Assembly (NCBI GenBank): GCA_043228905.1
Contig: JBHGNT010000003.1
Location: 1 to 64,000 of the forward strand
Direction of reading: 5' to 3'
Length of the DNA stretch: 64,000 nt
Source: Azolla caroliniana
Taxonomy: Eukaryota > Plantae > Polypodiophyta
Positions 1-64,000 of the stretch are shown here, piece by piece. The notes below the pieces were generated by a model, which was not told the origin of the DNA, ran no database searches, and saw only the letters and a list, made by a program, of their open reading frames with translations. Position 1 is the stretch's first letter; the number at the start of each line of letters is the position of its first letter. The position numbers were made by a program, and so were the translations under genes.

Positions 1-3000
1 AGCTTCGTTTCGCATGTTTGAACACAAAAATCCGATATCACACGAGCTAGGTATGAACATTTTAATTTACTCAAGGGCTCCACTCAACTCCCTCCTCATG
101 TTTGGTAATTTCGTAATGTCTCTCGACCTCAGTTTCAAATTTTTCATTTTTTAATTCCATATCGTAGCTAGCGTTGTTAGCTTCGATTCGCATGTTTGAA
201 CACAAAAATCAGATATCACACGAGCCAGGTATGAACATTTTATTTAACTCAAGGGCTCCTCTCAACTCCCTCCTCATGTTTGCTAATTTCGTCATGTCTC
301 TGGACCTGAGTTTCAAAATCTTGATTTTTTAATTCAATATCATAGCTAGCGTTGTTAGCTTCGTTTCGCATGTTTGAACACAAAAATCAGATATCACACG
401 AGCCAGGTATGAACATTTTATTTAACTCAAGGGCTCCTCTCAACTCCGTCCTCGTGTTTGCTAATTTCGTCATGACAGGCACCCTGAGTTTCAAAATCTT
501 CATTTTCTAATTCCATATCATAGCTAGCGTTGTTAGCTTCGATTCGCATGTTGGAACACAAAAATCCGATATGACAGGAGCCAGGTATGAACATTTTAAT
601 TGTCCTAAAGGGCTCCTCTCAACTCCCTCGTCATGTTTGCTAATTTCTTCATGTCTCTCGACCTGAGTTACAAAATCTTGATTTTTTAATTCCATATCAT
701 AGCTAGGGTTGTTAGCTTCGATTCGCATATTTGAACACTAAAATCCGATATCACACGAGCCAAGTATGAACATTTTAATTTACTCAAGGGCTCCACTCAA
801 CTCCCTCCTCATGTTTGGTAATTTCTTCATGTCTCTCGACCCCAGTTTCAAAATCTTGATTTTTTCATTCCATATCATAGCTAGCGTTGTTAGCTTCGTT
901 TCGCATGTTTGAACACAAAAATCCGATATCACACGAGCCAGGTATGAACATTTTAATTTACTCAAGGGCTCCTCTCAACTCACTCCTCAAATTTGGTAAT
1001 TTCGTCATGTCTCTCGACCTGAGTTTCAAAATCTTGATTTTTTAATTCCATATCGTAGCTAGCGTTGTTAGCTTCGATTCGCATGTTTGAACACAAAAAT
1101 CAGATATCACACGAGCCAGGTATGAACATTTTATTTAACTCAAGGGCTCCTCTCAACTCCCTCCTCATGTTTGCTAATTTCGTCATGTCTCTCGACCTGA
1201 GTTTCAAAATCTTGATTTTTTAATTCCATATCATAGCTAGCGTTGTTAGCTTCGTTTCGCATGTTTGAACACAAAGATCCGATATCACACGAGCCAGGTA
1301 TGAACATTTTAATTTCCTCAAGGGCTCCACTCAACCCCCTCCTCATGTTTGGTAATTTCGTCATGTCTCTCGACCCCAGTTTCAAAATCTTGATTTTTTA
1401 ATTCCATATCATAGCCAGCGTTGTTAGCTTCGATACGCATGTTTGAACACAAAAATCCGATATCACACGAGCCAGGTATGAACATTTTAATTTACTCAAG
1501 GGCTCCTCTCAACTCACTCCTCAAATTTGGTAATTTCGTCATGTCTCTCGACCTGAGTTTCAAAATCTTGATTTTTTAATTCCATATCATAGCTAGCGTT
1601 GTTAGCTTCGATTCGCATGTTTGAACACTAAAATCCGATATCACACAAGCCAAGTATGAACATTTTAATTTACTCAAGGGCTCCTCTCAACTCACTCGTC
1701 AAATTTGGTGATTTCCTCATGTCTCTCGACCTGAGTTTCAAAATCTTGATTTTTTAATTCCATATCATAGCTAGCGTTGTTAGCTTCGATTCGCATGTTT
1801 GAACACTAAAATCCGATATCAAACGAGCCAGGTATGAACATTTTAATTTACTCAAGGGCTCCTCTCAACTCACTCCTCAAATTTGGTAATTTTGTCATGT
1901 CTCTCGACCCGAGTTTCAAAATCTTGATTTTTTAATTCCATATCATAGCTAGCGCTGTGAGCTTCGATTCGCATGTTTGAACACAATAATCCGATATCAC
2001 ACGAGCCAGGTATGAACATTTTAATTTTCTCAAGGGCTCCTCTCAACTTGCTCCTCATGTTTGCTAATTTCGTCATGTCTCTCGACCTCAGTTTCAAAAG
2101 CTTTATTTTTTAATTCAATATCATAGCTAGCGTTGTTAGCTTCGATTCACATGTTTCATCACAGAAATCCGATATGACACGAGCCAGGTATGAACATTTT
2201 AATTTACTCAAGGGCTCCTCTCAACTCCCTCCTCATGTTTGCTAATTCGGTCATGTCTCTCGACCTGAGTTTCAAAATCTTGATTTTTTAATTCCATATC
2301 ATAGCGTTGTTAGCATCGATTCGCATGTTTGAACACAAAAATCCGATATCACACGAGCCAGGTATGAACATTTTATTTTACTCAAGGGCTCCTCTCAACT
2401 CACTACTCAAATTTGGTAATTTCCTCATGTCTCTCGACCTAAGTTTCAAAATCTTCATTTTTTAATTCCATATCATAGCTAGCGTTGTTAGCTTCGATTC
2501 GCATGTTTGAACACTAAAATCCGATATCACACGAGCCAGGTATGAACATTTTAATTTTGTCAAGGGCTCGTCTCAACTCGCTCCTCATGTTTGCTAATTT
2601 CGTCATGTCTCTCGACCTGAGTTTCAAAATCTTGATTTTTTAATTCCATATCATAGCTAGCGTTGTTAGCTTCGTTTCGCATGTTTGAACACAAAGATCC
2701 GATATCACACGAGCCAGGTATGAACATTTTAATTTCCTCAAGGGCTCCACTCAACTCCCTCCTCATGTTTGGTAATTTCGTCATGTCTCTCGACCCCAGT
2801 TTCAAAATCTTCATTTTCTAATTCCATATCATAGCCAGCGTTGTTAGCTTCGATACGCATGTTTGAACACAAAAATCCGATATCACAGGAGCCAGGTATG
2901 AACATTTTAATTGTCCTAAAGGGCTCCTCTCAACTCCCTCGTCATGTTTGCTAATTTCGTCATGTCTCTCGACCTGAGTTTCAAAATCTTGATTTTTTAA

Positions 3001-6000
3001 TTCCATATCATAGCTAGCGTTGTTAGCTTCGATTCGCATGTTTGAACACTAAAATCCGATATCACACAAGCCAAGTATGAACATTTTAATTTACTCAAGG
3101 GCTCCTCTCAACTCACTCGTCAAATTTGGTGATTTCCTCATGTCTCTCGACCTGAGTTTCAAAATCTTGATTTTTTAATTCCATATCATAGCTAGCGTTG
3201 TTAGCTTCGATTCGCATGTTTGAACACTAAAATCCGATATCAAACGAGCCAGGTATGAACATTTTAATTTACTCAAGGGCTCCTCTCAACTCACTCCTCA
3301 AATTTGGTAATTTTGTCATGTCTCTCGACCCGAGTTTCAAAATCTTCATTTTTTAATTCCATATCATAGCTAGCGTTGTTAGCTTCGTTTCGCATGTTTG
3401 AACACAAAAATCCGATATCACACGAGCTAGGTATGAACATTTTAATTTACTCAAGGGCTCCACTCAACTCCCTCCTCATGTTTGGTAATTTCGTAATGTC
3501 TCTCGACCTCAGTTTCAAATTTTTCATTTTTTAATTCCATATCGTAGCTAGCGTTGTTAGCTTCGATTCGCATGTTTGAACACAAAAATCAGATATCACA
3601 CGAGCCAGGTATGAACATTTTATTTAACTCAAGGGCTCCTCTCAACTCCCTCCTCATGTTTGCTAATTTCGTCATGTCTCTGGACCTGAGTTTCAAAATC
3701 TTGATTTTTTAATTCAATATCATAGCTAGCGTTATTAGCTTCGTTTCGCATGTTTGAACACAAAAATCAGATATCACACGAGCCAGGTATGAACATTTTA
3801 TTTAACTCAAGGGCTCCTCTCAACTCCGTCCTCGTGTTTGCTAATTTCGTCATGACAGGCACCCTGAGTTTCAAAATCTTCATTTTCTAATTCCATATCA
3901 TAGCTAGCGTTGTTAGCTTCGATTCGCATGTTGGAACACAAAAATCCGATATGACAGGAGCCAGGTATGAACATTTTAATTGTCCTAAAGGGCTCCTCTC
4001 AACTCCCTCGTCATGTTTGCTAATTTCTTCATGTCTCTCGACCTGAGTTACAAAATCTTGATTTTTTAATTCCATATCATAGCTAGGGTTGTTAGCTTCG
4101 ATTCGCATATTTGAACACTAAAATCCGATATCACACGAGCCAAGTATGAACATTTTAATTTACTCAAGGGCTCCACTCAACTCCCTCCTCATGTTTGGTA
4201 ATTTCTTCATGTCTCTCGACCCCAGTTTCAAAATCTTGATTTTTTCATTCCATATCATAGCTAGCGTTGTTAGCTTCGTTTCGCATGTTTGAACACAAAA
4301 ATCCGATATCACACGAGCCAGGTATGAACATTTTAATTTACTCAAGGGCTCCTCTCAACTCACTCCTCAAATTTGGTAATTTCGTCATGTCTCTCGACCT
4401 GAGTTTCAAAATCTTGATTTTTTAATTCCATATCATAGCTAGCGCTGTGAGCTTCGATTCGCATGTTTGAACACTAAAATCCGATATCACACAAGCCAAG
4501 TATGAACATTTTAATTTACTCAAGGGCTCCTCTCAACTCACTCGTCAAATTTGGTGATTTCCTCATGTCTCTCGACCTGAGTTTCAAAATCTTGATTTTT
4601 TAATTCCATATCATAGCTAGCGTTGTTAGCTTCGATTCGCATGTTTGAACACTAAAATCCGATATCAAACGAGCCAGGTATGAACATTTTAATTTACTCA
4701 AGGGCTCCTCTCAACTCACTCCTCAAATTTGGTAATTTTGTCATGTCTCTCGACCCGAGTTTCAAAATCTTGATTTTTTAATTCCATATCATAGCTAGCG
4801 CTGTGAGCTTCGATTCGCATGTTTGAACACAATAATCCGATATCACACGAGCCAGGTATGAACATTTTAATTTTCTCAAGGGCTCCTCTCAACTTGCTCC
4901 TCATGTTTGCTAATTTCGTCATGTCTCTCGACCTCAGTTTCAAAAGCTTTATTTTTTAATTCAATATCATAGCTAGCGTTGTTAGCTTCGATTCACATGT
5001 TTCATCACAGAAATCCGATATGACACGAGCCAGGTATGAACATTTTAATTTACTCAAGGGCTCCTCTCAACTCCCTCCTCATGTTTGCTAATTCGGTCAT
5101 GTCTCTCGACCTGAGTTTCAAAATCTTGATTTTTTAATTCCATATCATAGCGTTGTTAGCATCGATTCGCATGTTTGAACACAAAAATCCGATATCACAC
5201 GAGCCAGGTATGAACATTTTATTTTACTCAAGGGCTCCTCTCAACTCACTACTCAAATTTGGTAATTTCCTCATGTCTCTCGACCTAAGTTTCAAAATCT
5301 TCATTTTTTAATTCCATATCATAGCTAGCGTTGTTAGCTTCGATTCGCATGTTTGAACACTAAAATCCGATATCACACGAGCCAGGTATGAACATTTTAA
5401 TTTTGTCAAGGGCTCGTCTCAACTCGCTCCTCATGTTTGCTAATTTCGTCATGTCTCTCGACCTGAGTTTCAAAATCTTGATTTTTTAATTCCATATCAT
5501 AGCTAGCGTTGTTAGCTTCGTTTCGCATGTTTGAACACAAAGATCCGATATCACACGAGCCAGGTATGAACATTTTAATTTCCTCAAGGGCTCCACTCAA
5601 CTCCCTCCTCATGTTTGGTAATTTCGTCATGTCTCTCGACCCCAGTTTCAAAATCTTCATTTTCTAATTCCATATCATAGCCAGCGTTGTTAGCTTCGAT
5701 ACGCATGTTTGAACACAAAAATCCGATATCACAGGAGCCAGGTATGAACATTTTAATTGTCCTAAAGGGCTCCTCTCAACTCCCTCGTCATGTTTGCTAA
5801 TTTCGTCATGTCTCTCGACCTGAGTTTCAAAATCTTGATTTTTTAATTCCATATCATAGCTAGCGTTGTTAGCTTCGATTCGCATGTTTGAACACTAAAA
5901 TCCGATATCACACAAGCCAAGTATGAACATTTTAATTTACTCAAGGGCTCCTCTCAACTCACTCGTCAAATTTGGTGATTTCCTCATGTCTCTCGACCTG

Positions 6001-6045
6001 AGTTTCAAAATCTTGATTTTTTAATTCCATATCATAGCTAGCGTT
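1..6045 (+). repeat. Higher-order repeat: 19-mer (3380 bp) followed by a 16-mer deletion derivative (2846-bp offset)
   Basis: Sequence at 1 recurs at 3381. Identical spurious ORFs at 507/3887 and 780/4160 (offset 3380), then at 1870/4716, 2560/5406 and 2818/5664 (offset 2846, i.e. 534 bp or 3 monomers fewer). Confidence 0.9.
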
Positions 6046-6949
6046 TTTAGCTTCGTTTCCCATGTTGGAACACAAAAATCCGATCTGACACGAGCCAGGT
6101 ATGAACATTTTAATTTACTCAAGGGATTCTCTCAACTCCCACCTCCTGTTTGCTAATTTCGTCACGTCTCTCGACCCGAGTTTCAAAATATTGATTTTTT
6201 AATTCCATATCATAGCTAGCGTTGTTGGCTTTGATTCGCATGTTTGAACACAAAAATCCGATATCACACGAGCCAGGTATGAACATTTTATTTTACTCAA
6301 GGGCTCCTCTCAACTCACTACTCAAATTTGGTAATTTCGTCATGTCTCTCCACCTGAGTTTCAAAATCTTGATTTTTTAATTCCATATCATAGCTAGCGT
6401 TGTTAGCTTCGATTCGCATGTTTGAACACAAAAATTCGATATCACACGAGCCAGGTATGACCATTTTAATTTACTCAAGCGCTCCTCTCAACTCCCTCCT
6501 CATGTTTGGTAATTTCGTCATGTCTCTCGACCTGAGTTTCAAAATCTTGATTTTTTAATTCTATATCATAGCTAGCGTTTTTAGCTTCGTTTCCCATGTT
6601 GGAACACAAAAATCCGATCTGACACGAGCTAGGTATGAACATTTTAATTTACTCAAGGGCTGTTCTCAACTCCCTCCTCATGTTTGCTAATTTCGTCATG
6701 TCTCTCGACCCGAGTTTCAAAATATTGATTTTTTAATTCCATATCATAGCTAGGGTTGTTGGCTTTGATTCGCATGTTTGAACACAAAAATCCGATATCA
6801 CACGAGCCAGGTATGAACATTTTATTTTACTCAAGGGCTCCTCTCAACTCACTACTCAAATTTGGTAATTTCGTCATGTGTCTCTACCTAAGTTTCAAAA
6901 TTCTGATTTTTTAATTCCGTATCATAGCTAGCGTTGTTAGCTTCAATTC

Positions 6950-9900
6950 GCATGTTTGAACACAAAAATCCGATATGACACGAGCCAGGTATGAACATTT
7001 TATTTAACTCAAGGGTTTGTCTCAGCTCCCTCCTCATGTTTGCTAATTTCGTCATGACAGGCAACCTGAGTTTCAAAATCTTCATTTTCTAATTCCATAT
7101 CATAGCTAGCGTTGTTAGCTTCGATTCGCATGTTGGAACACAAAAATCCGATATGACAGGAGCCAGGTATGAACATTTTAATTGTCCTAAAGGGCTCCTC
7201 TCAACTCCCTCGTCATGTTTGCTAATTTCTTCATGTCTCTCGACCTGAGTTACAAAATCTTGATTTTTGAATTCCATATCATAGCTAGCGTTGTTAGCTT
7301 CGATTCGCATGTTTGAACACAAAAATCAGATATCACACGAGCCAGGTATGAACATTTTATTTAACTCAAGGGCTCCTCTCAACTCCCTCCTCATGTTTGC
7401 TAATTTCGTCATGTGTCTCGACCTGAGTTTCAAAGTCTTGATTATTTAATTCCATATCATAGCTAGCGTTGTTAGCTTCGTTTCGCATGTTTGAACACAA
7501 AAATCCGATATCACACGAGCCAGGTATGAACAGTTTAATTTTCTCAAGGGCTCCTCTCAACTCGCTCCTCATGTTTGCTAATTTCGTCATGTCTCTCGAC
7601 CCGAGTTTCAAAATATTGATTTTTTAATTCCATATCATAGCTAGCGTTGTTAGCTTCGATTCGCATGTTTGAACACAAAAATCCGATATGACATGAGCCA
7701 GGTATGAACATTTTAATTTTCTCAAGGGCTTCTCTCAACTCCCTCCTCATGTTTGCCTATTTCGTCATGTCTCTCGACTTGAGTGTCAAAATCTTGATTT
7801 TTTAATTCCATATCATAGCTAGCGTTTTTAGATTCGTTTCGCATGTTTGAACACAAAAATCTGATATGACACGAACCAGGTATGAACATTTTAATTTACT
7901 CCAGCGCTCCTCTCAATTCCCTCCTCATGTTTGCTAATTTCGTCATGTCTCTCGACCCGAGATTCAAAATCCAGGTTGTTGGCGTTGTTGGCTTCGATAC
8001 GCATGTTTGAACACAAATATCCGATATTACACGAGCCAGGTATGAACATTTTAATTTACTCAAGGCCTCCTCTCAACTCACTCCTCAAATTTGGTATTTG
8101 TCATGTCTCTCGACCTGAGTTTCAAAATCTTCATTTTTTAATTCCATATCATATCTAGCGTTGTTAGCATCCATTCGCATGTTTGAACACAAAAATCCGA
8201 TATGACACGAGCCAGGTATGAACATTTTAATTTTCTCAAGGGCTCCTCTCAACTCGCTCCTCATGTTTGATAATTTCTTCATGTCTCTCGACCTGAGTTT
8301 CAAAATTTTGATTTTTTAATTCCATATCATAGCTAGCGTTTTTAGCTTCGATTCGCATGTTTGAACACAAAAATCCGATATCACACGAGCCAGGTATGAA
8401 CATTTTAATTTACTCAAGGGCTCCTCTCAACTCCCTCCTCATGTTTGCTAATTTCGTCATGTCTCTCGACCCGAGTTTCAAAATCTTGATTTTTTAATTC
8501 CATATCATAGCGAGCGTTGTTAGCATCGATTCGCATGTTTGAACACAAAAATCTGAGTTCACACGAGCCAGGTATGACCATTTTAATTTACTGAAGGGCT
8601 CCTCTCAACTCCCTCCTCATGTTTGCTAATTTCGTCATGTCTCTCGACCTGAGTTTCAAAATCTTCATTTTTTAATTCGATATAATAGCTAGCGTTGTTA
8701 GCTTCGTTTCGCATGTTTGAACACAAAAATCCGATATCACACGAGCCAGGTATGAACATTTTAATTTTCTCAAGGGCTCCTCTCAACTCCCTCCTCATGT
8801 TTGCTAATTTCGTCATGTCTCTCGACCCGAGTTTCAAAATCTTGATTTTTTAATTCCATATCATAGCGAGCGTTGTTAGCATCGATTCGCATGTTTGAAC
8901 ACAAAAATCTGAGTTCACACGAGCCAGGTATGACCATTTTAATTTACTGAAGGGCTCCTCTCAACTCCCTCCTCATGTTTGCTAATTTCGTCATGTCTCT
9001 CGACCTGAGTTTCAAAATCTTCATTTTTTAATTCGATATCATAGCTAGCGTTGTTAGCTTCGATTCGCATGTTTGAACACAAAAATCCGATATGACACGA
9101 GCCAGGTATGAACATTTTATTTAACTCAAGGGTTCCTCTCAGCTCCCTCCTCATGTTTGCTAATTTCGTCATGACAGGCAACCTGAGTTTCAAAATCTTC
9201 ATTTTCTAATTCCATATCATAGCTAGCGTTGTTAGCTTCGATTCGCATGTTGGAACACAAAAATCCGATATGACAGGAGCCAGGTATGAACATTTTAATT
9301 GTCCTAAAGGGCTCCTCTCAACTCCCTCGTCATGTTTGCTAATTTCTTCATGTCTCTCGACCTGAGTTACAAAATCTTGATTTTTGAATTCCATATCATA
9401 GCTAGCGTTGTTAGCTTCGATTCGCATGTTTGAACACAAAAATCAGATATCACACGAGCCAGGTATGAACATTTTATTTAACTCAAGGGCTCCTCTCAAC
9501 TCCCTCCTCATGTTTGCTAATTTCGTCATGTGTCTCGACCTGAGTTTCAAAGTCTTGATTATTTAATTCCATATCATAGCTAGCGTTGTTAGCTTCGTTT
9601 CGCATGTTTGAACACAAAAATCCGATATCACACGAGCCAGGTATGAACAGTTTAATTTTCTCAAGGGCTCCTCTCAACTCGCTCCTCATGTTTGCTAATT
9701 TCGTCATGTCTCTCGACCCGAGTTTCAAAATATTGATTTTTTAATTCCATATCATAGCTAGCGTTGTTAGCTTCGATTCGCATGTTTGAACACAAAAATC
9801 CGATATGACATGAGCCAGGTATGAACATTTTAATTTTCTCAAGGGCTCCTCTCAACTCCCTCCTCATGTTTGCCTATTTCGTCATGTCTCTCGACTTGAG

Positions 9901-10980
9901 TGTCAAAATCTTGATTTTTTAATTCCATATCATAGCTAGCGTTTTTAGATTCGTTTCGCATGTTTGAACACAAAAATCTGATATGACACGAACCAGGTAT
10001 GAACATTTTAATTTACTCCAGCGCTCCTCTCAATTCCCTCCTCATGTTTGCTAATTTCGTCATGTCTCTCGACCCGAGATTCAAAATCCAGGTTGTTGGC
10101 GTTGTTGGCTTCGATACGCATGTTTGAACACAAATATCCGATATTACACGAGCCAGGTATGAACATTTTAATTTACTCAAGGCCTCCTCTCAACTCACTC
10201 CTCAAATTTGGTATTTGTCATGTCTCTCGACCTGAGTTTCAAAATCTTCATTTTTTAATTCCATATCATATCTAGCGTTGTTAGCATCCATTCGCATGTT
10301 TGAACACAAAAATCCGATATGACACGAGCCAGGTATGAACATTTTAATTTTCTCAAGGGCTCCTCTCAACTCGCTCCTCATGTTTGATAATTTCGTCATG
10401 TCTCTCGACCTGAGTTTCAAAATTTTGATTTTTTAATTCCATATCATAGCTAGCGTTTTTAGCTTCGATTCGCATGTTTGAACACAGAAATCCGATATCA
10501 CACGAGCCAGGTATGAACATTTTAATTTACTCAAGGGCTCCTCTCAACTCCCTCCTCATGTTTGCTAATTTCGTCATGTCTCTCGACCCGAGTTTCAAAA
10601 TCTTGATTTTTTAATTCCATATCATAGCGAGCGTTGTTAGCATCGATTCGCATGTTTGAACACAAAAATCTGAGTTCACACGAGCCAGGTATGACCATTT
10701 TAATTTACTGAAGGGCTCCTCTCAACTCCCTCCTCATGTTTGCTAATTTCGTCATGTCTCTCGACCTGAGTTTCAAAATCTTCATTTTTTAATTCGATAT
10801 CATAGCTAGCGTTGTTAGCTTCGTTTCGCATGTTTGAACACAAAAATCCGATATCACACGAGCCAGGTATGAACATTTTAATTTTCTCAAGGGCTCCTCT
10901 CAACTCCCTCCTCATGTTTGCTAATTTCGTCATGTCTCTCGACCCGAGTTTCAAAATCTTGATTTTTTAATTCCATATCA
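6950..10980 (+). repeat. Higher-order repeat: 12-mer duplication, 2117-bp period
   Basis: Near-identical ORF pairs 7089/9206, 7366/9483, 7931/10048, 8085/10202 and 8583/10700 are all offset by 2117. Both copies carry the same shortened monomer (gattcaaaatccaggttgttggcg). Boundaries approximate. Confidence 0.9.
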
Positions 10981-13900
10981 TAGCTAGCGTTGTTGGCTTC
11001 GATTCGCATGTTTCAACACAAATATACGATATGACACGAGCCAGGTATGAACATTTTAATTTACTCAAGGGCTCCTCTCAACTCCCTTATCATGTTTGCT
11101 AATTTCGTCATGTCTCTCGACCTGAGTTTCAAAATCTTTATTTTTTAATTCCATATCATAGCTAGCGTTTTTAGCTTCGTTTCGCTTGTTTGAACACAAA
11201 AATCCGATATGACACGAGCCCGGTATGAACATTTTAATTTACTCAAGGGCTCCTCTCAACTCCCTCCTCATGTTTGCTAATTTCGTCATGTCTCTCGACC
11301 CGAGTTTCAAAATCTTGATTTTTTAATTCCATATCATAGCGAGCGTTGTTAGCATCGATTCGCATGTTTGAACACAAAAATCCGAGTTCACACGAGCCAG
11401 GTATGACCATTTTAATTTTCTCAAGGGCTCCTCTGAACTCACTACTCAAATTTGGTAATTTTGTCATGTCTCTCGACCTGAGTTTAAAAATCTTGATTTT
11501 TTAATTCCATATCATAGCTAGCGTTTTTAGCTTCGTTTTCCATGTTGGAACACAAAAATCCGATATCACACGAGCCAGGTATGAACATTTTAATTGTCCT
11601 ACTAGCTCTTCTCAACTCCCTCCTCATGTTTGCTAATTTCGTCATGTCTCTCGACCTGAGTTTCAAAATCTTTATTTTTTAATTCCATATCATAGCTAGC
11701 GTTTTTAGCTTCGTTTCGCATGTTTGAACACAGAAATCCGATATGACACGAGCCCGGTATGAACATTTTAATTTACTCAAGGGCTGCTCTCAACTCTCAC
11801 CTCATGTTTGCTAATTTCGTCATGTCTCTCGACCCGAGTTTCAAAATCTTGATTTTTTAATTCCATATCATAGCGAGCGTTGTTAGCATCGATTCGCATG
11901 TTTGAACACAAAAATCCGAGTTCACACGAGCCAGGTATGACCATTTTAATTTTCTCAAGGGCTCCTCTGAACTCACTACTCAAATTTGGTAATTTTGTCA
12001 TGTCTCTCGACCTGAGTTTCAAAATCTTCATTTTTTAATTCCATATCATAGCTAGCGTTTTTAGCTTCGTTTTCCATGTTGGAACACAAAAATCCGATCT
12101 GACACGAGCCAGGTATGAACATTTTAATTTACTCAAGGGCTTCTCTCAACTCCCTCCTCATGTTTGCTAATTTCGTCATGTCTCTCGACCCGAGTTTCAA
12201 AATATTGATTTTTTAATTCCATATCATAGCTCGCGTTGTTGGTTTTGATTCGCATGTTTGAACACAAAAATCCGATATCACACGAGCCAGGTGTGAACAT
12301 TTTATTTTACTCAAGGGCTCCTCTCAACTCACTACTCAAATTTGGTAATTTCGTCATGTCTCTCCACCTGAGTTTCAAAATTTTGATTTTTTAATTCCAT
12401 ATCATAGCTAGCGTTGTTAGCTTCGATTCGCATGTTTGAACACAAAAATCCGATATCACACGAGCCAGGTATGACCATTTTAATTTACTCAAGCGCTCCT
12501 CTCAACTCCCTCCTCATGTTTGGTAATTTCGTCATGTCTCTCGACCTGAGTTTCAAAATCTTCATTTTTTAATTCCAGATCATAGCTAGCGTTGTTAGCT
12601 TCGATTTGCATGTTTGAACACTAAAATCCGATATCACACGAGCCAGGTATGAACATTTTAATTTACTCAAGGGCTGCTCTGAAGTCACTCCCGAAATTTG
12701 GTAATTTCATCATGTCTCTTGACCTGAGTTTGAAAATCTTGATTTTTTAATTCCATATCATAGCTAGCGTTGTTAGCTTCGATTCGCATGTTTGAACACA
12801 AAAATCCGATATCACACGAGCCAGGTATGAACATTTTAATTGTCCTACTAGCTCTTCTCAACTCCCTCCTCATGTTTGCTAATTTCGTCATGTCTCTCGA
12901 CCTGAGTTTCAAAATCTTCTTTTTTTAATTCCATATCATAGCTAGCGTTGTTAGCTTCGATTCGCATGTTTGAACACTAAAATCCGATATCACACGAGCC
13001 AAGTATGAACATTTTAATTTACTCAAGGGCTCCACTCAACTCCCTCCTCATGTTTCGTGATTTCGTCATGTCTCTCGACATGAGTTTCGAAATCTTGATT
13101 TTTTAATTCCATATCATACCTAGCGTTGTTAGCTTCGATTCGCATGTTTGAACACAAAAATCCGATATCACACGAGCCAGGTATGAACATTTTAATTGTC
13201 CTACTAGCTCTTCTCAACTCACTCCTCAAATTTGGTAATTTCGTCATGTCTCTCGACCTGAGTTTCAAAATCTTGATTTTTTAATTCCATATCATAGCTA
13301 GCGTTGTTAGCTTCGATTCGCATGTTTGAACACAAAAATCCAATATCACACGAGCCAGGTATGAACATTTTGATTTACTCAAGGGCTGCTCTGAACTCAC
13401 TCCTGAAATTTGGTAATTTCATCATGTCTCTTGACCTGAGTTTGAAAATCTTCATTTTTTAATTCCATATCATAGCTAGCGTTGTTAGCTTCGATTCGCA
13501 TGTTTGAACACAAAAATCCGATATCACACGAGCCAGGTATGAACATTTTAATTGTCCTACTAGCTCTTCTCAACTCCCTCCTCTTGTTTGCTAATTTCGT
13601 CATGTCTCTCGACCTGAGTTTCAAAATCTTGATTTTTTTATTCCATATCATAGCTAGCGTTGTTAGCTTCGATTCGCATGTTTTAACACAAAAATCCGAT
13701 ATTACACTAGCCAAGTATGAACATTTTAATTTACTCAAGGGCTCCTCTCAACTCACTCCTCAAATTTGGTAATTTCATCATGTCTCTTGTCGTGAGTTTC
13801 AAAATCTTGATTTTTTAATTCCATAACATAGCTAGCGTTGTTAGCTTCGATTCGCATGTTTTAACACAAAAATCCGATATCACACGAGCCAGGTATGAAC

Positions 13901-14442
13901 ATTTTAATTGTCCTACTAGCTCTTCTCAACTCACTCCTCAAATTTGGTAATTTTGTCATGTATCTCGACCTGAGTTTCAAAATCTTGATTTTTTAATTCG
14001 ATATCATAGCTAGCGTTGTTAGCTTCGATTCGGATGTTTGAACACAAAAATCCGATATCACACGAGCCAGGTATGAACATTTTAATTGTCCTACTAGCTC
14101 TTCTCAAGTCACTCCTCAAATTTGGTAATTTTGTCATGTCTCTCGACCTTAGTTTCAAAATCTTGATTTTTTTATTCCAGATCATAACTAGTGTTGTTAG
14201 CTTCGATTCGCATGTTTGAACACAAAAATCCGATATGACACGAGCCAGGTATGAACATTTCAATTTACTCAAGGGCTCCTCTCAACTCCCTCCTCATGTT
14301 TGCTAATTTCGTCATGTCTCTCGACCTGAGTTTCAAAATCTTGATTACTAGGACCAAATGGTAGAAACATGGAGTGCGTAGAGATAGGCACAAGACGATT
14401 AGAGGGTGCTTAAGCTAAACAAGAGAAAGTAGGCAACATACA

Positions 14443-14447
<5 letters not shown>

Positions 14448-14485
<38 letters not shown>
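14448..14485. repeat. (GA)n microsatellite in PLE 3' region
   Basis: Pure GA dinucleotide run read directly. Confidence 0.97.
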
Positions 14486-14487
<2 letters not shown>

Positions 14488-14508
14488 TTTTTAATTCAAA
14501 GAGGGTGG

Positions 14509-14563
14509 TGGTCTTAGGCAAACTAGTTTCGCTCAATAGTGGAGCTCTTCAGTGCAAAGACCA
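14509..14563 (-). ncRNA. Minimal type I hammerhead ribozyme
   Basis: Minus strand reads UGGUCUU-U-GCA CUGAAGA GCUC-cacuauu-GAGC GAAA CUAG UU UGC-CU-AAGACCA. It has the CUGANGA and GAAA cores, a 4-bp stem II, stem I (GCA/UGC plus UGGUCUU/AAGACCA) and a minimal stem III within the palindrome AACUAGUU. Predicted cleavage after GUU, between 14521 and 14520. Confidence 0.88.
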
Positions 14564-14673
14564 TTACAACAAGAGAATGTGATTTATAAAGGGGTGGGAA
14601 GGAAGAGGGAGTGAGAGAAAAAGGAGTGGGGAGGATTTGATTTGTGTAGTAGATGAGAGAGAATAGAATGTGG

Positions 14674-14677
<4 letters not shown>

Positions 14678-14725
<48 letters not shown>
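14678..14725. repeat. (GA)n microsatellite in PLE 3' region
   Basis: Pure GA dinucleotide run read directly. Confidence 0.97.
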
Positions 14726-14728
<3 letters not shown>

Positions 14729-14830
14729 GTGTGTAGGAAAGTGTAGGGAATGAGAGAAGGGAAATTAGTATAATGATGATGGTGAGGGGGGAGTTTTTAA
14801 TGTGATGAAAAAGGGGGATTTGGGATAATA

Positions 14831-15034
14831 TTAAGTGGGGGATGTGGGTGAATTATTTGAAAACTTAGTGTTAAGTGGGGGATTTGGGTGGATTGTTTGA
14901 AACTTTAGTCTTAAGTGGGGGATTTGGGTGGATTGTTTGAAAATTTAGTCTTAAGTGGGGGATTTTGGTGGATTGTTTGAAAACTTAGTTTTAAGTGGGG
15001 GATTTTGGTGGATTTTTTGAAAACTTAGTCTTAA
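14831..15034. repeat. 40-bp minisatellite, 5 copies, overlapping the RT stop codon
   Basis: ttaagtgggggat(t/g)t(g/t)ggtggattgtttgaaaacttagt starts at 14831, 14871, 14911, 14951 and 14991. Confidence 0.95.
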
Positions 15035-16859
15035 CTAGGAGGGCATGTAAGGACTTAGATTTTGTCCAACATACGAAAGGGCGTGAGATGCTTGTAAGCT
15101 CGGGATCTAACATTAAGTCATTATAGAGATTGTTTAGAAAACTATGAATGCCTAGTTTTGGGGTATGTTTGGTGTATCTAAGTTTAAAGATTGTGGGGTT
15201 AAGGGAAGTAATAGTTTTGGGTTGATATAGGAGTGTTTTTCTAAGACTAAAAGGTATTTTCTTATAGCTTTTTAGTATAAAGGATGGAGGGTAACCACGG
15301 TTAACTAGTCTATTGAAAAAGAGTTTTTTCATTTGGTAGAAACCTAATGGGGTGCTTTCTCTAATAAGATATCTCTTCACTTCATTAGTGATAAAGTGTT
15401 GTTTCATATGGGAAGGATGATCCGATGAAAAAGGCAAGTATTGGTATGAATTGAGAGGTTTTTGAAAACAATTGAATAAGAAAGATGAATTTTCGAGGTT
15501 GATCCATATGTCTAAAAAAGGTAGCCGAAAGGGGGAAGTTTGAATGGTAAGCTTGATGGAGTTATTTGTGTGTGAAGGGTAAAAGTCGAGATATTCTAAA
15601 AGTTGAGATTTGGTGCCTGTCCAGACCCCAAATGCATCATCAATATAGCGGGTGAAGTAGAAGAGATGGGGGGGCGATGGTTGTAAGTTTTCGAGATATA
15701 CTAAAAAGAGGCATGCATATACGACTGAAAAGTTGCTACCCATGGCCGTACCTTTTATTTGTTGGTAAACTACGTCATCGAAAGTGAGATAGTGATATTC
15801 TAAAATAAGGGCACTAAGGGTATAGATAAGATTTGTTTTCGAAGGGGAAAAGTGGGGGGTGATTAGACTACGTAGGGCTTGGAGTCCTAACTTAGGGGGG
15901 ATACTAGGATAGAGAGATTCAACGTCAAACGTGAATAAGAAACTATTAGATGGTGGGTGTAGGTTTTCTAGTGATTGGATTAGTGTGTGAGAGTCTTTTA
16001 GATATTGTGGTTGGACAAGGAGGATTGGTAAAAGTTGGTGGTGTAACCACTTCGATGTTTGTTCAAATAAGGAGTTATTATATGAACAAATGGGCCGGAA
16101 ACCCATAGGTGTTTTGTGTAATTTAGGGAGGAAATAGAGGTTGGATACTTGATATCCTTTTTTGGGTTTGTGGAGGATGAAATTAGCTTCAATTGGGGAA
16201 AGTGTACCTAAGTGGTTTGTTATTATGTTATTAAGGCGGTATAGTAACTCTTCCAAGGGGAAGTGGCTGACTCTCTTATAGGTGGTAGAATTCGAGAGGT
16301 GTTCTATGGCTTTGGTGTAGTATGTGTCTTTATCTAGAACACATACTCCCATATTTTTATCGGCTGGGAGGATGATAATGTGTTTGTTGTGTTGGAGGCT
16401 TTTAAAGGCTCTAGAGAGGTGGTATGGGATTCTAGTGTTTATGGGCTTAGTGTTGTGTGCTATTTGGTTAAGGATGTGTTGGTGTTTTTCTATTATGGAG
16501 ACTAGGGGTGGATATTCTGTGGGTGGCATCCAACTAGGGTTAGGTAGTTTGAAGGGGTTGAGAGGAAGTGAAGGTGTATTTCTAAAAAAATGTTTTAGCT
16601 TGAGGGATCTCGAGAGGTGGGTGAATTCTTTTAGGATATTGTTGGGTGAGGGAGGTGGGGATGGTAGGATATACTTAAGGCCTAGGTTTAGCAATTGTGT
16701 TTCATTTTTAGTGAGGTTATGTTTAGAGAGGTTATGGATTTTACTAGGAATTACTTGTGTACTAGTAAGAGGTTTCCACAAGTTGGTTCTAGGTTTTTTA
16801 TTTCGGGATTTGGGGTGTGAAAGGAAGGGAAATAGTTTCTGTTTTCCCCCAAACCACAT
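14991..16859 (-). CDS. Penelope-like reverse transcriptase, 622 aa, no C-terminal GIY-YIG endonuclease
   Basis: PLE motifs in order: N-terminal NLSKHNLTKNETQLLNLGLKY, ILPADKNMG, LYFLPKLHK...FRPICS, motif A FTFDVESLYPSIP, motif B GTAMGSNFS, catalytic RYIDD (YIDD at 15636-15647), LPFLDI, thumb FQKP...YLPFSSDHP...RLVNRGYP. The ORF is uninterrupted and ends after the LHALLVKT linker-like segment. Confidence 0.93.
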   Translation of the reverse strand: MWFGGKQKLFPFLSHPKSRNKKPRTNLWKPLTSTQVIPSKIHNLSKHNLTKNETQLLNLGLKYILPSPPPSPNNILKEFTHLSRSLKLKHFFRNTPSLPLNPFKLPNPSWMPPTEYPPLVSIIEKHQHILNQIAHNTKPINTRIPYHLSRAFKSLQHNKHIIILPADKNMGVCVLDKDTYYTKAIEHLSNSTTYKRVSHFPLEELLYRLNNIITNHLGTLSPIEANFILHKPKKGYQVSNLYFLPKLHKTPMGFRPICSYNNSLFEQTSKWLHHQLLPILLVQPQYLKDSHTLIQSLENLHPPSNSFLFTFDVESLYPSIPPKLGLQALRSLITPHFSPSKTNLIYTLSALILEYHYLTFDDVVYQQIKGTAMGSNFSVVYACLFLVYLENLQPSPPHLFYFTRYIDDAFGVWTGTKSQLLEYLDFYPSHTNNSIKLTIQTSPFRLPFLDIWINLENSSFLFNCFQKPLNSYQYLPFSSDHPSHMKQHFITNEVKRYLIRESTPLGFYQMKKLFFNRLVNRGYPPSFILKSYKKIPFSLRKTLLYQPKTITSLNPTIFKLRYTKHTPKLGIHSFLNNLYNDLMLDPELTSISRPFVCWTKSKSLHALLVKTKFSKNPPKSPT

Positions 16860-17457
16860 ATATGTGTCTTGGGTGGAGGGGGATCTATTAAGTAGGTAGA
16901 ATAAATGTTTGCTAGGGTGTACGACGTGTCTAAACCGTTTGTTAACGCGTTTAGCACGCCTAGCTAACCGTTTTTTGGTCTACTAGGTTGTGGGTCTCCT
17001 AGTGGTTTTGGGGGAGGACAAGGTTTTGATGTATTTTGATAGTGTTTATAGTTTTTATGTGAGGGAGTGTTAGAAGAAAAGTTGGGGGTTTTTGTGTTAG
17101 GAAGAAGGGGGGTGTGAGAATAAAAGTTGGGGGTTTTTTTATTAGGAAGAAAGGGGGGGGGGGGGGGTTAGTGTAATATGGAGGATGTGTAGGGGGGAGA
17201 TGAGTTGAATATGGAGGATGTGTTGGGGGGGAATGATAAGTATAATGAGAGTGATGTGGGCTAATTAAAGGGTTATGGGTAGGGTAAGGATTTGAAAAAG
17301 GTGGGGAAGGGCATTGTTAAAATTAGATGATAATGGGGGAGGTGTAGAGTGATAAATGGAAGAAAATTGTGGGGGGTTTGAATGGAATTCTTCAACATAA
17401 GGGGGGTGGGTAGAGTAAGAATTAGACAAAAAGGGGGAGGGGGTATCCATGTAATAT

Positions 17458-18372
17458 TTAGAAAGTAAAAAGGGGGTAGGAGGAGGAGGATGGGGGAACG
17501 AGTGAGAGAAAGAGGGAGGGGGGGGGGGAGGAGGAGGAGGAGGAGGGAGCTGTTTGTACAGAGAGGTTGCGTGGGGGGAGAGAGGAGTGGGGAAGATTAG
17601 GGTTACGTAGGTGGGAGACATTGTTTTCTTCATAATACATGTGTGGGGTTGGGAGGAGAGGGGGCATGTATCCATGACGGCTGCCTTGTGCAGTCCCGTG
17701 CATCATGCCATGGAGGGGGGGTTGTAGATCTATAGGCCGGCTGTCATACACAGTCCGGAGCCTTACATTGGAGGGGGAGAACGGGTACGTATGATGGTTT
17801 CCGTTTCCATTTCCATAGATATGGTCGTTACCGGGTCGAAGATGGAGTGGCGGCCATGCTTGTAATTGTGAATGGTACCGGTCGCGTTGGCGTTCGTTGT
17901 GAGTGGGTGGCTGGTTCCTGTCGAATGTCGGTACTGGAGTACGTGGATCCGACATATATGGTGGATGGTGTCCGGCGTTGGATGTGGTATAGGGATGTGA
18001 GGGAAGTTTATTTTGGTTAATAAATGTAACGCTCGGGCCATTAAGGTTAAAGGGGGGGACGAAGTTCTTACTGACTTCGTTTGTGGCTATATTGCAAGTA
18101 AATCGGGGGAGGGAGTGATGATTGGTTGGTCGGAGAGGCTTTTGTTGCAAGGGTTTAGGGTTAGGCTTATGGTTGGTGTTATTTTTAGGGTTATTGTTAG
18201 GGTTAGTAATAGGGTTGGTTTTATGCTTATGATTAGTATTAGGATGTATCTTTTTAGGACCAAATGGTCGGACATGCACATCACTGTTATGTTTAGCACT
18301 ACTAGTGTTATCGAGAGTTGTAAAGTGTGATGGATTGTTATAATAATCTTCATAGTCATTCTCTTCACTCAT
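17458..18372 (-). CDS. Putative PLE ORF1, 304 aa, Asn/Pro/His-rich low-complexity protein of unknown function
   Basis: ATG-initiated ORF ~150 bp from the element 5' end, same strand as the RT. No recognisable domain. The C/A-rich strand composition could favour long open frames by chance. Confidence 0.5.
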   Translation of the reverse strand: MSEENDYEDYYNNPSHFTTLDNTSSAKHNSDVHVRPFGPKKIHPNTNHKHKTNPITNPNNNPKNNTNHKPNPKPLQQKPLRPTNHHSLPRFTCNIATNEVSKNFVPPFNLNGPSVTFINQNKLPSHPYTTSNAGHHPPYMSDPRTPVPTFDRNQPPTHNERQRDRYHSQLQAWPPLHLRPGNDHIYGNGNGNHHTYPFSPSNVRLRTVYDSRPIDLQPPLHGMMHGTAQGSRHGYMPPLLPTPHMYYEENNVSHLRNPNLPHSSLPPRNLSVQTAPSSSSSSPPPSLFLSLVPPSSSSYPLFTF

Positions 18373-18519
18373 CTCTATATCTATTTTTCTAATGTTTAAC
18401 TTCTTTGACGTATCTACAATACTTATGTGTGTTTTTTCTAAGAGTTCATTGTTTGTGAGTGATTTTTCTTTATATTTAGTAGCATTTAAATGTATGGCAG
18501 TTTCGATTGTGTAGCATTT

Positions 18520-21500
18520 AAATCCGATCTAACACGAGCTAGGTATGAACATTTTCATTTACTCAAGGGCTCTTCTCAACTCACTCCTCATGTTTGCTAA
18601 TTTCGTCATGTCTCTCGACCTGAGTTTCAAAATCTTGATTTTTTAATTCCATATCATAGCTAGCTTTGTTAGCTTCGATTCGCATGTTTGAACACAAATA
18701 TCCGATATGACACGAGCCAGGTATGAACATTTTAATTTACTAACCCACTCTTCTCCACTCTATCATCAAATTTGCTAATTTCTTCATATCTCTCGACCCG
18801 AGTTTCAAAATCTTGATTTTTTAATTCCATATCATAGGTAGCGTTGTTAGTTTCCATTCGGATGTTTGAACACAAAAATCCGATATCACACGAGCCAGGT
18901 ATGAACATTTTAATTTAATAACCCGCTCTTCTCCACTACCTCCTCAAATTTCCTAATTTCTTCATATCTCTCGAACCGAGTTTCAAAATCTTGCTTTTTT
19001 AATTCCATATCATAGGTAGCGTTGTTAGCTTCCATTCGGATGTTGGAACACAAAAATCCGATATCACACGAGCCAGGTCTGAACATTTTAATTTACTCAA
19101 GGGCTCCCCTCTACTACCTCCTCAAATTTGCTAATTGCGTCATCTCTCTCGACCTGAGTGTCAAAATCTTGATTTTTTAATTCTATATCATATCAAGCAT
19201 TGTTAGCTTCGATTCTCATGTTCGAACAGTGGAATCCGATATCACACGAGCCAGGTATGAACATTTTAATTTACTCAAGGGCTCCTCTCAACTCCCTCCT
19301 CCAGTTAGCTAATTTCGTCATGTCTCTCGACCTGAGTTTCCCAATCTTGATTTTTTAATTCCATATCATATCTAGCGTTGTTAGCTTCGATTCGCATGTT
19401 CGAACACAGGAATCCGATATCACACGAGCCAGGTATGCACATTTTAATTTACTCAAGGGCTCCTCTCAACTCCCTCCTCTAGTTAGCTAATTTCATCATG
19501 TGTCTCGACCTGAGATTCAAAATCATAGCTAGCGTTTTTTTAATTCTATATCATAGCTAACGTTGTTAGCTTCAATTCGCATGTTTGAACACAGGAATCC
19601 GATATCACACGAGCCAGGTATGAACATTTTAATTTACTCAAGGGCTCCTCTCAACTAGCTCCTCAAATTTGCTAATTTCGTCATCTCTCTCGACCTAAGT
19701 TTTAAAATCTTGATTTTTTTATTCCATATTATAGGTAGTGTTTTTAGCTTCGCTTCGCATGTTTGAACACAAAAATCCAATATCACACGAGCCAAGTATG
19801 AACATTTTAATTTTCTCAAGGGCTCCTCTCCACTACTTCCTCAAGTTTGCTTATTTCGTCATCTCTCTCGACCTGAGTTTCAAAATCTTGATTTTTTAAT
19901 TCCATATCATAGGTAGTGTTGTCAGCTTCGATTCGCATGTTCGAACACAAAAATCCGATATGACACGAGCAAGGTATGAACATTTTCATTTACTAACCCG
20001 CTCTTTTCCACTAGCTCCTCAAATTTGCTAATTTCTTCATCTCTCTCGACCTGAGTTTCAAAATCTTGATTTTTTAATTCTATATCATAGCTAGCATTGT
20101 TAGCTTCGATTCGCATGTTTGAACACAAAAATCCAATATTACACGAGCCAAGTATGAACATTTTAATTTACTCAAGGGCTCCTGTCCACTACTTCCTCAA
20201 GTTTGCTAATTTCGTCATGTCTCTCGACTTGAGTTTCAAAATCTTGATTTTTTAATTCCATATCATAGGTAGTGTAGTTAGCTTCGATTCGCATGTTCGA
20301 ACACAAAAATCCGATATGACACGAGCAAGGTATGAACATTTTCATTTACTAACCCGCTCTTCTCCACTAGCTCCTCAAATTTGCTAATTTCGTCATCTCT
20401 CTCGACCTGAGTTTCAAAATCTTGATTTTTTAATTCCATATCATAGCTAACATTGTTAGCTTCGATTCACATGTTTCAACACAAAAATCGGATATCACAC
20501 GAGCCAGGTATGAACATTTTAATATACTCAAGGCTCCTCTCAACTCCCTCCTCCAGTTTGCTAATTTCGTCATGTCTCTCGACCTGAGTTTCAAAATATT
20601 GATTTTTTAATTCCATATCATATCTAGCGTTGTTAGCTTCCATTCGCATGTTCGAACACAAGAATCCGATATCACACGATCCAAGTAGGAACATTTTAAT
20701 TTACTCAAGGGCTCCTCTCAACTCCCTCCTCCAGTTACGTAATTTCATCATGTGTCTCGACCTGAGTTTCAAAACCTTGATTTTTTAATTCTATATCATA
20801 GCTAGCGTTGTTAGCTTCGATTCGCATGTTTGAACACAAAAATCCAATATTACACGAGCCATGTATGAACATTTTGATTTACTCAAGGGCTCCTCTCGAC
20901 TACTTCCTCAAGTTTGCTCATTTCGTCATCTCTCTCGACTTGAGTTTCAAAATCTTGATTTTTTAATTCAATATCATAGGTAGTGTTGTTAGCTTCGATT
21001 CGGATGTTTGAACACAAAAATCCGATATCACACCAGCCAGGTCTAAACATTTTAATTTACTCAAGGGCTCCCCTCTACTACCTCCTCAAATTTGCAAATT
21101 GCGTCATCTCTCTCGACCTGAGTGTCAAAATCTTGATTTTTTAACTCTATATCATATCAAGCATTGTTAGCTTCGATTCTCATGTTTGAACAGTGGAATC
21201 CGTTATCACACGAGCCAGGTATGAACATTTTAATTTACTCAAGGGCTCCTCTCAACTCCCTCCTCTAGTTAGCTAATTTCGTCATGTCTCTCGACCTGAG
21301 TTTCCAAATCTTGATTTTTTAATTCCATATCATATCTAGCGTTGTTCGAACACAGGAATCCGATATCACACGTTCGAACACAGGAATCCGATATCACACG
21401 AGCCAGGTATGCACATTTTAATTTACTCAAGGGCTCCTCTCAACTCCCACCTCTAGTTAGCTAATTTCGTCATGTGTCTCGACCTGAGATTCAAAATCAT

Positions 21501-24500
21501 AGCTAGCGTTTTTTTAATTCTATATCATAGCTAGCGTTGTTAGCTTCAATTCGCAAGTTTGAACACAGAAATCCGATATCACACGAGCCAGGTATCAACA
21601 TTTTAATTTACTCAAGGGCTCCTCTCCACTACTTCCTCAAGTTTGCTAATTTCTTCATCTCTCTCGACCTGAGTTTCAAAATCTTGCTTTTTTAATTCCA
21701 TATCATAGGTAGTGTTGTTAGCTTCGATTCGCATGTTCGAACACAAAAATCCGATATGACACGAGCCAGGTATGAACATTTTCATTTACTAACCCGCTCT
21801 TCTCCACTAGCTCCTCAAATTTGCTAATTTCGTCATCTCTCTCGACCTGAGTTTCAAAATCTTGATTTTTTAATTCCATATCATAGCTAGCGTTGTTAGC
21901 TTCCATTTGCATGTTCGAACACAAGAATCCGATATCACACGATACAAGTAGGAATATTTTAATTTACTCAAGGGCTCCTCTCAACTCCCTCCTCCAGTTA
22001 CCTAATTTCATCATGTCTCTCGACTTGAGTTTCAGAATCTTGATATTTTAATTCCATATCATAGCTAGCAATGTTAGCTTCGATTCGCATGTTTGAACAC
22101 AAAAATCCAATATTACACGAGCCAAGTATGAACATTTTAATTTACTCAAGGGCTCCTCTCCACTACTTCCTCAAGTTTGCTAATTTCGTCATCTCTCTCG
22201 ACTTGAGTTTCAAAATCTTGATTTTTTAATTCAATATCATAGGTAGTGTTGTTAGCTTCGATTCGCATGTTCGAACACAAAAATCCGATATGACACGAGC
22301 AAGGTATGAACATTTTTATTTACTAACCCGCTCTTCTCCACTAGCTCCTCAAATTTGCTAATTTCGTCATCTCTCTCGACCTGAATTTCAAAATCTTGAT
22401 ATTTTAATTCTATATCATAGCTAGCATTGTTAGCTTCGATTCGCATGTTTGAACACAGAAATCCAATATTACACGAGCCAAGGATGAACATTTTAATTTA
22501 CTCAAGGGCTCCTCTCCACTACTTCCTCAAGTTTGCTAATTTCGTCATCTCTCTGGACTTGAGTTTCAAAATCTTGATTTTTTAATTCCATATCATAGGT
22601 AGTGTCGTTAGCTTCGATTCGCATGTTCGAACACAAAAATCCGATATGACACGAGCAAGGTATGAACATTTTCATTTACTAACCCGCTCTTCTCCACTAG
22701 CTCCTCAAATTTGCTAATTTCGTCATCTCTCTCGACCTGAGTTTCAAAATCTTGATTTTTTAATTCCATATCATAGCTAACATTGTTAGCTTCGATTCGC
22801 ATGTTTGAACACAAAAATCCGATATCACACGAGCCAGGTATGAACATTTTAATTTACTCAAGGCTCCTCTCAACTCCCTCCTCCAGTTTGCTAATTTCGT
22901 CATGTCTGTCGACCTGAGTTTCAAAATCTTGATTTATTAATTCCACATTATAGCTAGCTTCTTAGCTTCGATTCGCATGTTTGAACACAAAAATCCAATA
23001 TCACACAAGCCAGGTATGAACATTTTAATTTACCTACTAGCTCTTCTCTACTCACTCCTCAAATTTGGTAATTTCGTCATGTCTCTCGACCTGAGTTTCA
23101 AAATCCTTATTTTTTAATTCCATATCATAGCTAGCGTTGTTAGCTTCGATTCGCATGTTTGAACACAAAAATCTGATATCACACGAGCCAGGTATGAACA
23201 TTTTAATTTACTCAAGACTCCTCTCAACTCCTTCCTCAAGTTTGCTAATTTCGTCATGTCTGTCGACCTGAGTTTCAAAATCTTGATTAATTAACTCCAT
23301 ATTATAGCTAGCGTTGTTAGCTTCGATTCGCATGTTTGAACACAAAATCCGATATGACATGAGCCAGGTATGAACATTTTAATTTACCTACTAGGTCTTC
23401 TCAACTCACTCCTTAAATTTGGTAATTTCGTCATGTGTCTTGACCTGAGTTTCAAAATCTTGATTTTTTAATTCCATATCATAGCTAGCGTTGTTAGCTT
23501 CGATTCTCCTATTCGAACACAAAAATCCGATATCACACGAACCAGGTATGAACATTTTAATTTACTAACGCGCTCTTCTCAACTGCCTCCTCACGTTTGC
23601 TAATTTCTTCATGTCTCTCGACCTGAGTCTCAAAATTATAATTTTTCAATTCAATATCATAGCTACTGTTGTTAGCTATGATTCGCATGTGTCAACAGAA
23701 AAATCCGATATCACACGAGCCAGGTATGAACATTTTAAATTACTAACGCGCTTTTCTCCACTAGCTCCTCAAATTTGCTAATTTCTTCATGTCTCTCGAC
23801 CCGAGTTTCAAAATCTTAGTTTTTTAATTCCATATCATAGGTAGCGTTGTTAGCTTCCATTGGGATGTTTGAACACAAAAATCCGATATTACAGGGCCCA
23901 GGTCTGAACATTTTAATTTACTCTCGGGCTCTTCTCCACTACCTCCTCAAGTTTGCTAATTTCTTCATATCTCTCGACCAAGTTTCAAAATCTTGATATT
24001 CTAATTCCATATCATAACTAGCGTTGTTAGCTTCGATTCGCTTGTTTGAACACAGGAATCCGATATCACACGAGCCAGGTATCAACAATTTAATTTACTC
24101 AAGGGCTCCTCTCCACTACTTTCTCAAGTTTGCTAATTTCGTCATCTATGTCGACCTGAGTTTGAAAATCTTGATTTTTTAATTCCATATCATAGGTAGT
24201 GTTGTTAGCTTCGATTTGCATGTTTGAACGCAAAAATCCGATATTACACGAGCCAGGTATGAACATTTTAATTTACGAACGCGCTCTTCTACAGTAGCTC
24301 CTCAACTTTGCTAATTTTGTCATCGCTCTGGACCTGAGTTTCAAAATCGTCATTTTTTTATTCCATATCATAGCTAGCATTGTTAGCTTCGAGTTGGATG
24401 TTCCAACACAAAAATCCGATATAACACGAGCCAGGTATGAATATTTTAATTTACTAACGCGCTCTTCTCCACTAGCTCTTCAAATTTGCTAATTTCGTCA

Positions 24501-27500
24501 TCTCTCTCGACCTGAGTTTCAAAATCTCTATTTTTGAATTCCATATCATAGGTAGCGTTGTTAGCTTCGATTCGCATGTTTCAACACAAAAATCCGATAT
24601 GACACGAGCAAGGTATGAACATTTTCATTTACTAACGCGCTCCTCTCCACTAGCTCCTCAAATTTGCTAATTTCGTCATCTCTTTCGACCTATGTTTTAA
24701 AATCTTAATATTTTTATTCCCTATTATAGGTAGCGTTGTTAGCTTTGATTCGTATGTTTGAAAACAAAAATCGTATATCACACGAGCTAGGTATGAACAT
24801 TTTAATTTACTCTCCACTACCTTCTCGAGTTTGCAAATTTCTTCATATCTCTCGACCCGAGTTTCGAAATATTGATTTTTTAATTCCATCTCATAGCTAG
24901 CGTTATTAGCTTCGATTAGCTTGTTTGAACACAGGAATCCGATATCACACGACCCAGGTATGAACCTTTTAATTTACTCAAGGGCTCCTCTCAACTCCCT
25001 CCTCCAGTTAGCTAATTTCGTCATGTCTCTCGACCTGAGTTTCGAAATCTTGATTTATTAATTCCATATTATAGCTAGCGTTGTTAGCTTCGATTCGCAT
25101 GTTTGAACACAAAAATCCGATATCACACGAGCCAGGTATGAACATTTTAATTTACTCAAGGCTCCTCTCAACTCCGTCCTCAAGTTTGCTAATTTCGTCA
25201 TGTCTGTCGACCTGAGTTTCAAAATCTTGATTAATTAATTCCATATTTGCTAATTTCTTCATGTCTCTCGACCCGAGTTTCAAAATCTTGGTTTTTTAAT
25301 TCCATATCATAGGTAGTGTGTTAGCTTCCATTGGGATGTTTGAACACAAAAATCCGATATGACAGGGGCCAGGTCTGAACATTTTAATTTACTCTCGGGC
25401 TCTTCTCCACTACCTCCTCAAGTTTACTAATTTCTTCATATCTCTCGACCCAAGTTTCAAAATCTTGATTTTTTAATTCCATATCATAGCTAGCGTTGTT
25501 AGCTTCGTTTCGCATGTTTGAACACAAAAATCTGATATCACACGAGCCAGGTATCAACATTTTAATTTACTCAAGGGCTTTTCTCCACTAGCTCCTCAAA
25601 TTTGCTAATTTCTTCATGTCTCTCGACCCGAGTTTCAAAATCTTCGTTTTTTAATTCCATATCATAGGTAGCGTTGTTAGCTTCCATTGGGATGTTTGAA
25701 CACAAAAATCCGATATTACAGGGGCCAGGTATGAATATTTTAATTTACTAACGCGCTCTTCTTCACTACCTCCTCAAATTTACTCAAGGCTCCTCTGAAC
25801 TCCCTCCTCCAGTTTGCTAATTTCGCCATGTCTGTCGACCTGAGTTTCAAAATCTTGATTTATTAATTCCATATTATAGCTAGCGTTGTTTGCTTCGATT
25901 CGCATGTTTGAACACAAAAATCCGATATCACACAAGACAGGTATGAACATTTTAATTTACCTACTAGCTCTTCTCTACTCACTCCTCAAATTTGGTAATT
26001 TCGTCATGTCTCTCGACCTGAGTTTCAAAATCCTTATTTTTTAATTCCATATCATAGCTAGCGTTGTTAGCTTCGATTCGCATGTTTGAACACAAAAATC
26101 CGATATCACACGAGCCAGGTATGAACATTTTAATTTACTCAAGGCTCCTCTCAACTCCTTCCTCAAGTTTGCTAATTTCGTCATGTCTGTCGACCTAAGT
26201 TTCAAAATCTTGATTAATTAATTCGATATTATAGCTAGCGTTGTTAGCTTCGATTCGCATGTTTGAACACAAAAATCCGATATCACACGAGCCAGGTATG
26301 AACATTTTAATTTACCTACTAGCTCTTCTCATAGCTCGCGTTGTTAGCTTCGATTCGCATGTTCGAACACAAAAATCCGATATCACACGAGCCAGGTATG
26401 AACATTTTAAATTACTAACGCGCTCCTCTCCACTAGCTACTTAAATTTGCTAATTTCGTCATATCTGTCGACCTAAGTTTTAAAATCTTGAATTTTTTAT
26501 TCCATATTATAGGTAGCATTGTTAGCTTCGATTTGCATGTTTGAACACAAAAATCCAATATCACACGAGGAGAGTATGAACATTTTAATTTACTCATGGG
26601 CTCCTCTCCACTACTTCCTCAAGTTTGCTAAATTCGGCCTCTCTCTCGACCTAAGTTTTAAAATCTTGATTTTTTTATTCCATATCATAGCCAGCGTTGT
26701 TAGCTTCGATTCGCATGTTTCAACACTACAATCCGATATGACACGAGCAAGGTATGAACATTTTCATTTTCATTTTCAAGGGCTATTCTCAACTGCCTCC
26801 TCACGTTTGCTAATTTCTTCATGTCTCTCGACCTGAGTCTCAAAATTATAATTTTTCAATTCAATATCATAGCTACTGTTGTTAGCTATGATTCGCATGT
26901 GTCAACAGAAAAATCCGATATCACACGAGCCAGGTATGAACATTTTAAATTACTAACGCGCTCCTCTCCACTAGCTCCTCAAATTTGCTAATTTCGTCAT
27001 CTCTCTCGACCTAAGTTTTAAAATCTTGATTTTTTTATTCCATATTATAGGTAGCGTTGTTAGCTTCGATTCGCATGTATGAACACAAAAATCCTATATC
27101 ACACGAGCTAGGTATGAACATTTTAATTTACTCTCCACTACCTTCTTAATATTGATAATTTCGTCATCTCTCTCGACCTGAGTTTCAAAATCTTGATTTT
27201 TTAATTCCATCTCATAGCTAGCGTTGTTAGCTTCGATTCGCATGTTTCAACACTACAATCCGATATGACACGAGCAAGGTATGAACATTTTCATTTTCAT
27301 TTTCAAGGGCTATTCTGAACTGCCTCCTCACGTTTGCTAATTTCTTCATGTCTCTCGACCTGAGTCTCAAAATTATAATTTTTCAATTCAATATCATAGC
27401 TACTGTTGTTAGCTATGATTCGCATGTGTCAACAGAAAAATCCGATATCACACGAGCCAGGTATGAACATTTTAAATTACTAACGCGCTCCTCTCCACTA

Positions 27501-30500
27501 GCTCCTCAAATTTGCTAATTTCGTCATGTCTCTCGACCTAAGTTTTAAAATCTTGATTTTTTTATTCCATATTATAGGTAGCGTTGTTAGCTTCGATTCG
27601 CATGTATGAACACAAAAATCCTATATCACACGAGCTAGGTATGAACATATTTTTTTACTGTCCACTACCTTCTTAATATTGCTAATTTCGTCATCTCTCT
27701 CGACCTGAGTTTCAAAATCTTGATTTTTTAATTCCATCTCATAGCTAGCGTTGTTAGCTTCGATTCGCATGTTTCAACACTACAATCCGATATGACACGA
27801 GCAAGGTATGAACATTTTCATTTTCATTTTCAAGGGCTATTCTCAACTGCCTCCTCACGTTTGCTAATTTCTTCATGTCTCTCGACCTGAGTCTCAAAAT
27901 TATAATTTTTCAATTCAATATCATAGCTACTGTTGTTAGCTTTGATTCGCATGTGTCAACAGAAAAATCCGATATCACACGAGCCAGGTATGAACATTTT
28001 AAATTACTAACGCGCTCCTCTCCACTAGCTCCTCAAATTTGCTAATTTCGTCATCTCTCTCGACCTAAGTTTTAAAATCTTTATTTTTTTATTCCATATT
28101 ATGGGTAGCGTTGTTAGCTTCGATTCGCATGTATCAACACAAAAATCCTATATCACACGAGCTAGGTATGAACATTTTAATTTACTCTGCACTACCTCCT
28201 TAATATTGCTAATTTCTTCATATCTCTCGACCCGAGTTTCAAAATCTTGATTTTTTAATTCCATATCATAGCTAGCGTTGTAATCTTCGATTCGCATGTT
28301 CGAACACGGGGATCCGATATCACAGGAGCCAGGTATGAACATTTTAATCTACTAACGCGCTCTTCTCCACTAGCTCCTCAAATTTGCTAGTTTCGTCATC
28401 TCTCTCGACCTGAGTTTCAAAATCATGATTTTTGAATTCCATATCATAGCCAGCGTTGTTAGCTTCGATTCGCATGTTTCAACACTACAATCCGATATGA
28501 CACGAGCAAGGTATGAACATTTTCATTTTCATTTTCAAGGGCTATTCTCAACTGCCTCCTCACGTTTGCTAATTTCATCATGTCTCTCGACCTGAGTCTC
28601 AAAATTATAATTTTTCAATTCAATATCGTAGCTACTGTTGTTAGCTTTGATTCGCATGTGTCAACACAAAAATCCGATATCACACGAGCCAGGTATGAAC
28701 ATTTTAATTTACGAACGCGCTCTTCTCCACTAGCTTCTCAAATTTGCTAATTTCGTCATCTCTCTCGATGTGAGTTTCAAAATCTTCTTTTTTTAATTCC
28801 ATATCATAGCTAGCATTGTTAGCTTCGATTCGGATGTTCGAACACAAAAATCCGATATCACAGGAGCCAGGTATGAACATTTTAATTTACTAACGCGCTC
28901 TTTTCCACTAGCTCCTCAAATTTGCTAATTTCGTCATCTCTCTCGACCTGAGTTTCAAAATCTTGATTTTTTAATTCCATATCATAGCTAGCGTTGTTAG
29001 CTTCGATTCGCCTGTTTCAACACTAAAATCCGATATAACACGCGCAAGGTATGAACATTTTCATTTTCATTTTCAAGGGCTATTCTCAACTGTCTCCTCA
29101 CGTTTGCTAATTTCTTTATGTCTCTCGACCTGAGTCTCAAAATTATAATTTTTCAATTCAATATCATAGCTACTGTTGTTAGCTTTGATTCGCATGTGTC
29201 AACACAAAAATTCAATATCACACGAGCCAGGTAGGAACATTTTAAATTACTAACGCGCTCCTCTCCACTAGCTCCTCAAATTTGCTAATTTCATCATCTC
29301 TCTCGACCTAAGTTTTAAAATCTTGATTTTTTTATACCATATAATCGGTAGTGTTGTTAGCTTCGATTCGCATTGATGAACACAAAAATCCTATATCACA
29401 CGAGCTAGGTATGAACATTTTAATTTACTCTCCACTACCTCCTTAATATTGCTAACTTCTTCATATCTCTCGACCCGAGTTTCAAAATGTTAATTTTTTA
29501 ATTCCATATCATAGCTAGCGTTGTAATCTTCGATTCGCATGTTCGAACACACGGATCCGATATCACATGAGCCAGGTATGAACATTTTAATTTACTAACG
29601 CGCTCTTCTCCACTAGCTCCTCAATTTTGCTAGTTTCGTCATCTCTCTCCACCTGAGTTTCAAAATCTTGATTTTTGAATTCGATATCATAGGTAGCGTT
29701 GTTAGCTTCGATTCGAATGTTTGAACACAAAAATCCGATATCACACGAGCTAGGTATGAACATTTTAATTTACTCAAGGGCTCCTCTCCACTACCTCCTC
29801 AAGTTTGCTAATTTCTTCATCTCTCTCGACCCGAGTTTCAAAATATCATAGGTAGTGTTGTTAGCTTCGATTCGGATGTTCGGACACAAAAATCCAATAT
29901 CACACGAGCCAGGTATGAACATTTTAATTTACGAACGCGCTCTTCTCCACTAGCTCCTCAAATTTGCTCATTTCGTCATCTCTCTCGACGTGAGTTTCCA
30001 AAATCTTGATTTTTTAATTCCCTATCATAGCTAGCTTTGTTAGCATCGATTCGGATGTTCGAACACATAAATCCGATATCACACGAGCCAGGTATGAACA
30101 TTTTAATTTACCAACGCGCTCTTCTCCACTAGCTCCTCAAATTTGCTAATTTCGTAATCTCTCTCGACGTGAGTTTTAAAATCTTGATTTTTTTATTCCA
30201 TATCATAGGTAGCGTTGTTAGCTGCGATTCGCATGTTTGAACAGAAAAATCCTATATCACACGAGCTAGGTATGAACATTTTAATTTACTAGAGGGCTCC
30301 TCTCCACTACCTCCTCAAGTTTGCTAATTTCTTCATCTCTTTAGACCTGAGTTTCAATATCATAGGTAGTGTTGTTAGCTTCGATTCGCATGTTTGAACA
30401 CAAAAATCCGATATCACAGGGGCCAGGTATGAACATTTTAATTTACTCTAGGGCTCTTCTCTACTACCTCCTTAAATTTACTAATTTCTTCATATCTCTC

Positions 30501-33500
30501 GAACCGAGATTCAAAATCTTGAATTCTTAATTTCATATCATAGCTAGCGTTGTTAGCTTCGATTCGCTTGTTCGAACACAGGAATCCGATATCACACGAG
30601 CCAGGTATGAACATTTTAATTTACGAACCCGCTCTTCTCCACTAGCTCCTCAAATTTGCTAATTTCGTCATCTCTCTCGACCCGAGTTTCAAAATCTTGA
30701 TTTTTTTATTCCATATCATAGCTAGCGTTGTTAGCTTCGATGCGCATGTTTCAACACTAAAATCCGATATGACACGAGCAAGGTATGAACATTTTGATTT
30801 TCATTTTCATTTTCAAGGGCTATTCTCAACTGCCTCCTCACGTTTGCTAATTTCTTCATGTCTCTCGACCTGAGTCTCAAAATTATAATTTTTCAATTCA
30901 ATATCATAGCTACTGTTGTTAGCTTTGATTCGCACGTGTCAATAAAAAAATCCGATATCACATGAGCCAGGTATGAACATTTTAAATTACTAACGCGCTC
31001 CTCTCCACTAGCTCCTCAAATTTGCTAATTTCGTCATCTCGGTCGACCTAAGTTTTAAAATCTTGATTTTTTTATTCCATATTATAGGTAGCGTTGTTAG
31101 CTTCGATTCGCATGTATGAACACAAAAATCCTATATCACACGAGCTAGGTATGAACATTTTAATTTACTCTGCATTACCTCCTTAATATTGCTAATTTCG
31201 TCATATTTCTCGACCCAAGTTTCAGAATACTGATTTTTTAATTCCATCTCATAGCTAGCGTTGTAAGCTTCGATTCGAATGTTTGAACGCAGAAATCCGA
31301 TATCACACGAGCCAGGTCTGAACATTTTAATTTACGAACGCGCTCTTCTCCACTAGCTCCTCAAATTTGCTAATTTCGTCATCTCTCTCGACGTGAGTTT
31401 CAAAATCTTCATTTTTTAATTCAATATCATAGCTCGCATTGTTGGTTTCGATTCGGATGTTCGAACACAAAACTCCGATATCACACGAGCCAGGTATGAA
31501 CACTTTAATTTACTAACACGCTCTTCTCCACTAGCTCCTCAAATTTGCTAATTTCGTCATCTCTCTCGACCCGAGTTTCAAAATCTTGATTTTTTTATTC
31601 CATATTACAGGTAGCGTTGTTAACTTCGATTCGCATGTATGAACACAAAAATCCTCTATCACACGAGCTAGGTATGAACATTTTAATTTACTCTCCACTA
31701 CCTCCTTAATATTGCTAATTTCGTCATCTCTCTCGACCTGAGTTTCAAAATCTTGATTTTTTAATTCCATCTCACAGCTAGCGTTGTTAGCTTCGATTCG
31801 CATGTTTCAACACTACAATCCGATATGACACGAGCAAGGTATGAACATTTTCATTTTCATTTTCAAGGGCTATTCTCAACTGCCTCCTCACGTTTGCTAA
31901 TTTCTTCATCTCTCTCGACCTGAGTTTCAAAATCTGGATTTTTGAATTCCATATCATAGGTAGTGTTGTTAGCTTCGATTCGCATGTTTCAACACTACAA
32001 TCCGATATGACACGAGCAAGGTATGAACATTTTGATTTTCATTTTCAAGGGCTATTCTCAACTGCCTCCTCACGTTTGCTAATTTCTTCATCTCTCTCGA
32101 CCCGAGTTTCAAAATATCATAGGTAGTGTTGTTAGCTTCGATTCGCATGTTTGAACACAAAAATACAATATCACACGAGCAGAGTATGAACATTTTAATT
32201 TACTCAAGGGCTCCTCTCCACTACTTCCTCAAGTTTGCTAATTTCGTCATCTCTCTCGACCTGAGTTTCAAAATCTTGATTTTTTAATTCCATATTATAG
32301 GTAGTGTTGTTAGCTTCAATTCGCATGTGTCAACACAAAAATCCGATATCAGACGAGCTTCGATTGATTTTTTAATTGATTTTTTAATTCCATCTCATAG
32401 CTAGCATTGTAAGCTTCGATTCGCATGTTTGAACGCAAAAATCCGATATCACACGAGCCAGGTATGAACATTTTAATTTACGAACGCGCTCTTCTCCACT
32501 AGCTCCTCAAATTTGCTAATTTCGTCATCTCTCTCGACCTGAGTTTCAAAATCTTCATTTTTTAATTCTATATCATAGCTAGCATTGTTAGCTTCGATTC
32601 GGATGTTCGAACACAAAAATCCGATATCACACGAGCCAGGTATGAACATTTTAATTTACTAACGCGCTCTTCTCCACTAGCTCCTCAAATTTGCTAGTTT
32701 CGTCATCTCTCTAGACCTGAGTTTCAAAATCTTGATTTTTTAATTCCATATCATAGGTGGCATTGTTAGCTTCGATTCGGATGTTCGAACACAAAAATCC
32801 GATATCACACGAGCCAGGTATGAACATTTTAATTTACTAACGCGCTCTTCTCCACTAGCTCCTCAAATTTGCTAGTTTCGTCATCTCTCTAGACCTGAGT
32901 TTCAAAATCTTGATTTTTTAATTCCATATCATAGGTGGCGTTGTTAGCTTCGATTCGCATGTTTGAACACAAAAATCCTATATCACACGAGCTAGGTATG
33001 AACATTTTAATTTACTCAAGGGCTCCTCTCCACTACCTCCTCAAGTTTGCTAATTTCTTGATCTCTCTCGACCCGAGTTTCAAAATATCATAGGTAGTGT
33101 TGTTAGCTTCGATTCGCATGTTTGAACGCAAAAATCCGATATCACACGAGCCAGGTATGAACATTTTAATTTACGAACGCGCTCTTCTCCACTAGCTCCT
33201 CAAATTTGCTAATTTCGTCATCTCTCTCGACCTGAGTTTCAAAATCTTCATTTTTTAATTCTATATCATAGCTAGCATTGTTAGCTTCGATTCGGATGTT
33301 CGAACACAAAAATCCGATATCACACGAGCCAGGTATGAACATTTTAATTTACTAACGCGCTCTTCTCCACTAGCTCCTCAAATTTGCTAGTTTCGTCATC
33401 TCTCTAGACCTGAGTTTCAAAATCTTGATTTTTTAATTCCATATCATAGGTGGCGTTGTTAGCTTCGATTCGCATGTTTGAACACAAAAATCCTATATCA

Positions 33501-36500
33501 CACGAGCTAGGTATGAACATTTTAATTTACTCAAGGGCTCCTCTCCACTACCTCCTCAAGTTTGCTAATTTCTTCATCTCTCTCGACCCGAGTTTCAAAA
33601 TATCATAGGTAGTGTTGTTAGCTTCGATTCGCATGTTTGAACACAAAAATCCGATATCACAGGGGCCAGGTATGAACATTTTAATTTACTCTAGGGCTCT
33701 TCTCCACTACCTCCTTAAATTTACTAATTTCTTCATATCTCTCGACCCGAGTTTCAAATTCTCGTATTCTTAATTTCATATCATAGCTAGCGTTTTGAGC
33801 TTCGATTCGCATGTTTGAACACAAGAAACCGATATCACAGGGGCCAGGTATGAACATTTTAATTTACTCTCGGGCTCTTCTCCACTTCCTCCTCAATTTT
33901 GCTAATATCTTCATATCTCTTGACCCGAGTTTCAAAATCTTGATTTTTTAATTCCATATCATAGCTAGCGTTGTTAGCTTCGATCCGCTTGTTCGAACAC
34001 AAAAATCTCTCGACCCGAGTTTCAAAATCTTGAATTCTTAAATTCATATCATAGCTAGCATTGTTAGCTTCTATTCGGATGTTCGAACACAAAAATCCGA
34101 TATCACACGAGCCAGGTATGAACATTTTAATTTACTAACGCGCTCTTCTCCACTAGCTCCTCAAATTTGCTAATTTCGTCATCTCTCTCGACCTGAGTTT
34201 CAAATTCTGGATTTTTGAATTCCATATCATAGCTAGCGTTGTTAGCTTCAATTCGCATGTTTGAACACAAAAATCCGATATCACACGAGCTAGGTATGAA
34301 CATTTTAATTTACTCGAGGGCTCCTCTCCACTACCTCCTCAAGTTTGCTAATTTCTTCATCTCTCTCGACCCGAGTTTCAAAATATCATAGGTAGTGTTG
34401 TTAGCTTCGATTCGCATGTTTGAACGCAAATATCCAATATCACACCAGCCAGGTATGAACATTTTAATTTACGAATGCGCTCTTCTCCACTACTTCCTCA
34501 AGTTTGCTAATTTCGTCATCTCTCTCGACCTGAGTTTCAAAATCTTGATTTTTTAATTCCATATCATAGGTACTGTTGTTAGCTTCAATTCGCATCTGTC
34601 AACACAAAAATCCGAGATCACACGAGCCAGGTATGAACATTTTAAATTACTAACGCGCTCCTCTCCACTAGTTCCTCAAATTTGCTAATTTCGTCATCTC
34701 TCTCGACCTAAGTTTTAAAATCTTGATTTTTTTATTCGATATTATAGGTAGCATTGTTAGCTTCGATTTGCATGTTTGAAGACAAAAATCCAATATCACA
34801 CGAGCAGAGTATGAACATTTTAATTTACTCAAGGGCTCCTCTCCACTACTTCCTCAAGTTTAATAATTTCGTCATCTCTCTGCACCCGAGTTTCAAAATC
34901 TTGATTTTTTAATTCCATATCATAGCTAGCGTTGTTAGCTTCGATTCGCATGTTTGAACACAAAAATCCAATATCACACGAGCCAAGTATGAACATTATA
35001 ATTTACTAACGCGCTCTTCTCCACTAGCTCCTCAAATTTGCTAATTTCGTCATGTCTCTCGACCTGAGTTTGAAAATCTTGATTTCTCAAATCCATATCA
35101 TAGCTAGCGTTGTTAGCTTCGATTCGCTTGTTTGAACACAGGAATCCGAAATGACACGAGCCAGGTATGAACATTTTAATTTACTAACGCGCTTTTCTGC
35201 ACTAGCTCCTCAAATTTCCTAATTTCGTCATGTCTCTCGACCTCAGTATCAAAATCTTGATTTGTTAATTCCATATCATAGGTAGGGTTGTTAGCTTCGA
35301 TTCGCATGTTTGAACACAAAAATAGAATATCACACGAGCCAGGTATGAACATTTAAATTTACTAAGGTGCTCTTCTCCACTACCTCCTTAAATTTACTAA
35401 TTTCTTTATATCTCTTGACCCGAGTTTTAAAATCTTGAATTCTTAATTCCATATCATAGCTAGCTTTGTTAGCTTCGATTCGCATGTTTGAACACAAAAA
35501 TCCGATATCACAGGGGCCAGGTATGAACATTTTAATTTACTCTAGGGCTCTTCTCCACTGCCTCCTCATGTTTGCTAATTTCTTCATATCTCTCGACCCG
35601 AATTTCAAAATCTTGATTTTTTAATTCCATATCATAGCTAGCGTGGTTAGCTTCGATTCGCTTGTTCGAACATAGGAATCCGATATCACACGAGCCAAGT
35701 ATGAACATTTTAATTTACTCAAGGGCTCCTCTCAGCTCCCTCCTCCAGTTAGCTAATTTCGTCATGTCTCTCGACCTGAGCTTCAAAATCTTGATTTTTT
35801 AATTCCATATCATAGCTAGCGTTGTTAGCTTCGATTCGCTTGTTCGAACACAGGAATCCGATATCACACGAGCCAGGTATGAACATTTTAATTTACTAAC
35901 GTGCTCTTGTTCAGTACCTCCTTAAATTTGCTAATTTCTTCACATCTCTCGACCCGACTTTCTTCATATCTCTCGACCCGAGTTTCTTCATATCTCTCGA
36001 TTCGCATGTTTGAACACAAAAATCCGATATCACAGGGGCCAGGTCTGAACATTTTAATTTACTCTCGGGTTCTTCTCTACTACCTCCTCAAGTTTGCTAA
36101 TTTCTTCATATCTCTCGACCCGAGTTTCAAAATCTTGATTTTTTAATTCCTTATCATAGCTAGCGTTGTTAGCTTTGATTCGCTTGTTCGAACACAGGAA
36201 TCCGATATCACACGAGCCAGGTATGAACATTTTAATTTACTCAAGGGCTCGTCTCAGCTCCCTCCTCCAGTTAGCTAATTTCGTCATGTCTCTAGACCTG
36301 AGTTTCAAAATCTTGATTTTCTAATTCCATATCATAGCTAGCGTTGTTAGCTTCGATTCGCATGTTTGAACACAAATATCGGATATCATTCAAGCCAGGT
36401 ATGAACATTTTAATTTTCTAACGCGCTCTTCTCCACTGCCTCCTTAAATTTGCTAATTTCTTCATATCTCTCGACCCAAGTTTCAAAATCTTGATTTCTC

Positions 36501-39500
36501 AATTCCATCTCATAGCTAGCGTTGTGAGTTTCGCTTCGCATGTTTGAACGCAAAAATTCGATATCACACGAGCGAGAAATGAACATTTTAATTTACTAAC
36601 GTGCTCTTCTTCACTACCTCCTTAAATTTGCTAATTTCTTCATATCTCTGGACCCGAGTGTGTAAATCTTGATTTTTTAATTCCATATCGTAGGTACCGT
36701 TGTTAGCTTCGATTCGGATGTTTGAACAGAAAAATCCGATATCACACGAGCCAGGTATGCACATTTTAATTTACTCAAGGTCTCTTCTCAACTGCCTCCT
36801 CAAGTTTGCTAATTTCTTCATGTCTCTCGACCTGAGTTTCAAAATTATAATTTTTCAATTCAATATCATAGCTACTGTTGTTAGCTTCGATTCGCATGTC
36901 TGAACACAAAAATCCAATATCACACGAGCCAGGTATGAACATTTTCATTTACTCACGGGCTCTTGTCAACTCCCTCCTGGAATTTGCTAATGTGTTCATG
37001 TCTCTCGACCTGAGTTTCCAAATCTTGATTTCTTATTTCCATATCTTAGCTAACGTTGTTAGCTTCGATTCCCATGTTCGAACACAAACATTCGATATCA
37101 CACGAGCCAGGTATGAATGATTTCATTTAGTAACGGTCTCTTCCTCACTACCTCCTCAAATTTTGCTCATTTCGTCATGTCTCTCGATCTGAGTTTCAAA
37201 ATTCTAATTTCTCAATTCAATATCATATCTAGCGTTGTTAGCTTCGATATGCATGTTTGAACACACGAGCCATGTATGAATATTTTCATTTACTAACGGG
37301 CTCTTCTCAATTCCCTCCTCAAATTTGCTAATTTCTTCCTGTCTCTTGACCTGAGTTTCAAAATTTTCATTTTTTAATTCGATATCATAGCTACCATTGT
37401 TAGCTACGATTTTCATTTTGACCTCAAAAACCTGATATCACACGAGCGAGCTATGAACATTTTCATTTACTAAGGTGTTTTTTTCCACTCCCTCCTCAAG
37501 TTTGCTATTTTCGTCATATCTCTCGACCTGAGTTTCAAAATGTTGATTTTTCAATTCCATATCATAGCTAGCGTTGTTAGCTTCGATTCGCATGTTTGAA
37601 CACAAGAAACCGATATCACAGGGGCCAGGTATGAACATTTTAATTTACTCTCGGGCTCTTCTCCACTGCCTCCTCAATTTTGCAAATATCTTCATATCTC
37701 TCGACCCGAATTTCAAAATCTTGATTTTTTAATTCCATATCATAGCTAGCGTTGTTAGCTTCGATTTGCTTGTTTGAACACAAAAATCCAATATCACACG
37801 AGCCAAGTATGAACATTATAATTTACTACGCGCTCTTCTCCACTAGCTCCTCAAATTTGCTAATTTCGTCATGTCTCTCGACCTGAGTTTGAAAATCTCT
37901 ATTTCTCAATTCCATATCATAGCTAGTGTTGTTAGCTTCGATTCGCTTGTTCGAACACAGGAATCCGATATCACACGAGCCAGGTATGAACATTTTAATT
38001 TACGAACGCGCTCTTCTCCACTAGCTCCTCAAATTTGCTAATTTCGTCATCTCTCTCGACGTGAGTTTCAAAATCTTCATTTTTTAATTCCATATCATAG
38101 CTAGCATTGTTAGCTTCGATTCGCATGTTTGAACACAAAAATACAATATCACACGAGCCAGGTATGAACATTTTAATTTACTAACGCGCTCTTCTCCACT
38201 ACCTCCTAAAATTTACTAATTTTTTCATATCTCTCGACCCGTGTTTCAAAATCTTGAATTATTAATTTCATATCATAGCTAGCATTGTGAGCTTCGATTT
38301 GCATGCTTGAACACAAGAAACCGATATCACTGGGGCCAGGTATGAACATTTTAATTTACTCTCGGGCTCTTCTCCACTTCCTCCTCAATTTTGCTAATAT
38401 CTTCATATCTCTTGACCCGAGTTTCAAAATCTTGATTTTTTAATTCCATATCATAGCTAGCGTTGTTAGCTTCAATTCGCTTGTTCGAACACAGGAATCC
38501 GATATCACACGAGCCAGGTATGAACATTTTAATTCACTCACTTGCTCTTCTCCACTTCCTCCTGAAGTTTGCTAATTTCGTCATGTCTCTTGACCTGAGT
38601 TTAAAAAATGTAATTTTTTAAATCAACATCATAGCTAGCGTTGTTAGCTTCGATTCGCATGTTTGAACACAAAAATCCGATATCACACGAGCTAGGTATG
38701 AACATTTTAATTTACTCACGCGCTCTTCTCCACTGCCTCCTCAAGTTTGCTAATTGCTTCATATCTCTCGACCTGAGTTTCAAAATCTTGATATTCTAAT
38801 TCCATATAATAGCTAGTGTTGTTAACTTCAATTCGCATGTTTGAACACAAAAATCCAATATCACACGAGCCAAGTATGAACATTATAATTTACTAACGCG
38901 CTCTTCTCCACTAGCTAGCGTGTTTCTCGACCTGAGTTTCAAAATCTTGATTTCTCAATTCCATATCATAGCTAGCGTTGTTAGCTACGATTCACATGTT
39001 TGAACTCATAAATTCGATATCACACGAGCCAGGTATGAACATTTTCATTTACTAACGGGCTCTTGTCCACTCGCTCCTCAAGTTTTCTATTTTCTTCGTG
39101 TCTCTCGACCTGAGATGCAAAATCTTCATTTTTTAATTCCATATCATAGCTAGCGTTGTAAGCTTCCATTCGCATGTTTGAACACAAAATTCTAATATCA
39201 CACGAGCTAGGTATGAACATTTTAATTTAATGACGGGCTCTTCTCAACTCCCTCCTCAAATTTCATGTTTCTCGACCTGAGTTTCAAAATCTTGATTTCT
39301 CAATTCCATATCATAGCTAGCGTTGTTAGCTACGATTCGCATGTTTGAACACAAAAATCCGATATCACGCGAGCCGGGTATGAACATTTTATATTTTCAT
39401 TTCCTCAAGGGCTCTTCTCAACTCCCTCCTCAAATTTGCTAATTTCTTCATGTCTTTCGACCTGATTTTGAAAATCTTGATTTTTTAATTCCATATCAGA

Positions 39501-41279
39501 GCCAAGATTGTTAGCTTCGATTCGCATGTTTGAACACAAAAATCTGATATCACACGGGCCATGTATGAATATTTTTATTTACTAACGGGCTCTTCTCAAC
39601 TCCCTCCTGAAATTTGCTAATTTCTTCATGTCTCTCGACCTGAGATTCAAAATCTCAATTTTTTAATGCCATATCATAGCTAGCGTTGTTAGCTTCGATA
39701 GCATATTTAAATAGAAAAATCCGATCTCACACGAGCCATGTATGAATATTTTAATTTGGTAACGGGCTCTTCTAAACTCCCTCCTCAAATTTGCTAATTT
39801 CTTCAATGTCTCTCGCCCTGAGTTTCAAAATCTTGATTTTTCAATTCCATATCATAGCTACTGTTGTTAGCTTCGATTTGCATTTTTTAACACAATAATC
39901 AAGATATCACACGAGCCAGGTATGAACATTTTAATTTACTAACGGGCTCTTGTCCACTCCCTCTTCAAGTTTGCTATTTTTTTCGTGTCTCTCGACCTAA
40001 GATGCAAAATCTTCATTTTTTAATTCCATATCATAGCTAGCGTTGATAGCTTCGATTCGCATGTTTGAACACAAAAATCTGATATCACACGAGCCAGGTA
40101 TGAACATTTTACTTTACTAACGCGCTCTTGTCCACTCCCTCCTCAAAATTGCTATTTTCTTCGTGTCTCTCGACCTAAGATTCAAAATCTTGATTTTTCA
40201 ATTCCATATCATAGCTAGCGTTGTTAGCTTTGATTTGCTTGTTTGACTTCAAAAATCCGATATCACACGATCCAGGTATGAACATTTTCATTTACTAATG
40301 GGTCTTTCTCCACTCCCTCCTCAAGTTTGCTATTTTCGTCATGTCTCTCGACCTGAGTTTTAAAATTTTGATTTCTCACTTCAATATCATAGCTAGCGTT
40401 GTTACCTTCCATTCGCATGTTTGACCACAGACATCTAATATCACACGAGCTAGGTATCAACATTTTAATTTACTCACGGGTTCTTCTCAACTCCCTCCTT
40501 AAATTTGCTAGTTTCTTCATGTGTCTCGACCGGAGTTTCAAAATCTTGATTTTTAATTCCATATCATTGCTACGATTGTTAGCTTCGTTTTGCATGTTTG
40601 AACACAAACATCCGATATCACACGAACAATGTATGAACGTTTTCATTTACTCACGCGCTCTTGACCACTCCCTCCTCAAGTTTGCTATTTTCTTCGTGTC
40701 TCTCAACTTGAGTTTCAAAATCTTGGTTTTTTAATTCCAAATCATAGCTAGCTTTGTCTACGCCTTCCTAGAGTTTACTTTTTTCTTAATTTCTCTCGAT
40801 GTGAGTTTCAAAATCGTGAAATTTCAATAACATATTAGAGAGTGTGTCATTAACTTTGATTTGTATGTCTGAACACAAAAATCCGATATCACACGAGCCA
40901 TCTATGAAGATTTTCATGTAGTCACGTGTTGTTGTCTACGCCTACCTCGACTTTGACTTTTTTCTTCATGTCGCTCGACGTGAGTTTAAAACTGATGATT
41001 TTTCAATTTTATATTATAGGGTGTGTGGTTAGCTACGATTCGCATCTTTGAACCCAGAAATCCGATATCACATTCGCCATCTATGAAGATTTTCATTCAG
41101 TCATGTGCCCTTGTCTACGCGTTCGTCAACGTTGCCTTTTTCTTCATGTCTGTCGACGTGAGTTTCAAAATCTTGATTTTTCTGTTGCATATTATAGAGT
41201 GTGTCATTAGCTTCGATTCGAATCTCTCACCACAAAATTCCGATATCACACGAACCATCGATGAAGATTTTCATGTAGT
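18520..41279 (+). repeat. 178-bp satellite, intermediate-divergence layer
   Basis: Same monomer with diagnostic variants (tactaacgcgctcttctccactagctcctcaaatttg; cataggtagtg), more indels and truncated monomers. Divergence rises towards 41 kb. Confidence 0.96.
26700..28210 (+). repeat. Local 3-monomer higher-order repeat (~528 bp)
   Basis: Marker ttttcattttcattttcaagggctattctcaactgcctcctcacg at ~26761, ~27289 and ~27817, each followed by the same two variant monomers including the deletion monomer tttactctccactacc. Dispersed copies of the marker occur up to ~32.1 kb. Confidence 0.85.
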
Positions 41280-41380
41280 CGTAATGTGAGGCAAAGAGCG
41301 AAAAATACAACAAACCAGTAATAGATTAAAAGATGAAATAGGATACAATTGGTGTCAAGCTGGAGGTAGAGGTTCGAGCT

Positions 41381-41422
<42 letters not shown>

Positions 41423-41735
41423 GCGCCTGCGCACATACGCACTAGTCACGCTTTGGTCGGAAGTGCACGAGCTTCCTACATGAGTAGATGCCTCACCCTA
41501 GCTATCCGAATCAGCACTGAATAGGACAAGAAAACAAACAGATCTCCTTATCACAACTGTAGCATCTTCTGTTCCAAAATGATGGATCCCAAATATAGAC
41601 TCCCTCCCTCCCTCCCTCAAGGGGTGGGAGGGTCAGTGTCACATCAGGCTCTTAAGAGAGCCTTTTCGGTCAGAGATCCTCCCCATGATTCTCTACCCTC
41701 ACCCACCTTTGTTCCCCTCTATCCGCAGGATCATA
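41280..41735. mobile_element. ~456-bp non-satellite insertion, probable solo LTR or retroelement remnant
   Basis: Unique non-coding segment with termini cgtaat...atcata (possible decayed TG...CA) and an internal (CA)n tract, as in the CA/GT-rich LTR at 63.1-63.6 kb. No target-site duplication visible. Confidence 0.5.
41384..41420. repeat. (CA)n microsatellite
   Basis: Pure CA run read directly. Confidence 0.97.
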
Positions 41736-44700
41736 AAGTTTGAAAATTGCGATTTTTCAATTTTATATCATAACTAGCGTTGTTAGCTTCGATTCGCATG
41801 TTTGAACACAAAAATCTGATATCACACGAGGTAGGTATAAACATTTTCATTTAGTCACGCGCTCTTATCTACGACTTCCTCAACTTTGCTTTTTTCATCA
41901 GGTCTCTCTACCCTAGTTTCAAAATCGTGATTTTACATTTCTATATTATAACTAGCATTGTTAGCTTCGATTCGCATATTTGAACACAAAAGTCCAATAT
42001 CACACGAGCCAGGTATGAACATTTTCATTTACTCGGGCGTTGTTGTCTAGCCACTCCTCACCTTTGCTTTTTTCTCTACGTGTCTCGGCTTGAGTTTCAA
42101 AATCATGATTTTTTAATACCATATCATAACTAGCATAGTTAGTTTCGATTCACATATTTGAACACAAAAATCTGATATCACACGTGGTAGGTATGAACAT
42201 TTTCATTTACTCACGCACTCTTGTCTACGACCTCCTCAAGTTTGCTTTTTTCTTCATGTCTCTCTACCTGACTTTCAAAATCATCATTTTTCAAGTCCAT
42301 ATCATAACTAGAGTTGTTAGCTAGGATTCACATATTTGTACACAAAATTCCGATATTACATGAGCCAGGTATGAACAATTTCATTTACTCATGAGGTCTT
42401 GTCTACGCCCTCCTCAATTTTGCTTTTTTCTTCATGTCGCTCGGTCTCAATTTCAAAATCATGATTTTTCAATTCCATATCAAAACTAGCATAGTTAGTT
42501 TCGATTCACATATTTGAACACAAAAATCTGATATCACACGTGGTAGGTATGAACATTTTCATTTACTCACGCACTCTTGTCTACGACCTCCTCAAGTTTG
42601 CTTTTTTCTTCATGTCTCTCTACCTGACTTTCAAAATCATCATTTTTCAAGTCCATATCATAACTAGAGTTGTTAGCTAGGATTCACATATTTGTACACA
42701 AAATTCCGATATTACATGAGCCAGGTATGAACAATTTCATTTACTCATGAGGTCTTGTCTACGCCCTCCTCAATTTTGCTTTTTTCTTCATGTCACTCGG
42801 TCTCAATTTCAAAATCATGATTTTTCAATTCCATATCAAAACTAGCATAGTTAGTTTCGATTCTCATGTTTGAACACAAAAATCCGATATCACACGAGCT
42901 AGGTATGAACATTTTCATTTACTCACGTGCTCTTGTCTACGACCTCATCAACTTTGCTCTTTTCTTCATGTCGCTCTACCTGAATTTCAAAATCGTCATT
43001 TTTCAATTCCATATCATAACTAGCGTTGTTAGCTACGATTCGCATGTTTGAACACAAAAATCCGATATCACACGAGCCAGGTCTAAACATTTTCATTTAC
43101 TCACGCGCTCTTATCAAGGCCCTCCTCAACAATTCTATATCATAACTAGCTTTGTTAGCTACGATTCGCATATTTGAACACAAAAATCCGATCTCACATA
43201 AGCCAGGTATGAAAATTTTCATTTACTCACACGTTCTTGTCTAGCCACTCCTCAACTTTGCTTTTTTTTTTTCACGTCGCTCAGCCTCAGTTTTAAAATC
43301 ATTATTTTTCAATTCCATATCATAACTAGCACAGTTACTTTTGATTCGCATGTTTGAACACAAATATCCGGTATCACACAAGCTAGGTATGAACATTTTT
43401 ATTTACTCACACACTCTTGTCCACGACCTCCTCAACTTTGCTTTCTACTTCATCTCTCTCTACCTGAGTTTCAAAATCGAGATTTTTCAACTCCATATCA
43501 TAACTAGCGTTGTTAGCTATGGTTCGCATGTTTGAACACAAAAATCTGATATCACACAAGCTAGCTATGAACATTTTAATTTACTCATGAACTCTTGCCT
43601 ACGACCTCCTCAACTTTACTTTTTTCTTCATATCTCTTAACCTGAGTTTCAAAATCTTGATTTGTCAAATCCACATCCTAGATAACGTCGTTAGCTTCAA
43701 TTCGCATGTTTGAACACAAAAATCCGATATCGCACGAGGTAGGTATGAACATTTTAATTTATTCACGTGCTCTTTTCTACGACCTCCTCAACTTTGCTTT
43801 TTTCTTCATGTCTCTCTACCTGAGTTTCAAAATCGTCATTTTTCAATTCCATATCATAACTAGCGTTGTTATCTACGATTCGCATGTTTGAACATAAAAA
43901 TCCGATATCACACGAGCCAGGTCTAAACATTTTCATTTACTCACGCGCTCTTGTCTAGGCCCTCCTCAACAATTCTATATCATAACTAGCGTTGTTAGCT
44001 ACGATACGCGTATTTGAACACAAAATTCTGATCTCACACAAGCCAGGTATGAGTCTTTTCATTTACTCACGCGTTCTTGTCTAGCCACTCCTTAACTTTG
44101 CTTTTTTTTTCATGTCGCTCAGCCTCAGTTTCAAAATCATGATTTTTCAATTCCATATTATAACTAGCATAGTTAGTTTCGATTCGCATGTTTGAAAACA
44201 AAAATCTGATATCACACAAGCTAGCTATGAACATTTTTATTTACTCACACACTCTTGTCTACGACCTCCTCAACTTTGCTTTTTACTTCATGTCTCTCTA
44301 CCCTAGTTTGAAAATCGTGATTTTACAATTCTATATCATAACTAGCGTTGTTAGCTTCGATTCGCATATTTGAACACAAAAATCCGATATCACACGAGCC
44401 AGGTATAAACATTTCCATTTACTCACGCGCTCTTGTCTAGCCACTCCTCACAAAAATTCGATATCTCACGAGGTAAGTATGAACATTTTCATTTAGTCAC
44501 ACGCTCTTGTCTACGACCTCCTAAACTTTGCTTTTTTCATCATGTCTCTCTACCCTAGTTTCAAAATCGTGATTTTACAATTCTATATCATAACTAGCGT
44601 TGTTAACTTCGATTTACATATTTGAACATAAAACTCCGATATCACACGAGCCAGGTATGCACATTTTCATTTACTCACGCGTTCTTGTCTAACCAGTCGT

Positions 44701-47700
44701 CAACATTGCTTTTCTCTTTATGTCTCTCGGCCTCAGTTTCAAAATCATGATTTTTTAATTCCATTTTCATAACTAGCATAGTTAGTTTCGATTCGCATGT
44801 TTGAACACAAATGTACTCACGCACTCTTGCCTACGACCTTATCAACTTTGCTTTTTTCTTCATATCACTCTACCTGAGTGTCAAAATCATGATTTTTCAA
44901 ATCCACATCAATGATAGCGTAGTTAGCTTCAATTCGAATGTTTCAACACAAAAATCCGATATCTGACAAGGTAGGTCTAAACAATTTCATTTAGTTACGT
45001 GCTCTTGTCTACGACCTCCTAAACTTTGCTTTTTTCATCATGTCTCTCTACCGTAGTTTCAAAATCGTGATTTTACAATTCTATATCATAACTAGCATTG
45101 TTTGTTTCTATTCGCATATTTGGACACAAAAATCCGATATGACACGAGCTAGGTATGAACATTTTCATTTACTCACGCGCTCGTGTCTACCCACTCCTCA
45201 CCTTTGCTTTTCTCTTTATGTCTATCGGCCTCAGTTTCAAAATCATAATTTCTCAATTCCATATCATAACTAGCATAGTTAGTTTCGATTCACATGTTTC
45301 AACACAGAAATCCGATATCACAGGAGCTAGGTATGAACATTTTCATTTACTCACGCGCTCTTGTCTAGCCACTCCTCAACTTTGCTTTTTTCTTCATGTC
45401 TCTCGGCCTAAGTTTCAAAATTATCATTTTTCAATTCCATATCATAACTAGGGTTGTTAGCTACGATTCACATGTTGGAACACAAAAAATTGATGTCGCA
45501 CGATCTAGGTAGGAACATTTTCATTTACTCACGAGGTCTTGTCTAAGCTCTCAACTTTTCTTTTTTCGTAATGTCTCTCGGCTTGAGTTTCAAAATCATG
45601 ATTTTTCAATTCCATATCATAGATAGCGTAGTTAGGTTCGATTCGCATGTTTGAACACAAAAATCCGATATCACACGAGGTAGGTATGAACATTTTCATT
45701 TACTCACGCACTCTTGTCTACGACCTCCTCAACTTTGGTTTTTTCTTCATGTCTCTCTATTTGAGGTTCAAAATCGTCATTTTTCAATTCCATATCATAA
45801 CTAGCGTTGTTAGCTACGAATCGCATGTTTGAATACAAACATCCGATATCACACGAGCTAGGTATAAACATTTTCATTTACTCACGTGCTCTTGTCTAGC
45901 CACTCCTCCACTTTGCTTTTCTCTTCATGTCTCTCGGGCTTAGTTTCAAAATCATCAATTTTCAATTTCATATCATAACTAGCATAGTTAGTTTCGATTC
46001 ACATGTTTGAACACAAAAATACGATATCACACGAGCTAGGTATGAACATTTTCATTTACTCATGATCTCTTGCCTACAACCTCCTCAACTTTGCTTTTTT
46101 CTTCATGTTTCTTTGCCTGAGTTTCAAAATAATTGTTTTTCAAATCCACATCATACATAGCGTAGTTAGCTTCCATTCGCATGTTTGAACACAAAAATCC
46201 GATATCACACGAGGTAGCTATGAACATTTTCATTTACTCACGCACTCTTGTCTACGACCTTCTCAACTTTGCTTTTTCTTCATTTCTCTCTACCTGAGTT
46301 TCAAAATCGTGATTTTTCAATTCCATATCATAACTAGCGTTGTTAGCTACGATTCGCAGGTTTGAACAGAAAAATCTGATCTCATATGAGCTAGGTATGA
46401 ACATTTTCATTTACTCACGGACTTTTTTCTATTACCTCCTCAACTTTGCTTTTTACTTCATGTCTCTTGGCTTGAGTTTCAAAATTATGATTTTTCATTT
46501 CTATATCATAACAAGTCTTGTTAGCTTCGATTCGCATATTTGAACACAAAAAATCGGTATGGACAATTTTATTTAGTCACGCTCTCTTGACTAGCCACTC
46601 CTCAACTTTGCTTTTTCTTTATGTCTCTCGGCCTCAGTTTCAAAATCATGATTTTTCAATTCCATATCATAAGTAGCATAGTTAGTTTCGATTCACATGT
46701 TTGAACACAAAAATCCGATATCACATGACCGAGGTATGAACATTTTCATTTACTCATGACCTCCTCAACTTTGCTTTTTCTTCATGTCTCTCGACCTGAG
46801 TTTCAAAATCGTGATTTTTCAATTCCATATCATAGATAGCGTAGTTAGCTTCAATTCGAATGTTTGAACACGAAAATCCGATATCACACGAGGTAGGTAT
46901 GAACATTTTCATTTACTCACGCACTCTTGTCTACGACCTTCTCAACTTTGCTATTTTCATCATGTCTCTGCACTTGAGTTTCAGAATTCTGATTTTTCAA
47001 TGCCATATCCTAGCTAGTGTTGTTGCCTTCCATTCGCATGTTTGAACACTAAATTCGATAATAGACGAGGCAGCTATGAACATTTTCCTTTACTCACGCC
47101 CTGTTGTCTACAACTTCCTCAACTTTGCTCTTATCTTCATGTCTCTTGAACTGAGTTTCCAAATCATGATATTTCAATCCTATATAAGAGCTAGCATTGT
47201 TAGCTTCGAATCGCATGTTTGAATATAAAAATCCAATATCACACGAGCCAGGTATGAACATTTTCATTTCCTCACACGTTCTTGTCTACGACTTCCTCAA
47301 CTTTCCTATTTTCTTCATGTCTCTCCATGTGAGTTTCATAATCTTGATTTTTCATTGTTTTATCATAGCTAGCGTTGTTGCCTTCTATTTGCATGTTTAA
47401 ACACAAAAATCCGATATTACACGAGGCAGATATGAACATTTTCCTTTAGTCACGCGCTCTTGTCTATGACGTCCTCAAGTTTGCTATTTTCTTCATGTAT
47501 CTCCATCTGAGTTTCAAAATCTTGATTTTTCATTGTCATATCATAGCTAGCGTTGTTGCCTTCCATTCGCATTTTTTAACACAAAAATTCGATATCACAC
47601 GAGGCAGGTATAAACATTTTCATTTATTCACACATTCTTCTCTACGACATCTTCAACTTCGCTAGTTTGTTCCTGTCTGTCCACCTAAGTTTCAAAATTA

Positions 47701-50700
47701 TGATTTTTCAATCCCATATAATCGCTAGTGTTGTTACATTCTATTCGAATATTTGAACACAAAAATCCGATATCACACGAGCCAGCTATGAGCATTTTCC
47801 TATACTCACACGCTTTTGTCTACGACTTCCTCAACTTTGCTATTATCTTCATGTCTCTTGACTTGAGTTTCAAAATCTAGATATTTCCTTCTCAAATCAT
47901 AACTAGCATTGTAACCTTCAATTCGCATGTATAAACCGAAAAATTCGATATCACACGAGCCAGGTATGAACATTTTCCTTTACTCACACGCTCTTGTCTA
48001 CGACTTCCTCAGGTGTGCTATTATCGTCATGATTTTCGACGTGAGTTTCAAAATCTTTATTTTTCCTTCACAAATCATAGTTAGCGTTGTTGCCTTCCAT
48101 TCACATGTTTGAACACAAAAATACGATATGACACGACGCAGGTATGAACATTTTCTCTAACTCACACGCTCTTGTCTACGACTTCCTCAACTTTGCTATT
48201 TTCTTCATGTCTCTCGACCTGAGATTCAAAATCTAGATTTTCAAAATCATAGCTAACGTTGTTGCCTACGATTCGCATGTTTAAACCGAAAAATTCGATA
48301 TCACACGAGCTAGGTATGAACATTTTCCTTTACTCACGCGCTCTTGTCTACGACTTCCTCAAGATTGCTATTATCTTCATGTCTCTCAACCTGATTCTTG
48401 AAATCATCATTTTTCAATCCCATAACATACCTAGCGTTGCTCCCTTCGATTTGCATGTTTGAACACAAAAATCCGATATCACACGATGCAGGTATGAACC
48501 TTTTTCTTTATTCATGCCCTCTTGTCTACGACGTCGTCAACTTTGCTATTTTGTTGATGTCTCTCCACCTGAGTTTCAAAATTATGATTTTTCAATACCA
48601 TATCATAGCTAGCGTTGTTACCTTCCATTCCAATGTTTGAACACAAAAATCCGATATCACATGAGCCAGGTATGAACATTTTCCATTACCCACGCGCTCT
48701 TATCTACGACTTCCTGAACTTTGCTATTATCTTCATGTCTCTCGAACTGAGTTTCAAAATGATGATTTTTCAATTCTATATCATAGCTAGCGGTATGAGC
48801 TTCGAATTGCATGTTTGAACACAAAAATCCAATATCATACAAGCCAGGTATGAACATTTTCATTTACTCACACGTTCTTGTCTACGGCTTCCTCAACTTG
48901 CCTATTTTCTTACTTTCTCTCCACCTGAGTTTCAAAGTCATGATTTTTCATTGTCATATCATAGCTAGTGTTGTTGCCTTCGATTCGCATGTTTGAACAC
49001 AAAAATCCAATATCACATGAGGCAGGTATAAACATTTTCATTTACACACACGTTCTTGTCTACTGCTCCCTCCACTTTGCTATTTTCTTCATGTCTCTCC
49101 ACCTGACTTTCGAAATCTTGATTTTTCATTCTCATATCATAGCTATCATTGTTACCTTCTATTCGCATGTTTGAACACTAAAATCCGATATCACACGCAA
49201 CAGTTATGAACATTTTCATTTACGCACACGTTCTTATCTACGCCTTCATCAACATTTCTATTTTCTTCATGTCTCTCCATCTAACTTTCAAAATCTTCAT
49301 TTTTCATTGTCATATCATCGCTAGCGTTGTTACCTTCCATTCGCATGTTTGAACACTAAAATCCGATATCACACACAACAGATATAAAATTTTCATTTAC
49401 TCACACGTTCTTATCTACGCCTTCATTAACATTCCTATTTTCTTCATATCTCTCCACCTGAATTTCAAAATCTTGATTTTTCATTGTCATATCATCGCTA
49501 GCGTTGTTTCCTTCGATTCACATTTTTGAACACAAAATTCTGATATCACACGAGGCAGGTATAAACATTTTCCTTTACTCACACGCTCTTGTCTACGACG
49601 TCCTCAAGTTTGCTATTGTCTTCATGTCTATCCACCTGAGTTTCAAAACTATGATTTTTCAATACCATATCATAGCTAGCTTTGTTGCCTTCGATTCGCA
49701 TGTTTGAACACTAAAATCCGATATCACACGAGATAGGTGTGAACATTCTCCTTTACTCACGCGCTCTTGTCTACGACGTCCTCAACTTTGCTATTATCTT
49801 CATGTCTGTCGACCTGAGTTTCAAAATCATTATTTTTCAATCCTATATCATAGGTAGCGTTGTTCCGTTTGATTCACATGTTTGAAAACTACAATCCGAT
49901 ATCAGACGAGGCAGGTATGAACATTTTCCTTTACTCGCACGCTCTTGTCTACGACGTCCTCAACTTTGCTATTATCTTCATGTCTCCCGTCCTGAGTTTC
50001 AAAATCATTATTTTTGTATTCTATATCATAGCTAGTGTTGTTAGCTTCGAATCGTATGTTTGAACACAAAAATCCGATATCACACGAGGCAGGAATGAAC
50101 ATTTTTCTTTACTCATGCGCTCTTGTCTACGACATCCTCAACTTTGATATTTTGTTCATGTCTGTCCACCTGAGTTTCAAAATTATGATTTTTCAATCCC
50201 ATAACATACGTAGCGTTGTTACCTTCTATTCGAATGTTTGAACGCAAAAATCCGATATCACGTGAACCAGGTATAAACATTTACGTTTACTCACGCGCTT
50301 TTGTCTACAATTTCCTCAAATTTGCTATTATTTTCATGTCTCTCGACCTGAGTTTTAAAATCATCATTTTCTATCCCATATCATACCCAACGTTGTTGCC
50401 TTCTATTTGCATGTTTGAACACAGAAATCCGATATCACACGAGGTAGGGATAAACATATTTCTTTACTCATGCGCTCCTATCTACGACGTCCTCAACTTT
50501 GCTATTTTATTCATGTGTGTCCACCTGAGTTTGAAAATTATGAATTTTCAATGCCATATCATAGCTAGCGTTGTTACCTTCCAGTCGAATGTTTGAACAC
50601 AAAAATCCGATATCACACGAGGCAGGTATGAACATTTTCCTTTACTCGCGCGCTCTTTTGTCTACGACGTCCTCAACTTTGCTATTATCTTCATGTCTCC

Positions 50701-53700
50701 CGTCCTGAGTTTCAAAATCATTATTTTTATATTCTATATCATAGCTAGCGGTGTGAGCTTCGAATCGCATGTTTGAACACAAAAATCTAATATCACACAA
50801 GCCAGGTATGAAGATTTTCTTTTACTCACACGCTCTTATCTATGACGTCCTCAACTTTGCTATTTTCTTCATGTCTCTCAACCTAAGTTTCCAAATTATG
50901 TTTTTTCAATCCCATGTCATACCTAGGGTTGTTGCGTTGGATTCGCATGTTCGAACCGAAAAATCTAATATCATACGAGCCAAATATGAAATTTTCCTTT
51001 ACTCAAGCGTTCTTGTCTATGGTTTCCTCAACTTTGCTATTATCTTCATGTCTTTCGACCTCAGTTTCACAATCATGATTTTTCACTGCCAAATGATAGC
51101 TCGCATTGTTACCTTTGATTCGCTTGTTTGAACACAAAAATCGGATATCACACGAGGTAGGTATGAACATTTTCTTTTACTTACACGCTCTTGTCTATGA
51201 CGTGCTCAACTTTGCTATTTTCTTCATGTCTTTCGACCTGAGATTCAAAATTATGTTTTTTCAATCCCATATCATACCTAGTGTTCATGCGTTTGATTCG
51301 CATGTTTGAACACAAAAATTCGATATCACACGAGCCATCTATGAACATTTTCCTTTACTCACGCGCTCTTGTCTACGACTTCCTCATTGTTGCTATTATC
51401 TTGATGTCTCTCGACCTCAGTTTCACAATCATGATTTTTCAATCCCATATCATAGCTAGCGTTGTTACCTTCGATTTGCATGTTTGAACACAAAAATCCG
51501 ATATCACACGAGCCAGGTATGAACATTTTCCTTTACTCACATGCTCTTGTGTACGACTTCCTCAACTTTGCTATTTTCTTCATGTCCCTCCACCTGAGTT
51601 TCATAACTATGATTTTTCAATCCCATATCATAGCTAGCGTTGTTACCTTCCATTCGTATGTTTGAACACAAAAATACAATATCACACGAGCCAGGTATGA
51701 ACATTTTCATTTACTCACACGTTCTTGTCTACGACTTCCTCATCGTTCCTATTATCTTCATGTCTCTCGACCTGAGTTTCAAAATTATGATTTTGTACTA
51801 CCGAATGATAGCTAGCATTGTTACCTTCGATTCACATGTTTCAACACAAAAATCTGATATCACACAAGGCAGATATGAACATTTTCTTTTACTGACAAGC
51901 TCGTGTCTATGACGTCCTCAACTTTGCTATTAACTGCATGTCTCTCGACCTAAGTTTCAAAATCATTATTTTTCAATACTATATTATAGCTAGCATTATT
52001 ACCTTGCATTCGTATGTCTGCACACAAAAATCCGATATCATACGAGGCAGGTATGAACATTTTTCTTTACTCACATGCTCTTGTCTACGATGTCCTCAAC
52101 TTTGCTATTTTCTTCATGTCTCTCCACCTGAGTTTCAAAATTATGATTTTTTAATCCCATATCATAGCTAGCGTTGTTACCTTCCATTCGTATACTTAAA
52201 TACAAAAATACGATATCACACGAGCTACATATGAACATTTTCATTTACTCACACCTTCTTGTCTACGCCTTCCTCAACTTTGCTATTTTCTATATGTCTC
52301 TCGAACTGAGTTTCAAAATCATGATTTTTCACTTCCAAACGATAACTAGCATTGTTACCTTCGATTCACATTTTTTAATACAAAAATCCAAAATCACACG
52401 AGGTAGGTATGACCATTTTCTTTTACTCATACGCTCTTGTTTACGACTTCCTCAACTTTGCTATTTTCTTCATGTCTTTGCACCTGAGTTTTATAATCTT
52501 GATTTTTCATTCTCATATCATAGCTAGCGTTCTTGTGTTCGAATCACATGTTTGAACAAAAATATTTGATATCAAACGAGCCAGGTATGAACATTTTCCT
52601 TTACTTACGCGCTTTTGTCTCGAACTTCCTCATCTTTGTTATTATCTTAAGTCTCTCGACCTGAGTTTCAAAATTATTATTTTTCAATCCTATATAAGAG
52701 CTAGCATTGTTAGCTTCGATTTGAATGTTTGGACACAAAAATGCGATATGACACGAGCCAAGTATGAACATTTTCATTTACTGAAGCACTCTTCTCCACG
52801 CCGTCCCCAACTTTTCTTTTTTCTTCATGTCTCTCGACCTGAGTTTCTAAATTATGATTTTCCAAACCAATATCATACCTAGCATTGTTGCGTTCGATTT
52901 GCATGTTTATACACAAAAATCTGATATCACAGGAAGAAGGTATGAACATTTTCCTTTACTCACGCGCTCTTCTCTACGACTTCCTCAACTTTGCTATTAT
53001 CCTCATGTCTCTTGACCTCAGTTTCAAAATCATAGCTAGCGTGAGTAAAGGATTGTTAGCTTCGAATCGTATGTTTAAACACAAAAATCCGATATCACAA
53101 GAAACAGGTATGAACATTTTCCTTTACTCACGCGCTCTTCTCTACGACTTCCTCAACTTTGCTATTATCCTCATGTCTCTTGACGTCAGTTTCAAAATCA
53201 TAGCTAGCGTGAGTAAAGGATTGTTAGCTTTGAATCGTATGTTTGAACACAAAAATCCGATATCACAAGAAACAGGTATGAACATTTTCTTTTACTCACA
53301 CGCTCTTGTCTACGACTTCCTCAACATTGCTATTATCTTCATGTCTCTCGACCTGAGTTTCAAAATATGGACTTTTCCTTCTCAAATCATAGCTAGCGTT
53401 ATTGCATTCGATTCGCATGTTTGAACACAAAAATCCGATATCACACGAGGCAGGTATGAACATTTTCCTTTACTCACGTGCTCTTGTCTACGCCTTCCTC
53501 AACTTTGCTATTTTCTTCATGTCTCTCGACCTGAGTTTCAAAATCATGATTTTCACTACCAAATGATAGCTTCGAATCGTTGTTTGAACACAAAAATCCG
53601 ATATCACACCAGGGAGGTTTGAACATTTTCTTTTACTCACACACTCTTCTCTATGACTTCCTCAACTTTGCTATTATCTTCATGTCTCTCGAACTGAGTT

Positions 53701-56700
53701 TCAAAATCATGTTTTTTCAATCCTATATCATAGCTAGCCTTGTTAGCTTTGAATCGCATGTTTGAACATAGAAATTCGATATCACACGAGTCAGGTATGA
53801 ACATTTTCCTTTACTCACGTGCTCTTGTCTATGACTTCCTCAACCTTGCTTTTTTCTTCATTTCTTTGCACCTGAGTTTTATAATCTTGTTTTTCCCTTC
53901 TCATATCATAGCTAGTGTTCTTGCGTTCAAATTGCATGTTTGAACAAAAAAATCCGATACCATAGAGTGTCATTAGCTTCGATTCGCATGTTGGAACACA
54001 AAAATCCGATATGACACGAGCCAGGTGATAACATTTTTATTTACTCTCATGCTCTTGTCTACGCCCTTCTCAACTGTGCTTTTTTCTTCATATCTCTAGA
54101 CCTGAGTTACAAAATTATGAATTTTCAATTTCATATGATAGAGTGCATCGTTAGCTTCGATTCACATGTTTGAACACAAACTTCCAAAATCACATGAACC
54201 AGGTATGAAGATTGTAATTTACACTCGCGCTCTTGTCTAGGCCCTCCTCAACTTTGCTTTTTTCTTCATGTCTCTGGATCGGAGTTTCAAAATCATGTTG
54301 CAACACAAAATTCCGATATCACACGAGCCAGGTATGAACATTTTCATGTACTAAAGCGCTCTTCTCTACGTCCTCCTCATATCTCTCGACCTGAGTTACA
54401 AAATTATGATTTTTCAATTCGACATGATAGAGTGTGTCGTTAGCTTCGATTTGAATGTTTGAACACAAAAATCTGATATGACACGAGAACGGTGAGAACA
54501 TTTACATTTACTCTCGTGCTCTTGATTACGCCCTCCTCAAGTGTGCTTTCTTCTTGATGTCTCACATGAGGAAGGTATAAACTTTTTCCTTTATTCTCGC
54601 ACCATTGTCTACGCCTCCCTCAAATTTGCTTTTTTCTTCATGTCTCTCGACCTGAGTTTCAAAATAATGATTTTTCAATTGTATATCATAGCTTGCGTTG
54701 TTTGCTTCAATTCGCATGTTGGAACACAGAAATCCGATATCACACGAGGTACGTATGAACATTTTCATTTACTCACACGTTCTTGTCTACGTCTTCCTCA
54801 AGTTTGCTATTTTCTTCATGTCTCTCGACCTGAGTTTCAAAATCATGATTTTCACTGCCAAATGATAGCTAGGATTGTTACCTTCGATTTGCATGTTTGA
54901 ACACAAAAATCCGATATCACACGAGGCAGATATGAACATTTTCTTTTACTCACACACTCTTGTTTATGACTTCCTCAACTTTGCTATTTTCTTCATGTCT
55001 CTCCACCTGAGTTTCAAATTCTTGATTTTTCATTCTCATATCATAGCTAGCGTTGTTGCCTTCGATTCGAATGTTTGAACAATGAAATCCAATATCACAC
55101 GAGGCAGGTATGAACATTTTCCTTTACTCGCATGGTCTTGTTTACGACGTCCTCAACTTTGCTATTTTCTCTATGTCTCTCGATTTGAGTTTCAAAATCA
55201 TCATTTTTCACTGCCAAATGATAGCTATCATTATTTCCTTCGATTCGCTATTTGAACACGAAAATCCAATATCACACGAGGTAGGTAGGAAAATTTTCTT
55301 TTACTCACACGCTCTTGTCTACGGCTTCTCCAACTTTGCTATTATCTTCATGTCTCTCGACCTGAGTTTCAAAAACTTGACTTTTCATTCTCATATCATA
55401 GGTAGCGTTGTTGCCTTCGATTCGCATGTTTGAACAATAAAATTCAATATCACACGAGCCAGGTATGAACATTTTCCTTTACTCACATGCTCTTGTCTAC
55501 GACGTCCTCAACTTTGCTATTTTCTTTATGTCTCTCGACTTGAGTTTCAAAATCATCATTTTTCACTGCCAAATGATAGCTAGCATTGTTTCCTTCGATT
55601 CGCTGTTTGAATACGACAATCCGATATCACATGAGGCAGGTATGAACATTTTCTTTTACTCCCACGCTCTTGTATACGACTTCTCCAACTTTGCTATTAT
55701 CTTTATGTCTGTCGACCTGAGTTTCAAAAACTTGATTTTTCCTTTTTAAATAATTGTTAGCGTTGTTGCCTTCGATTCGCATGTTTGAACACAAAAATCC
55801 GATATCACACGAGGCAGGTATGAACATTTTTCTTTACTCACATGCTTTGGTCTACGACGTCCTCAACTTTGTTATTTTCTTCATGTCTCTCCACCTAAGT
55901 TTCAAAATTATGATTTTTCAATCCCATATCATAGCTAGCGTTGTTACCTTCCATTCCTATGTTTGAACACAAAAATACGATATCACATGAGCTACGTATG
56001 AACATTTTCATTTACTCACACATTTTTGTCTACGCCTTCCTTAGCTTTGCTATTTTCTTCGTGTCTCACGACCCAGGTATGAATATTTTCATTTACTAAA
56101 GCGTTCTTCTCTACGTCGTCCTCAACATTGCTTCTTTCTTCATGTCTCTCGACCTGAGTTTCAGAATCATGATTTTTCAATTCCATATCATAGAGTGTGT
56201 CATTAGCTTCGATTCGCATGTTCGAACACAAAAATCCGAAATGACACGAGCTAGGTGAACATTTTCGTTTACTTTCGTCCCCGTGTCTACGCCCTCCTCA
56301 ATTGTGCTTTTTTTCTTCATGCCTCTACACCTGAGTTACAAAATTATGATTTTTCAATTCCATATGATAGAGTGCGTTGTTAGCTGCAATTCGCACATTT
56401 GAACACACTTCCAAAATCACATGAGCCATGTATGAACATTGTCATTTACTCTCGCGCTCTTGTCTAGACCCTCCTCAACTTTTCTTTTTTCTTCATGTCT
56501 CTCGACCTGAGTTTCAAAATCATGATATTTCAATTCCATATCATAGACTGTGTCATTATCTTCGATTCGCATGTTGGAACACATAAATCTGATATCACAC
56601 GAGCCAGGTATGAACATTTTCATTTACTGAAGTGCTCTTCTCTACTACGTCCTCAACTTTGCTTTTTTCTTCATGTCTCTCGACCTGAGTTTCATAATAA

Positions 56701-59297
56701 TGATTTTTCGATTCCATATCATAGAGTGTGTCTTTAGCTTCGATTGGCATGTTGGAACACAAAAATCCGATATGACACGAGCGAGGTGATAACATTTTCA
56801 TTTACTCTCGTGATCTTGTCTACGCCCTCCTCAACTGTGCTTTTTCTTCATGTCTCACATGAGGAAAGTATAAACTTTTTCCTTTATTCTCGCACTATTG
56901 TCTACACCGTCCTCAAATTTGCTTTTTTCTTCATGTCTCTCCACCTGAGTTTCAAAATCATGAATTTTCAATTCCATATCATAGAGTATGTCATTAGCTT
57001 TGATTCTCATGTCGGAACACAAAAATCCGATATCACACGAGCCACATATATACATTTTCATTTACTGAAGTGCTCTTCTTTACGTCGCCCTCAACTTTGC
57101 TTTTTTCTTCATGTCTCTCGACCTGAGTTTCAGAATAATGATTTTTCGATTCAATAGCATAGAGTGTGTCCTTAGCTTCAATTCGCATATTGGAACACAA
57201 AACTCCGATATGACACGAGCCAGGTGAGAACATTTTCATCTACTCTCGTGCTCTTGTCTACGCCCTCCTCAACTGTGCTTTTTTCTTCATGTCTCTAGAC
57301 CTGAGTTACAAAATTATGATTTTTCAATTGCATATACTAGAGTGCATCATTAGCTTCAATTCGCATGTTGGAAAACAAAAATCGGATATCACATGAGGCA
57401 GGTATGAACATTGTCATTTACTCTCGAGCTCTTGTCTATGCCCTCCTCAACTTTGCTTTTTCCTTAATGTCTCTCGAGTTGAGTTTAAAAATCATGATTT
57501 TTCAATTTCATATGATAGAGTACGTCATTAGCTTCGATTTGAATATTTAAACACAAAAATCCAATATCACACAAGGCAGGTATGAACTTTTTCCTTTAGT
57601 GTCACGCTATTGTCTATGCCGTCCTCAACTTTGCTTTTTTCTTCATGTCTCTCGACCTAAGTTTCAAATTCATGATTTTTCAATTCTATATCATAGAGTG
57701 TGTAATTAGCTTCGATTGGCATGTTGGAACACAAAAATCCGATAGCACACGAGCCAGGTATGAACATTTTCATTTACTGAAGTGCTCTTCTCTACGTCGT
57801 CCTCAACTTGGCTTTTTTCTTCATGTCTCTCGACTTGAGTTACAAAATTATGATTTTACAATTCCATATCATAGAATGCGTCGTTAGATTGAATTTGAAT
57901 GTTTGACCAGAAAAATCTGATATGACACGAGCCCGGTGAGAACACTTTCATTTACTCTCGTGCTCTTGTCTACGCCCTCCTCAACTGTGCTTTTTTCTTC
58001 ATGTCTCTAGATCTGAGTTACAAAATTATGATTTTTCAATTGCATATGCTAGAGTGCGTCGTTAGCTTCGATTTGCATGTTGGAAAACAAAAATCGGATA
58101 TCACACAAGGCAGGTATGAACTTTTTCCTTTAGTTTCACGCTATTGTCTATGCCGTCCTCAACTTTGCTTTTTTCTTCATGTCTCTCGACCTAAGTTTCA
58201 AATTCATGATTTTTCAACTCTATATCATAGCGTGTGTAATTACCTTCGATTGGCATGTTGGAACACAAAAATCTGATAGCACACGAGCCAAGTATGAACA
58301 TTTTCATTTACTGAAGCGCTCTTCTCTACGTCGTCCTCAACTTTGCTTTTTTCTTCATGTCTCTCGACTTGAGTTACAAAAGTATGATTTTTCAATTCCA
58401 TATTATAGAATGCGTGGTTAGATTCAATTTGAATGTTTGAACACAAAAATCCGATATCACATGAGCTAGGTGAGAATATTTTCATTTACTGTCGTGCCAG
58501 CTTCGAATCGATTCGCATGTTCGCGTCTTGGATTCAAATATGATAGAGTGCGTCGTTACTCTCGCACTCTTGTCTAGGCCCTCCTCAACTTTGCTTTTTC
58601 TTTAATGTCTCTCGAGCTGAGTTTCAAAATCATGATTTTCCATTGCATATGATAGAGTGCGTCGTTAGCTTCGATTTGAAGATTTCAACACAAAAATCTG
58701 ATATCACACGAGGCAGGTATGAACTTTTTCCTTTATTCTCACGCTATTGTCTACGCCCTCCTCAACTTTTCTTTTTCTTTAATGTCTCTCCACCTTAGTT
58801 TCAAAATCATGATTTTTCAATTCCATATCATAGAGTATGTCATTAGCTTCGATTCGCATGTTGGAATACAAAAATCCGATATCACACGAGCCAGGTATGA
58901 ACATTTTCATTTATTGAAGCGCTCTTCTCTACGTCGTCGTCAACTTTGCTTTTCTCTTCAGGTCTCTTGACTTGAGTTACAATATTATGATTTTTCAATT
59001 CCATATGATAGAGTGCGTCATTAGTTTTGATTCGCATGTTTGAACACAAAATTCCAATATCACATGAGACAGGTATGAATATTGTCATTTACTCTCGCGC
59101 TCTTGTCTAGACCCTCCTCAACCTTTCTTTTTCCTTCATGTCTCTCGATCTGAGTTTCAAAATCATGATTTTTCAATTCATATGATAGAGTGCATCGTTA
59201 GGTTCGATTCGAATGTTTGAACACAAAAATCCAATATCACACGAGCTAGGTATGCACATTTTCCTTTATTCTCGCGCTCTTGTCTGCGCCCTCCTCA
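41736..59297 (+). repeat. 178-bp satellite, old strongly diverged layers (several subfamilies)
   Basis: Core gtttgaacacaaaaatccgatatcacacgag..ggtatgaacattttc retained with ~178-bp spacing. Variants include ctcttgtctacgacctcctcaactttgc, ttttcctttactcac and atagagtgtgtcattagc. Many CG to TG/CA changes. Confidence 0.95.
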
Positions 59298-59310
59298 GAA
59301 TCACGACCTG

Positions 59311-60352
59311 AGTTGAGGACGGCGTAGAAAAGAGCACGAGAGTAAATAAAAATGTTCATACTTGGCTCGTCTGATATCGGATTTTTGTGTTCAAACCTGC
59401 GAATCGAAACTAACAACGCAAGCTATGATATACAATTGAAAAATCATGATTTTGAAACTCAAGTCGAGAGACATGAAGAAAAAAGCAAAGTTGAGGAGGG
59501 CGTAGACAAGAGCGCGAAAGTAAATGAAAATGTTCATACCTGGCTTGTGTGATATCGGATTTTTGTGTTCAATCCTACGAATCAAAGCGAACGATGCGAG
59601 CTATGATATACCATTGAAAAATCATGATTTTAAAACTTAGGTCGAGAGACATGAAGAAAAAGCAATGTTGAGAAGGTCGTAGACATGAGCGCGTGAGTAA
59701 ATGAAAATGTTCATAGCTACCTCGTATCATATCGGATTTTCGTGTTCACACATTCGTATCGAAGCTAATGACGCATTCTATTATATGGTATTGAAAAATC
59801 ATGATTTTGAAACTCAGGTAGAGGTACATGAAGGAAAAAACAATGTTGAGGAGGGTGTGGACATGAGAGCGTGAGTAAATGAAAATGTTCATAGATGCGT
59901 CGTTTGATGTCGGATTTTGGTGTTCACACATGCGAATGGAAGCTAACTAGGAACTCTATAATATGGAATTGAAAAATCATGATTTTGAAACTCAGTTCGA
60001 GAGTCATTAAGGATAAAGAAAAGTTGAGGATGACGTAGAGAAGAGCGCTTGATCAAATGAAAATGTTCATACTTGGCTCGTGTGATATCGGATTTTTGTG
60101 TTCAAACATGTGCATCAAACCTAATGACGCACTCTATCATATGGAATTGAAAAATCATGATTTTGAAATTGAGGTCGGGAGACATGAAGAAAAAAAAAAG
60201 TTGAGGAGGGTGTAGACAAGAGCGTGTGAGTACATGCAAATATTTATACCTGGCTCGTGTGATATTGGATTTTTGTGTTCAAACATGGGAATCAAACCTA
60301 ACAACGCTAGCTATGATATACAATTGAAAAACCATGATTTTGAAACTGAAGG
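59311..60352 (-). repeat. 178-bp satellite in inverted orientation (~6 monomers)
   Basis: Reads as reverse complement of the monomer, e.g. aatgttcatacctggcttgtgtgatatcggatttttgtgttc. Confidence 0.95.
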
Positions 60353-62975
60353 ATTCTTGTGTGTGCCATAGTTCCTAGATTGCCTCCCGATCCGACTCGC
60401 CCCGATTTCTTCTGGGTATACTATATACGGGGCAACCACCCCGACAACGTCTACTTCGAATAGTGGCACGATCTTTGGATGCTCATCAAGGTACCTGTCC
60501 ACCTTGTGCTCTGCTAGTCCCTCCCACATATTAATGCTTTCGGCATAAAGGGGCGTCAACTCCTTACATGTGCCCGTGTGCGGTTGTTTGTCACTCGTAC
60601 TTTTATCTTGCCCCTCCGGATGGTAATGATAGTTTTCTGCTAGTTTTGCTTGATGTGTGTCATCCGTAGCCATGGTCGCCCTAATACCAAGGAATATGCC
60701 CCTTGTGTGTTTAGTTATAGGACCACTGCAGATATCCGGAATGCATGTCCTCCGATTGTAATTTCCAATTCCCGGATTAGTTTGGTTGGCTGGACCGAAC
60801 TTGCTAATGTTGACCACTATCGGTCCTTCCTCCGGATTGGAGAAAAATATCGGTGCTAGCTGGGTGTTTTGTGGTTCTACCACCAATTTTAGTCCTTCAG
60901 TAAATCGGGGAACTAATTGCAATAACCGTCCTAGTGGTAGAATAATTTGACATTCATGTAACGCATGCTATGTTGAGTCCTCGTCCGTGGCCTCTACTAG
61001 TTCCAAGGGTTTGATCTACTCACGCAAGTCAGCCACGTTCCGTTCATTGGCCTTCTGTACCCATTTGATGGCCTGTTTCCGGATGGCCTCTTGAGTCTCC
61101 CACTCTGTAGTTTTGGCCTTCGATCTGGTTGTGACTTGCTGCACGTCGATAACTTTTGCAGCAACCATATTGATGGTTGCTTGCTTTTCATTTGTCTTAG
61201 TCGGACTGGCTACTATAATGACCTTCCTTCTGGCAGTAGTAGCAGTAAACCCTTCGGTTACTACTTGATTTTCCTTCCTCCATCGTTCCCTACTTCCGGA
61301 ATTCATTTGGTTCGTTTCGTCCAACCTCTATTGCTCCGGTTGTGGAACTGGGATGGTCGTTTCTGTATTCGTCTCCCTTCGGTATTCCTTAGCCAGTTCC
61401 CAACGTTTTTCTCGAAGATTCTTTCCCTTCCGGTTGTGGCAACGGAGGTTCTAGTTCCCTTGACGTTCCAGGTACCATCTATCCTGATCGGGGTACTCCG
61501 GTCATTCTGGGTATCTTCTGTCGTCTCTTTTATGGTCATAATCCGGGGAATAGTCGCGATCGTAACACTCTCTATGGTGGTCTCCTCCTCGCCGGTAGTT
61601 GCGTTCTTCGTCATAATCCTCTCTTCTTCTTTCGTCGTATCGGTCCCTTTGTTCCGGTCAATATCGGTCTTCCCTTCGGAATCGTCCCTCTTCTGGTTGT
61701 TGTTCGCTCTGGGGCTCCATGTGTCAGACCGGTGCCACTTGCCGATTGAGCAGGTTGTACTCACACCGGTTCATCGTATAGAACCGGGAGTAGCACAACA
61801 TGCACTGTGTCTGCATCATGCATTCTAATGTCGAGTGATCAAGGTTGAGGCACGTTGTACATTGGACTACATGTCGGAACTGTAAGTTCTCTTCCTTGGG
61901 TAGTGCTCTTTGTAAGGCTGCCATCGCCATGTTATTGATCTATTGAGCCCTATCCATTTCTAGCACTTAGTTGATGACTTCGTCCATGGTGCTTGTCTGG
62001 AAGTCGAATACTATCAGCATCATTCGTAGCGGTTCCCAAAGTGCAGCCGAAAAGACCGCATTTGCCTCGTCTTCCGGAGGTGCCCTTGTCAGTTTGTTGT
62101 GCAGGGTCTGAAAGCGGATCACGAATTGCAAGATTGTCTCATTGAATTCCTGGTAGACCGTATAGAACTGGCCAACTAGCTCTCTTTGCTCTACCTTTTG
62201 GTGAAACAATAGCAGGAACTTATGCTGCAAAACATCGAATGTGGCAAAGCTCCTGGGAAGGTCACATTGCCGCTAGTCCCTCCAATGTCATCCTAAATTC
62301 TGTTATATTTGATCGTTTGACCTCTGCTTCTGTCAGTCGGTGTGAGACATGGTTCGCTACCCATGTCTGTAGAAAAGCGTATACGTGCACTTCCGCATCC
62401 GGTTCATCCCAGTACTTCATGTATGGATATGGCATAGTGTCGTCGGCGAAGGGTAGTACCGCCTCTTCGTTTTCCACCTGCATGTTCAGTGGTGGCGTTG
62501 GTACACTATCGTTCGTGTTCCCGGATTGTTGATCTGGTGGTGGTGTGGATATGCTCTCAGCCTTTCTCTCTGACCGATGGTCTTGCTTTGTTTCATGGCC
62601 CGGTGGTGTAGGTAATGTTGTGTCTGCTTCTGGTGGAGGTGTGTGCTCCGAACCGTCGTCTACCAGATTGTCCGGGGTGTCGTGGTTGCTTCGATAATTC
62701 GACTACACACTATGCTCGTTGTCCGATTTTGACTCAATGTTGGAGAAGGCTTGTGATTCTCTGGTTCTTGTGGCGAGATTGTGCAGTATCGATTCCACCT
62801 GTCATAAGCTACTCAGGCTACTGCCTTCATCGGTATATTGTTGGTTCCGCCGAATCGTTCTGGGAAAAGACCTATCCTGCCGGATCTCCTCGACCGCCTG
62901 CTGGTAAGCATCCCGCAGTCTCTCGGCTAGTAGTCTCGCTCATTTGGTGACTGGGTCGTTTGTCAGTCTAGTCAT
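60353..62975 (-). pseudogene. gag: Decayed gag (capsid-like region, two zinc knuckles) with stops and frameshifts
   Basis: Fragments YWDEPDAEVHVYAFLQTW...TLEGLAA and FLLLFHQKVEQRELVGQFYTVYQEFNETILQFVIRFQTL resemble the retrotransposon Gag QxxxET..F..RF motif. CX2CX4HX4C knuckle CTTCLNLDHSTLEC and a second knuckle CMLCYSRFYTMNRC (His codon apparently CAT to TAT) lie at 61763-61861. No RT, RNase H or integrase seen. Confidence 0.75.
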
Positions 62976-63081
62976 CAATACCTCAATGTTCACTACGCTC
63001 CGCTGTCGTGGAGAAAACCGTCCCTAGGCAAACTCGGAGAATAATGTGCGCGAACTAGCCCTTATACATAGGCACAAGTTT
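60353..63081 (-). mobile_element. Truncated internal region of an LTR retrotransposon (Ty3/gypsy-like; leader plus gag), LTRs not in window
   Basis: Series of minus-strand ORF fragments with Gag-like motifs. Abuts the inverted satellite on the left and is interrupted by a second element on the right. Confidence 0.75.
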
Positions 63082-63657
63082 TGTTGTAATGAATATATTT
63101 AGGTACAAGTCGGTTGATATGAATATCCTAGGTAGCACACATTTGTTAAGTAGAAAATCAAGGCGTATCTCTGTCTGAAAGGATAGACAATAAAGATGAT
63201 GTAACAGGTTGTGACGCCCTCCCTCCTTGGGCTATAAAAGAGAGGGAGAGGAATCGTAATGGGATGAAGTGTTGTCGGACTGGGACCGAGCTCTTCTCCT
63301 CCGTCTTTCTCTGTATTTGCTCTGTGCAGGTTTTCGGGAGGCTGACTCTGCTCCGCGGAACGCCCGAGTGGTTCCGGCCGAGTCTCCATCTCGCGTCTGT
63401 GTGCGTCTGTACGTGTGTGCATGTAGGCGTCAAAGCTTGTCGCTCACCAGTCCGTCGGTTATAACCCCTTTTATCTGATATATATACATACACATACACA
63501 CATTCATCTTGTTTCAATCAGTTGCGGTTTCTGTGTATTTGTGTGTGTGCAAAGCATGACCATCATCTTTCTTGCTTCCCTCCTCCTCTCTTGTTCCTCG
63601 GACAAAGACCCCTGCGGTTCCGCCTCGTTCTACACGCACGCGCGTAATAACGCGACA
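63082..63657 (+). mobile_element. 5' LTR (~576 bp) of a second, nested LTR retrotransposon
   Basis: Begins TGTTGT and ends GCGACA (TG...CA; imperfect inverted termini explained by C to T changes), contains a TATA-like box, and is followed after 4 nt by a primer binding site and a gag ORF. The left end could alternatively be TGTAAT at 63085. Confidence 0.8.
63232..63240 (+). promoter_or_regulatory. TATA-like box in LTR U3
   Basis: ctataaaag located ~150 bp into the LTR in sense orientation. Confidence 0.55.
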
Positions 63658-63661
63658 TATT

Positions 63662-63680
63662 TGGTGAACCTGACGTGAAT
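63662..63680 (+). promoter_or_regulatory. Primer binding site complementary to the 3' end of tRNA-Trp
   Basis: TGGTGAACCTGACGTGAAT versus TGGTGAACCCGACGTGAAT, the reverse complement of the plant cytosolic tRNA-Trp(CCA) 3' end as I recall it. One C to T mismatch at a CG. Confidence 0.8.
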
Positions 63681-63701
63681 AGGCGGCAGAGGAATAGAAA
63701 G

Positions 63702-64000
63702 ATGAGGGGTTCGGAGGTTGCAGATGCCACGGTTTCAGCTGTGGATCGAATAGTGAGTGCGCGCGAAGACGCAAGCGTCCTCGATAGGGCCATTGAAGCG
63801 ATCGTCGGCACGATAGGCCGATTCGGTGGAAAGGACGCCACAAGCTATTTGGAGGCCTACCGAGCCGAAATGGTGATAAGGGACATTCCGGAGAACAAGC
63901 GACTAGCCGGATTCCCTTGGGTGGCAATGCCGAGCATCCATGCGGAGGTGCTCGAGGTACGGGCTGAGAGCCAGCCCTGGGAAGAATTTGAAGGTCGGCT
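63702..64000 (+). CDS. gag: gag N-terminus of nested LTR retrotransposon (partial, runs off window; absent from ORF track)
   Basis: Manual translation is open to the window end: MRGSEVADATVSAVDRIVSAREDASVLDRAIEAIVGTIGRFGGKDATSYLEAYRAEMVIRDIPENKRLAGFPWVAMPSIHAEVLEVRAESQPWEEFEGR. ATG lies ~20 nt after the PBS; FxGKDxTxYL and WEEF resemble Ty3/gypsy capsid motifs. Confidence 0.75.
   Translation, partial: MRGSEVADATVSAVDRIVSAREDASVLDRAIEAIVGTIGRFGGKDATSYLEAYRAEMVIRDIPENKRLAGFPWVAMPSIHAEVLEVRAESQPWEEFEGR

What the first reader, a model, noticed from the sequence alone, without database searches (positions are those of the whole stretch)
14347..18519. Intact endonuclease-less Penelope-like retroelement with a ribozyme, embedded in a centromere-like satellite
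Seen: an uninterrupted PLE RT that stops where a GIY-YIG domain would begin, no nuclease motif elsewhere in the element, an upstream ORF, a hammerhead, no TSD, and satellite on both sides. Known: EN-deficient PLEs (Athena in bdelloid rotifers, Coprina in basidiomycetes, relatives in Selaginella) are telomerase-related and typically sit at chromosome termini, priming on exposed DNA ends. Inference: this could be an EN-less PLE family that uses breaks in centromeric satellite rather than telomeres, i.e. a satellite-targeted or break-healing retroelement. The intact ORF suggests recent activity. One copy cannot establish targeting.
Basis: partly seen in the sequence, partly recalled or inferred. 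Interest (0 to 1): 0.88.

Follow-up and report, generated by a model that had tools for sequence, protein, structure and literature searches.

The report
Nuclease-free fern retroelement inside satellite DNA
This is a front-truncated copy of a telomerase-related jumping gene with no DNA-cutting enzyme, in a plant that is likely a fern; its relatives sit mostly in ordinary DNA, so it likely landed in this repeat array by patching a chance DNA break rather than by aiming at the array.

Summary
The element is real: a Penelope-like reverse transcriptase (RT) with a telomerase-like fold, no GIY-YIG nuclease, a hammerhead ribozyme, no target-site duplication, and 178-bp satellite on both sides. The whole family lacks the nuclease (0 hits in the window and 67 related loci), so this is not a 3'-deleted copy. 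Two claims fail. (1) 'Intact': only the RT frame is. The copy lacks its promoter and the first 269 of about 811 ORF1 codons, and the ORF1 remnant is frameshifted. (2) 'Satellite-targeted': 1 of 46 flanks in 48 close relatives is satellite. Of 8 clean 3' ends, 6 join unrelated DNA, 1 joins telomeric repeats and 1 (this copy) joins satellite. The family unit is ORF1, a conserved predicted -1 frameshift signal, RT and a palindromic hammerhead, in 4.6-5.5 kb head-to-tail tandems. Its RT groups with the telomere-associated Selaginella lineage and with ginkgo and conifer proteins; the host is probably a fern. Best reading: a young nuclease-free family that primes on pre-existing DNA ends at internal sites, beside a sister family that still uses telomeres. 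New variant of a known kind; moderate interest.

The parts
1..14346 (+). 178-bp satellite, homogeneous side (monomers 90-92% alike); supplies the primer end at the element's 3' junction
14345..14520 (-). 3' pseudo-LTR tail: sequence downstream of the hammerhead that in tandem copies is the 5' UTR of the next ORF1; ends about 20 nt before the ORF1 start, with 2 nt shared with the satellite
   Evidence: contigs of other runs also align down to 14345
14508..14572 (-). type I hammerhead ribozyme with a 6-nt palindromic helix III (predicted to cleave as a dimer, between 14521 and 14520)
   Evidence: dimer model from PMC4209133 passages
14583..14588 (-). TATA-like box upstream of the hammerhead, likely the pseudo-LTR promoter for a downstream unit
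   Evidence: present 25-55 nt upstream of 44 of 47 hammerhead cores
14589..14990 (-). 3' UTR with (CT)n tract (14678-14725) and 40-bp tandem repeat (14831-15034, overlapping the RT stop)
14991..16979 (-). RT frame, 662 codons stop to stop (first Met at 16859); PLE DKN, RT1-7 and thumb motifs, YIDD active site, no insertion-in-fingers, no nuclease domain
16907..16976 (-). slippery heptamer A-AAA-AAC (16976-16970) followed by a stable stem-loop; predicted -1 ribosomal frameshift fusing ORF1 to RT
16964..18512 (-). ORF1 remnant (codon 270 onward of about 811): tail of the helical domain, Asn/Pro tract written in CCCTAA-like codons, His/Pro-rich region; three frame changes
18513..18519 (-). 7-nt junction insert; with its flanks it forms a 12-nt copy (18523-18512) of element sequence 32 nt inside (18491-18480)
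   Evidence: sequence
18520..60347 (+). 178-bp satellite, more diverged side (86% falling to 81% alike), resuming 57 bp (modulo 178) later in the monomer
   Evidence: phase by arithmetic on coordinates

Best explanation
This is a 5'-truncated copy of a nuclease-free Penelope-like retroelement family, in a host that is likely a fern, and it was likely inserted when the element's reverse transcriptase used a broken satellite end as primer. Shown: family anatomy (pseudo-LTR with TATA-like box and hammerhead, ORF1, slippery site and stem-loop, RT, 3' UTR, repeated head to tail), absence of GIY-YIG, 3' ends clustered 7-26 nt upstream of the ORF1 start, varied flanks. Inferred: an ORF1-RT fusion made by -1 frameshifting binds a multi-unit RNA and starts cDNA at a fixed internal site just upstream of ORF1, as shown in vitro for another PLE; any free 3'-OH serves as primer, a telomeric overhang in the sister family that carries CCCTAAA repeats at that site, a break or stalled fork in families such as this one that do not; copying stopped inside ORF1 and the other end was sealed by microhomology-mediated joining, giving a deletion and a short templated insert instead of a TSD. 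This copy lacks its promoter and ORF1 start and would not be autonomous.
For: RT relatives at 63-93% identity are about 620 aa from the Met with no PF01541. A GIY-YIG profile that finds 53 of 261 RT proteins finds nothing in six frames of the window or 67 loci. Best structural matches are telomerase RTs (Foldseek 3du5 E 1.5e-11; VIA Z 18.7, rmsd 3.5, 317 aligned). ORF1's conserved domain folds as long helices with no PDB match at E<=0.001. Unit spacing 4.6-5.5 kb in L012, L016, L023, L050. Eight clean 3' ends at -7 to -26 from the ORF1 start: 6 unrelated DNA, 1 telomeric repeats (L031), 1 satellite. 1 of 46 flanks is satellite. Summed contig depth falls from the RT towards ORF1 in three runs, as expected from 5' truncation (rough). 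Internal initiation downstream of the hammerhead: PMC11167929, main text read.
Against: No empty-site comparison is possible for any copy but this one, and no whole genome was held. The flanks come from short-read contigs, which collapse repeats, can be chimeric at microsatellites, and under-sample satellite and telomeres. A second family member (L011) abuts a 194-bp satellite about 71% like this one, in the same relative orientation. The frameshift stem is conserved but only 1 of 11 pairs shows a two-sided change, and it overlaps coding sequence. The source of the break is not observed.
Confidence: 0.65

Rival explanations
1. The family is mobilised in trans at nicks cut by another element's endonuclease, such as an L1-type LINE or an EN+ PLE in the same genome.
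For: An intact L1-like LINE occurs in the same assemblies, beside a family member (L018/L019). The 3' junction here lies in a T run near a TTTT/AA-like site (the L1 consensus is recalled).
Against: The junction is 4-6 nt from the T/A step; the other 7 clean 3' junctions share no motif by eye; there is no TSD here, and words shared between flanks in 14 two-flank contigs are only 4-8 nt (contigs may be chimeric).
Confidence: 0.12
2. The family prefers centromeric satellite, either by sequence or because the arrays break often.
For: This copy, and L011 next to a homologous 194-bp satellite; contigs are biased against satellite flanks.
Against: 1 of 46 flanks; in the closest subfamily (L001-L004, 92-99% RT identity) all 6 flanks seen are non-satellite; only one PLE in about 55 kb of satellite in this window; L011's junction is inside ORF1, not at the usual 3' end.
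Confidence: 0.1
3. The copy was added at a chromosome end in the usual Coprina way and later became internal by fusion or rearrangement.
For: It sits one monomer from a boundary between a homogeneous and a more diverged array; a sister family joins telomeric repeats (L031).
Against: No telomeric repeats at either junction or in this subfamily's 3' tail; satellite keeps the same orientation on both sides, and the first monomer to the right is of the left-hand type.
Confidence: 0.08
4. The junctions are an assembly artefact.
For: No listed contig bridges a junction; several homopolymer indels in the copy.
Against: The 3' junction falls at the family's usual end position and the 5' junction carries a templated insert, neither expected of a misjoin; the tables were cut and contigs drop rare forms.
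Confidence: 0.05

Closest known systems
Coprina-type EN- PLEs of Selaginella moellendorffii (Sm1/Sm2; 'Selagine1' in Fig. S1 of PMC8557442)
   Same: RT3-RT4 segment of the same length (75 vs 76 aa) and about 42 identical residues by eye; S. moellendorffii protein P0024 at 38% identity branches at the base of the same land-plant clade; no nuclease; hammerhead in the pseudo-LTR.
   Different: Not telomeric; no reverse-complement telomeric repeats after the hammerhead; palindromic dimer-type hammerhead where Selaginella PLEs are reported to have canonical ones (PMC4209133 passages); long ORF1 with a frameshift link.
Athena / Terminon EN- PLEs of bdelloid rotifers
   Same: Two ORFs, coiled-coil ORF1, optional frameshift with an RNA structure, hammerhead, head-to-tail chains (PMC8557442 Fig. 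1 legend; PMC6431247 passages).
   Different: Described as a rotifer-specific clade attached to telomeres; RT motifs differ; not placed in my trees.
PLE-X (EN- Chlamys) of Chara and Selaginella
   Same: Plant PLEs that lack GIY-YIG yet insert internally, genome-wide in Chara and in 28S rDNA in Selaginella; mechanism stated to be unknown (PMC8557442 section 9).
   Different: They belong to the Naiad/Chlamys clade with CxC motif and insertion-in-fingers; this RT has no such insertion.
Poseidon PAc of Anolis (EN+)
   Same: Tandem pseudo-LTR layout and cDNA start at a fixed internal site downstream of the hammerhead (PMC11167929).
   Different: PAc has a C-terminal GIY-YIG nuclease and one ORF.

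Membership tests
Penelope-like elements | RT most similar to telomerase RT, with PLE N-terminal and DKN motifs | tested here: met
Penelope-like elements | pseudo-LTRs from tandem or partial-tandem copies, frequent 5' truncation | tested here: met
   hammerhead followed by ORF1 start in 18 loci; two units in one contig; truncations at different points in the window and L001
Penelope-like elements | hammerhead ribozyme in the pseudo-LTR | tested here: met
   motif in 46 of 68 sequences; 89.6% of cells paired, 10 of 16 pairs with two-sided change, slid controls 23-43%; cleavage activity not tested
Coprina (EN- PLE clade) | no GIY-YIG endonuclease | tested here: met
Coprina (EN- PLE clade) | RT falls in the Coprina clade | tested here: inconclusive
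   groups with a Selaginella EN- protein inside a wide clade with no GIY-YIG hit whose sisters are EN+ and matches 'Selagine1', but no named fungal Coprina, Athena, Naiad or TERT sequence was in the trees
Coprina (EN- PLE clade) | reverse-complement telomeric repeats next to the hammerhead and attachment to telomeres | tested here: not met
   none in the window or its subfamily; present in sister families L023, L027, L028, L030, L031, and L031 runs into (CCCTAAA)n
PLE-X / Chlamys / Naiad | insertion-in-fingers domain between RT3 and RT4 | tested here: not met
   spacing equals that of canonical PLEs
Penelope/Poseidon (incl. conifer Dryads), Neptune | C-terminal GIY-YIG with CCHH motif | tested here: not met
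Athena | RT in the rotifer Athena clade | not tested
   no named Athena sequence available to the tree scripts
Centromeric satellite | CENH3 binding | not testable with these tools
   only period, abundance and a divergence gradient were seen

The most novel reading that the evidence does not exclude
A telomerase-sister retroelement lineage, inherited through lycophytes, ferns and gymnosperms, has in ferns split into telomere-capping families and families that lost the telomeric priming repeats and now act as RNA-templated patchers of internal DNA breaks, with fragile centromeric satellite as a preferred landing zone that they help to remodel.
Probability: 0.2. Interest if true: 0.8.

Novelty: new variant of a known kind. 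Interest (0 to 1): 0.5.

Why it matters
How nuclease-free PLEs obtain a primer away from telomeres is stated as open in PMC8557442. Here young sister families in the same assemblies differ at the priming site: one carries CCCTAAA repeats and joins telomeric DNA, others lack them and sit at internal sites. That is a ready comparison for how a telomerase-like RT switches from chromosome ends to internal breaks. The data also extend the Selaginella lineage to ferns, Ginkgo, Picea and Cryptomeria, which my literature searches did not find described. The satellite location by itself matters little.

Tried and rejected
No whole genome was held, so genome-wide mapping was impossible. Pfam found nothing in the five window ORFs and a PDB sequence search nothing; RVT_1 appears only weakly in relatives. 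Rfam found no hammerhead. First pair count on the hammerhead alignment used mis-numbered columns and is disregarded (corrected). '3'-deleted EN+ copy' rejected. 'Hidden nuclease in ORF1' not supported: all-helical model, no Pfam or PDB match; only the conserved 250-aa domain was folded, and a missing match does not exclude a fold. 'Angiosperm host' rejected for the close relative L004. 'rDNA-targeted PLE-X' rejected. No RNA holder listed. Junction-bridging contigs not seen in cut tables. Two key papers were not held (PMC1890498; PMC5850863); their content is known only through citing papers. Earlier findings of the scan: nothing returned. ORF1 domain search returned only 3 close unnamed proteins.
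Full report
Observation. The window is almost all 178-bp satellite. Between 14347 and 18519 lies a minus-strand insert with opposite GC skew. It holds a 662-codon open frame at 16979-14991 and a 356-codon frame at 18528-17458. Pfam and a PDB sequence search gave nothing for the window's ORFs, but a homolog search returned 167 proteins (120 listed), led by unnamed ones at 63-93% identity and about 620 aa, then Cryptomeria, Selaginella and Ginkgo proteins at 38-41%. The AlphaFold model (pLDDT 84) matches telomerase RTs best. So the RT is a PLE RT.

No nuclease. All 20 aligned proteins but one shorter entry end at the same motif. I built a profile from 13 GIY-YIG-bearing relatives; it detects 53 of 261 RT proteins but nothing at E<=1 in six frames of window 14001-19000 or of 67 related loci. 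The conserved ORF1 domain folds as long helices with no PDB match at E<=0.001. The family is natively nuclease-free.

Family anatomy. A scan of metagenome contigs gave 67 loci; L001 is 98.3% identical over 3112 nt. Complete ORF1s are 720-870 aa. ORF1 ends at a conserved A-AAA-AAC heptamer followed by a stem-loop, in 36 of 68 sequences by a strict pattern, misses including contigs that do not reach the site and divergent families. The window's stem-loop has z -4.64, but covariation is slight (1 of 11 pairs), so the -1 frameshift is a prediction. The hammerhead motif occurs in 46 of 68 sequences with a TATA-like box upstream in 44 of 47 cases. Across 17 aligned hammerheads, 89.6% of cells pair against 23-43% for slid controls, and helix III stays a palindrome in four different spellings, the form reported to cleave as a dimer (PMC4209133, passages). 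Rfam did not detect it. In 18 loci the hammerhead is followed by an ORF1 start, and four contigs hold two units 4.6-5.5 kb apart.

The window's copy. It begins at codon 270 of ORF1, so promoter, 5' pseudo-LTR and most of the helical domain are gone. The remnant changes frame three times at low-complexity runs, which may be errors. The RT frame differs from L001 at 12 of 1986 nt, so the family is young, but this copy is not intact. Its 3' end stops about 20 nt before the next ORF1 start, sharing 2 nt with the satellite. There is no TSD. The satellite resumes 57 bp (modulo 178) further on (arithmetic). The 5' junction has a 7-nt insert that makes a 12-nt copy of element sequence 32 nt inside, which I read as microhomology-mediated repair (inference from general knowledge). 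The copy sits one monomer from the change between a 90-92% homogeneous array and an 86-81% one, a layout like the edge of a centromeric array; CENH3 was not testable.

Targeting. Eight 3' ends lie at -7 to -26 from the ORF1 start, away from microsatellites: L001, L003, L024, L033, L037 and L046 join unrelated DNA, L031 joins (CCCTAAA)n, and the window joins satellite. This fixed internal end matches the internal initiation shown for the Anolis PLE (PMC11167929, parts 1-2 of 4 read). Among 48 close loci (19 divergent ones left out for lack of reference ends), 22 5' and 24 3' flanks were recovered and 1 of the 46 is satellite: L011, next to a 194-bp repeat about 71% like this one. About four of the 46 may be unmasked element DNA, two pairs are the same insertion, several end at microsatellites where assemblies misjoin, and L031's telomeric end was masked in that count. 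Short-read contigs are biased against satellite, so a preference is not excluded, but strict targeting is. Families L023, L027, L028, L030 and L031 carry 9-19 CCCTAA hexamers within 600 nt after the hammerhead; the window's subfamily has none. Both kinds occur in the same assemblies.

Host and lineage. A gene fragment flanking L004 (RT 92% identical to the window's) has its best named matches in the ferns Adiantum (54-55%) and Ceratopteris (50%), against about 31-42% for full-length angiosperm matches. The window's host is therefore probably a fern; this is indirect. In a FastTree tree of 102 of 239 eligible RTs, the window nests in a clade (support 1.0) with Selaginella at the base, then a Ginkgo/conifer branch and a branch holding all the close loci (Ginkgo and Picea names). 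IQ-TREE on 46 taxa gives that clade aLRT 82, and 100 with two long unnamed branches added. The branching fits vertical descent, not tested further. The CCCTAA-bearing families are sister to the window's subclade, but deeper branches lack the repeats, so the direction of change is unresolved.

What is known. The RT3-RT4 segment closely matches 'Selagine1' in Fig. S1 of PMC8557442 (supplement searched, part 54 read), which I take to be the Selaginella element listed as Coprina Sm1/Sm2 in PMC13159263 (passages); that equation is my inference. PMC8557442 (introduction part, sections 9 and 12 and passages read) says EN- PLEs are generally restricted to chromosome ends, and reports EN- PLE-X families that insert genome-wide or in rDNA by an unknown route. 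So nuclease-free internal insertion has precedent in another clade. PMC12477314 (passages) names only Selaginella for plant telomeric PLEs. The Cryptomeria genome paper lists 'LINE/Penelope' only as a table row (passages). Searches for Penelope-like with angiosperm/satellite/centromer, fern/telomer (37), Coprina/subtelomer (74), Cryptomeria (81), ferns/Salvinia (88), gymnosperm/lycophyte/Dryads (97) and for Azolla satellite (71) showed, in their listings, no description of this fern family; the library lacks most subscription papers and Repbase, so it may be on record there.

Verdict. Real, nuclease-free, recently active family; this copy truncated; satellite position likely incidental. It works like Coprina and Athena in RT type, hammerhead and tandem layout, but fails their telomere feature, so I file it as a new variant of a known kind. 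Interest 0.5, carried by the paired telomeric and non-telomeric sister families rather than by the satellite.

Noticed in passing
window 59298-60347: The satellite flips orientation at about 59300 and ends at about 60347.
   Followed up: no
window 60350-64000: Decayed gag-like frames and LTR-like sequence, probably an old Ty3-type LTR retroelement (label by eye, no search).
   Followed up: no
window 40754-41751 and 53959-54562: Short interruptions of the satellite, one with a (CA)n tract at 41384-41420.
   Followed up: no
window 19056-21570: Higher-order duplication in the satellite: monomers at 19056/21020 and 19412/21386 are 97% alike, about 1.97 kb apart.
   Followed up: no
L011:5503-6096: A 194-bp satellite about 71% like the 178-bp one, joined to a partial second unit of another family; suggests a second or related-species satellite of the same ancestry.
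   Followed up: partly
L012:10517-10638, L034 end, L056 end, L061 end: Four loci of different families run from a (CT)n or T tract into the same tRNA/SINE-like sequence; a SINE that likes microsatellites or an assembly misjoin.
   Followed up: no
L018:674-5943 and L019: An intact L1-like LINE (ORF2 1278 aa, ORF1 480 aa) lies head to head with a PLE unit.
   Followed up: no
window 18140-18220; L014:4860-4940; L027:800-1650: ORF1 has an Asn-Pro tract written in CCCTAA-like codons, so the RNA carries telomere-complementary sequence inside ORF1; L014 ends there.
   Followed up: partly
proteins P0017 cluster, P0021 cluster: Conifer members lie several to a short scaffold (Cryptomeria 15-52 kb scaffolds; six entries on one 24-kb contig), hinting at tandem chains; one is annotated in a Picea glauca mitochondrial gene set.
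   Followed up: no
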